A DNA stretch of 64,000 bases from Kudoa neothunni (taxonomy: Eukaryota; Animalia; Cnidaria), in the NCBI GenBank assembly GCA_964304625.1, contig OZ199839.1, positions 1,092,180 to 1,156,179 on the forward strand. Direction: 5' to 3'. A model generated the notes under the pieces. That model did no database searches. It was not told where the DNA came from and saw only the letters and a list, made by a program, of their open reading frames with translations. Below are positions 1-64,000 of this stretch, one piece after another. The position numbers and the translations under genes were made by a program. The first letter of the stretch is position 1. Every line of letters starts with the position of its first letter.

Positions 1-253
1 TAATTACAACTCTAAATTATTGGTGTAGTAGGTCCTGAAACGACACAAATTTATTGAAATACACTTGAATTTCTGTTGATTTTTATAGCTTAATTTATTA
101 ACTTTTAAAATTTGACTCACATAAAATCATTCACAAATCAAATACATCATCATTTAGTTTAAAAAAGAATGAGATATTATGAATACGCGCACGCATTTAT
201 TGCAGTTACGACACGCGAGTAACTGTTCGTTTAGACTCGTGTATTGCTTTAAA

Positions 254-1050
254 ATGCCAAAAAATAAAGGTAACTTTAAATCTTCAGTCGTATAAAATCA
301 TGAAACGTCACTCAAAATGTGTGTTTGTAGGTAAGGGAGGAAAGAACAGACGTAGAGGAAAAAATGAAAATGAGAACGAGAAAAGAGAGCTGATCTACAA
401 AGAAGAAGGCCAAGAATACGCTCAGGTGGTTAAAATTCTTGGAAATGGTTACGTGGAAGCCATGTGTTTTGATGGGATGAAACGTTTATGCCATATAAGA
501 GGTAAAATGAGAAAGAAGGTAATAATAACCGATTGAGGCAGTTAAAATGGCATCTCTTGGAATCAACGCCTATCTATTATGATGTATTGTAGGTTTGGGT
601 GATCCATGGAGATATTGTGCTGGTGGGTCTTCGAGATTTTCAAAACAGTCGTGCCGACATTATCCACAAATATTCTGCTGTAGAATCCAAGCGATTAAAA
701 GCCAACAATTGTATCCCCGATTCCGGTAGTTTACGCTTTTATTCAACTGAAGATTGTTTGCTGTTTTAACAACTTGAGTCGCTTACTTTTGAACTTTAGT
801 GAGATTAATCGAAAATGCCATGGTGGATGGTAACGCTAACGATGAAGATGATGAAATCTATTTCGATTACACCGCTGACACCGAAGTTGAGGTGAACCCA
901 AGACGTAGAGATTTCTATGCCGGTATTTCTGATGACGATTCCGATGAAGACGCTGAAGATGATGAGGACGTCAAATACGAGCTGGAAGATGATGACACCA
1001 ACATTGATGACTATGAAACTGATGAACCTGTCAATTCACACAGAATTTAG
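254..1050 (+). CDS. EIF1A: Eukaryotic translation initiation factor 1A; 4 exons (254-269, 331-518, 593-725, 800-1050), 195 aa
   Basis: The spliced frame reads [45 protein letters not shown]...[30 protein letters not shown], the canonical eIF1A N-tail and OB fold. GT-AG introns of 61, 74 and 74 nt restore the frame. The C-tail is acidic. Confidence 0.97.
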
Positions 1051-1989
1051 TCATTCTGTGGAGCTATTTCCTATCGAATCAATCTGTTAATAGTAGTTGA
1101 TTTTTAGATCGTTATTTTTGTTCACTCGCACCCCCCCCGTCCCTTAAGATTAGCTAGTGATATAATTGTTCGCGTCTATTATTATATGCAGTTAGTATGA
1201 TATATTTTAAACCAAATTATTTAATGATTCATCTAATAGTAGTTTTGAGTTCATTAATTGTCATTTGGATTTTCAATTAAAATAGATTTTAATCCATTCG
1301 AATAATTCGAGATTATCAATCTAATAATTTCAGAACCCCAGTGTGTTATTTTTATTTCTTTTTAAAAATTTGGCGGTCTTTAAATATTTAAATAGATCTT
1401 CATCATAAAGTTTGGTCCAAATGAACTTTTGTTTTATAACAACCTCCTGTCTTCACGTCATTACAGAGGTTTTAAACCGGTTATGCATGCACCAATCAAT
1501 ACCTCTGGGCTCAGTTCTAAGCTAACCAAAATTAAGCCCAATTTTAGTTCCCAGCTTACCCACCCATATAATATATAATAAAAGGACGCATATATCAAAA
1601 GAATAATAAGAAAAACTAATTATTCAAAATTATTGATACAAAAATTACTGAGATTAATTTGTAGCTTGTTTTCCTCTGCAACTGCGCCAGAATTTATACA
1701 AAAGATTAAATATTCTAATTTTAGAAAATAACAGACATAACAATGCGTCGTATTATGGGGTGTTTCTATACTCAATTATAAACTAAGGGATGCAATTTTC
1801 GACGTTTATTTTTTGAAGAATCGACGTCTATAAATAAAGGTCGAGTTTTTCGACTCTTGTGTTTAAAGGGGATTATACAAAAATCTACGCAAATTAACAT
1901 TATACCATATGTAACCAAATTATATTTAATTTCATCATTTTAATACAATTATAGTATCATATGAATATTTTATCCCGAATGAGATGTTC

Positions 1990-2560
1990 TCCTATCCGCA
2001 AAAATTTTATTTCGATTGAAAACAGCGGTTTGTTTAAAAAATATCATCGGAAAAGTTGGCATTGCTAAAATGTTTTTTCCCTAACAATGTGGATAGGTGT
2101 TTATTAACAAAAGTGTTAACGTTATGAAGTGAACGTGCTGTGGAACAATATTTTTAGGAAAAACTTCGAGGTCTTGTGCGATTATCTATTATTTTAAATA
2201 GCTATCCATCATCATTGCCGCTGAAGCGAAGTAAGATAAATCCTTATTTTTTGATTTTTACGATCTCTAAATAACAAAAAAAGGTTAGGAGAGACATGCT
2301 TAAATAATTCTATCGGTGTACGATGCTTCTATAATGCATGCTGTTTTTGTGCATGATTTTATTTTTTAGATAACTTTAGCTCGTAATATTTGTAACCAAA
2401 TTCATTTTAAATAATTTCTAATTAATTTAACTCACGATATAATAATTCAATTCACATCCTTTTCTGCCTATTCTTATTATGACGCCCTTTTCGAAACAGT
2501 CCATAAAAATATATGTTGGACCATCCTGATAAAATCGGCGGTTTTAATCGAAAATTCCAT
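1990..2560 (-). mobile_element. Highly decayed pogo/Tigger-like transposase remnant (boundaries approximate)
   Basis: The minus strand near 2160-2220 reads NDDG*LFKIIDNRTRPRSF, resembling the pogo DDE_1 motif N..G..KL...IG....PR.F. Many stops. Confidence 0.3.
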
Positions 2561-4220
2561 GCCCTTATTATAAATTATAATGTTAGAAAATTTATCCCTA
2601 GTTGAGATCTCATGCTTTAATAAAATGAAATATGAGAAAAAAATTAAGTAATATGTGTATATTAATAACCCTTTAATATTTATTTAGAAGTTGGATTCAA
2701 AATAAATTAATATATATCCTAAAAATACTTATTCAGCGGATCTAATTGCCACATCTTAGATTCTCGTTATTACACATGTAAAAGTTGGCGAGACTTTAGC
2801 CGAATATGATTATCTCGCATCTTATAAATTTGTATTTTTAATATTTATAAAATAATTCAAAATTTTTCAAGAGACTTTCATTGTTATTTATGAATTGAAC
2901 CTCATCGACACAGTGGGGGTCAAAATGGCCCCCGAACGATTTAATCAACGGTTTTCTTAATGTACGTATTATGAAAACAATTTATTCTATTTTCTAATTT
3001 AAATCGCTCTACATTAATAATTACGTTATCTTTTATTAAACACTCTGAATAGGTTTCCAACGATAGATCACTAGTTAAATTAGAAAATAACTTAGTGTTG
3101 TATAAAATGTACAAAGTTTATAAATTGGTGTCTAAAAGATATGAAAAAATTACAATGTAAATCCTGCGCGCAACATGATAATTTCCAAATTTGCAAAAAG
3201 AACAATTTATTCAAATCAAAATAATATGTGATATTCTAACAGAACTTACATTTGTAGGTGAGTAGATGTGATCTTAAATTCACTGATGTAATAAAGATTC
3301 TCTAAAATTGATTCAAACATCCATTGTGTTCCAATGGACCCCGAAGACACGGGGGAGGTTAAAACCATCCTAATAAAAAGGTAGGAATCCCCATCTCGAA
3401 GGGTTGCATGCCATAATATCTCAATAAACAAGAAAATAAAGGAGAATTTATTCAAATTTCAGCGAATTTGTCTGCGAAAATTGCAAGATTGAAAATTCAG
3501 AATGCGATGTGTGTAACAAAAAATTAAATATATTGTATTATTTATCTACTTTATTTTGTAAGATTTTTATCCGCACTCCAATTTTCTCCTATTGACTTTG
3601 ATTATATCTGCAAAATATATCATATTTGTCTAATTTGCTTATTTGGATTCTTGACAAGATGATTAAAATTAATGCCATTATAATCAGATGGTATAGATAG
3701 TTTGAACATGTATTTCAGTTTCATGTTGTAAAATATTAAGTTATTTTGTAGTCATAAACAAAAAATATATTGATTATATGTTTATTATAATCAATAAATT
3801 TTGCCAATAAATCAAAACACCATCTAAATTAAACCGCTAATTACAATCATAAAATAACAATTTTGAAAATGATAAATTTATTATAAATATAGAAATTGTA
3901 TGAACCAACGTCATTATGCTTCACCTTTACGATATCGATTTTGTATAAGTTTATATTTGAAAATTATTTATTTATTTGATGCGCGCCCAAAAAATTTGAT
4001 TTTAATATTTTATTCAATTTTTTTAACTAAAACCAGGCTATTTGATTATTTTATTTATTTTTATAGTTAAATAGTTTCAAATATAATTATGCTATGATTA
4101 AATTGCATAGGACCATAGCGGTTCTCCTCAGACATTCGTGTAAATTTTTTTGTCAGGTATTTGAGGGTTAACTCCCGCACTAAAATTCTCGTCTCCATCC
4201 TCTGTCCAAAAACTCTAGAT

Positions 4221-4309
4221 AATTTTCAAATAAATGAATTTTCAAATAAATGAATTTTCAAATAAATGAATTTTCAAATAAATGAATTTTCAAATAAATG
4301 AATTTTCAA
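4221..4309. repeat. Minisatellite, 5.5 head-to-tail copies of the 16-bp unit AATTTTCAAATAAATG
   Basis: Read directly: five perfect copies at 4221-4300 plus AATTTTCAA. Confidence 0.95.
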
Positions 4310-4413
4310 TACAATAGGAGTCAATTTGATATTTTAGAAATTTTTTAAAAATCCTAAAATTAGTGTTGGAATTATACGGATATATTAGTTTTATCGGTCG
4401 TGTGAGTGGTACA

Positions 4414-5228
4414 ATGGATACGGAACCCTCTGAGCAAATCATAAATTTTGAAGAAACCGACTCAAAATTTAGTGATTGCGTAATTGATGACCCACCAATA
4501 GATTATTTAGACTCGGTATCTAATGATGAAATCAATTTTAACGACGAAGTTGGCCACACACTTGTCTCTCGAAGAATGAAGAAAAATGGTCCGATAAACC
4601 AACATTCATCCAAAGACGACCTGATATCAAAAACATTTTTAAAATTGAATCATGGTTCCGAAAATTTGTGCTGAAACAATCTCGTAATTAACATATGTCG
4701 TTTGAAAATTTTATTGACTCTCGTATGCTCGATTGGATAATTGACTGTATTAACAAATACATAAACAAAGAACGAGATCGGTTAACTCTATCCCAAAATA
4801 TGACCCGATGAAGTATATTGGTTGTGGCTTGCTTATGACGGTAATGAAAGGGAATAATATGGACGATCGTGAATTTTGGAGCCCTAAATACGGCGAACCG
4901 ATGATCATACAATCAATATCAATTCGTCTTTTGGAAAAATTAACTTCCAGCATAAAATTTGACAAACATGAAGAAAGGAACAGAAGGAAACGTTAAGTTT
5001 TTATTCCAGGAAAATGTTATAATTGTAAAATATAACCCCAAGACAATAAATCAGTTTTTCGCTCTTCTACATTTCACAGAAATGAAACAATTGATTAATG
5101 TAAAAGCACTAAGATTGTTACATATTCTAATAACAACAAGGGAGGTGTGGATACACTGGACCAAGTATTCCAGCATTCTTTTTATTGATTGATTCAAAAT
5201 CATTTTATATTTCAATATTTCAATATTT

Positions 5229-5263
<35 letters not shown>

Positions 5264-5580
5264 TATTCAGGGAAAGGAGTCACGATTATGCAAAAGCTGC
5301 TGATGTTGGCATAAACGTTGTTTTAAATCTAGTTGGCCCATTTTAAAATTCTGTTCTGTAGTATAGATAACTTACCATGATAGTCGGGTGTGTTCAGTAA
5401 TGTTTTTGGTTGTTTTGATTATGATTCACTTGCGCTATTACATGTTCTTATATGTAGTATGCGAGAACCTTTTCAAATATGTGGAAATGACGGGCGAATT
5501 ACTGCAAAGAAAAATTATCATTATTGGAACAATGCGTTCAAACAAAGGGGATATTCCGCCATATCTATGACCATTTAAAA
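4414..5580 (+). mobile_element. Degenerate piggyBac-like transposase remnant
   Basis: An acidic N-terminal segment, then FWSPKYGEPMIIQSISIRLLEKLTSSIKFDKHEERNRRK (cf. PGBD W....g.p.f...msr.RF..i...lrFdd...R) and LLQRKIIIIGTMRSNKGDIPP (cf. GT.R.Nr..iP). Fragmented by stops and frameshifts and interrupted by (AT)15. Confidence 0.7.
5231..5260. repeat. (AT)15 microsatellite
   Basis: Read directly. Confidence 0.95.
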
Positions 5581-6899
5581 CCAACCTCTCTAATTAATTT
5601 ATCTTTGTATTTATCAACGATATCATATTATAAAATTATCTTTCCAGGAGAAACTAACCTTGTTACACGCTTTGTTTGGCATCAAGTGACATTCGAACGA
5701 CTTTAGAAGCTCCATTCGGGCCTGAAATTCAAATGCTTTTAAAGTGGTAAAATGAAATAAAAAGCAGCTATAACACAAATTCAAGATTGTTAGCTTCAGT
5801 GAACGTGTAAAGAATTAACCATCGCCGTAAAGGGAAATTTGTCAACAGATTATCAGCGCGTGCACGAAGTACGAGGCAATAATAATTAGAAAATTATTTA
5901 AATTTTCAACAATATGTTTTATCCATAAGATGTAGAAATTAACTATCACTGAGGAAATCGTAATTTTCACACTTATTTAAGATATAAGTCATCATTTTAG
6001 CCTCACTACCCGAGCATAATTTTCTTTCCGAGGGTGTCAGTTAAAATTCGATATTACTTCCTGTACCTCATTCATAAAATTTCGGATTATCGTAAAATGA
6101 AATTTATTCTAAATAACGGTGTTAAAATCTATTAGAAAAATGAGGATATAAAAATTTTAAAGAATTTGATTAAAGTGTATATTTTTGAAAATTCTTTCAA
6201 ACGCGTTCCAGGACTCAATTGGATCCCTTCAAGGAGTTTTTTTCGAAATGTCTAAAAAATTAAGATAAATTTATTTGCGAACGGGCATTGATTTTACAAG
6301 GAATTTTTAATCCCTCTTTCGACACAATTAGGAGGAACAAAAGTCAGCGAGGAAACGGGTTTCAAAGATAATTTGAATTCATTCTGTTGAATATAATTTT
6401 TGCATAAATCAAGATTTTGAATCTTTTTCCTTTAAGTTTATTCCGTTTTAATAAATAGAAGAAAACTTGATATTTTGTTGCTTTTTTAAACAACAAACGC
6501 TGCAATTAGAAATCAATAGCAGCGTATTCAGCGAGTTTCTACTGACCGTTTTCATGAAGAATGGCGAATGTATGTAAAGTAATCAATTTTTATTACTATT
6601 CGTCAAAACGAGGGTTAAATATGTTTTTAAATTTATCTCTCCATTAACAGGATAGAGATGCAAGAATTCAATGGGGAAAACTTTAAATGTCCATTTGGCA
6701 GTCAAGAACCTCGAATTTTCTAGAAAAGATAAGTGTCATTTGGTGTGAATATAAAAACGCTATCACGATCATCGAGTCATAAATGCAAAGCGGCTAATTA
6801 TGAAATGCAGAAATATTAAGTTCCTGAAGGTTTACATTTTCGTCCACAATTTTAGAATTCCTTTTCGAATGTTCCGAATTTTTTAAAATGTAATTTATA

Positions 6900-7830
6900 C
6901 TGAGAATAGGCAATTGATATAATTTTGAAGTACTTTTTACATCAGAATAAACCTGTTGAATGGTATATGCAGCATTTGTTGGTAGACCATGAACCTTCGA
7001 CGATAAGAATAATTTATCTATACCATTTTCAGAAAGCGGACGAACGTGATTATCTGCTGAGTAAATTTTTTGTTTTGTATCTGAAACATTGGCTCGAATG
7101 TTTGCAGGACAACCTCCTTCCAGATATTGCTAATAAATATGTATTTTTTCCAATAATAATCAACATTATCGTTAAGGCCGCCAGTTATTTGATCTTTAAA
7201 CAACCTTTTATGATTCATGTTGTGATCCCAATAGGCATGATTACGTAACTACTCCCCAATTATAGGGCGTGTTGCAATGTAGGCCAAAGAAATAATGAGT
7301 TCTCAATAAAATCTAACTAATACGCCCTCAATTACCATTATGGATATTATTGTTGTTATTCGAATTATTATATTACTTAATATTTTTTTATTGGCGTAGA
7401 ATACCTTCAGGTCACTTGTGTATGAATTATGGTAGCAAAACATCCACGTTTAAAATGGCGTTATACCTGCCCAACAATCTGAGTGAATTTCAGTTCTCAC
7501 TTTTATAAACTTTTTAATACAAAAGACAATGTATTTTTTTGTTCGATCTGGGACAAAAGTCAACAATCCTAACTTTAGGTAACGACTACATCTCCGAGCA
7601 CCCACTTCTCTTCTAAAACATGGCCTACATTATTTTTTTGCAACTAAAGATTCGTTAAATAGACCATGTAACAAACCCCTTTAATTTTCCGCAGATTTTT
7701 TAGTAGATTTGGGGTGCAGGTATATGAAATATTAATAAAATCAGATAGCTGTTTGTTTCGAGACGTCTGACATAATGCCGACAGTCGTTACAGCATTGCC
7801 GAGTGATCGGCAGTATACATTTTTTAAAAA
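6900..7830 (-). mobile_element. Decayed hAT (Tip100/ZMYM1-type) transposase remnant (boundaries approximate)
   Basis: Minus-strand fragments SDVSKQ..QLS (cf. DET.DiS.kEQLS), IVGQV(Y) (cf. GQ.YDGA) and HC-start at 7278 (cf. HC..H.LNL) occur in the expected order. Confidence 0.4.
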
Positions 7831-8079
7831 TACTTCAGTGGCATTAAAATTCTCTAAATGTAAGCCTCTCTATATAATATTTTTAATGGTGACTATTGTA
7901 GGAAACCGATTATTCATAATTATTTTAAAAAAAGAATTCACCAATTCAGAACGCTCCAAGAAAAATAAGGTGTAATCAAATAATATGATAGTTTCCTTCC
8001 TTAAATAGAAGGACGGAAATTATTAAACATTTAAACATAAAATAGTCTACATTTCTATATAAAATGATATTTTAGAAGA

Positions 8080-9220
8080 AAGGCTTAAATCAAGCAGGCT
8101 TTTGAAAGCGGATTGTTTCCAGCTCAACAGAGCTCAATGACGAAAGGAAAAGATGTAGACACTGGTCAACGTGTGTATGAGGTCGAAAAATATTGAAGTA
8201 TCATCCATAGAAATAATCAACAAAAGAAATGAGATCGTTTCTTCCGTTAATGACTTCATAAATGTCAGCTTTGGATGGTTCCGAAGAGTAACAAATAGGT
8301 TCTACCTAAAAAACTAGTTTCTGTAGTGATGCTAACGCAGTACCCGTAAGAATCATTACAGACTGAAATTTTAACTCACTAAAGTTCTTAAAAATTATAA
8401 GGATGATCAAATAAAATGCGAACGAGACTGCATTGTTACATCAATTAATGCCTCGTAAGTGATCCATAAACATAGTATTCTAATTTAGTAAATTATTTTT
8501 AAAATAATTATTATAGTGTCACTTGAAACATAACAATTATTTCTTTGGCGCTAAAGAACGCTTTATTAATTTTTGTATTCAATATAAATTATAAATTTCC
8601 TATTAATCAATGATTCAATGATTATTACTTAATTATTTATCTAGGTTATTATATTAAAGGTTACGTTTCCATCACTGAAGATTGTCTTGCGTCAAAAAGT
8701 TCAAAAAACACAACATTACTTCTGGGAACCTCAATGGATGTAGAGAAACTAGAATCTTTGGTGACAGGTCGCTACACACAACTTAGGCGATAAAAAATAT
8801 AAACGTTACTCCAGTTCTATACAATCACATCACGAAAGCCTGGATGACAGAAAGTATTTTTGGAAAATGCTAGTTAAAATTTTACGATATTTCAAGAGAG
8901 GAAACAGAAAAAATTGCCCTATTTATGAACAATGCAACTTGTCATCAACTCATTGATATTTCCAAAGTACAAATAATCTACTTCCACAAAAACATCACTC
9001 TGGTACTAAAACTAATTGATCAACGTATTATTCCTTCTTTTAAAGAGATTTATCAAAAAAAACTTAATACGGTGACGTACGCTTCATGCATAACTCGGAG
9101 TGGATATAAAACCTATAGATCTTTTGGAAACAATGTCTCTTACTAAGTAATCTGGAATTTAGTAGTCCCTGAAGTAATCGCTAATTGTTTCTCTAGGGCT
9201 ATTTTCATGTTAAAGACATC
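8080..9220 (+). mobile_element. Degenerate Tigger/pogo (CENP-B-like, DDE_1) transposase
   Basis: Motifs in order: GWF, EKLESLVTG, PVLYNHITKAWMTESIF, MNNATCH, and NITLVLKLIDQRIIPSFKEIY (cf. NTTs.lQPlDQGiI..fK..Y). Confidence 0.75.
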
Positions 9221-9949
9221 CAAAAGTAATCAAGAAAGTTCTGGCCATATTGCATCTCTATACAACTACGCAATTCTACAATCAACCGATGAATTATGAA
9301 ACGAAGAAACTTTTTTGCATATATGTGATAATTGAAAGAAAATTTTATACGAAGAATTTATTAGCGAACTTATACAGACAAAAAATGGAACTGTGGATCT
9401 TAAACTCTCTTCCAGAGCAACTTTAATGTTGGTTAAAAATTTTTAAATTTTTTCAAATGTCCTGCTAATTCTGTAGGTGACGAATTGACTAAACTAGATT
9501 CATATATGATTAAATATAGTGAATAAAATCAAAAATAACAAATTATTTCGGACATTTTTAAAAATTAAATCAGAAAAGTTCGTGTTTCGTTGTGTTTTAA
9601 TCACAGTTGCAATAAAATCATTATGAATTTAATGTCACTGAGATGTAATTCATAATTATCTTTCGCTCCCAAGGAGATTGCAAATTAAAAGTCATCAACT
9701 GTATCAAGTAATTAAATTAATGAGACAAATAAGAAGTGGTTAGATTTATGATAGCTATTACGAAGAGAATAGCATTAGTTCATGCCCTTATTGTAATGAA
9801 ATACGTCCGTTACCCCATCAGATCGGGATAAATTTTTTACGTCGTACAGGAAAGGTTAATGTTCCGAGACAAAAAAGTCTCTGATGCAAAATAAAAGTCA
9901 ATAATGGAAGTTATTTGAGAAATCAACAAACATGGATCGCAGTGGGCGT

Positions 9950-10200
9950 CGACTGTAACATGAATGTATTTATGGAGCAAAAAAAATTTTGAGCCACAGA
10001 AGTATTGGATAATATTAAATATCGAAAAGTATATCAGATTCCAACATTACCACAGATGGTTTCGGGGATATAATAATGTTTACGTCATAAATGAGTATGT
10101 TCAAAAAGGTGATATATGAAAGAGAATTTGTAAGTAGTGACGGTTATCACTCAAATCGAATCTAAGGAATCTGGACTGCTTTGAAAAGATTGGACCGAAA
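9950..10200 (+). mobile_element. Merlin/IS1016 (ISXO2-like) transposase remnant
   Basis: ITTDGFG near 10048-10068 and VSSDGYHSNRI*GIWTALKR at 10130-10189 match the ISXO2 motifs I.TD.w..Y and G.HTN.IEG.WS.lKR. The catalytic E codon has become TAA. Confidence 0.6.
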
Positions 10201-11099
10201 CGCTGACTTCCTATGTTGAGGAAGTCATCTTACATATTAAATATAGAGGAAAAGTTCTATTCCAAAGTAATATGCAGCAGAAAACCTCACTTATCAAGAT
10301 CAAGATACAAGAGAAAGTTCGTTATACCTCGAATAATATATAATAAATATAGGATTTATTACGAATGCTACACCCAGATTCTAATGGAAATACACGGAAT
10401 ATGTAACTTGAGTAGGTTTTTTAATGTTTGTTTTCCCTGCCACATACTTTAGGAGTGTTGCGAAAATTAATTCATAATCTGGATTAAACCATCGACCTAT
10501 TCTGCATTTAAAAATAGTAGTCTTAAATTTAAAATTTTAAGTAATTTACAAAAATCAAAAAATATATCACAAAAGTTCGTGAAATAAGTACAATAATAGT
10601 GTTGCATCGTGAGTATGCCAAAAACTGAATTATATTTTTACAAAGTAGAAAATATAATATTATCTATTTTGTAAAAATGTGAATTTGAAGAAAGCTTTTT
10701 ATTGTACACCCGAGATGTGTTATTGTTATTCTCATGGAGGTTTATTAATTAGGAGGAACTCGTTTAATAATTTTAATCTGTCATTCCAACAAGATGTTGT
10801 AAATTTATTGATTAATAGGAATCTCCAACCTTAAAAATGTGAGAGCTTACGTAAAAAAACGATTATTTTATCTTTGTTCTATAGAAATATTCAGACAGTT
10901 TTGGGTATAGAAACAGAATGGCCAATCATGCGTGCTTGACTTAACCAAATCTTTACATAGAGGCTACTCAATCAATGATTCAAATTATTAGGGGCAATTG
11001 TTGTTTATCCACAATTAATGAGATCAATTCATTAGCATGTTGAAAAGCTGATCAAGATTTGCAAAATAAATAGGATATAAATCGAGCGAGTCCTGCTAA

Positions 11100-11330
11100 A
11101 CGATCAAAACAATCTTTTCTCCTATTATGCTTAAACTGAACCAACTGGTCCTGGAATTGCAAAAAATATTCCACAGCAAAAGAATTGTTGTGCCAAATGA
11201 AACAGTTTTGAATCTGATGTTGAGCTATCAATCCAATAAAAATGATTGGGGAAAAATGGTGTTCTATGATACAAAAAGGTTTCAGTTTGGTTTGTTGGCA
11301 TGAGGTGATATGCGTTGGATAGATTTACTC
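11100..11330 (+). mobile_element. Possible Tc1/mariner transposase fragment
   Basis: DWGKMVFYDTKRFQFG at ~11243-11290 resembles the Tc1 motif W.kvlfsDEskF.lfG. Confidence 0.35.
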
Positions 11331-12876
11331 AACGATTACTGAATCCTAAGCCGCTAGAAGTATACAAATTATTGTTGTGTGCCTACCTCCCTGGTCAACA
11401 CACGTATAACAACTGTTTGAAGTTATTTATTCATTCCTCATTAGTAAAATTCATAATCATTCCAATTCAAATTGTATTGTAAAAGTATTGGAGGGAACTA
11501 TCAAAGAACAACGTTTCGTTGTACTGAACGAGAACGACAACTTAAAATCAAGATTGATCCCTCATGACGAATCACTGGCTACTCTCAACCAATGTTTGCA
11601 TATACAAGGTACTATAAGGATTTTATAATGGATTTTAAACGTTAATATTTAGTTTTAATTTATTATAAATAGTTTTTTATTCATTTCGTCTATATTATAA
11701 ACTTTATAATAAACACCTTTCAACAAATTTTTCTGAGTATTTCTAATGTAAATACATAAAATACTACATTTTCTAGGCATCTCCTTATAGATGAAATCAG
11801 ACGGTGTTAAGAGAAAAGAAGAGGTTATTTTCAGGTTAAATTTAATCTTAAAGATTAAGTGTGCATGCGCGGCAGAACATTTTAATCTCGGCTAACTTTA
11901 TTCACAAGCTGTATACAGATTTCATTGGGGGAAATATCCCATATTTAATTTTTCTAGTCTATAAGAACGAAAAAGAGCCACAAATAAGTGTATATAGTCA
12001 AAACTAACGATCCCTGAATATTGTTTATTTTGCAAATAGCCACTTTTTTAAATAAAACAATATTAGATTGGCAATTTTTACCTTTTGCAATCAGACGAGG
12101 ATAAAAAAAGTGAACCGTATAAGTTTAAATCGTTTACTAACAAATGTTACTCAGAATTCAGACTTCCCCCGTTTATAATTAGAACGAATTTATTGAATTT
12201 TTTTTCCATTCATGATAATGTAACTATTTATATCTACAAATGTATTAGGATTAATAAATTTGAATAATGGATCCAAAACATAGAATTTGTACACATGGTT
12301 CCTAGCTTTTTTTTTAAATTGAATCCTTATATACCCCAACGCATATTTAATGCTTCGCCATTTTGAATCAATAATCAACAGATATTATGCTCAATTCTTT
12401 ACACATTAACTTATTTAACCGTCTAAGTAAAATTTATATAAAAGAACCTTATTTTATTTGGAAGGTGATAATATTCAAGTAACTGAGAAGGTTAATATTG
12501 AAATATAAATTATCACACCTCTAAAATTTATTATATTCACGAAAACTAGTGGATATTTTTTCTTTTAAAATTAAAAATTAAATCGATGACTACTATAAAT
12601 TATATTTATTCAAATTTTAAATCAATAAAAACTATCAAAATAAAATTTAGGTATTTAATTTAATTAAATTTGTTTATTTTAATATTTCTAACAAATAAAA
12701 AATATATAGAAAAATATACTTTAATGAGAATAATTTCTATTTTTGTAGATTTGATGTAAATAGATTCATCTTTTCATGTATAACTTTTTAACCGAATTTC
12801 TATGAACCATAAAAGATTAAACTAAATAATTATTTTCTCATTTCAATATTAAAACAAGTAGCTATAGCGGAATAAC

Positions 12877-13074
12877 ATGATTTTAGGAGTCGACAAATTC
12901 CACAACCTCATAAACCCTGACGACAACAATCCCACGGTGACTCTACAAATATATTGGAAACCCTACACTCAATATTTGGTATATGACGACAGCAAAGGTC
13001 ACCTAGTGACAAAACACACACCATTCAAATTTTCAGGGCAACATCAAGGTATTGTTTTACAACCGAACAAATAA
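12877..13074 (+). CDS. Possible small orphan ORF or terminal exon (65 aa) convergent with UMPS
   Basis: Higher GC and a more protein-like composition than the flanks. TTTTAG|GA at 12881-12888 could be a splice acceptor. No family recognised. Confidence 0.3.
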   Translation: MILGVDKFHNLINPDDNNPTVTLQIYWKPYTQYLVYDDSKGHLVTKHTPFKFSGQHQGIVLQPNK

Positions 13075-13172
13075 TGTTAAATGTATTAATAAAAAACTAA
13101 TAAATTTAGAAGGATACGACTCATAGCGAAAAAATCCATTTATTGTAAAACAAACATTCATATTAATCAAAA

Positions 13173-14661
13173 CTATTTGGAACGACGTAAAAATGCATCA
13201 AAGCATTCTTTTTGCGCATTTTCCGCCGAGACTTTAGGATTTTCACTTTGAGTGATCGCTCTTCCAATAATAATTATATCAGCACCATCATCGACAGCCA
13301 TTTGAGGAGTTCTGTATTGTTGTCCAAGTCCATCGGTTTTAGTTGGTGAGGACATTTTTGAATGGGCTGTTGAAGCAAGAGTTACACCAGGGGTATAATG
13401 TACAAAGTCTCCACTAGTATCCAATCTACTTTGGCAGACAAATCCAGACACAAAGTTGGGCCATTTTAACCCCAACTCTAAACAACTTTTTTTAAAACTT
13501 TCATTTAATAGATTTCCTTTGGAACTCATTTCAGCTAACAGTATACAAGCTGTTTCATGGTCTGCCACACGACCATCAAACAAGCCGTCTATTACACTAG
13601 GTCCAGATAAAACATGGGTATTGATCACATCAAAGTATTCGTTTATTTTAAAATGTCGGCATTGGTATTGAAGTTTCACAGTGGCTCCAATGTCAGCAAA
13701 CTTCCGATCTTCGAACAACAAAAAGTTGTATTTCTTAGAAAGAAATCTGAGCGATATCAAAAACTGTTCGTCAAAATTGTCAATCACATCTATGTGAGTC
13801 TTGAGCAAACAAATATGAGGTCCAACCTACAACCAATAACCAAAGGAAACCATCCAAATATTTTACTTGTTCCGCCATTTTCAAAACACTATTAGAGTCA
13901 GTCATATCAACAGCAACACATAGATTAGATTGTTTTTCGAGCATAATCTTCATAAGTTTTTTGTTAAAAATGCAGCCAGTAGATTGTATGCGGTCCTCTA
14001 GTTTGTTGTATGAGGTGTTTATGGGGGTGGACAAAAACTGAAGATCATTAACAACTTGATTATATTTGAAGAAATCCACGCATTGGTCGTAGCATCCTTT
14101 ATCGATAATTTTCATTTCAAAAGCTTTGTTCAGGAAATAATCCACCTTTATCAACGAATAAACTTCAATATTAGCATTCACAAGGTTTTGGTTGCCGCCT
14201 TGCTGTCTATCAAGCAGCACCACCACTCCATTCACCACAATGCCAAGACTACGCAACGCCTTCGCAGTTTCATACACACTCAAACCACTAGTAATCACAT
14301 CCTCAACGATAAGACATTTAAACCCAGGCTCGTACACACCTTCAACCAAATTTCCAGTTCCATATGTTTTGGCTTCTTTCCTTTTCATCAACATTGGTAT
14401 GTCATTCATTGTCGAAATTGTACTTGCGATTGGGAGTGCTGTGAATGGCACCCCACATATACAATCCAATGACTTTGGCTCAATGTTTTTCTCAACTAAT
14501 TTCCACATTTCCTCCGCCACATTACGCAACAAATCTGGGTAGGAAATTATGCATCGGAAATCAAAATATATCGGCGATATTAAACCACTCTTCAATTTAA
14601 ATATTCCAAACTTTATGGCATTCACCTCACACAATCTAGTCAACAGTTCCTCGCTTACCAT
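13173..14661 (-). CDS. UMPS: Bifunctional UMP synthase (OPRT + OMP decarboxylase); exons 14661-13867 and 13826-13173, 482 aa
   Basis: OPRT motifs FKLKSGLISPIYFDFR, RKEAKTYG and LIVEDVITSG. ODC motifs LCVAVD, LKTHID, FEDRKFADIGATV, TPGV, DGLGQQY and IIIGRAI. A 40-nt GT-AG intron (13827-13866) joins MAEQ to VGPHICLLKTH. Confidence 0.97.
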
Positions 14662-15275
14662 CTGTTAGTTAACAAATGACCTAAAGTGCCGGCCAAATCC
14701 TTTGAATTATACACCACGTGAAGATTAATTTAATCCAGGTTAATTCTGCAGGAATAGCGCATTTTCTACATGTTTAAAACAAATTTTATGTTTACTTCAC
14801 TTAAAATATAGAGGAAAATTACATCCAATTAGATCCGATACACAGGCTATTAAAATTTTAATCCCCTCTGTGGAAGGTATTCAAATCCATGCATTAATTT
14901 TACTTAAGCTATTCTATTATGGCTGTAAATCCTATATTTATTAATATATAAATTTATATAGATATGAAAGGATAGTGTCTTTTATAATAGATATTTATGA
15001 AACCTAAAATAGCTTTAAAAAATGGAACAAATTCTTGTTTGTCATTATGATTTAAAACCCCCAAAATAATTTAGAAAATGGTGATATTATTGGTTTTAAA
15101 TCTATTTGACCGGATTAAGTGTTTTCAATCTTGAGATTATCTTCATATTCATGGAGACATTTATCTACATTGAACTTCAACAAATAATTAAGGGCGTTTT
15201 TAGCATTTCGAGCATAATTATAATATTCTTTTTTTTTCTAGACGCATCTTTATCATTTATATCTATTGTATATAT

Positions 15276-15592
15276 TAGTGGTGGCCAGACTTACTTAAAA
15301 TGGGTTCTTTTTCAAACTTCAAATTTTTTGGAGCCACTAGGAGTGAAAATTATATATCGGGGTTTGTAAAAATATTTATATTTTTCTAAAAGTTGTAATG
15401 AATAATGAATCAATGTTAAATTCATACGTTCGTATTCAAAATAACCACACGATCCTATGACTTTCAAAGTATCCAAATAACTTTATAAGTAAAATTTAAT
15501 GAAACGATAAATCAAGAATAAATCTTTCAAGGACCGCACTTCAACAATCAAGAGCCACATGCAGCTCACGAGCCAGTGTTTGGCCACCTCTG
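15276..15592. mobile_element. hAT (Charlie-type) MITE, 317 bp
   Basis: Imperfect TIRs TAGTGGTGGCCAGA...TTTGGCCACCTCTG, a subterminal GAGCCACATGCAGCTCACGAGCC palindrome, and an 8-bp TSD GTATATAT/TTATATAT (7/8). Confidence 0.8.
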
Positions 15593-16775
15593 TTATATAT
15601 CATAACTGTCACAGCATGTTACGATTGTTTTGATTACTTAAAAAATAATTTAATAATAGTTTTTTTCAGGAACATTCGTAATATATTCTCGGATAAAGTA
15701 CCAGCTGGATTGGTTTTCGAAATCTCATAGTGTGTGATTTTACTTTCTTTGAAACTCACGTAAACCATTTTTTATAATGCCGTTGAATTTTCCTCAGTTA
15801 CAAACTCCAACCAAACGTAATTTATATATCAAATTAAATTATTATTTTTAATTCAGAGTTAATGGTATGTTTCCACTTATCATACCGTTTTAATTTATAA
15901 AAAAATATTTAAGGTTTAAAAATAATAGATTTGTATTTCTCAATATACCATATCAAAGCATTCCTTGGTTATGTTGTTTCATTGTCTTTAGAATTGAAGC
16001 ATAGCTCATACTTTGCAGTTATCAGACAATTATAATATTTTAATAAATGTTATGATATAAAAAATTAAACATATGACCATATGTAATACTATTCTAATGA
16101 GAGATGACGAATATTTTGTACTGACGAAAAGTAAATAAATAGTCACGTTACTAATACAAATATGAATAAGATATAAAGAAAAAGCAGAGTTATTTGCTAC
16201 ATTCCTTATTTTTTAAAATTTGCGACTCGTATTTACGATACAAAAGTACGTACTGATATCATTTTAATTTAGTAAAATTGTTCTATAGAAAAGAATGAGT
16301 AAAGAAATTAATTTATGACACCTAGCACTTGATTCTGTAACGACGAGCCTTTTATGTTTGCATTAACCCAATTTAGAACAGTTATTTCATCCTATTCCAT
16401 GTCAAACATAGGGTCACAGATATTATTGAACTTCACCCAACTTCGTTCTATTTAAATTCAATGGTGCTGATGACCACTGCCTAGACAATTTTATTCGATC
16501 ATTTTTAACCATAAAAAAATGTAGTACTAAATTACAATCAAGAAAACATCATTTTAAATTACTTTTAATTTAGTAAATAAATTAAATGTAGGGGATATAA
16601 GAAGATGCTTACTATAACTTGTTTATAATTATTAGAAAAATATTTCATTTGTATATATACACGACGAATATAATACTTTTTTTAACACTATTGATATATG
16701 TAGGATTATCGGTTATATTGCCGTTTTCATTACCGAAATATTATAAACAATCCTATTCAAACTGGCTTAATAAAT

Positions 16776-19700
16776 ATGAGATCAACAATATGTATGATCG
16801 TGGTGGGGGCTATATCGTTATGTAAATATGAATATTTATTAATAGCTGATATCTTTTATAGACACCAATTGTGATTCTACCACAGAAACCCGGCCAACAG
16901 TAGCAACTGAAGCAAAAATGCTCTCCTACCAAATAATAAATGATGATGGTAATACTAAAAAATTAAAACTTACCTTAAGTGGTGCTGATTATGGGGAAAA
17001 CAAGCATTGCCTAATGAAGACGGAAGATAGTGGTCTAACGATGTTCACTGATATAAATTCCGTGTCCTGATACCGACACTGGCTATAGTAGCCAATGTGT
17101 AATTCCTTGCAACAGTGTTACGAATAAATTGGCATATGACAAACTATCTCCAAGAAACAAGTATATTTACGTTTTTGTTGACACCACTGCCCAACTAGCG
17201 GCAGAAGCTGCAGAAGCGGGGAAAATTAATGCTAAAGTTTTTGGATTCCAAATACGTATTTAACATTTTTACTGAGCAGAATTTCATAATCGTTTAGCAT
17301 TACTCGTAAACCCACAGGTCTCAATAACCAAATCAGATACACAGGGATTAAAATTTTCAACAACAACTTGTAATCCAGTAAAATGTCCTATTAAATACAA
17401 GCAAGTAAAATATAAAGACGAGACAGCTAGTTCTAATTGTGCCACTGCTAAAGATATTGATGTCGAATTCGACTTAATGATTCCATATTACGAAATGCAA
17501 TGTGAAAAATATCCAAGTTTCTTTTATAACATGCCAAACGCCTACATGAGAGGGGAAATCGATGTATTCAAACCTCAATATTACGTAGCCTTTAAATCCA
17601 ATACTGAGAAAACTAAATACAAAATTTCGTTTACAAATAATTTCCCTGCGGAAATATGCCGTTTCGGTATTAGAGACGCAACTCCAACACAGAAATCTGC
17701 ATATACGTATATCTGTGGAGCAGAAGGAAAGGAATGCTATGCACCTTGCGATAATGTCGAGTTAACTTTAACAGAAAGCAAGGCAATTGTCGATATTTCA
17801 ATCCAAACTAGACACCATAACATAAAAGCTACGGCTGAAAATTACGATGGATATCAACAAAATAAATTCGGTATGTTAAAGGATGAATGAATATTTTACA
17901 ATTTTATTTAGCAATTATTGAACCAGATGGTGGTATCTTGAAAAATATACAAACTGGTGTCACGTTGAACGCATCTCCTTTTAAATCGGGTGGTTCAACT
18001 CAATTTACCGCTTGCAAAATAAGACACTTCCCTGCTGATAAACCAAGACCAAATGCTAGGACAGTAACAAAAACAAATTGTGCAAATGACTCTCCTTGTT
18101 CAGAAAATTGTGGTAATGAGTTAACATTAAAGGGATTACTTGAAGGAAAACCTATAATGATTGAAATTGAACCTACTGGCATTAATAGTCCAGAAAATTA
18201 TAATGAATATTTATTTTTAAGGACTAGTAAATCACTTTTTTGGAAACTATGGATTATCTATTTGTATTAAGGCCCAAAACAAGACAAAGCTTTTAGAGAC
18301 ACAAATCCAACAGTAACAGAATCAACAATGGAAATAAAAGCATTAGCAGAAGCTGAAGATGCAGCTACAGACCAGCCTACATGTTCCTATTTAATAAGCA
18401 AAACTGAACAAAATAAATTCGTAGATGCTCATTGTATCGATAGCTACCCTTGCCGAGGGCATTGTAAGGAGTCTAAAACCATCATAAACCTGATTCCAGG
18501 ATCAACATACGACATCAAAGTCATTGCACACAAAGAATACGCGACGAAAACGTACACGGGGATAAAAACTAGTATTTCTATTGTCACGATGAATATTTAA
18601 TGATTTTGGTTAGATTTGGCAACTCTTACTCTCACATCAAGTTTCTTGGATAAAGGTTTCAAGGTAGTCGGTACCCTATCTACTCCTGATCCAGATGCAG
18701 AATGTGGATTTAAACTTCAGAGGAAGGATAAAACATTCAAGGAAGTTTTTATTTGCCCTCCACCTCCTAAAACTCCCAAAACAAGCGCTACTTCTACACT
18801 TTTAGAAGAAAAAATAAGTATTAATAATAAAGATTCATCTACTTCTGTTCAAAACGTGGCTCGATTATCTACAATAAATGAAATGAGGATTTTGAGAGCA
18901 GGAACCTCCGCCTCTGAATCATCTAATCCTAAATCACCATCGACAAATACTAACGTTAAATTTCCAGCATGCACACAACCGTATTTATGCAATAACATCG
19001 TCGTGAGCGAGGGTTATGAAGCAGATAAAGAGTATAAATTGTTAGTCACTGCTATAGGAAGATCCGCAGAAACAGTCATATCTATACCTAAAAGTATTAT
19101 TTTTATTACTGTCTTTTTGTTATTTATTCTAAATAATTAATATATTTCATAATTTTAATCATTTAATTCTTTAACATCAAAAATTACTTATTCAGTCATT
19201 TGCATTCTAAACTACTATAATATAGATCCATTATTCGTATCCAATGAGGACGTGAATAAACAAATAGTTGTAGTGATTGTGCGTGACGATAAAACATTAA
19301 AAGTTCAAACTACTCTACCTCAGGGTGTGGATGAAAATTCAAAATGCAAGTGGGAATTAATAAATTGGGATGATGTTGCTAAACCGTCTGTAAAAAAATG
19401 TATGGATGCCGGTCAGGATTGCACTACATTCCCATCTTGTAAGGATATCTCAATTTCGGATGTTGAAGATAGCAACGATTATCGTGTGAGAGTAATTCTT
19501 AGTACCGATGAGAACATTTTTGGAACTGCCATAATAAAAAGAGGTATTTCAAAATTTATAATATTTTTATAATTTTTAAAATTAAAACATAGGAGAGATC
19601 TCAAACAAATCAACGTAATTTCAAACATACATTATAATTTTTAAGTATTTTTTAGATCAAAGAATACAATGTAAACAATATTTAAGATATTTTAATAATT

Positions 19701-19793
19701 TTTCCATTTAGTATTATTGCAGTCGTGGTCCCAGTTGTGATAGCGATTATTGGAATAGGATTCTATTTCGGATATATGAAGAACAAAAATTAA
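16776..19793 (+). CDS. Paralog A: Cys-rich FN3-like repeat type I membrane protein, ~847 aa; exons 16776-16821, 16862-17255, 17298-17870, 17912-18226, 18272-18571, 18614-19093, 19226-19543, 19593-19614, 19656-19670, 19712-19793; one +1 frameshift near 17055
   Basis: Signal peptide MRSTICMIVVGAISLYTNC. Nine GT-AG introns (40, 42, 41, 45, 42, 132, 49, 41, 41 nt) join the ORF-track pieces in frame. FN3-type strand NLIPGSTYDIKVIA. TM IIAVVVPVVIAIIGIGFYFGY followed by MKNKN*. Colinear with paralogs B and C. Confidence 0.85.
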
Positions 19794-20500
19794 ATAAATA
19801 TGATTTTATTAGATGTAGGAGACTACATTTTTTTTATTATATAATTTAAATTAAATTATTCATTGGATATAATCGAGCAATTAATACAATATTATTCGCA
19901 AATATCATTTAACAAAGAATGTGCAATTCCCTTTTCCTGGTTAACGCACATGAAACCTAATGATAATCTATTTTTTTGATATGTATTATTATATTAAAAA
20001 ATATTCATATAATGCTTTTATTATATTTATTCTTATAAACTTTTTGATTGACTATTGAGTCATCACAACATAATCTTTCACAGTAAAACAATTTTTAAAG
20101 TTATTAAATTAAAAAGGTAATGAAATAAATACTAAAATCAGTAGAAGTGATTGCCTTTTAATCATCTAATAAAACATCGTTCACATACATCGACTATATG
20201 GAAATAAAAATTTTAGGTTCTCTCACACATTAACTCATTTTCCAATTTAATTATTTCATAGTTTTTATTATATACATTTTTTCTCAATATATTCAACCTA
20301 TGTAGGATTATCTAGGACATGCTACCGCTCCACTTTCAGAGCTTAATATTAGGAGAATGAAATCTCCAATATGTCACCCACTAGAGCCGCTTACATATCA
20401 AATTAACTTTATATTATTATCTTAGCAGCGCGGTTGTTAATTTAGTAAACGTGTTTCTATGACCGCATTTAATTTAAAAACTTAATCACATGTTATATGT

Positions 20501-20543
20501 CAGGGTTGCCAAAACTTCCAAGAACCACAGTTTGGCCACTCTG
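20501..20543. mobile_element. Minimal 43-bp hAT-type element (ends only)
   Basis: CAGGGTTGCCAAA...TTTGGCCACTCTG (11/13 inverted match), flanked by TTATATGT/TTATATTC (6/8 TSD). The right end resembles that of the MITE at 15276-15592. Confidence 0.55.
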
Positions 20544-21624
20544 TTATATTCAGAGAAAAGAAATTTATCCTGTAATTATGCTAAGTTACCGATACAACCC
20601 AATTCACGATGAGCAGAAAACAAAATTGGTAGAAATTTTAATATCAAAATATACATAAATAACCTTCTTAATTGTTACCAGTAAAAATTAACTTTTCTAT
20701 AATAAAGAATGCCACAAATTGAATAGTGTAAAACAGGCCAGGTAATCATGCTACATTAGATAGAAGGCCAGAATATGTATAAATCCTTTAGTTGTGATTA
20801 ATTTTTGATAGCACGTTTGGAAATTGATTTATTAATTGTATATTTTGATATTTTGTACCTTACACTTACTTTACAACACGAGAAAAATATAAGGAACGTT
20901 AGACATTTCTTGTGAGTAATTAACCAGTTTATATAATTGTTTATCTCAAAATTTATCCGGCTTAATTGATGTTGAATTTTATATTTTATGTTTTTAAATG
21001 ATGGTTCGGAATCGTAAAGAATAATAATTAAACGTTTTCATTTGTCTCACTAAATTATTATCTTCCATTCTGTAAAAACAAGTAGGACATTTTTGGGGGT
21101 AGGGTAATATTTTAATTTTTGTTTTGTTTTTTACACATTTTATTTAAGAAATGAGGATAATATTTAGTTAAATTCGTTTAATTTGTTATTAAGTTTCTTC
21201 ATGTGATATAAATATCGATTATAAGAATAAGGAAAAATATACATGTATTATCTAATACAAAAAATTAACTTAGTCATTAACCCCTCGCATGTCGGATGAG
21301 GAAAGGTCCCAGGAAAATTTTGGTCCCCGAACCGATCGTGGCTAATCACTGGTATAATATGTAAGTTTGAATGGCCCATTTTGTAAAAATCTGAATGGTA
21401 TGATTCTTAAATGCACCTTTTTTCTAATAATTAAGATTTGGGTATAAAAAATGATATAATTAAAACCTAGAATAATAATAATAATAATATGAACTTTATA
21501 ATTTTGTTTAATCAGCGAATAACGATCAAATGAAAAAAATAGTCCCTTTGTTAATAATCTTATCGTAAACTTGGTATAAATTGAAAATAATCTATAAATT
21601 CAAATTTTATTTGATGACTAAGGC

Positions 21625-24600
21625 CTAATTTTTCTTTTTGAAAACCATGAATCCGAATGCACTAACAATCAGAACTCCGGCAGCTGCCAAAACGATTATT
21701 CTAAAATAATTTTATTTGAATCAATCCAAACCTTTTAATCCATACATTATAAGGTTTTTAGAACTAAATAATAGATTATATGATTATTTAATAATAAAAA
21801 ACCTTGAACTGCTTTTTGGCACCTAATAATAATAATAATACCTTAAAGTATCATTAAGTATATCGAGTTTTACCTTGTTCAATTACAGCCTCGCCATAAA
21901 TTGAAGGATTTGTAGAGCTGTAAATAATCAAGTGATAGCTGTTACCGTCTACCACCCTCTTAATAGTAAAAGATTTGCATGATGGGTAAGTTCTGCATCC
22001 AGTACGACTTGGATTCATGCATTGTTTCACTATTGGCATCGACTTGACACTTGAATTACGTAATTCCCATTTACATTTCGAATTATCATTAAGACTAGAT
22101 GGAAGTGTGTTCTCTATATTGAATGACTCACCATCTCTTACTATTGTTATAAATATGGTTTTATCCTTTTCTGTTGGATTTCCTTTTGGAGCCGCTATTT
22201 CATTATGTTAATATTTTATATCGTCGAAAATATGAGTTACTGGCTACTAATGTGATTTCATTTGGTGAAGATTTTTCAACCGCAGTAATCAAAATCTTAT
22301 ATTCTTCTTTCGCATCATAATCATGGAATATAATTGAACTACATAATGGGGGCTTTGCACATGTGTTTGAACTTTGAGGAGCCGCCGTTGTAGTTGTTGT
22401 GTGGGTAGCAGTTTCTACAGCATTATTTGTTGGTACACCTCCAGCTCTCGCTATTTCTGATGTAATAACCATTGATTTATGCATATGAAGTTGAATGATG
22501 TCGGCTTTCAGTTGGCTAAAACTAGGTCTGGATTGACTAGGTATGTTCGTTTGAGTATTAGGGGCCGTCGGGGCAGTTGGTGTCTGGGGACCCTCACATG
22601 TATAAATATTATCAAACTTATTGTTTTTCTTAACTTGGATTGTATAATGACAGATGGCTTCTGGGACTTTTTTTTGACAACTGCGCATTCAACTCCAAAC
22701 CTCGTTCGGTATATTTTGGAGTTATCGTGAGGGTTGACAAATCTATTAGAAAATAATGTATTAATCATCTCAATAGTATACCTGTTAAAACATTTGCATA
22801 AAATATGTTCTCCGTAATCTTTGTCAGCAACAACTTTGATATCATAAGAAGTATTTGGCTCAAGATCAATGATAGTTATTGGTTCTCTACATCTTCCTCT
22901 GCAGGGGTTCGCCTCCGTGCATACAACAGCGTAAAATGTATTTTTTCCTGCTGGGCTTATGTAGTACTCACAGTTTGGTTCATGTTTCTTATTGTTTTCT
23001 GGGTTACCTCCAATAACCTTTAACGTGTGTTCGTTGAATCTGCTTTTTGTTGGGGCTGTTGTTTCGAAGGCTTTATCACTTTTTTTATCTTTATAAAAAT
23101 TATAACTTTGGTTTTGTTATAAATTATTTACTAGTTCTTATAAGTAGTTGTTCCTTCGAAAACTCGGGGGTCATTGATGCCAATAGGTTCAATTTCAATA
23201 ATATAAGGTTTCCCTGCAGATAGGCCCTCTAATCACTAACCTGTTTGCATTCTGTACCACATGTGGCCTTCTCACCATTATTATTGGTGCTACATTCAGG
23301 ACGGCGTAGGTTGACTCGGTTTAATTTTGTCTGCTGCGTAATTTTTTGAGAGCATGCATGAAGAAAAATTTAGTAACGCTGGGTAGCATCCGAGCTAAAT
23401 AATGCTCCATTCAATGATACACCCTCATTTGTAAAGTCGGACAATAATCCTACTTCAGTTTCAGTAATTACTAGAAAAAAAATTGAAATTTTATTACTCA
23501 CCACGTTAATACACAAATTTATTTACTAGAAAAAAAATTGAAATTTTATTACTCACCACGTTAATACCAAATTTATTTTGTTGAAATCCCTCAATATTTG
23601 GGGAGGCAGTTTTTGTAAGATCGTGTTGTTTGGTTTGAATTAAGACCTTTTATATTTCCTTTGCTTCGGTTACGATAAGTTCAGTATCCTTACATAATGT
23701 GTAACATTTTCCATCTGTATTTCCACATTTAGATTCGAATGGCTGACTATTTCCTTCAGTTTTCCCATCTTTAATACTGAAGACACAAATTTCAGACGAT
23801 AGCATTGAACCGGTGAATCTAACTACAACTTTTTTATCGTCCCCTATCTTTGTTGTCAAATAATACTGAGGCTCGTAAATAGAAATATTGTTCTTCATAT
23901 ATGTATTTGGCATATGATAAAAAAAACTGGGATAACTCTTACATCTCATCTCATAATGAGGTATTAACAAATCAAATTCCATAGAAATTGATTTAACTGT
24001 ATCACATGAACCTACTTTTGAACCATCATCGAACTTGGCATCTTTGTAAAAGATTGGGCAATCGACTGGAGTACAAGTTTTTGTTGAAAGCGTAATTTTC
24101 TTATCGCTACCGAGAGATATTGCTACTTGAGGATTTACCAGTAAGGCTAAATATAATTCATTAATCGAGTTTAATTACATATATGTGATTACGTGCAGCC
24201 AAACCAAACACTTTTCCGCCGGTTTTATGCGCAGTTCCTTGAAGATTTTGGGTTGTATCACCAACTTTTACGTAAATGTACTTAGTTCTTGGCGAAAGCA
24301 TGCCATAAGTAACCTGGCTATCTTGCTTGTTACAGTCGATAATGCACTTATTTTGTTGAGAGTCTTCTTTCCCAGGACAACCAGGAATTTCTTTAAATTC
24401 GGTTGATATTGGTGTTTCATTGTTGGCTATAATTTCTGCTTCGTTCGATCTCATTAGAAGACACTTTTTAGGAGCCACATATATTGAGCCACCAAGTGTA
24501 TGTTTGAATAGATAACTTTTAGTGGTAGAAGCAGGTGGAGGAGAAGTAGTAGTAATACTATCATAGACAATTTGGTACGATAATGTAGCTTCTGGTTCTG

Positions 24601-24694
24601 GGCTTGTGGCTTGAGATGCTTGATTCGCACTCACCAACAGTAATGCGTTTAATAAAACTAATATTATTGTAATTAATGGAATCATATTGGGCAT
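21625..24694 (-). CDS. Paralog B of the Cys-rich FN3-like membrane family; disrupted as assembled (in-frame TAA at 23650-23652, many indels ~22650-23400, duplicated intron); pseudogene or local consensus errors
   Basis: Signal peptide MPNMIPLITIILVLLNALLLVSA. Shared motifs LSYQI, LLVNPQV, FDLLIPHYEMRCKSYPSFFY, DLEPNTSYDIKVVA and SKCKWEL. TM IIVLAAAGVLIVSAFGFMVF followed by KKKN*. Confidence 0.75.
23468..23578. repeat. 55-bp tandem duplication spanning an entire 42-nt intron of paralog B
   Basis: Identical intron copies at 23471-23512 and 23526-23567 separated by 13 nt. Confidence 0.9.
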
Positions 24695-27600
24695 TTACTA
24701 AACAAGAAACGAACGGACCAACTTTTCAACATGTTTAATAGTATTATATCAACCAATTATTGATATCTAATAAATGAATGCCATCTCATATATAATCCAT
24801 ACTTTCGTATTCAAAAGTTACCGAATAAAAAACTTTTAACGTTATAAATATATCATGTTTAATTAATAATACAATGACGAATTTACAAACAATTACAATA
24901 GATATAATTGTTTTTACATATTCGTTAATGAAAAAGTTTTATTACAAACTAATTGTAGTTAAACAAAATTAAGAAAATATATCAACATTTTTTCTACAGT
25001 TATATGAACGAAAGTAAAAATTATGACTTAAACAAAACTACCATTAATTTTAATGAGTTACTGAAGGGTTTTAAGTATCACTAGCTCGAATTGACAGCCT
25101 TCTCTCGTGAACGAGATAATCTTGCTTTAAAAAGTTACTTAAAATTTTCAAAAAGTGTATTAATTCTTCTAGGTAACCAATACAACGAATTAAGTTAATT
25201 TCTTAAAGAATCATACCTTTAACGATTGTGATTAGTGAAATAAAAATCATGATCATTTTAAAACATGGTAAAGATATACCAACCATGACCCCAAACCGAC
25301 GTTCAATAATTGAACATCGATGTTACCTTACTTTATATTCCTGAATTTTTATAATTTTTTCGAGAATGTTGTCTGAAAAGTTATTTATTAGTCCCTTTGA
25401 GTGTTTAAGACAGATTTTGGCCTGACAACAAAATTTTATACAACGATGTTTTAAGGAGAACATAAAAAATGCCATGAATTGTGTGTGGATACACAAATCC
25501 TACTAAAATTAATTTTTATTCCTCATATTAATTTCCCGCCATTCGTCAATAACTTTAATACATTAATTCCTAAAAACATTCGCGTAGCCCTTAATATTAT
25601 ATATCAGCCAAAAAACTTTAATAATTAGATAAGGCAAAATTTCAATTTCTGCATTAAACCTTATTCTCGAAAGTTCATTTAAGCGGGAAAAGTAACTATT
25701 TGCATGATAAATAATATTCGGGTGTCATTAGTTTTGCCTATATTTAATTATTTCTGGACCGTCGCTTCACTCTTAGGTATCAAAAATAAGTTAACTTAGT
25801 AGATTCTAAGAAAATAAATCTCTTCATAATTTATGAATAAGAGTTCCAAGGGGAAAAATCTCTATTGTGCAAGTGTACATGCAGTTTAGGATTAAATTTG
25901 ACCGTGTCAATAACTTTTGTCCTTATATTTTTCATCATATGAGTCAATCGGTCAGGTGGATCCATCTCATGTAACTGATGTCTTTCAATAAAGATCTGTC
26001 TTTGATTTTGATGTTATTTTCTAGTTAAAACAAGATTTCTTCTGATGCAAACGAATGAGGTAACGCGAGTAAAGACAACATTTATTTTGATAGTAATGAA
26101 TACTTAAATGTTTCTCTTCTTTTATTCTAGGCCGCGTACCAAGAATTCATTGGTTTTCTTCAATGAAATAACCATTAAATAATTTCAGGCTAAATTCTCA
26201 TCACTCAAGATCCTTATTTAAGTACTCGTCTTTAGCAATAATATTTGTAAATCTCTTTGAGAAGGATACGATACACGGAGTTTTCCCTACTTGACGTCTG
26301 CAGGATCTATCGTTTCAAGCAATTTTAAATTTACGGACGTATCGTTGGTCAAGACCAAATAAATACCAGTTTCGCCAATTTCACTTAGAAATCCAATGTT
26401 TAGGTATTAAAGTGAACAAGACCTTGAGTGCTTATTATGGTAGCATTTTGATTACAAATGGATTCAATTTTTGGCCAAAAATAAACTCATGTAGAGAAAT
26501 ATACTTTGATATGTCTTTAATATTTATACTTCATAGAATGTTATTTTTTATAAGCTCTCTTCTCAAAAAATAATTAAGTATCAACTAAACATTACTTAAA
26601 GACGGAATTCATAGTTTATAAACTCTAAAAATCTCAGCTTGAAATTAAACGTAGATTCTATTGGACATGCGTGTATAGAATTTAAATAATCATAGTATAT
26701 TTCACTTTAGATTTTGAGGGAGACTGCTATATTGTGCAACAGAGATATATCTTTTGAGATTCGACGTCGAATAATCTTTTTAACTCATTATATTTATTTT
26801 GATGTTTTGAATTATTTGAAACAATGAGTGGACTCTTCGCGCTAAGTCTTCTAACTCATTAGGAAATCGCTGGCATGCTTTGATACACATAAATTTATAA
26901 GGTAGCGTAAGCCTGGACGTAAAGTGATGAAACTATTCGCTTCAACGAATATTTTTACCTCTTTCTCTACGCACCGTCACACTTGCATTATCGCTGACAA
27001 ACTCTGTTAGTTTGTATAGGAATTTGGTGCTTTTCAAAAAAAAAAAAAAAGAATAAATAATTCCATCAGCATTATCATCAATAATCTCCACAGGGCGAGT
27101 AGTTTATCAACAGTTCACTAATTATTATATTCATAGTATCTAGCTAATAAAAAATTTGTTTGTATGTCAATATATCGCTGGCTTTTTTTTGCATAATTAG
27201 ACCGAATGTTTGGGTCGGTAATGTTGAAAATGGCTCATTTAACTGGTACATTCCGATATTATAACGAATAATTTTTTCACTTTTTGTTCGAGCACATTTA
27301 ATCCCCTTAAAGTTGATAGAATCTTCACCAAACTTGGCAATAAAGTCGGGTAGATGATCCAGAATTGATGTGGGTAACTTGTGCTCAGCATTCAAATACA
27401 CATAATTTCAATTCGTCGGTGACTCTCCACCTATTGCTTAAATAAGAGCTGTCAATTTCCTCAAAACTAATTATTTTGAGAGAATAATTTGGAAATCTAA
27501 TTTTCTGACGAAACTTTTCTTGTTTAGTATATCTTTCGCCTGGTAAGATACTACAAAAAAATTTTCCACTGCATAATTTACTGGATGCCCTAATCTTGTT

Positions 27601-30438
27601 CACCATACTAACATCAATCCACACGAAAATTCTTTCAATGATTCATCCAACGTTTCTCGGTTTACGTTCATACGTTTTGTTTGTTTTCTCAACGGTTGTC
27701 ATTTTGTCAATGTCAATATCGATATTACTTCTTTCGGCATTCATTCAAATTATTTTATCCGAATAAACAAAAAGATCGAAAAATTTGTGGAATCCCATTT
27801 TATTTCACATTCATCATAACTCAACTTAATCGATTATACAAGTCACGACATTTTGTTGTCTTATATAGCTGCAATTACTGTCGACATCATGAGACAATTA
27901 TTTCCATAAAATTATTATAATCTCATTAGTTGATTAGGTAACATGAATTTATAACAATTCTATATCGAAACTCATTGACCTTTAAACGTACCAATCCATT
28001 TACTTAGGGCAAAATGTACTAAATCTGGCAACCCTGAGCTACTTTATAATTTATAAATTACAATACAAAAATTTTAGCACATGTGCTCGTTGTATCCTAT
28101 AGTTGGAAGTTACGAAGCATTCCACATTTTAATGAAAAATACCCTTATCCAATTTATTTATGTGCAGAAAATAATTTATAAATCGGTTCCTCTCAGTTTA
28201 GATATTCTTATAATGTCCGATAGTGATTATTCTATAAACTAAGAGTTTGATTTCGCATTGCATCAAACAATTTTATTTAACGTTAACAAAGGATTAAACT
28301 ATTAGCTGTGTAACTTATCACATATCCAAAACAGCAACTAATAGATTTGTTCATTTACTAAGTTCAGTCAACATCCAAGTGATTTTTTAGAACCAGACGA
28401 CCATATTGAATAGAAGAATTTTTTAATATGTATTACAAATTGAAACATCATTGAATAAAAGGTGTTAAAGAAGTTCTGAAACAATAATTATCATTCGTCA
28501 TGTTTCGACGGACATCGTTATTTCAAGATGGAAAGCGTTGACGATGCTGTGTTGATTCTATTGCTCAATCTGATACTCGTATTATCGAAATCTGTGATGG
28601 AAAAATTTGTATAGGATTTTCTCAATGAATTTTAAGAACTGAGATTTCTAGATTCATAAAATATTTCAAACAAAGTTATCCAAAAGGAAGCAGCTGGCTG
28701 ATGAAACTCTAAAGGAGTTGTTCACTAGTAGAGATCAAATAGATTCTAGAGTGAAATTGTAAACTTCACAAAATTTCTAATGTTGAATGTAGGGGAATTT
28801 TGTTGAGTACGCCAAATTATCTCGACAAATCAACAAACACAACGATATATTAAGTGAAGATTTGAAATATTATAGAACATCACAATCTAGCTATATACTA
28901 AATTTGACTCAGATATTCACCGTTTTAGATGTACGCTTATTATTAACGACCACCTTAATTGCCAAATTAATAATACTTTGATTTAGGGAATTCTGTTTTT
29001 TTTTGTTGTATAGAAATTATGCTTCGAAACCTGTTTTCACATTCTCCGATAGTTATAAATCGTTTGATTTTCTACATTTTGTTGTAAGCTACCCCAATAC
29101 CAAATATACAAGTAAAATTACTTGATTGATTCTTGTATTGATTGTGTATATTAGATACTGTTGGATTTCCCTTTTGGTATTTTTCGTCAAGATTGTTCAC
29201 CTCTAAGATAATGAAGTTGATAGTCCATCAAATAACCATCTAAAGTCTATGTCGACTAATTTAGTGTCCTATTATATGTGGCTGTATTATTTTTTAATAT
29301 AAAAATTCAATTCACTGTAAAATGTAGTTATTATAATTATGTGTGGGTTGTTTTTTTATTTGCTTGTCTTAAACAGAAAGGTAATGGAAATTTTTATAAA
29401 TTACGCTTGTGTCATTGCCAATCACTTTCAAATTTTCCGAATTTTATCAAAAAATTTGCTTAATAAACTAATGTTGTAAATTATATGATTATTGTCTACG
29501 GTAAAATCTATCGTCTATCATGTCATTTTTATATTTATTCCGTAATTCGTATATCTTAATTTATTGTCGGTATGGTTTTAATTCTAATGACTCTAAAAAT
29601 GTTATTTTTAGAATATAAATTTTAATTCATAAGTTTAAAATAAAATCCGTTTGATCATGTTAATAATCCAACATACATGGTTAGTTTTTAAATGCCCGTA
29701 AATATCATTCAAATTAGATTTCTATTCTTTGCCGTGGGGGAATATTGAAAGCAGTAGTATGATTTCCACGCAATATCAATATAAGTTATTTTATTGATTA
29801 AAATGGTATTTATATTCCATTATTATAGATTTAATATAATAAATTAAAAATTATTTTATTTAAAGTATATTTGGGGGTAGACCATAATTGATTATTTGTT
29901 GGTTTTATGCCACTTGTTATTAATTGGCATAAAAAATATTGAAAAATAAAATGTATTTTGTGATAATATCGAATAAACCAAGCTATTAATTATAGGAAAA
30001 TTGCTTATTTATTAAGGTCAATTTTAATATTTTATTAAAAAAATATTTTTCTTATTTTAACATTTGATTTTTCCTATAATCTAATGGATCCCATACTTTA
30101 GAATTGACAATAGATTGTTTCAGGTACACAAAACCTGTTGAACTTTATCTAAAATATTAACTTATATAACAATTTTATAAAATGATCAACGTCAAGGTAA
30201 CCATATATACTCTTTTTTTATCGTAAATATTTGAGTTAGTATTATGATGTTGAATAAATTTCATGTTGGATTTCCTTCTGGTTACAAAGAATGCATCTAA
30301 TTTCCGTAATATTCCTTTAAATTAATATTCAGGGTAAGAAATTACTATCCATCAAAATATTTGTTAAGAGGAATTAATATTTCCGAAATATTTGTATTGA
30401 TGCTTCATTGGGTTTTAGGCGAATATTAATTCTGAGTG

Positions 30439-30464
30439 TATATATATATATATATATATATATA
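30439..30464. repeat. (TA)n microsatellite ~75 bp upstream of the paralog C start codon
   Basis: Read directly. Confidence 0.9.
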
Positions 30465-30538
30465 TGAATTATAATCCGATCAAATTTTTGATTTTCATAT
30501 TGAACGGCAACAATCGTCTATTTCTTTGGCAAAATATA

Positions 30539-33438
30539 ATGAAAGATTTGATCTATCTTTTGGGAGTTTGTACTTTACTGTCATGTATATACCAAATTTC
30601 AAAAGAAATATTAATAATAACTTATAGCCCGCTTTTTTCTTATATACACTCAAGGAAGTCAAGATGTTCAAAATCCAGTTACTACTGAAAACTCTTTAAG
30701 TTACAAACTTACGAGAGAGATAAATGAATTGAATATTAATTTGAAATTAAGTGGAACCGATTATACTGAGGGTAAAAATTGCCACATTAAACAATCCAAC
30801 AAAGATGTTACAAACTTTGATGAAATCACTGTATGCTCTGGTAATGTTTATGCAACAGAACCTAGAAAATGTGTTCATGTATGCTCAGGAAGTACCAATA
30901 AACTAACTTTTGACAAGTCTTCTTCAAGCGCGAAGTACATCGCCGTTTTTTCAGATAATATCGCAGAAACCGCTGCAAATAAAAATAAAGGTGGAGCTGT
31001 ATTTGGATTAGAGTTGCGTAACTAAACCATCTAATACTTTCAGTAAGTTTCTTTTAGTATTATTGGTCAATCCGCAAGTTACAATAACGAAAACCGGCCA
31101 AAAACTGAAATTGGGTACAAAAACTTGTAAACCGGTAAATTGTCCTATATTTTACAAGGATGTGAAATATAATGATGGAACAGCTGGTCAAAATTGTGCT
31201 GCAAATATTGAAAGTGAATTGGAGTTTAATTTGATGATACCACATTATGAAATGAAATGCGAGAACTATCCCAGTTTCTTTTACAACCTGCAAAATAAAT
31301 ACACTCTATCAACATTTGATGTTTATCGCCCACAGTATTACGTAACCCCTAGTTCGAGTGGAACAACGAAGTATATGATAAAGTTTACAAATAAATTTCC
31401 CTTCGAAATTTGTCGTTTCAATGTAAGAGAAGTGTTAGAAGACAATAGTAATAATGACTACACATCAAAGTGTGGTTTGGCAGATAAATGTCATGCTCCA
31501 TGTAATAATGTTGAACTTGAACTCACTACTTCTAAGTCTGTTGTTGAAATATTGATCCAAACCAGGCACGTATCGTTGGATAAAAGTGGCTCCGCATACG
31601 AAGGATATATTCAAAAAAAATTTGGTAGTTCATAAACGGGTTAAATTTGGTAATCTTCTCATAGTTGTTAAGGAAACTGATGATTCTATCTTATTGTCAG
31701 AACACTCCTCTGCTGGTGTCAAGCTAAATGTTCCGCTGTTTACTCAAGAAGAAGAACCTAAATTTTCCAGGTGTACCGCAACTTATTATGAAGCAGATAA
31801 ACCTAAACCTGATTCACCTGGAACGCCAAAGTGTGAAAAAAACAATGCGGGATGTGAACCAGTATGCACTGAGGCTCTAAAGATTATAGAGCTTAATAGT
31901 GGAAAACCATATATTCTTGAAATTGCATCAGGCAATAGCAATGGTGTTCTTAAAGAATTTAAAGAGCATATATTCTTTCGTACAGGTAATATAATGTAAT
32001 ATAATATAAAAAAATTAATGTATAGACAAAAAATCTGAGCCTACCTTTTCTGAAACAAACCCAACAGTGACGGATACAACTGTATCAATTAGAGCAATAG
32101 ATAATAGCGGAACACTTGGCGCAAAAGAAAAGACTTGTGCTTACTATATAAGCCCTCATGGAAAGGACGTGTATGTGTGTGCAATGTGCGAAGATAGTTA
32201 TCCGTGCAGGGGTTTTTGTAAGGATTCTCAAAAAATTATAGGACTAATGCCTGAAACTGAGTATGACCTAAAGGTTGTCGCCCATGAGGAATATGGCGAA
32301 AAAATCCACAAAATTACAACAAGTATATAAGTAATTGATCTTGAATTATATAACTAATTTTGTTTCAAGCTTTGTCAACGCTTACACTACGATCAGAATT
32401 TATAGAAAAAGGATTCAAGGTGACAGGGGTACTGTCAACACCATATCCTGCAGCCGTTTGTCACTATAAAGTAAATGTAAAGAAAGGGAACGAATCCAAA
32501 TTGGTCTATGAATGCCCGCCACTGGCTTCTACAACAAACACTGGAGCAACCATTACTGCATCTAAACCTTCTAAAATAGCGATAGCTAGATCAAATAATG
32601 GACAACAACCACAAGATGCACTATCATCAAATAAAAAAACCGAAATCACTCCATGCACACAACCACCATTATGCACTGATATAATATTCAAAGAAGGATA
32701 TGAAGCAGACAAGGAATATGAAGTTTTAATTACGGCCGTCGGTAGATCCGTAGAAACTATCATCAAAATACCCATAAGTAATAAAGCGCCTAATTATAAA
32801 TTAATATATTTCTTAATTAAATTAAATTATTAAGAATATGTGCATTAATTCTTATTAATCGATTTTCTAATTTAGATCCACAGTTCACCCTCACTAAGAA
32901 CCCAATCAGATTAACTGTGGCGTTTGCAAGAGAAGGCGACAACATAAAAGTTAAAACTTCTCTTCCTAAAGACGTTGATGAAAGGTTGTTATGCAAATGG
33001 GAATTGAAAAATTGGGATGATCCATCCAAACCAATCGTCCAAAAATGCATGGCAATTGGTGAGCAAGGTTGTTCAGCTTTTCCATCATGCAAGGAATTTA
33101 CAATTACAAATGTGGATAACACCAACAATTATCGTTTGATGTTATATCATAATGCAGATAGCAATATCACTGGTTTTGTCGAAATCCAGAAAGGTAATTG
33201 TATAAATATTATTGGTCGATATTTCTGGTTTTTGATTAGATGATGAATCAAACAAATCCATGTAAAATTAAATTGTTGATTTATTTTTGATTTATTTTAG
33301 GTCAAAAAATACAATGTACTAATTTATGGAAATATCTTCTTAATCAATTATTTTAGAATTATTGCTGTAGTAGTTCCAGTCCTCATCATCGTTGTGGGTG
33401 CGGGATTCTATTTCGGATATTGGAAAAATAAAAATTAA
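30539..33438 (+). CDS. Paralog C: intact Cys-rich FN3-like repeat type I membrane protein, 821 aa; exons 30539-30584, 30628-31017, 31058-31624, 31665-31985, 32026-32322, 32370-32777, 32876-33193, 33240-33261, 33301-33315, 33357-33438
   Basis: Exons sum to 2466 nt with no stop. Signal peptide MKDLIYLLGVCTLLSSRFFLIYTQG. FN3-type strand GLMPETEYDLKVVA. TM IIAVVVPVLIIVVGAGFYFGY followed by WKNKN*. Intron positions are identical to paralog A. Confidence 0.9.
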
Positions 33439-34151
33439 ATTTTTGTTTTTAAAGAATGCTTACAAATCAAAATTCGATTTAGCGGCAGTATTAATATATC
33501 ATAAATATTAGTTATCTGTTAGACTTTTTTTCATTTATTATTTTTAAGGACACAATTATTTAATCATGCATATTCATTTTTCTAAAAATTGTATTTCTCT
33601 TTATTTTATATTAATAAATACAGGAAAACTAAGAAATCATTTTTCCAATACCGTAATAATTGTATTCGAAAATAATAGCGAATTTTTGTTATGAATTGTT
33701 TGTTTTATTCGACTAAAAGTTGAAAATCATTCTACCTGTTAAACTATACATATTTATTCTTCAAATTAATATTTCGAAATGTAAAAATATTTTCTATGTT
33801 AAATTAGGCATTGTTATGATTACGAATCAATTATAATTGATGTTTTGGAAACCAACAGTTTATGAACTAACATAAAATCTTATTATTATCATTATTTAAA
33901 TTCAAGCCGTATATTGAATGTATATTTTTATTTAATTCATATGTGACTTCAAATTAATAAATTGTTATATTATCAATATGAACATTCTCAGTTGATTTTT
34001 AATTCTTTTGATTAATTCTCTAGTTCCAGACATCTTTAAATTTGGGTAAAACTTTAAAACCTGATTAATAATTAATATTTTATTCACTCAGAATAAAACT
34101 AAATACTTATATCACATATTTATACAACATACATGAATCATTGGACGCATT

Positions 34152-34170
34152 ATCTATCTATCTATCTATC

Positions 34171-34205
<35 letters not shown>

Positions 34206-36080
34206 AAAATCCTTTGTCTGTCTGTGTGTCCACAATTGCACATGTGCAACGGAGAAACTTTTTTTAAATATAGCTTTTAGTTCGCATTTGAGTAGATGAT
34301 ACCATTAACAAAAAAAGTTCATTTACTTAGAAGTATAATTAGGATCAATATCGCTATCAGAAATAAGGAATTTTTTGGCTTTTTACTTCAATTACCAGAT
34401 TAAAAGGTACCAGAATCATATTGATGTTTATTTACTTCAGAGTAATATTCAATTAGAATGAACTTTTACTCATTACATACAACAAGAATCTGCTAATTAT
34501 GATGTATAATGTTCAGAAATGTTACATATGCCTGTTTGGAGCAATTTTAAGACAAATAAACTATTAACGTCAAATTTACAGGAGTTGTTGTATTTCTCTT
34601 AAAATTTGAAGAATTACCAAAGATACATTATAGACAAAATGACTTAAGATCATTTTAAATAATGCACATAATTCGAGATTAAAGTTGCTGCCATGTTGGA
34701 ATAATTTTGATCCTTATACGCATTCTAAAAACCATGTAAGATGTGGGTAGAATTTAAAAACATTTAAATTTTGTGATAACTTCTTAAATGGAAATTTCTT
34801 TTTATCAAATATATCGATTGAGATTGAAACTATATTCGTCGTTCAATAAGTTTTTACTCCTTTTTTTGATTTTCCTGAACTTTCTTGCAAAACAGCTGGC
34901 ATCATTAATTCGATAAGTTTCCAAATTTGATGAGACAATTTTTTAAATAATGTTTAAGTTTTTAGTAACCTAATTATTCCTTACCCCCGGACCTTAAGAT
35001 TAATATTCAAATCAATGTACTGTTTTTTTAGGCTCGCATTAATTCATTATGATACAAAATCTGCATAAAAATATGCGACACCTCATTCTATACGTAGTTT
35101 AAGAATTTATATTCATGATTACTTATGCATAAAATACAGTCCTTCTCAATACGTGTCATGTAAGTTAATAAGGAATTATTGGTCTATTCGATCTAACCGA
35201 TATTTTCACAAAGTTTTCGTTAATCTAAGAATAGTTCAGTACAAAGAAATTTTTTTAGGGCAATCAAACAATACGTTAATTTGTCAAGGATGCATCCCTG
35301 AAGAAAACCAGTTGATGTTTAAGTATTATTGTAATTTTTCAAACCAAAAACACCTTTACATTTTTGATCTAATCGTATTTTGTTAATTAAATATGTATAT
35401 TTTTGAACCAGTAAGTATTCTTGATAAAAAGCAAAGTTGGGTTTATTTATAAATAGCGAAATTCTGTTATAATCATGAATACGTAAGTTACTGCTCACAG
35501 CTTTTCAAAACATCAATGGCATCATTATAAAATTAAGATAAAAGGAGTAACAATTACTATTTATATTTTGGAGGAATCTTAAGTTGATTTTATTTTTTTT
35601 ATCGTTTGTAGACTAATAATAAATTTTATAATTAGAAGGATTAATTTTTATCGCAAAATTTTGAAAAAAACTGAAAGTCCAATTTAAGTCGCTTAATGAT
35701 TTTGTTTCATAAATAGCTGAACTTTAATCGCTAATTACATTTCTCTTAAAATTAGGCTCATCATAGTTATGGTCAATAATTTGTAAAATAAAGTTAAAAT
35801 TACCCATTAATTTCTCTCCATACCTCTATTTATATTTGAATGGAAAGTGTGCGCATAATTTCGTTTATCTAAATCATCACAATGAAAAAATAATGACAAG
35901 CTTTAAAATGTATAAATTAAAATAGAAAAATTAAATGTTAAAATTTCCCATCACACTGTACCATGCAAAACTGGGCGTTAGCGCTATTTACTTAAAAATC
36001 AAAAAGGCTATAGTCTGCGCCAGGTGTTAGCCTACTTGGCTGGGCAAGGAAGTCTTCGTGAAGCGGGGCTTTTGCGCTAG
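34152..36080 (+). mobile_element. Possible non-autonomous Helitron-like element
   Basis: Begins with (TATC)n(TA)n followed by GTCTGTCTGTGTGTCC and ends with a GC-rich segment plus CTAG|T (36077-36081), typical of Helitron ends. The internal sequence was not recognised. Confidence 0.35.
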
Positions 36081-37603
36081 TACATTACTAAACTCAATCT
36101 TGTCATTAACTATATTCTAGGGAGCGTTACGCTAGAAATTATATTTAATTGTTTTAAAAATCAAAAATGCTCAGTATTAATATATAAAACTGTAATAATA
36201 AAGTTGAATCAGTTTATAGAACATGAAGATTTAAGAAAGATATCCCGAGCCAGAAACATTTCTCAAAATAAAATTTGGTTCATATCAGATTAATTTAATT
36301 TAAATGAAGTTGCAGATTGGAAATAGATTTTTGACGATAATACTACAACGTGTGGAGATCAAAATTATGCGGACTTATTGTCCACAAATTGTTAATCTGA
36401 TGTTATAGAACCAATTATTAAATTAGTCAAAATTTTAATCAAAAATATAAAAATATAGTTAACATTTTAGAGAAAGTTTTAATTCAAGAAGATTTATCTG
36501 TATTGTTTGATTTATATCGCATAAAGGACAGAATTTAAAAAATATCAATGGAAAGGTTTCGACACACAATATAACTATCTTATTAATTTGTATCATTTAT
36601 AAAACCTACTTTAATTATTAATCTTATTTTGACTGAAAACTTCGGGTCAGCATTGTCAATGTCAATCGAATTTTTAAATCACCAATCCACCCTGTACCTG
36701 TATGATTTCTTTCTCCTTCATACACATTTAAAGGGAGATAATTAATACTGTTACACGAACTTCGATCAAAAGAAACGTTTTTTCTATACCACTTAGTGAA
36801 ATGGTTAATAGCAATAATCTTTTGGTCTATTTGGAGATACTTTTATGTTACGTTCTTAATGGTTCGCATATAATAAAAAACTCAAATAAATTTTTTTATA
36901 ACTTCATTAGGTGTTCTCGATGTATTCAATAAATAGATCAACCAACTGAAGTTAAATAATCTAATGATTTTTTCATTTAATTTAAAAGCATACCATTAAT
37001 CTGAACTTAATTAGGGTTCATCGGGGCCACAAAAAAGGGCATTGAGGGTCGGAGTTAGTGCACCTCTACTATATAGTTTTTATTCCAATTAATTTAATTC
37101 TTCGATATACACACTTATTATTCGTTCTTCTTCAATTATATAGTGAGTTTTTTAAAATATAAAAAGTCAATTAATCAGGAGTATTTATATAACTGAATTA
37201 TTACGAAACTATTTGAATAGATTATTATACGCAATGAATATATATTGTACAAATAATTATCACAAATATATTGTTATCATGAAATGTTGAAAAGATTTTT
37301 CTACAAAAATGAATGTCGAAAGTACTACTTAACTGTTGTATTAGAATATTTGAATAGTATAAATGACTATAGATAATAAGTATCGTTGTCTCCTGATAAA
37401 GAATCAATCAATGGATTGTGGTGACTCCAGTCGTGTGTTCACCATTAAATTCATGTATGGAATAAATAAGAAAGTTTTATTACTTCTAAAATATCTGGAC
37501 AAAATCAATTAAATATGAATATAATGCCACTGTATACATTCTAATAGTATTAACTATAAATTCAATTTAGCTCAAAATTTATTCGATAGCTCACGACTTT
37601 AAA

Positions 37604-39474
37604 ATGATTGCAACCTTGCCATTATTGTTACTATCTGGTACATTACGTGATAATTTGGGATATATTCAATATAAAATTTTGTAGTAACATGCATTACATC
37701 AAACGTCCCCCGATTTCTTGATCCAACATTTAAGACTAAAAATGGTCTTACACTAGAGGATAATAATAATCTTGAACAAGTGCATAATATCAAATGTACT
37801 CAAAACACTAACGCGCCATTTGACCGATACAATCCAGATAACTATAATATTAATAAAAATGAATATAGTTATTGTAGGACTGAAAAGTTATTGGATGAAA
37901 CAAGAGGAAAGATGGTCAACACTGATGCTGCGTTTCCAAGAGGTGTAAGCCAATTCACTACGATAGAGTCAACATTTAAATTTCTGAAAAATTCAAAATT
38001 TGTTACTGAAAAATTTCCAATTCTCAGAAATGTACTGAATGAATATTATGGCCAATTGGACAAATTAACAAGCGACGTTTCCATTTGCAAAAATTCCTTT
38101 AGAACGTTAAGAAATGAAAATAGAGATTTAGATTTGAAATTAATCAACGTGAAACAACTGCATAAAAATGTGGAAACAGATAAACGTCTCCTCGCGAAAA
38201 TATTGTCTTCCATCAGGTCCTCTATGGAAGTGTGTAGGGGGAGTCCACAAAATAACATAACCGTCTACAAAGATATTGTGAGCAGTTATGACTTACAGGA
38301 AAATTTAGATCATGTATATAAGTCTTTGACTAATACTATAAAAATGATAAGAAATACATGTGATAAAGCTGCAAACGTTCCCACGTTGAACTCAGTTGTT
38401 CCCACGACATTAAAAAAATATGAAACTATTATTCGACACCTTAACGGCGTTCACAATACCATAGAAGCAGAAATCAGAAGTTTGACACTAGAAAGACAAA
38501 GATATTCAATTTTAAATGAAGATATGCAGATTCCATTGTCGAATATAGAAGCAAGTTTTAATCTAATGAAAACACGGTTAGAATCTGTTGATCATTTCCA
38601 CGTTTGGATGGAAAAAGAAAATAAAATAATCGAACAGTTGATCAGCAAAATATCTCTACAACTTCCAAAATTAGCCACTGACAGCCAAGATTTGCTTCAA
38701 ATAACCATCACATCAATAAGGAGACATATGGAAAGACAAGGAACTATGGAAAAGAATACGAAAAACTTTGATGATTCGGTGAGACAGATTGAAACCTTGC
38801 TTCGGGATATTTCATCGAATCATGCTGCAATGCTTCAAAGGACGCAAGTTAACAAGAAAAATATAGAATTGACCATTGAAGTACTTGAAGTTATTAAAGA
38901 CATGGAAGTCAAGCTCTCTTATGATAATACATATCATAGTTTGCTAAAATTATCGGAATATTTGAAATCTCCATGGAACTATTCATTAGACAGAGAATCT
39001 TCAACCATCTCCGAGCATCTGGAAAAAATCCAAAAATTGAAGGGCCAACTTAACTTACTCTCGAGCCACATCCAAAGTCATCATGTCGACGTCCACTTAT
39101 ATTCACACAATTTGAATCATCATGTGAAAAAATTGGAGAACCAATTCAACTCCCATAAAGATATAACAATACCTGAAATAGACATCATTAAGAGTATGCC
39201 TGAAATAGAAGATACTTTGGACGAAATAATTGGTCCAAATGATATAATATTCCAAGAGGTTACAACAAAAAAGGTCACTAGACAAGATCAGACTTCTTCC
39301 ACCCCAACGGTATTAGCTAGTGATGGTACGGGTCGAACCATTTGGGCTTTGCTGTGTAGTTTGGTTGTTGTGTTAGCATTAGTATTGATGGTTGTTTTGG
39401 GCTTTGTTTATCAAAAAACAAGAAACCAACCTAGAGCATTTGAAAGACGTAACAACGAGTTTGATGATATATAA
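37604..39474 (+). CDS. Secreted-type long helical/coiled-coil type I membrane protein, 607 aa; exons 37604-37637 and 37685-39474
   Basis: A 47-nt phase-1 GT-AG intron extends the 564-aa ORF to a signal peptide MIATLPLLLLSVTCITS. Heptad-like Leu/Ile periodicity, a Thr/Ser linker, TM IWALLCSLVVVLALVLMVVLGFVY and a 20-aa tail. Confidence 0.88.
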
Positions 39475-40325
39475 TTAACATTTCATCGAAATTGAGTTAG
39501 TATCAGTTTATTATACTATTTTGTTACTTTGAATGTGTTTTTCTTGCGTGAAATAATTACGATTAATAATATTCAATATTTTCATTTATTAATTAAATTT
39601 CGTATTATCAGCTAACTAATTGTTGTAAAAAATTGCATTTCTATTATTACTTATACTTTCGAGCATAAATTTAATGTTATTGCTATTGCATGTTTCCTTA
39701 CACTTTTTTTAATGTAAGGAAGTAGGTCAATGTATTCAACGGCTGTCAAATTAATTGACAGAATAGAGAGCTGAAGAAATATTGGATGGTTCATTTTATC
39801 GTTAGTAACGTAATTACTTGGGCGAAAAACTTTAAATAACCTATCAATACAGCTTTGAAGCAAATACAATTGTAAAAAGTCGGTGTAACTAATTTAGGGG
39901 GCATTGCTAAAGATGATACATATTGGGAGGATTAAAAAATTGAATTGGAAGTGATTAATATTATTTTTTAAAGAAATTTTTTATTACTTGTGAACTTAAA
40001 ATAAATTATTCTTCTTAATCTATAAGGTTTTTTCATTTATCTTTTATTGAGGTTAAAATATAGCTTGACTTAACAAAATTCCACGGATTATTATAATTTA
40101 CTCTAGGATGTGACTATTGGAATGGTTCATAATATCTGGGTTAGTGTAGTTTCAATTATATCTAATTGTTACTTACTGTTAATAGAATACCGGTGTACTA
40201 AAAATAATTATATAGGATTGACACTTAAATAGTTGGGACGTTGTCTCTATCTCAGGCTATAATTTTCTCTAATTTAGTTTTCTTAAAATTTTTAATCCAT
40301 TCTGAAAACTTAATATTTTAGTTAG

Positions 40326-40640
40326 TTTTTGTTTTTTTACAAGGTCGAACCCCTGGCGCAATCTGTTAGGTTATGAAGTTCGAGCTTGTTAGGCCTTCTA
40401 ATATTACGCTGTAGGCACCGCAGCGTCATCCTAAGGCGACTTACGTTTATGCGGTAGGTAGAGTAGGGTTTTAACGCATTAAACATCCTCGTTTCGGAGC
40501 AACCACCACCCTAACCATACCCTGAACTAACCCAGAATTAGTCTTGGAAAGTCGTCTGAATGCGGGCGTTGGCTCTACAGAAACTCCCTACTTAATTTCG
40601 AATTAGGAGTACAAGATATGTTATCTCAACCTAACACTAC
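40326..40640 (-). other. GC-rich non-coding segment, SINE-like or structured-RNA candidate
   Basis: Much higher GC than the flanks and no ORF. On the minus strand it has a TTCGAAAT box near the 5' end and a GGTTCGACC box, and it ends in an A-rich tail (plus-strand T-run at 40326-40338). Confidence 0.3.
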
Positions 40641-40902
40641 TATGCCATATTGTCCAGTCTCTTAATATTTTAGTCAACATATTGGCCCAATGTAATCAAT
40701 AATAATATTTTGGAGACTATAAGACTATGTTTTTGTATGGTAAACTCCTAAGCAAATAATAATTGTAGCTCAAAATAAAAAACATTCCTTTTAACCTTAA
40801 TTCTTATCGCGCATACGATGCCGCATTATTCTGGTTTCTGAATTTGAAAATGTTGAACATTGGAACTCAGTTCAATTCCCTCGAAAGTGAAATCAATTAA
40901 GT

Positions 40903-41492
40903 CAATGGTTCTTAAAATTTTCTTCAATGGAACCCTTCTACATTATTCGTAATATAATGGTACCCTCACTTAAATTGACCCTCAAGGTTTCGTGAATTAG
41001 TCTTAATGGACTAATATTTATTACGATATAAAAATATTTTATTTCGTAAAACACTTGACGAAATTAGAATAGAAAATACATATTATAATAAAGAAAAAAA
41101 ATTTAAAACACAGTATATTGGAACATACTCCGGGTTTTTTGACTACTGCTTGCAGATCGTTCAATTGCATGTTCACCGATTTCTGTGTCGTCTTTAGATG
41201 TGTTGTTTTACTTATACTTTTTACCCATCGATCCATGATAGGATTTTAAAAATAGTCCAACTATTTGTGGAATATTTGGACTATTTGTGTCAACAGCAAA
41301 GCATCACAATCTTCCTGCAGATGCGTTGGAGCGTAGCTAACCGACAAAAATCAGCTTTCACCACTGTTGTCAACTTTAGCTATTAGTGAAAATTCATTGA
41401 CAGCATAAGATACGATATATACTTATTTCATATGTTATGATTAAATGTTGCATTTGATTGTAGCTTTGTTTAACCCACTTTGAGAACCGCTG
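40903..41492. mobile_element. hAT (Charlie/Buster-type) MITE, 590 bp
   Basis: TIRs CAATGGTTCTTAAA...TTTGAGAACCGCTG and an 8-bp TSD AATTAAGT/GATTAGGT (6/8). Confidence 0.7.
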
Positions 41493-42363
41493 GATTAGGT
41501 GATTGAGGGGTAGATATTGAACGAAGATAGGTGTTTAAAGAAAAGAGTAACATTTTACTACTTTTTAAAAGTATCCTTTAGTTTATTTATTCCTTTGATG
41601 GAAAGTGTGGTCATATTTAATTCTTCTAAATTTAATTATTTATTTATGTAAAGCTACTGAGCGCCAATTTTCGTATAACAACAACATTTAATGGTTAATG
41701 GCAACAAATAAATATTTTATTTTATTTATTTATTAAAAATGAATAATTTTCATAAGAGTTAGATTTTATTGCGAGCTATGTATCTTTTGTTGATATCAGG
41801 GTAATCGGATGCATCAAAATAAAAAATTTCCAAAATTATTCAAATATTATTAAAAAAATTAAATTGGTTGAAATTAAATCGAAACAACATTTTCTTACAA
41901 TACATAAAATAGTTCTTGAGAAGTCCATTGTCTGGGATATAGCCACTTTCGCGAGAGGATTCTCAGGTAACTGATATTTGGCCATTACCTTGCAAAAGTT
42001 ACATAATATCGGTCAATGACGCATTTTCAATAATTATTCCTTAGTCTAGAAGGGATCACAGTAGATTCTAAAATAAACTATATAGGGCCTTTCTTAATTA
42101 TGGGAACCAGTATATATAAATTATTCAATACATACTAATAACATGTTTTCACGAATTATGATTGGGAGCATTTTATATAGACAGTGGACAGATGTCGCTA
42201 CTTCTGCGTCACGCGTCCTTTTTTCTTAACAGATGTTATGCATGGAGTGTACACTCACTATTGTGTGCGATACACCTGTAATTACAGTTAGGTCCAACGG
42301 AGGTGTTGGGATTAGACGTTTGAACTGTCGGTGACGTACTAGACAATAAGAATATTGCTTGCA

Positions 42364-42390
42364 GGCTGGCTGGCTGGCTGGCTGGCTGGC
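42364..42390. repeat. (GGCT)n microsatellite inside a GC-richer, possibly Helitron-derived segment (~42130-42586)
   Basis: Six GGCT units plus GGC read directly. The segment ends CGGGACCAGCTAG|T. Confidence 0.85.
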
Positions 42391-44920
42391 CTAGCAGAAC
42401 GAATACCGTTTAAGTTGAAGAAGGAAAGATCCGAGTGAGGAGAACCTGCAAACTTCGGGATTTATTTAAAGAAATTGTTATAGTATTTTATATTTTAAAA
42501 TAAATATTTGATGAAAGCTCTAATTGTTATCAGAATTTGTTTTCTCGGAAAATCTCTAATTTTTAAAATTATTCGGGACCAGCTAGTATTAAATAATGTT
42601 GTTTCGACTGAGTTGGCCAATCTCATAAACAAATCTTTAATGGGATTAACATTAATTGTTAAGGTAATATAGAGACATCATTTAACGGAGGCTCTCATAG
42701 AATGCCAAATTTGGGTGAAAAACTCTGAAAATATCAATAATTTTTATTTCATTCTTTTATCCAAAAATTATAAGAATAAAGCAATAAATAAGAAAATTCT
42801 ATATTATTTTCAAGTAACGTTTTGTAGTAGCATTCTGAGTAGAATCGGGATTTCCTACAATGAATAATCTAATAAATTTTGAAGAAAAAACATAAATAAC
42901 TTTTATAAGCATAAACTTATTTACAAAGAAAATTGTAATTTGATTTAAATTAGAAAATATTTTCTGATTGAATTTTTTTTCATCGTCAGATTAATTTATT
43001 CAATATAATTTCTTGACTTGTAATAAATTGTAGTCAAGACTATTAAAAAAAGTTATTTTGCGGAACCGAATTTTTGAATTCATTAAAATCTAATTAAATT
43101 GCGATATTACAATTTTATGGACTTTAACCTATTTAGATTGAAAAGCGAAAAGGTACTGATAGAGAAATTTTTAGATTAATATAATTAAATGATGATTAAT
43201 CACCAATATATGAGGAAAAATTATAAAAATAAGTTTAAATAGTTGCTCTTATTAATATCAACTCAGTGAATAATCTTCGGGTCAATTTCCATAATTTTTG
43301 AAGTATTGAGACTATATCCTCGAAATTTAGAGGAGATTAAGTCAATGTATTAACATGATTGTATGATTCGGTCACAGTGGATTTTTGTAAACAATGTTAG
43401 GAGAAATTTACTTATCAAAATTCAACAGTGAATAATTTTTTTGAATAAACTATTTTATTTTTTTTAAAATATCGGCTAAACTACAGTATTTTTGTACGAA
43501 CCTCGGGCGATGTCGCATAAAAAATCGGAAATAAAGTCGTTCCCTACAATTCATCCCGTTAATTCACTTCTTTTTCAAATGGTTTTCATTTCTGTTCTTA
43601 TCACAAAAAAATTACATTATTTAATTAGATTCAGATCAAAAAGAATTAACCTATAAACTGGAAATAAATCTTAAGTCGAGCACATTCGGATTCACGTGGA
43701 ATCTCTGTTGTTGATAAATACATCAAAAAATTATTATTTCTCTATAATTTGAACAAATTCGAAGTCGTTAATTGTTCACTGAATTTTTGTTATTTGTATC
43801 TATTAGTAATAAGTTTGTAAATGTTCAATCTTGACTTCGAATTTTAAAAATAGAACTTTCTGGTTTATTCTATTCAAAATTAAAACGAAGATGTTTCAAT
43901 TTAACGATGATATTCCTTTATGTGTGTTTTAGTTTATAATTTTTTTCACATAGTTTATTCAAGATTTAAAAAATGTTATAACAATATTTGTTCCATAATT
44001 CCAACATGAACATTGTTAATTTATTTTATTAGGTTATCTTTTTATTTATACACATTAAGTAACTAAAAACAAAAATATTTAATAATTGTTTTTTAAATGA
44101 AAATAATTTTAAAGTAGAATAATCGTCGCAAAACAAAATGTACGATTTATGAGCATATTAAATAAAACTAATTATGAATGCTAATAAATCAAAGCTTTTT
44201 TTAACATTTATCTCAACAATACAAAAATGGCGCAAAATCTAAAAATAAACATTTATTACTTAGTTTTTGAATAAAGAATGAAAGATTACGTCGTATTTTA
44301 TAATCTACTTCAATAATTTGGTGTGTTTGTATGTTTCAAACGTTTTAACCTAATATAATTAATTTACTGAGATGTATTATGTATCAAAATGTTTGTTGAA
44401 ACTAGTAACAACCACAGAACGTTGGAATCATGAAATCCCTATCCTAATCATTAATAATCCTAACTTCAACACATAATCACCCTCAATTTTTGAACGGCCT
44501 AATTGTTATCGACGAGTATTCCAAGTTTCAACATTCGTTCACAAAATTATGATCGATGCACCTTAATATAAGCTGTTCCTTCTAATCGTACTCATTTCAT
44601 TTTTCCAACTAATGAAACTACAAGCGTAATAACGTTTATTATTTAAATAATAATCATCTTATTTAAAAATTCAATTACATTATAACAAATAACGTTATCT
44701 CCTCGCTGCACTAACTAAAAAATTTTTAATGAGTAAATGCTTACAGTATATCTCAATATTAGAAACAAGGCCCAAACCCCACTTATAATATATATAATAT
44801 AAGTCGATGTATTTTATTTCGCGCGATATTTCAATGAAAAATTGAAATTTGTTTGCAGAAAAAATCCAACCACTGAGTGTACATATACAAACAGACAGAA
44901 AAAATAACTAAAAATCGAGG

Positions 44921-46363
44921 CTATTTTTCGGTGCTATAAGGTAGATTGGCAACCTCAACAGCTGGGGTGAAATTTGAGGGGTAGAGATCTTTGGTGTATT
45001 TGATAAATGTTCGGTAGGTAGCTCTAATAGTGGATTCGGCCACTCCGGTACACTCAGAAACTTCTAAAACAAACGTACACATTAAAATAACATCAATAAT
45101 CATTCATTATAAATTATCGCACACCTTTTAACGTTTTGCGAACATTTGATGCATGCGAACTGAGAAAAATAGCTGCAGCTGTGATGGTCACTGGACTTTT
45201 CCCACCCACAAGGTCCAATTCATAAGCTCTCTTTGATATGAAAATGGCGATTTTTTGAATGGTAAGATTCAGCCCCAGAATAGAGCAGAATCGAGACTAT
45301 AATCAAATAATTAAAATGTGTAAATAATCATCAATCGACACCAATTATTGCATCCTATCAAATCTAGTACCATGTAATCGACGGAGTTGATAAGATCGAT
45401 ATTGGTGCTGAGTGATTTGAGGACTATTTTAAAACAGCGCCCGATTTCTTTTTTGGTGATTCTACTGACGGCGCAAATCTCTACAACGCCAGAATTATTT
45501 GAGCATCGCAGCACAGCAGGGTTCTACCTTTGAATGTTCGTGGAACACTTTCTTGACGGCAAACAATATACAAGCACGCAGCTGCAATGGCGTTATAGGA
45601 ACGACCTTTGATTCCTTTTAACATGTACACTTTTCGAAATAGAGCCTGTGTTTTGGTCTATAAACCCATCCACTAACATCCTTATAAATCAACACTCAGA
45701 ATACCACAATATTCTTAGTGAGATTCATTCGATCGGTCATTGTGGCGATTTCTCGGCATGTTTTCAAAAATGTACGATCCTGTGTATTTATCTGATAGTG
45801 GAATGCGGTTAATAAAAACCTAACACTACAGATGCACTACTTCAGATCTCGATTGTAATTTGTACATGCGTTCATGATCTTGATTGTACGTGCTGTTTGT
45901 TTTGGAGAATGCGATTCGTGTGGATAATCCTCCAACTCCTTCCAAAGACGGGTCCTATTCAACACATGAGTCACAAACGTGAAACTGTTCATCGAAGAAA
46001 TTAGCGTATTGTGTCTCCCACAAACGCCAACACCCAAAATGCTGATATGATTACTTCAGCAGCACCCGCACGAGATCGATCTTTATTTGCACTGTTACCA
46101 TCATTGGCAAACGATCTCCATTCTGGCCCAACATCAATCACGCTAAACTAGATGTCAGAACCAGCGATTGATTGAAGCAATCAGTTTACCGATCGCCAAC
46201 AACCAATCCACACACCGAGCATATCATATCCCCCGCTCTGTAGTCTTCTATTAATACAGCATTTGGGTGTTTTTTACAATGAATTGTTGGTACTATAACT
46301 CCTCCCCCACTTTTAAAAGTTATATTATTCGATTTGATGTATCGATTAGGAGACTTACGACAT
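44921..46363 (-). CDS. GTF2B: General transcription factor IIB (multi-exon; first coding exon is only 5 nt, 46359-46363)
   Basis: Zn ribbon CKKHP...[32 protein letters not shown]. Cyclin folds with [50 protein letters not shown] and [11 protein letters not shown]. Confidence 0.97.
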
Positions 46364-46560
46364 CACTATTTTTTAGTTGATAAATCTGCGCATGTCTATG
46401 AATTTATATTATGATTAATTTGTGATTTTAAACCGACTTCTAATTTCCATCATTATTGCATATTTAATTGAAATATTTTCTATCATTTTAAAATATGTGA
46501 TAGCTTTTTGTGTTTATTTAATTTTGTAAAAAATCAGACAAGGCTTGCGCAACATTTGCA
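46364..46560. promoter_or_regulatory. Compact bidirectional promoter between TFIIB and AAR2
   Basis: Divergent ATGs separated by only 197 bp. Contains TGCGCA palindromes at 46387 and 46546. Confidence 0.65.
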
Positions 46561-47900
46561 ATGGACGTACTCATATTAGGATTACCGCCAAATTGCCTCA
46601 TCGGTATAGGTAATAACCCAAAAATATGTGGCCCAAAATTTAAAGGCTATAAAAATATACCACCAGGAGTCCATTTTATATATTATGCTATCAATAGTAA
46701 CTCTCAACAGTCTAATGACAGTCGTGCTAATAGTTACGGAGCTAGATCTGGAATTTTATTTCCAGTTTCATTAGATGATGAATTTTTGTTGTTGATCTAT
46801 CAACCTAAAGATGAGGAATTGTTGCTGGTCAATGACAGTGATCAAATTAATCGATACAAAGATGGTAATCGTTGTGACGTAAATTTAAGAATGATTTCCC
46901 AATGGGTATAGTGTATAAGAATGAATGGTGGGATTGTATGGCATCGTATGAACGATTGGAAAACAAAAAATTGGAATAAATTCGTTGAATTCGTCTCCAC
47001 AGAGACCTTAATACGTCTGTCGAATTACAATTATTTCTACCAAATTGACTCCAATCAAACAATATACTTTTTGGAGAGGTGTGTATTCCTTGCCCCATTT
47101 CTTACATTTCCATTATTCCCGTACGAACAAGGAAATGCTGAAGCTTCTATGATGAAACAAATCAATTCCAATCTCTCCAACTCTACTATCAACTTCACCA
47201 CTATCACTTTCAAGGATAACAACAATCAATCAAATCCCACTCCATCTATTGTAACCAATATCAATGTGGACTACAGTGAAAAGTTGATTAAACTCTTGGA
47301 TACATTCAACTCCGCAAATAATACAAATGACACTAATGATACTAATAATACTAATAATACGAGTGATACCATTAAAAGTATTGAGTTGATTGCTGAATTT
47401 CAAGTTATTTATCTTCTTATGACAACTGGTCAGCTGTTTGAACTATTTTATTTGTGGGAAACGGATTATTGTGCTTTTTTGCCACAGTGACAAAGCCATA
47501 GAGACGAATTGTCGCTTGTTTGAGTGTTTTATCGATGTGTTGATATTCCAACTTGAAACGTTACCATTTGAAGGTATTTTCGAGCTGCATCAATCCAACC
47601 AACCGATACCGATACCGATACGAGGAAGGAATAAGTTTTCTGTACAATGCCATTGAAGTAATTAAATTAGAGATGCGAACTGATGCCAAATAATGAACTT
47701 TTTAGACAATGATTCAAAATATCTTCTTTTTTAATGGAAAATTTATGAGTTTGGAAACCAAAGCTACGGTTTTATGTGAATGTGTCAAGCGTCTCTATGG
47801 ATGGCACATCAATACCTCTTCGGATTTTGATTTTGATACCTACGATGAGAATGATGAATACGCTCCTCAAATTGTCGATGAAAATGATGATTTTATATAG
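46561..47900 (+). CDS. AAR2: AAR2 (U5 snRNP assembly factor); two short introns and three apparent +1 frameshifts
   Basis: GPKFKGYKNIPPGVHFIYY, INFT, DYSEKL, ELIAEFQ, WKRIIVLFCHSDKAI, LIFQLETLP and C-terminal DENDEYAPQIVD are AAR2 hallmarks. Introns at 46865-46911 and ~47658-47705. Confidence 0.88.
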
Positions 47901-48219
47901 ATTGATACATACTTGTTAATTTTATCATCTGTAAAATTGTCTGTATATTATACAATTTCAATTTTAATTATTTCATGACGAGTTTTTACGGCTTTTTTTT
48001 TAATTTTTTTATAATGTACAGTTTTTCGAAAATTATATTTTTACTATATTCGACTATTTTTAAAAAATGTGTCGTTTGAGGATTAAAAATTATTAAATTT
48101 AAAATAATTTTTTCTATGAATTTTGGATATTAGAACAAGCAAGGAATATGACCTGTCTGTCATGCATACTTAAATTAGAATGCGAATGCGCATATTTAAC
48201 CGTATCTGTTCACCTGAAG

Positions 48220-50872
48220 CAGTGGACGGGCAAAGTGGGGCCCGCCGGACGGGTTTATAAGGCTGAAAAATTACGCGAGCATGTGTACTCGTTTTCAAAT
48301 TATAGTAACGCCAAGACAGCATTTCTTTTCCATAAACAAATAAATAAATAACTTTTTTATGAATATTATAGAGTTGTAAACGTTAAATTTTACGAGATTT
48401 TATTATCTGATTTGATGTTTTACCTATGATTATCATATGTGAATGAGATAAGATTTAATACGCGCTTAAAATAAAATAACATGTCATCAATTTTAGAAAA
48501 AAATGGTACAAGAAATTCATTTACAACAAAAAGAATCTAAGAATAACTAAATAATAGAAAAATATATGAGCATACGATACTCATACATAAATTGGAAGTT
48601 TGACGCAATAAAAATCATATCCTTACTTTCCATTATATTCGTTTCGTTTTACAAAAATCTCATTTATTACTACATTTGAAAAGGGATAAAATTTATGTAA
48701 ATTATACAATTTTTTAGATATACTAAGATTTAAAACAATAATTATTTATAATAGAGATGTATCAAAAGCAACTCAGTTCATTCAAACGAAATCTCTAACC
48801 CAAGAAAACGAATCTGAAGCAAGTTCTATGATATTATATAACATTACTCCGCGAAACAAACCATTTTCAGATGGCAAATTTGTGAAAGAATGTATAATGG
48901 ATTGTGTTAGCGTTGTTTGTCCGGAATTGAGAAAAAAAGTGTGGAAATATTCCCATTATCAAGAAGGATAGTTGAGCCGTCATTTAGAGATGATAAGTGA
49001 AAATTTAAGCCAATAATTAAAAGATATAGGAAAGATTTTGTGTGTTATCCATTAGCTTTAGATGAAAGCACAGATATTAGAGGCCCTGCACAATTGCTTA
49101 TTTTTGTATCACTGAAGAGTTACATTCTATGGAACCGATGGAAAGTACAGCAACTGGGAAGGATTTGTTTGAATGTGTGGTTAAAGCAGTTGAAAACAAT
49201 GAATTACCTTGGAGTAAATTAACAAGCGTGACAACTGATGGCTCTCGCTCTTTATTGGAAAAGAATTTGAGAATGATTATATCATTGAATGAAAAACTTA
49301 AAAAGAGATTCCAAACCATGCTTTTCTGTCATTTCCTTGCATTTTGCACCGAGAAAGTTTGTGTGAATTTTCATACAGTTTATTCCACATTGTAACTCCA
49401 GTTGTGAACGCAATAAACATCATTCGTTCAAGAGCTCTGAATCACCGTCAGTTCATATCGTTGTTAAATGATCTTGATTCTGAGTACGGAGAAGTTATCT
49501 ACCATAACAATGTACGATAGTAAAGTTTAGGAAAGATTTTATTATCTGATAGATGAAATTAAGGCTTTTCTTAAATGAAAGATACGAACTATGAGTTTAT
49601 CCATAATACAGACTGTGATGAATAGAGGTTTAAGCTTATGTTCGCAGTTGACATCTTCGAAAAAGTCAACTAATTAAACCTAAAGATGCAAGATAAACAA
49701 CTCATGCTTTATGAAATGTTCAACCACATTAAATCTTTTGAAGCGAAATTTCCCCTTTTATAAATCAAATAAATGAAGGGAAATTTACTCATTTTCCATT
49801 GCTTGCAAAGGAAAAATGCCTCCGACTATTCGTTGTAAAATAAAAAGCTATCTGAAATCTTTATTAGATGAGTTCAATAGAACATTTAGACTTTCGACAG
49901 GTTGAACCAAAATGTCAAATGCACACATCGTTATTCTCCGTTGATGTCAATACGGCTAGCTACAGCTTGAACTGATAGATGTTCAATCTGAGAGTTTATT
50001 AAAATAATTGTTTGTTGTTGATCCATTAGTAGAATTTTACAATTCGCTTCAGAGATATTTTCTATGTTCGGTCAACCTATATCTGAACTTTAAGCTATTA
50101 GTTCATGAAAATACTTAGTAATTTTTTTTCTTTATATTCTCGCTTTATTTAACGTCTGAAATGCAACACAAATCACTTCAAAGTTGAAGTCTTACGATAA
50201 ATATAATTTTTATTAATTGATATAATTAAGGGAAATAATAAGTTATGATAACTTTTCCTGGTGGAATTATTCCTTAAAAATATATATACAAAACCTTAAA
50301 AGATGAATGTTACATTGATACATAATATAAATTAAGATTTTTTTTAATTTCGTGTTATTTTAAATCATAATTTGGGATTGTAATATTCCATAATAAATTT
50401 GAAGAAAATTATTTCTGTAAGTTGATTATATTTGTCACCAAAAATTTAATGTAATCTGAAATATTATAAATCTAATTAATTTTTATTATTTTAAATTATA
50501 TTCAAATTTATAATTTAGGCCTCATTTAAAAGTAGATGTTATATTGAATTGAATGCTTAAAATAATTGTATCAGAGTCACTTTTTAAATATTTCATTTGT
50601 ACTTAATGAGTCATATTAACTTTTCATAACTTTAGTTATAATTAAATTTATTAAATATAAAACCTATTATTTCGACCGTAACTTGTAATAGTACGCCGAG
50701 CAAAAAATTTCTATATTTAAAAAAATTACTTGATTCTTTTTTAAAGTAATTTATACGCTAACTTGTTTATTGTACCAAAAATGTAAGAAAAGCCATCAAT
50801 AGGTATTTAAGTTCTCAGAAAACACTTAATCAACAATGCGGCCCGCAGACCCAAAAGTTATGTCCACCACTG
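48220..50872 (+). mobile_element. Degenerate full-length hAT (Charlie/SPIN/GTF2IRD2-type) transposon
   Basis: Transposase pieces KPFSDGKFVKECI, LALDESTDIRGPAQLLIFV, STATGKDLFECV, SVTTDGS, CILHRESLC and IRSRALNHRQF. Ends CAGTGGACGGGCAAA...TATGTCCACCACTG. TSD ACCTGAAG/GCCTAAAG (6/8). Confidence 0.9.
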
Positions 50873-51231
50873 GCCTAAAGGTTATAATTACATTACTTTA
50901 GTAGATGATTGCTAATATAAAATCTTTATTTAGTTGCTCGTGATGTTTTTATTTTGATTAAAATAAAAAGGGACCATCGACGCACTACTATAGTAATATT
51001 CTGAATGTAAAACAAACGAATCGATATAATATATATTTTTTTTGTTGTCCATCCTTCTAAAAATTTAAAATTCTTCATTTTTAAAACCTGTAGGCTACAT
51101 TATCTAAGTTTATTAAGTCTAAGTTTTATTAACGTTGATTTTAATTGCTTCGATAAATAAGATTTTAAATGATAAAGTAATAATCGTCGTTTCTAAGAAG
51201 TTTGCTAGGATCATCCTTTTTCTATTACGGG

Positions 51232-52777
51232 GCTTCCCAATTGGAACTTCTCGGATCCATAAGGGGTCCTAGAGACAGTTATTGGGGGTCTGAAGCTCAA
51301 ACCTAGAGTCAACGAAAAAATTGTACAGCTGAGCATGCTTAGACACATAATTTTTTTTACTACTTAAACATATTCTTATCTATTAAATTTTAAACTTTCG
51401 CGTTAAAATTTACTATATAGATTTTACGATAAAAACCGGTGATTTGAAGTTTAAAATATCAGTTTATGTATATACACAATGACCGTTGAAATAATTTTTT
51501 GATGTTATATTATCACAATTGAGTATTTATAGATTGTTTTGAGCCCTAATTTGATGATCCAGCCTCAAATCGAACTAACTAAATCAAATCTATTATAAGT
51601 ACACAACCTGTATGTGCATATATATATATATATATATACATTTGTTTGTTCGTTCGTTAAAAGATATTCTACTTGACCTTTTAGGGTACTTTAATACATC
51701 TCATTATGAATTAGGTTTATATTATATATTAATGATTAAAAATAATTTATCCTCATTAATGGGAATTTTTTTTAGGATATTTATAATATGCGAGAATAAG
51801 AAATAATATAAGGCAGTGCTGAGAGTGATACCTTTAAGTAGGCAGAATATTCTTTAAGTCATGCGAAAAAAAATATTTATGTCAAACGTGTTCTCTTCCA
51901 AAAAATTTAATGGGAAATTTAAATATTGTTATATTTAGTAAATTTATTATTTTGAAAACCATTATCGTAATAAAACCAACTATTTTTATTAGATTTTAAC
52001 TCTGGATCATAAGTGTGATGTTAGAATTCTTACTGATTATGCGAATCGGCTTTGTGCAATAATATTTATGTAGGATGAGATAAAGAAAGTTTTTCCCTTT
52101 TTCTAGAACTACTTATGTTAATACAACCTAAAAATTACTGGAATCACGATAAAAACTCAATATTCACAATTTTATTAAATTTTCTTCAATGTTTCCCAAT
52201 ACCTAACAGTTGACGACTATTCCTGGAACGAACCATATAAGTAGTGCATGTACTATTTACAAAAAAAGTTATTTTAAAATAGTATATTCATGAATTAATA
52301 TCTCTTCTGTCATTGATAAAGGAGAAGTTACTTTCTGTTATCACCAGCAAAGATTTGAAAGTCTTGAAAAACAATTCTATGAATGCTAGACTACTTATAC
52401 GTAAATTTCACGTTTCGAAAACTTTTGAGTGGTCAATATTGTTTTAAATATATAATATCACGCGTGAATTAAAAGATTGGATGCTAGAAATTCCTCAAAA
52501 AAATAATCTTCGTTAGAAATTAAGATGATTATCCAAAAATGTGTACTGAGTTTAACAGCTAAACGTTGAGGATTTTAATTTTTATTTTATAAGAATTGGT
52601 ATCCAATTAGATCACAATGGATTAATTTATCAGACAATATAAAATCAAGAAAAGCTACTGGAATTCTAAGGTTTTAGTTTCAGTGATCTTCCTATATTTT
52701 TTCAGATTTTACATTTTCTAAAAGGCCTAAAGCGGTATGAAGACTATGGGGTTTCAGAATTACTGTAATTGGGAAGC
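51232..52777. mobile_element. Possible decayed hAT-type element defined by an inverted repeat
   Basis: Perfect 11-bp inverted repeat GCTTCCCAATT (51232-51242) / AATTGGGAAGC (52767-52777) with GGGGT-rich subterminal motifs. No TSD recognised. Confidence 0.35.
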
Positions 52778-54068
52778 AAAGAACATAATAAACTACATAA
52801 TTGGGTTATAATAAAGTCTAATCGTATTTTTTCATTCATTGTTGCGTAATGTTTTCTTTTTATCATAAAATTCAGATACTCGAAGTTCACTCAATGATTA
52901 TGTGACCCCTATTCATGACTTACAAATTCGATGTTGTGTTTAAGATATATCTATTAGTTATTTTTTTAACTTTTTAAGTAAATAATTTTATCATAAAAGA
53001 TTAAATAATAACTAAGTAGCTATTACAACAAGTGTGAATGAATCTTCATATGAAAATTAAAATTTTTATAGTAAAAAAAGTTCTCAAAAATATGTAAATA
53101 AAAATATATAATATTGTGTGGTTAGATACATTATTTTTACTGGGGCTTTTAATATATTTGATTACTAAGTACACTATCATAGCTCTATAGATGGTTCCAA
53201 TTAACATTATAAGATGCAAATTTGCTAAATTAATGACGAATGGGTAACATATGTCACAATCGGATATATTTTAACCTTCACTATTTGGACTGGATCCCGA
53301 AATTTCGTTAAAGCGTCCCTTAAACTTAATTTTAAGCGATAATATTATATATACATTAAAATTTTATTTTATTCAATTATTTAATTTTTTATATTAAAGG
53401 TTAAGAAGCTGTTTTGAGGGAAGAGTGTATAAAAATAGGCCGGATAAAGTGATATTAATTTCAACCATATATAAATAAATCAAGACAGTTATCGTTGAGT
53501 TATATAGTTTTTGCTTCTTTTATGATTTCACTAAATGATCTCAATTTTAAATCAGTTTATCGCAGTTGTTAAAAGTATGATATTTAAAAAAAAAGATTTG
53601 TTTAATTTCCCACCAGGGTTAATTGAAAAGATACTTATATTTTTTTAAACGTGTTCTTCTACGATAAAATATTCTCGATCCCGTGAGAAGCTTGGCAGTT
53701 GGCGCTAGTTAATTGTATCATTGTGATTTTCGTAGTTAGAATACAAAAGTTAATTAATTACTGATTTAGTCATGAAATATTTACTTCTACTTATTTAAAA
53801 CAAAAAGAATTAATTAAAAATCAAATTTATTAACTGAAACACATTTACTCATCACAATCGAATAGCATTCATTAATTTTATCATTTAATATAAGCAGCAT
53901 CATTCATGAAACAATGAATTGAACTGTTTTATACGAATTTCCGTTATAAATATAACTTGAATAGGCCGAATAAAATTTTGCATGTGCATATTTACGATTT
54001 CATAATAACTTCATGAACTAATCTAACGAAAGGTTGTAAAGCCGAAGGTCGAGCCAAAATTATCAACT

Positions 54069-57000
54069 ATGTTCAATCAAATAATGTGTAAACATCACTA
54101 TTATAAAGATTGACTAATAGGCTACTTAGACTCCGTGTTATTGATGACATTGTCATTTTATTCCACTACTGAAATAGACAATAATGATAGAAAAGATGAA
54201 TGTCGGCAATATTCACAAAAAAAGAATGACTATTTGCAAGTGTACAAAACATTGCAATCGCTACTTGAAACTGTTAATTCAAGAGTAGATAGTCTTCTAT
54301 CCATAAAGAAAAATTACGAATCTCAACAAAACCTTTATACTAAAGATAAACTGATAAAATTAATTGAAAGCGACGTAACATTGAAGTATGAAGAGTATAA
54401 AATCTATAAAGAAAGACCATTTAAAGAAATCGGTCTCAAAGTCCTCAACTCTGATTTTTACGACAAGGTTATTAAACGTTGCCAAGATGCTGCTAAATGT
54501 TACAGAAAATTGGAGGAAACCGTTAACTTGATAGATGAATTTAAAAATATGAATGAGAAAAGTCGACTTTTTTTTAATAACGAGCTTCAATTTAAGGAAA
54601 ATCTAAATCATGGTAACTTTAACAAATGTCTTTCAAATCAATTAAACCCTGATCTGCAAACGCAACTATCACACATGGAAAAAGCCATACAAGAATTTTA
54701 TAACTTTATACCTGATCTACAGATTTATCAGTATAAAACAAGATACTGTGGCTTTGATCCTACTAATGAGTTGACAGCGTGTCACTTAAATGACAGATAT
54801 CAACAATTTACTCCTTACTATAATAAAATGATAGAAGCAATGGGTTCCATATTTCGAAAAAATTAAACCTAAGCTGCAAGCTTTTATCACACAGTACAAT
54901 CTAGAATTGTTTGAAAAGTATTCGAATAATTCGGAAAATTTTACTACAATTCTAAATAGTATGGATGTTGACAATGTGTTTGTCGACAAAATAGATGAAA
55001 TTCAACGTTTTCTAAAAATACAGAAGATGTTTTGTCATCAACGAGCTCTTATATCTCGGCAGATTTGTCGAAGAAAATGACAGAAAAAATTGGTGAACTA
55101 AAAGCAATGCTTAAATTATACAAAACACAGAGATCCGAAACTAAACAACTTCAAATCGACAGTCAGGCAACAATGCGTAATACAAACGAATTATCTCGGG
55201 CTATTTCTGATGCTATTATCCAAATAAAACCCATTGAAGTCAAAGCTAACGATTTCATATCACAAATCGAAAAACTCAAGAAAATGGAAGACTTGAGACT
55301 CCGTGTTTTTGGGGGTAAAGAATTAAACGAAAAAATACAAGATTTTTTGACTACGAGAGGATCATTTTTACAAAAATTAGAATTTGAGTTTAATAAAGTG
55401 GTAAAGTTGAACGGTCATGTTACTGGAATGGTTGAAAAGTTGCAACCAACTTTCGGCCAATTGAAAATGATAATCATAACAATTTACAAACCTATGAAAT
55501 TTAAAATCCGACATCGACACCCTAACAAAAATAGAAATTCCTAAACATATAGAACAACTTAATCAAGGAAAATTAAACCAAAGATTGGCCTTTGAAAATC
55601 CCACCTCCAAATTGAACGATATTGCTAGAAGAAATGAGAAATTGTCAAAAAACTTGGCTTCTTATGGATCCCAAATTGATGCTAACCAATTAACAACAAT
55701 AGAAGATACTACAAATGCGGCAACTAAAATTCTAAAGCAAGTGGTGGTTGATAATAATAAATTCGAATTGTCAGTCTCCAAAAATGAACCCTCATTCCTC
55801 AAAATTAAAGCTGATAAATTATCCACTTTGTTTCTAATATGGCTAGTGTTACTGAAAGTAAGCTGACCAAATTGTGCCAAGAATCGTTGAATTAAAATCC
55901 AAATTTGATCACGTTCAATCCCAAATAAACAAAAATGAAGCACTCGTGAAAGATATCAACGACCGTTCTCAAAAATTAACCCAAGATTACGCCAATATTG
56001 AAAAAGCAAAAACACATCTATTAACTAATATAAATTCAGCACCTGGAGAATTTGAAAAATTGATAACAAAAGAAATTTCAAGTTTAAATTTAAATTTAAA
56101 TCTCGATAATGACACCAACCAACTATCAGAAGATATCAAAAAATGTGAAATGTCTTGTGCAACTGTTGGACAAAATGTTGCGGAGATAGTAAACGAAATG
56201 AACCAAGTGAAATCATTGAAAGATAGTCACGAAACAGAAGTTGAGAGTATTAAGAATTTGCATGCCAACACGGTGAATTCTCTTGGCTATGGACTGGAAA
56301 CAGTCAAAATCTTGGATCAAACTCCGTTCGTTAATTCCAAAGATGAATTAATCAAATTATTTAATAAATACAAGGAAATCCTCCAAAGACAAAAAGATGA
56401 TCATACAAGTGATGTGGATTATTATACAAAATCCATAAACGAAGCTAAAGAAAAGGTAGCTAAGATTGAAAAAATTAGCGTTAGTAAAATAATTGCGCGA
56501 CTTCTGGAAGGAGAATACTCTGTGAGTAGTTATTTTTTTGAGTTTCCATGATTTGCTTGGTGCATATGATGAATACATGCCTCAAAAAGAGACTAAATTG
56601 AACAATCATGAAAGAAAATATTCTTCAATTTCGACCGGCTATGAAAAGAACAGCGCCACTTTAGAATCTACCGAAAATATCATTATTGGTCTGCTTAATA
56701 TCTATCATGAAAAATCTGCATTAACAGACAGCGAGAATGTAAATAGAATTGAGAAAATGAACGCAGAATTGAAAACAAAATTTGACATATTCCGAACCAC
56801 AACCGACACGATGGTAAATGAATTGACACAAACTGTCGACTATGATAAACGACTTAAATAGTGAGATTGTTGCTGAAGTAAAATTTATTGAAGAGCACTC
56901 CAAAAAGTATATCCAACGAAAGAAATAGACTTCAATCATTCCTTAAGAAGTTGGATTCACTCGAAGAAACAGCCTCGACAATTAATGGAGCTACCGAAAA

Positions 57001-57956
57001 ACTTGCTAAAAAGAAGGAAAACCTTGGTAGCTTCTTGAAAACTTCCGAGGATCAATACAACACAATGCGTGATTTGATAAAGAGTAAAGAACACGAAATT
57101 TCTACTCTTAGTCAATCAGGGACTGATTTATTAGAAAGGGAGAGATCAGATACTTTAACAAAGTACACTGAGTACAAAAAAGCACATGACGAAATTGTAA
57201 CCAAAGCCAACGAGTTAGAAAATGATATTCCCAATGATTTGAAAGCGAAATCTATTGAAATGGAAGCTGAGGAACAAAAGTTGAAGATTAAATTTTAAGA
57301 GACTATGAGAATATTCTCAACAGCCATATCCGAAGCGAATTCACACTATGACAGTGAAAAGAATAAACTTGGGAGCAAATATTCTGAAAACAAATCCAAA
57401 GCCACTGACTTATTAACAAAACTTGAATCATTATCAACGAAAATTGTTTCGGAAACTAATGATAAAGATTTGACGCTTTGTACAATGAATACACCACACT
57501 TATCCCAGAAATCCAGAATTTCTTGGCTCAGAATATAAATTCTATTCAAATTATTGAACATAATGATCAAATAAAAGCTACTATTCCAATAGAAGCAAAA
57601 GGGTTTAGGAAAAATCTTGATGAAGCTATAAAAAAAAGATGCAAAATATGTTAATAATTTAAAAAGCAACACATCATCAACTAAAACAATTACGACTCCC
57701 AAAGAAATGGAAAGATATAACGGGAGGTTCCAAGGAACTTAATGAACATGATAAGAAATTAATGGATTCATCTCAAAATTCCGCAGCATTAGGCGAAACT
57801 AACAATATATCATCAAAAGATCATTTCAAGGCGATTATGGTAGGTGCTGCTGTAGCCGTGGTTGCTATGGTAGTCGCTGGTGTCTGTAATAGGATACAAA
57901 AGCATCAAAAAGAGAGAATTTACAAGAAATGTGACAATATTTATGTAAAACCCTAA
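54069..57956 (+). CDS. Very long coiled-coil type I membrane protein (~1280 aa after correction); exon 1 54069-54087, 42-nt intron, then one long exon broken by many single-base frameshifts
   Basis: Signal peptide MFNQIMYSVLLMTLSFYSTT via a phase-1 intron (54088-54129). Abutting K/E/N/L-rich ORFs switch frame mostly at A/T runs (e.g. 54857-54862, 55014-55018). TM AIMVGAAVAVVAMVVAGVC and tail NRIQKHQKERIYKKCDNIYVKP*. Confidence 0.75.
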
Positions 57957-60900
57957 TAGTGGTGTGTATTTTTACGTACATAACTAAGTGATTTATCAGT
58001 TTAAACATATTTAGTTGATTAGTATTATTGGTGTGTTCTGTATGAAAATGTGTTTTAATGGCTTATTATGATATTTTCATTATAAAAGAACATATTTATG
58101 ATCTCCCAAAAATGACTTTTATTTTGAACGTGTTTATCACGATCGTTAAAGTATGGTATTTAATAAAAAGTTTATTTAATTTCTCTGTTGGATTAATTGA
58201 AAGGATTGTTATATTCTTCTAATTTTTTCTAGATATTTCTTTTTAATTTAAATAAGCGCATTCCGGGGCAAAACCGGAGTTTCGTGTTAATAAAATATAA
58301 GCTTTATAAAAATTTGCATGCATTTATTTACAACAACAAAAATTTATTACTCTCAGAATTATTATAACATCGTCCAGTATTTAGACAGTAAGAATTTTTA
58401 AATAGATGCCTATGAGTAATTTCTATATTTTTTTGGTGCTGCGGATCACCACCGGATGAAAACCTCAGGATTAGAGCATTATTCAATATTCCTAAAATTA
58501 ATAGTTTAATAAAAAATGTTTTAAATAATCAATATAAGATTTTCTATTTAGTTGAAACTTGATTAAAATACTTTAAATGTATTCTATGGGTTCGAATCTG
58601 CGTTATTAGCATAAAAAGGTGGTGATGCCGTGTCGCCCTTCTCCTCGATCGCGCATGTGTGATTGGTGGATTACAACCTTTAAAATCCACATATTATAAT
58701 ATTTCAAGAGTATTTTATTTGTAATAAATCTATTATTCATATAATTAGAATTCTTTAAATATACCGTTAACTCAATCCCCAAATTGTTCAAAAGGTACAC
58801 ACTTTTTTAAAACAATAAAATAGAAAAAGTGATTATTACATGATATTTTTTATTTTACAATTCTATATGTATGAATGTTTATAAATTAAGAAAATTACAT
58901 TAATAGATTTTTTTCACTTAATAAATGAAAGAATGAAATAAAAAAATCACCCCCAAAATTTATTTACAAATAATTCAAGTTAAGTTTTTTAGTTAATTGT
59001 GTAATATATTAAAAGTTAATTCGGAATAATCTTCAAAAAAAATTATAAACTAAATAAAAAGTTATTATCTATTAAAATTAAATTTTGTTATGACAATTAT
59101 TATTTTATCATTGGAAAACACGTGATATGCTGAAAATTGATAGCGATCATTCGAATGGTCTCTCAGTAGTAAAATACACAAATGAAAACAAGATAAATAA
59201 TTAATTTAATTATTGATGTATTTGTAAATTTTATATTTTAAATGAAGTTTGTAAAAATTGATAGATAAAGGATTCGTTATTCGTAATGCTCGTAAAAATT
59301 ACAAACTAATAAAATAAATTTTGCTTCATTATACAGAAGTTGCATAATATATATTAGAAAACTTAAAATATTCAATAAATATTAACTCTGTGAATGACTT
59401 GTTGCCTTAAATTAGGGGTTGTACACAAATTTCAAATCCACATGACCTAGCATGTGTTCTCGTTAATCTTCGTAAATTTATTCTTCGATTGATTCGTACT
59501 ATAAATTTGTTTAAACATAAAATTAATTTGAACTGCGTAAGTACAATAGGTAACCGATTGTATGTAAAACTCCTTTAGACCGCCCAAAAAAGTGCGTACA
59601 AAACGTTGCAACTGATAGTACGCAATTCAATGCGCGCGCTGCTATTTTTATTTACTTTATTTTTCGATGACGCCTCTTTCCACAAAAATGGTGCTGCGCA
59701 GAGACTATAGATTAATTCTATTTCCATAAGTTGTGTATGTTGTAAAGCGAATAACTAAATTTTAATCGATCACATTGTCTTTTTATATTTTATTTTATCA
59801 CAAAAAACGTGTAAACGATTAATTCTATCTCTTCAAAACAAATTCTAAAAATTTAGAAAGAATTTAATACTATATGAGAATTTTAAAATAAATTATTAAT
59901 ATTTAGTCGTCGTAAGGTAATTTACTACTAGGCAAAACAAGTTATCGAGGAGTACTTTCAAGGTAGCTGATGATGTAATAGTGAGCACATTTTTGTTTTT
60001 TCTCATTGCAGCAAAAAATTTTGTTTGGAAATTTGTAACTCCAATGATCTCATAATATCATAGACATGAAAACTCAACTTTTTCGTACATTTAAATGTTA
60101 ACTGTCGTAATCATCAAAAATATGGACACAATTTTTGCGACTGTTTGTTCTTTATTTCGCACCAAATACCGCATAACCACCTACTAAGATTGGTAAAGCC
60201 ATCTGAGGTCATTATAGAATCACTTATAATCCTCCAATGGGTTATAAACAGTAATTAACCCACTCAAAACATAATAATGCTGCATCTGAATATGACCAAC
60301 TGATAATGAATAGAACTGTAATAATTTCGTTCAAATTCATAATGGAACAAAAATTTATGAAATGATAACTACGAAAAAAACCAACAGCTGACAGGCTGAC
60401 AGACTGATTATTTAATGTGTTTATCTCCTCTCAACAGCAGTATGAGAATACTTGTACCTAATGCTGTGCAAATACCACTCAATTTACACCTAATTTTGTT
60501 ATAGTAGAAGTGAAAAACCTAGGTGGACCCAAAGCAATGAATATTTATTTTGGAACTGAAAAATAACGTCTTTATATCTCTGTGGTAGGTTAAGAAAAAT
60601 TATTATCAATTTTTTTAGACAATAGTTGTGGGTGATTCGCCTTATAACATACGAAATTAATGGAAATAAAAATTAATCCTATTTTTAGATGTGAACAACT
60701 AAAATTCATTATTAAGATTAGTTTTGGCTGAAAAATAATTCGCAAATTTTTTTATTAAAATATTTGTACTCTTTTATATTGGGATAAAGTTTAATAAATA
60801 TTTTATATTTAGACTCTAAAAATTTTAAAATAATTCAAAGTTCTATTTAATTTGGATTCAGCGAATATTGTAAAATGTCTAATGACGATTGTTATTGCGC

Positions 60901-61142
60901 TTTTAGATACCTTTTCTCGTAATTTTGCATTATTTCTAATATTTCTACAAAAATTCAACTGTTAAAATTTAAATTTTACTCACGTTTCCAATAAAAAACA
61001 AAATCTACGTGTTATCGGTTAGTCACACGATATAACAGATTGGTGATTTCCTAATTTAATTCAAAAATATTTTGAAGACTTGAACCTTTTTACTATTACA
61101 GTCAATTAAGTTCGATTTAATATTGAAAAAATATGATCGACA

Positions 61143-61165
61143 AAACAAACAAACAAACAAACAAA
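61143..61165. repeat. (AAAC)n microsatellite just downstream of the CDK7 stop
   Basis: Read directly. Confidence 0.85.
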
Positions 61166-61188
61166 TTCATTATTTACAGAAGTAAATA

Positions 61189-62644
<1,456 letters not shown>

Positions 62645-63499
62645 GTGTATTTAAACTAATAATGCGATCTTAATCAAGCCCAAGATTTCCTAATCTCGTC
62701 TACCATCTCGTGGCTTATCGACCAGTAAACAAACATGCTACAATTGATTTATTCTAAATAGAAATGCTTTAAAAAAACAACTGTTTTTATGGAAGTGTGT
62801 TTTGAATCTATTGGTGATAAATGAAACTATTGATAAAAGAAAAATTATTGCAATCGTGCGCGCGCGGTTCGCCACCATCTTTAATAATTTTTTGTTTCAA
62901 CCTAATTGAATCTAAAATTTACTAGTGTATATTCATGTAATTTCCCGTCGGTCCAGTTCTATTGATTTTGAAACGTGGTTTTCATCTAACCAAGATATTT
63001 AATTGTTGGAAAAAGTAAATAAGGGAGGATTCAAGTCATATTAGGATAATTGTTTTGAGCTATATTTGATTATTTTTATATATTATATATTATTTATTGT
63101 TATGTGTGGATTTAAATTTTAAAATTAAACAATAAAATTCATTCTGAAATTTTAGATTAGGTTACAATTATTATAGTACTTGAATATTATATAAATCACA
63201 AGATATTGATTTAATTAGTTACCTAATTCGATTTTTATCGAGATTTGGTTGTTTATGATACAATATTCGAATTAATTGACCATCTATGTTCGATATGGGA
63301 ACGAAAAGGGGCTAATTCCATTATTTTTCGTATTATTCTGAATGTAAGCCATTAGTTACTTAACATTTTATAAATTATCTTTAAAAAATTCGACAACCAA
63401 AATCGATTTTAATCGCAAACTGCAAATAATAATTCATTAAAATTACCATAGAATTTTAATGTTTGAAGCAAATTAGAATTTTCACTAGTTACATTAGGA

Positions 63500-63760
63500 A
63501 ATACAATTAGAACTAATGTTTATCTATCCATTACCAAAGTGATAGTTGTCGATAGAATAAACACGCATTAATTCCAACTCATTAAACGAATTGTGGAAGT
63601 TCGTTCTAGAAACTAAATATTCAAAATGAAAATAGATTTTTCTGAAACTTGTTTCTATATTTGGAACAACTTCTTGTTGTGAGTCTTTTGATTCAACGAT
63701 AAAGTTTGTAAAATCGAAACATCGGGAACCCTTCCTCATAAACGACACACCTAACGTAAC
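63500..63760 (+). mobile_element. C-terminal remnant of a hAT (SPIN/GTF2IRD2-type) transposase
   Basis: QLELM, WKFVLETKYSK and LKLVSIFGTTSCCESFDSTIKFVKSKHR match ls.FGSTY.CE..FS.Mk..KSK.R. Confidence 0.7.
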
Positions 63761-64000
63761 GAATTCGTACAGTGTTAACAGCATGCGAACCAGATAGATT
63801 ACCGTCAGCTCACTGATATTTGGAAACATAAAACACTTGTAACATTAGAAACAATTTAAAAACAAATTTTTTCGAAAGCATTAAATTACTGTCTTTTACT
63901 TTATTCGTAAATATTATATTATTTTATTATTTTTGCGATCTTGTTCATAGAGAAAAAATTGCTTGGATTACTAACTACTAATTCACCACCTTTTTGGAAA

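What the first reader, a model, noticed from the sequence alone, without database searches (positions are those of the whole stretch)
16776..33438. Three-member family of receptor/adhesin-like surface proteins built from a repeated 4-cysteine FN3-like module
Seen: after splicing ~40-nt introns, the ORF fragments at 16.8-19.8, 21.6-24.7 and 30.5-33.4 kb form three colinear ~820-850 aa proteins (signal peptide, ~7 modules of ~100 aa, TM, tiny tail). Each module has four Cys, in most modules spaced C-x(~13-20)-C-x(n)-C-x(3-5)-C. In A these are HCLMK..PCPD..QCVIPC, EICRF..ICG..ECYAPC, TACKI..NC..PCSENC, TCSY..HC..PCRGHC and KCKW..KC..DCTTFPSC; module 2 is spaced differently. Most modules end in an FN3-style strand pair (LIPGSTYDIKVIA, LMPETEYDLKVVA, LEPNTSYDIKVVA, YEADKEYEVLITA). 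Established: L.P.T.Y.V.V.A is the FN3 E-F strand signature, and typical FN3 repeats lack a repeated 4-Cys pattern. Inference: a lineage-specific, rapidly diverging cell-surface family (host adhesion, antigen or receptor) that I cannot assign to a known family. This is the best candidate for an undescribed system here.
Basis: partly seen in the sequence, partly recalled or inferred. Interest (0 to 1): 0.82.

Follow-up and report, generated by a model that had tools for sequence, protein, structure and literature searches.

The report
Huge FN3-like surface family in Kudoa
The three genes are real, but they are three members (one intact, one frameshifted, one decayed) of an undescribed family of about 200 or more single-pass membrane proteins, each a chain of seven disulfide-stapled fibronectin-III-like modules, in the fish-muscle parasite Kudoa neothunni, where nothing is yet known about the molecules at the host interface.

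Summary
Gene C (30539-33438, +) splices through nine GT..AG introns (39-47 nt, one of 98) into an 821-aa protein: signal peptide, seven modules with four invariant Cys each, transmembrane helix, tail KNKN.

Corrections:
- Gene A has one +1 frameshift in exon 2.
- Gene B is a decayed pseudogene.
- The family is not three-membered. Exon 3 has at least 150 scored copies (481 candidates) on all three chromosomes. Its YPSF[FY]Y motif occurs 208 times against 19 for the control.
- A, B and C lie in three deep clades.

FN3-likeness is supported. The AlphaFold2 model of module 5 (pLDDT 86.7) matches FN3 domains at Z 8.6-9.3. Modules 1-3 match tandem FN3 arrays. Pfam fn3 hits stay below threshold, and exon 3 matches nothing in Pfam or among PDB sequences.

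dN/dS is below 1 in every exon; modules 1 and 4 evolve fastest.

Outside this genome, 1.84 billion representative proteins gave 18 unnamed ORF fragments.

The assembly statistics and the (TAAACC)n telomere match Kudoa neothunni (Myxozoa). I found no paper describing the family.

Best reading: a lineage-specific, diversifying surface family at the host interface. Expression could not be tested. First-stage readers flagged what looks like the same family in 29 other notes on this genome.

The parts
30539..33438 (+). Gene C, intact: 10 exons, 821 aa, 30 Cys, stop TAA at 33436-33438
   Evidence: the CDS is 2466 nt and divisible by 3, with a single terminal stop. All nine introns are GT..AG (43, 40, 40, 40, 47, 98, 46, 39, 41 nt).
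30539..30584 (+). C exon 1: start codon and most of the signal peptide
   Evidence: A phase-1 intron sits at the same place in gene A.
30628..31017 (+). C exon 2: module 1 (membrane-distal, fast-evolving; invariant Cys C51, C69, C81, C85 of the exon)
   Evidence: Alignment A3. dN/dS 0.35-0.70 against the five closest paralogs, 0.18-0.70 over all nine. AF2 of the homologous part of paralog L016 gives pLDDT 67-85, all-beta.
31058..31624 (+). C exon 3: modules 2 and 3, the family's most conserved part (8 Cys; PHYEMxC, YPSFFY, PQYY, EICxF, CxAPC and IQTRHH motifs)
   Evidence: Alignment A1. At least 150 genomic copies. AF2 pLDDT 85-95. Foldseek and VIA-align match two-domain FN3 or cytokine-receptor modules. 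No Pfam or PDB sequence match.
31665..31985 (+). C exon 4: module 4 (fast-evolving; Cys C36, C56, C63, C67)
   Evidence: Alignment A4. hhalign to module 5 gives Prob 81%, E 1e-5. Titin FN3 at E 0.015. dN/dS 0.30-0.68.
32026..32322 (+). C exon 5: module 5, the clearest FN3 (TCAYYISP..C..C..PCRGxC..L.P.TEYDLKVVA)
   Evidence: Alignment A5. AF2 pLDDT 86.7, pTM 0.78. FN3 matches: Foldseek TM 0.55-0.65, VIA Z 8.6-9.3. The profile finds titin and fibronectin FN3. 14 of 23 members hit PF00041 below threshold.
32370..32777 (+). C exon 6: module 6, with a length-variable Ser/Thr/Pro-rich insert between C2 and C3 and an invariant Arg inside it
   Evidence: Alignment A6. The insert is 46 aa in C and 71 aa in A, with 39-42% S+T+P.
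32876..33193 (+). C exon 7: module 7 (Cys C39, C57, C65, C71; CKWEL motif)
   Evidence: Alignment A7. This is the region of highest nucleotide identity among close paralogs, 83-94%.
33240..33315 (+). C micro-exons 8 (33240-33261, 22 nt) and 9 (33301-33315, 15 nt): short stalk (..DESNKS-M-SKNT-I..)
   Evidence: The same two micro-exons occur in gene A, with identical phases and the same SKNT peptide.
33357..33438 (+). C exon 10: transmembrane helix plus tail KNKN and stop
   Evidence: All 25 paralogs examined end in a 20-25 aa hydrophobic stretch (mostly 21-22) plus a basic tail of 4-5 aa.
16776..19793 (+). Gene A: same 10-exon structure (exons 16776-16821, 16862-17255, 17298-17870, 17912-18226, 18272-18571, 18614-19093, 19226-19543, 19593-19614, 19656-19670, 19712-19793), about 847 aa if read through
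   Evidence: all introns are GT..AG (40-49 nt, one of 132) and the CDS is 2545 nt = 3n+1.
17057..17067 (+). Gene A defect: one extra base relative to paralogs, shifting the frame in exon 2, with a stop (TGA) at 17068-17070
   Evidence: Overlapping frames. DNA alignment to the nearest paralogs L015 and L072. The rest of the CDS is open in the shifted frame. This is either a recent pseudogene or an assembly indel.
21600..24694 (-). Gene B: decayed pseudogene of the same family (start codon at 24694; the end coordinate is approximate)
   Evidence: In-frame TAA at 23650-23652. Tandem duplication of the intron-3 region near 23480-23560. Stop at about 23370-23372 and frame changes in exon 4. A 20-nt instead of 22-nt micro-exon.

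Best explanation
These are members of a very large, lineage-specific family of type I membrane proteins of the myxozoan Kudoa neothunni.

Shown: each protein has a signal peptide and a rod of seven FN3-like beta-sandwich modules, each carrying four invariant Cys. A short stalk encoded by two micro-exons follows, then one transmembrane helix and a basic tail of 4-5 residues. The genes are under purifying selection. Modules 2-3 and 5 are conserved, the membrane-distal module 1 and module 4 evolve fastest, and module 6 carries a length-variable Ser/Thr/Pro-rich loop.

Inferred: the four Cys form two disulfides per module. The ectodomain projects from the parasite's plasma membrane. The tail is too short to signal. 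The repertoire serves as a diversified host-interface coat (adhesion and/or immune evasion), with the conserved modules 2-3 acting as a common scaffold or partner-binding unit and the variable modules and the probably O-glycosylated loop giving member-specific surfaces.

In this window, gene C is functional, gene A is recently broken or mis-assembled, and gene B is dead.
For: - Gene structure and an intact ORF for C.
- The same ten-exon structure in A, and the six large exons colinear in 25 paralogs, 24 of them stop-free.
- Four invariant Cys per module.
- TM plus basic tail in 25 of 25 paralogs.
- FN3 fold: module 5 AF2 pLDDT 86.7, VIA Z 8.6-9.3 against FN3 domains; modules 1-3 against tandem FN3 arrays at Foldseek E 1e-4 and VIA Z 6-7; profile hits to titin and fibronectin FN3; 14-17 of 23 members give sub-threshold fn3 hits.
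- Family size: at least 150 scored copies, 481 candidates; motif 208 against 19 for the control.
- dN/dS 0.13-0.73, highest in exons 2 and 4.
- Mosaic identity along close paralogs, highest at the 3' end.
- Variable S/T/P-rich insert in module 6.
- Only 18 unnamed fragments outside this genome. Two of their contigs (L040, L041) keep most of the exon order: L040 lacks a detected exon 6, and L041 ends in exon 6.
- Organism: the assembly statistics and the single (TAAACC)n chromosome end match PMC12239612.
Against:
- No exon shows dN/dS above 1. These are averages over whole exons, so positive selection at single sites is untested.
- The copies are spread in clusters along all chromosomes rather than confined to subtelomeres.
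- The most conserved part (exon 3) argues for a common function, which would also fit a role inside the parasite.
- Kudoa plasmodia grow inside muscle fibres (my own knowledge), where antibody pressure is weak.
Confidence: 0.6

Rival explanations
1. Parasite-internal recognition or adhesion family. The FN3 rods mediate contacts between the parasite's own cells (primary, secondary and sporogonic cells; valve, capsulogenic and sporoplasm cells) or build spore surface structures, not host interaction.
For: FN3 arrays on single-pass proteins are typical animal cell-adhesion molecules; the fold matches include contactin, neogenin, DCC, Dscam and NCAM. Modules 2-3 are strongly conserved. All exons are under purifying selection.
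Against: About 200 or more paralogs, with fast-evolving distal modules and pseudogenes, is far more than a body plan of a few cell types would seem to need. A tail of 4-5 residues has no cytoskeletal or signalling link.
Confidence: 0.2
2. Host-ligand receptors or decoys. The ectodomains act like cytokine-receptor-type binding modules that capture host factors.
For: Modules 2-3 align as a pair with cytokine-receptor homology modules (IL-6R alpha, leptin receptor CRH2, IL-11R alpha, TSLPR, IL-10R1) at Z 6-7. Disulfide-bearing FN3 domains are a feature of those receptors (my own knowledge).
Against: Z below 8 is within the range of a merely common arrangement (note). No WSxWS motif is seen in the exon translations of C or the consensus lines of the per-exon alignments. 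The Cys spacing differs. There is no signalling tail. Tandem fibronectin and tenascin FN3 pairs score equally.
Confidence: 0.08
3. Mostly non-functional repeat. The copies are decaying relics, or sequence carried by a mobile element, and the apparent genes are not expressed proteins.
For: Two of the three window copies are damaged. The published genome is 45.6% repeats (PMC12239612). The published annotation, built on protein hints, may have missed the family.
Against: Of the 150 best exon 3 copies, 148 have no stop. 24 of 25 paralogs keep the six large exons open and colinear. dN/dS is well below 1. Cys and splice sites are invariant, and the AF2 folds are confident. Identity between close paralogs falls from about 70-90% in the first few hundred bases outside the gene to about 40-70% further out; terminal repeats were not searched for.
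Confidence: 0.04

Closest known systems
Fibronectin type III domain arrays of animal cell-surface proteins (Pfam PF00041 fn3; contactins, neogenin/DCC, Dscam, titin, fibronectin)
   Same: Same fold for module 5 (Z 8.6-9.3, rmsd 2.2-3.6 A over 81-90 of 98 residues). Tandem beta-sandwich arrays for modules 1-3. The E-F strand signature with a conserved Tyr is present. Domain-bounding phase-1 introns and type I membrane topology are shared.
   Different: No module reaches the Pfam gathering score (best E 8e-4). Every module carries four invariant Cys. Modules 2-3 have no detectable sequence relative in Pfam or among PDB sequences. There are no Ig or other partner domains. The cytoplasmic tail is 4-5 aa. 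The family has hundreds of copies.
Class I/II cytokine receptor homology modules (gp130, IL-6R alpha, leptin receptor, IFNAR1, tissue factor)
   Same: Pairs of FN3-like domains containing conserved disulfides. Modules 2-3 superpose as a pair at Z 6-7, and Foldseek gives E 1e-4.
   Different: There is no WSxWS motif, the Cys spacing differs, and there is no Box1/Box2 tail. The scores are no better than for plain tandem FN3. Resemblance of fold only.
Variant surface protein families of parasites (Giardia VSP; the VSP-like, RIFIN/STEVOR-like genes reported in the myxozoan Sphaerospora molnari, bioRxiv 10.64898/2026.02.11.705288)
   Same: Signal peptide, variable Cys-bearing ectodomain, one TM helix, a very short conserved basic tail, a hundred or more paralogs in clusters, and pseudogenes. 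One reported case is in a myxozoan.
   Different: There are no CXXC motifs. Cys content is about 3.7% (30 of 821), below the 5-10% criterion quoted in that preprint. The fold is FN3, not the VSP fold. Mutually exclusive expression is untested. The copies are not confined to chromosome ends.
6-Cys (s48/45) domain proteins of Apicomplexa, including PfCSS
   Same: Repeated beta-sandwich modules of about 100-120 aa with 4-6 Cys on parasite surfaces. The module 5 profile gives weak hits to PfCSS chains (E 0.04-0.085).
   Different: The hits are not significant, and no s48/45 Pfam match was found. The listed fold matches are FN3 domains, apart from one bacterial sensor domain, and none is s48/45. 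The organism is a different kind (a cnidarian).

Membership tests
FN3 fold (fibronectin type III-like beta-sandwich) | A seven-stranded beta-sandwich of about 90-100 residues that superposes on solved FN3 domains over most of its length | tested here: met
   Module 5 of gene C: AF2 pLDDT 86.7. 227 of 995 chains score Z >= 8; the best are Z 9.3-8.6, rmsd 2.2-3.6 A, 81-90 of 98 residues aligned, and all are FN3. Module 3 matches single FN3 domains at Z 6-6.7.
FN3 fold (fibronectin type III-like beta-sandwich) | All seven modules adopt the fold | tested here: inconclusive
   Modules 1-3 were modelled on paralog L016 (pLDDT 67-95) and match tandem FN3 arrays. Module 2 also matches Ig-like domains. 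Module 4 is linked to module 5 by hhalign (Prob 81%). Modules 6 and 7 are linked only by weak in-register matches (E 0.002-0.04) and the shared Cys pattern.
Pfam PF00041 fn3 (sequence family) | A score at or above the Pfam gathering threshold | tested here: not met
   The PF00041 scores seen are 15.2 bits against a cut-off of 25 and a best E of 8e-4. 14 of 23 module-5 sequences hit fn3 and 17 of 23 hit FN3_DSCAM-DSCAML_C, all below threshold. Other modules give no fn3 hit.
Pfam PF00041 fn3 (sequence family) | Conserved Tyr of the F strand and hydrophobic E-F pattern (L.P.T.Y.V.V.A) | tested here: met
   In module 5, L73, P75, Y79 and D80 are invariant. Analogous Y and L positions are invariant in modules 4, 6 and 7.
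Class I cytokine receptor homology module | WSxWS motif in the membrane-proximal FN3, and Box1/Box2 in the cytoplasmic tail | tested here: not met
   No WSxWS is seen in the exon translations of C or the consensus lines of the per-exon alignments. The cytoplasmic tail is 4-5 residues in 25 of 25 paralogs.
Giardia-type VSP | [quoted passage not shown] | tested here: not met
   30 Cys in 821 aa (3.7%), spaced C-x3-6-C and not as CXXC. Only the TM helix plus short basic tail resembles VSPs. Criteria as quoted in bioRxiv 10.64898/2026.02.11.705288.
6-Cys s48/45 domain family | A match to the s48/45 sequence family or fold | tested here: not met
   No such Pfam hit. Only E 0.04-0.085 to PfCSS chains. 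The fold matches are FN3.
Variant surface antigen system (functional class) | A large paralog repertoire with pseudogenes | tested here: met
   At least 150 scored copies, 481 candidates; 208 against 19 motif hits. Gene B and L060 are disrupted and gene A is frameshifted.
Variant surface antigen system (functional class) | Surface exposure, and mutually exclusive or switching expression | not testable with these tools
No transcript or protein data were reachable.
Variant surface antigen system (functional class) | Diversifying selection on exposed parts | tested here: inconclusive
   Whole-exon dN/dS is highest in modules 1 and 4 (0.3-0.7) but stays below 1. Site-wise tests were not run.

The most novel reading that the evidence does not exclude
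The family is the repertoire of an antigenic- or phenotypic-variation system in an animal parasite that is itself an animal: about 200 or more FN3-rod coat genes, of which each Kudoa plasmodium or clone expresses one or a few. Switching, and segmental gene conversion (suggested by the mosaic identity along close paralogs), would then generate new surfaces. That would be a VSG/VSP-like strategy built independently from the metazoan FN3 module.
Probability: 0.2. Interest if true: 0.85.

Novelty: new variant of a known kind. Interest (0 to 1): 0.62.

Why it matters
Myxozoans are economically important fish parasites. According to the myxozoan papers read here, their genomes are full of orphan genes and the molecular basis of antigenic variation was unknown until very recently; no Kudoa surface or host-interface protein family turned up in the literature searches.

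This family may be the largest gene family of K. neothunni. If most of the roughly 190 or more copies are intact, that is several per cent of the 5,316 annotated proteins. It is easy to miss, because no module passes a Pfam threshold and the published annotation relied on protein hints and repeat masking.

It gives concrete candidates for surface antigens, for diagnostics and for tests of immune evasion. It is also an example of the animal FN3 module being turned into a massively expanded parasite surface repertoire. The conserved modules 2-3 offer one handle (an antibody or a probe) for the whole family.

Tried and rejected
- **Word-index protein search** with a 445-aa multi-module ORF found nothing. 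The length window excludes full-length proteins of about 830 aa, so this says little.
- **ESM Atlas**, by features and by shape, gave nothing usable.
- **JGI metagenome scan** with the exon 3 profile gave no relative.
- **Rfam** on the window gave nothing.
- **Multi-exon protein alignments** (A2, A8-A12) were discarded. MAFFT stacked the homologous modules on each other. This is itself a sign of repeat homology, but the alignments were useless as AF2 input.
- **Apparent intron-less fused ORFs** in paralogs (L013, L016) proved to be in-frame, stop-free introns read through, not intron loss. The AF2 target L016:4347-5393 therefore contains one junk linker, modelled at pLDDT below 50.
- **Organism guesses rejected:** a rhabditid nematode (no SL1), and Intoshia or any other annotated relative (the neighbouring UMP synthase is at most 45% identical to any named protein).
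B's coordinates come and are approximate.
- **Spliced models:** the joined translation of a spliced model was never sent to any search or fold tool. All searches and folds were done exon by exon, by reference. Joined CDSs were built inside scripts to check length, phase and stops; one search also printed the translation of a first-pass joined model of gene C.

Full report
**What is in the sequence**

The window is AT-rich (about 30% GC) and holds eukaryotic genes with very short introns. Stop-free segments on the + strand at 16.8-19.8 kb and 30.5-33.4 kb, and on the - strand at 24.7-21.6 kb, are colinear paralogs.

For gene C I placed every junction by hand from the sequence and from conservation between A and C, then checked the result in a script.
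- It has ten exons and nine GT..AG introns of 43, 40, 40, 40, 47, 98, 46, 39 and 41 nt.
- The CDS is 2466 nt and encodes 821 aa with 30 Cys and one terminal stop.
- In both A and C the introns that bound modules are phase 1.
- Two micro-exons (22 and 15 nt) lie between module 7 and the transmembrane exon. They give the same SKNT peptide in A and C.

Gene A has the same ten-exon structure, but its joined CDS is 2545 nt (3n+1). One extra base near 17057-17067 shifts the frame in exon 2, and a stop follows two codons later. Everything downstream is open in the shifted frame. This is either a very recent pseudogene or an assembly indel.

Gene B is clearly dead:
- an in-frame TAA at 23650-23652;
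- a tandem duplication around intron 3;
- a stop and frame changes in exon 4;
- a 20-nt instead of 22-nt micro-exon.

**The modules**

I aligned each exon separately, always by reference, from 22-26 paralogs (A1 and A3-A7). Every module has exactly four invariant or nearly invariant Cys.

| Module | Exon | Cys positions in the exon |
|---|---|---|
| 1 | 2 | 51, 69, 81, 85 |
| 2 | 3, first half | 22, 27, 45, 66 |
| 3 | 3, second half | 117, 137, 143, 147 |
| 4 | 4 | 36, 56, 63, 67 |
| 5 | 5 | 37, 54, 60, 64 |
| 6 | 6 | 30, 48, 95, 101 |
| 7 | 7 | 39, 57, 65, 71 |

- In module 6 a length-variable insert lies between C2 and C3. It is 46 aa in C and 71 aa in A, is 39-42% Ser+Thr+Pro, and contains one invariant Arg.
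- Profile-profile comparison links modules 4 and 5 (Prob 81%, E 1e-5).
- Other module pairs give only weak but in-register matches (E 0.002-0.04).
- MAFFT repeatedly stacked different modules on each other by their Cys and E-F strands.

I read this as an old internal repeat whose sequence signal has mostly faded.

**Fold**

AlphaFold2 on the module 5 alignment of gene C gave mean pLDDT 86.7 and pTM 0.78, all-beta.
- Foldseek's listed matches are FN3 domains apart from one bacterial sensor domain, at TM 0.55-0.65.
- The second look with VIA-align gives Z 8.6-9.3 and rmsd 2.2-3.6 A over 81-90 of 98 residues. The matches include fibronectin ED-B, adnectins and monobodies, IFNAR1, contactins, neogenin, DCC and tenascin.

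A second model covers modules 1-3 of paralog L016. That ORF reads through one in-frame intron, which was modelled as a low-confidence linker.
- pLDDT is 85-95 for modules 2-3 and 67-85 for module 1.
- Foldseek matches tandem FN3 arrays at E about 1e-4 (fibronectin, gp130 D4-D6, IFNAR1, IL-17RA, common gamma chain, complement MG domains).
- VIA-align gives Z 6-7, either for the pair 2-3 against cytokine-receptor homology modules and tenascin or fibronectin pairs, or for module 3 alone against single FN3 domains.
- Z below 8 is only moderate evidence.

At the sequence level:
- The module 5 profile finds titin, fibronectin, contactin and Dscam FN3 (E 7e-7 to 0.05).
- Module 4 finds titin (0.015).
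- 14-17 of 23 module-5 sequences hit fn3-type Pfam models, all below the gathering score.
- Exon 3 finds nothing in Pfam or among PDB sequences.

**Family size and structure**

Exon 3 of gene C finds at least 150 scored copies (481 first-look candidates) at 45-78% identity on all three large contigs, usually in tandem clusters. Of these 150, 148 have no internal stop.

A degenerate DNA pattern for the YPSF[FY]Y motif occurs 208 times, against 19 for the reversed control.

In 25 paralogs fetched whole:
- the six large exons are colinear, and 24 are stop-free;
- all 25 end in a hydrophobic stretch of about 21-22 aa plus a basic tail of 4-5 residues such as KNKN, KKKN or RNKN.

A tree of 72 exon 3 sequences puts A, B and C in three deep clades:
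- A sits with copies at C1:12.31 Mb;
- B sits with C2:9.19 Mb;
- C sits with C2:1.38, 7.14 and 8.6 Mb.

The window therefore does not hold a local three-gene family.

First-stage readers noted what looks like the same family in 29 other notes on this genome. Several of their places coincide with my own hits, for example C2:7.98-8.03 and 8.14-8.19 Mb.

**Selection**

Nei-Gojobori dN/dS of gene C against nine paralogs, exon by exon, is below 1 everywhere (0.13-0.73).
- It is lowest in exons 3 and 5 (0.13-0.32).
- It is highest in exons 2 and 4 (0.18-0.70, and 0.35-0.70 among the five closest pairs).

Nucleotide identity along close paralogs is mosaic. It is 62-77% in exons 2 and 4 and 83-94% from exon 7 to the stop. 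About 150 nt upstream of the ATG are also conserved. This pattern fits differential constraint, possibly with gene conversion at the 3' end. These are real, constrained genes, not repeat debris.

**Relatives elsewhere**

The exon 3 profile, searched against 1.84 billion representative proteins, found 18 hits.
- All are unnamed ORF fragments of 106-398 aa from Logan assemblies (SRR31175926, SRR33849685) and ENA metagenome assemblies, including ERZ28624939.
- One of them looks, by eye, about three-quarters identical to gene A.
- Two of the contigs keep most of the exon order at 17-29% GC. One holds exons 2-5 and 7; the other holds exons 2-6 up to its end.

The family therefore exists in a few other AT-rich organisms, most likely other myxozoans, but not in any annotated proteome.

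**Organism**

The genome has contigs of 17.15, 12.04 and 11.05 Mb plus one of 18.2 kb. These features match the Kudoa neothunni assembly of Weber, Paulini and Blaxter (PMC12239612):

| Feature | This genome | Published assembly |
|---|---|---|
| Span | 40.26 Mb | 40.2 Mb |
| N50 | second-largest contig 12.04 Mb | 12.0 Mb |
| Structure | three large contigs plus one of 18.2 kb | three chromosomes plus a circular mitochondrial genome |
| GC | about 30% (window) | 30.4% |
| Intron length | mostly 39-49 nt in genes A and C | 49 nt |
| Telomere repeat | (TAAACC)n only at the right end of C2 | (TAAACC)n at one chromosome end |

- The 18.2-kb contig showed no tRNA in its first 10 kb, and its size falls in the 15.9-19.4 kb reported for Kudoa mitochondrial genomes.
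- The neighbouring UMP synthase is at most 45% identical to any named protein, as expected for this fast-evolving lineage.
- That annotation predicted only 5,316 proteins from protein hints, so the family may be largely unannotated.
- I found no paper linking Kudoa or Myxozoa with such a family.
- The nearest literature is a 2026 preprint reporting VSP-like and RIFIN/STEVOR-like membrane families in Sphaerospora molnari. Those differ in Cys content, motifs and fold.

**Interpretation**

Shown:
- a type I membrane architecture;
- seven FN3-like modules with four invariant Cys each;
- a tiny tail;
- a very large, constrained but diversifying repertoire.

Inferred:
- two disulfides per module, giving a stiff extracellular rod;
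- display on the parasite surface;
- probable O-glycosylation of the module 6 loop;
- a role at the host interface (adhesion and/or immune evasion).

In this reading the conserved modules 2-3 form the common core, and modules 1 and 4 are the member-specific faces.

Rivals are a parasite-internal adhesion or recognition role, host-factor capture, and a mostly dead repeat. The last is poorly supported.

Limits:
- All searches and folds were done exon by exon, by reference.

Noticed in passing
window 13173-14661 (-): A UMP synthase gene (OPRTase plus OMP decarboxylase) in two long ORFs. The best named relatives are only about 45% identical (Daphnia, plants), which shows how fast this lineage evolves.
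   Followed up: partly
L013:3797-5131, L016:4308-5411 and other paralogs: In many family members single introns are multiples of 3 (39 or 42 nt) and free of stops, so exons 2+3, 3+4, 5+6 or 6+7 read through as one ORF with a linker of 13-14 aa. This may matter given the frequent intron retention reported for Myxozoa (PMC12239612).
   Followed up: partly
G000:C2:12039536-12040069: (TAAACC)n telomere-like repeat, with 85 overlapping matches at the right end of contig 2 only. The other five chromosome ends show none.
   Followed up: yes
window 37780-39474 (+): A single-exon ORF of 564 aa, probably coiled-coil, with a C-terminal transmembrane helix and a short acidic tail. No Pfam family reaches threshold.
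   Followed up: partly
window 46561-47490 (+): A homologue of the AAR2 splicing factor in two adjacent ORFs (AAR2 N-terminal domain E 6e-17; C-terminal region at threshold).
   Followed up: partly
window 54135-57298 (+): A run of long coiled-coil-like ORFs in the same orientation, probably exons of one large structural protein. Only weak Pfam hints.
   Followed up: no
window 30630-32321 (exons 2-5 of gene C): No N-x-S/T sequon in 521 residues of an Asn-rich protein, and only 3 in all 821 aa. This may be depletion of N-glycosylation sites; I did not test it across the family.
   Followed up: no
window about 30440-30465: A (TA)n microsatellite about 75-100 nt upstream of gene C's start codon. 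The last 150 nt before the ATG are 80-87% identical among the three closest paralogs, which suggests a shared promoter.
   Followed up: no
window 27144-27624 (-): Two overlapping ORFs of about 80 aa in the 5.6-kb gap between genes B and C, with no Pfam match. Possibly a decayed mobile-element remnant.
   Followed up: partly
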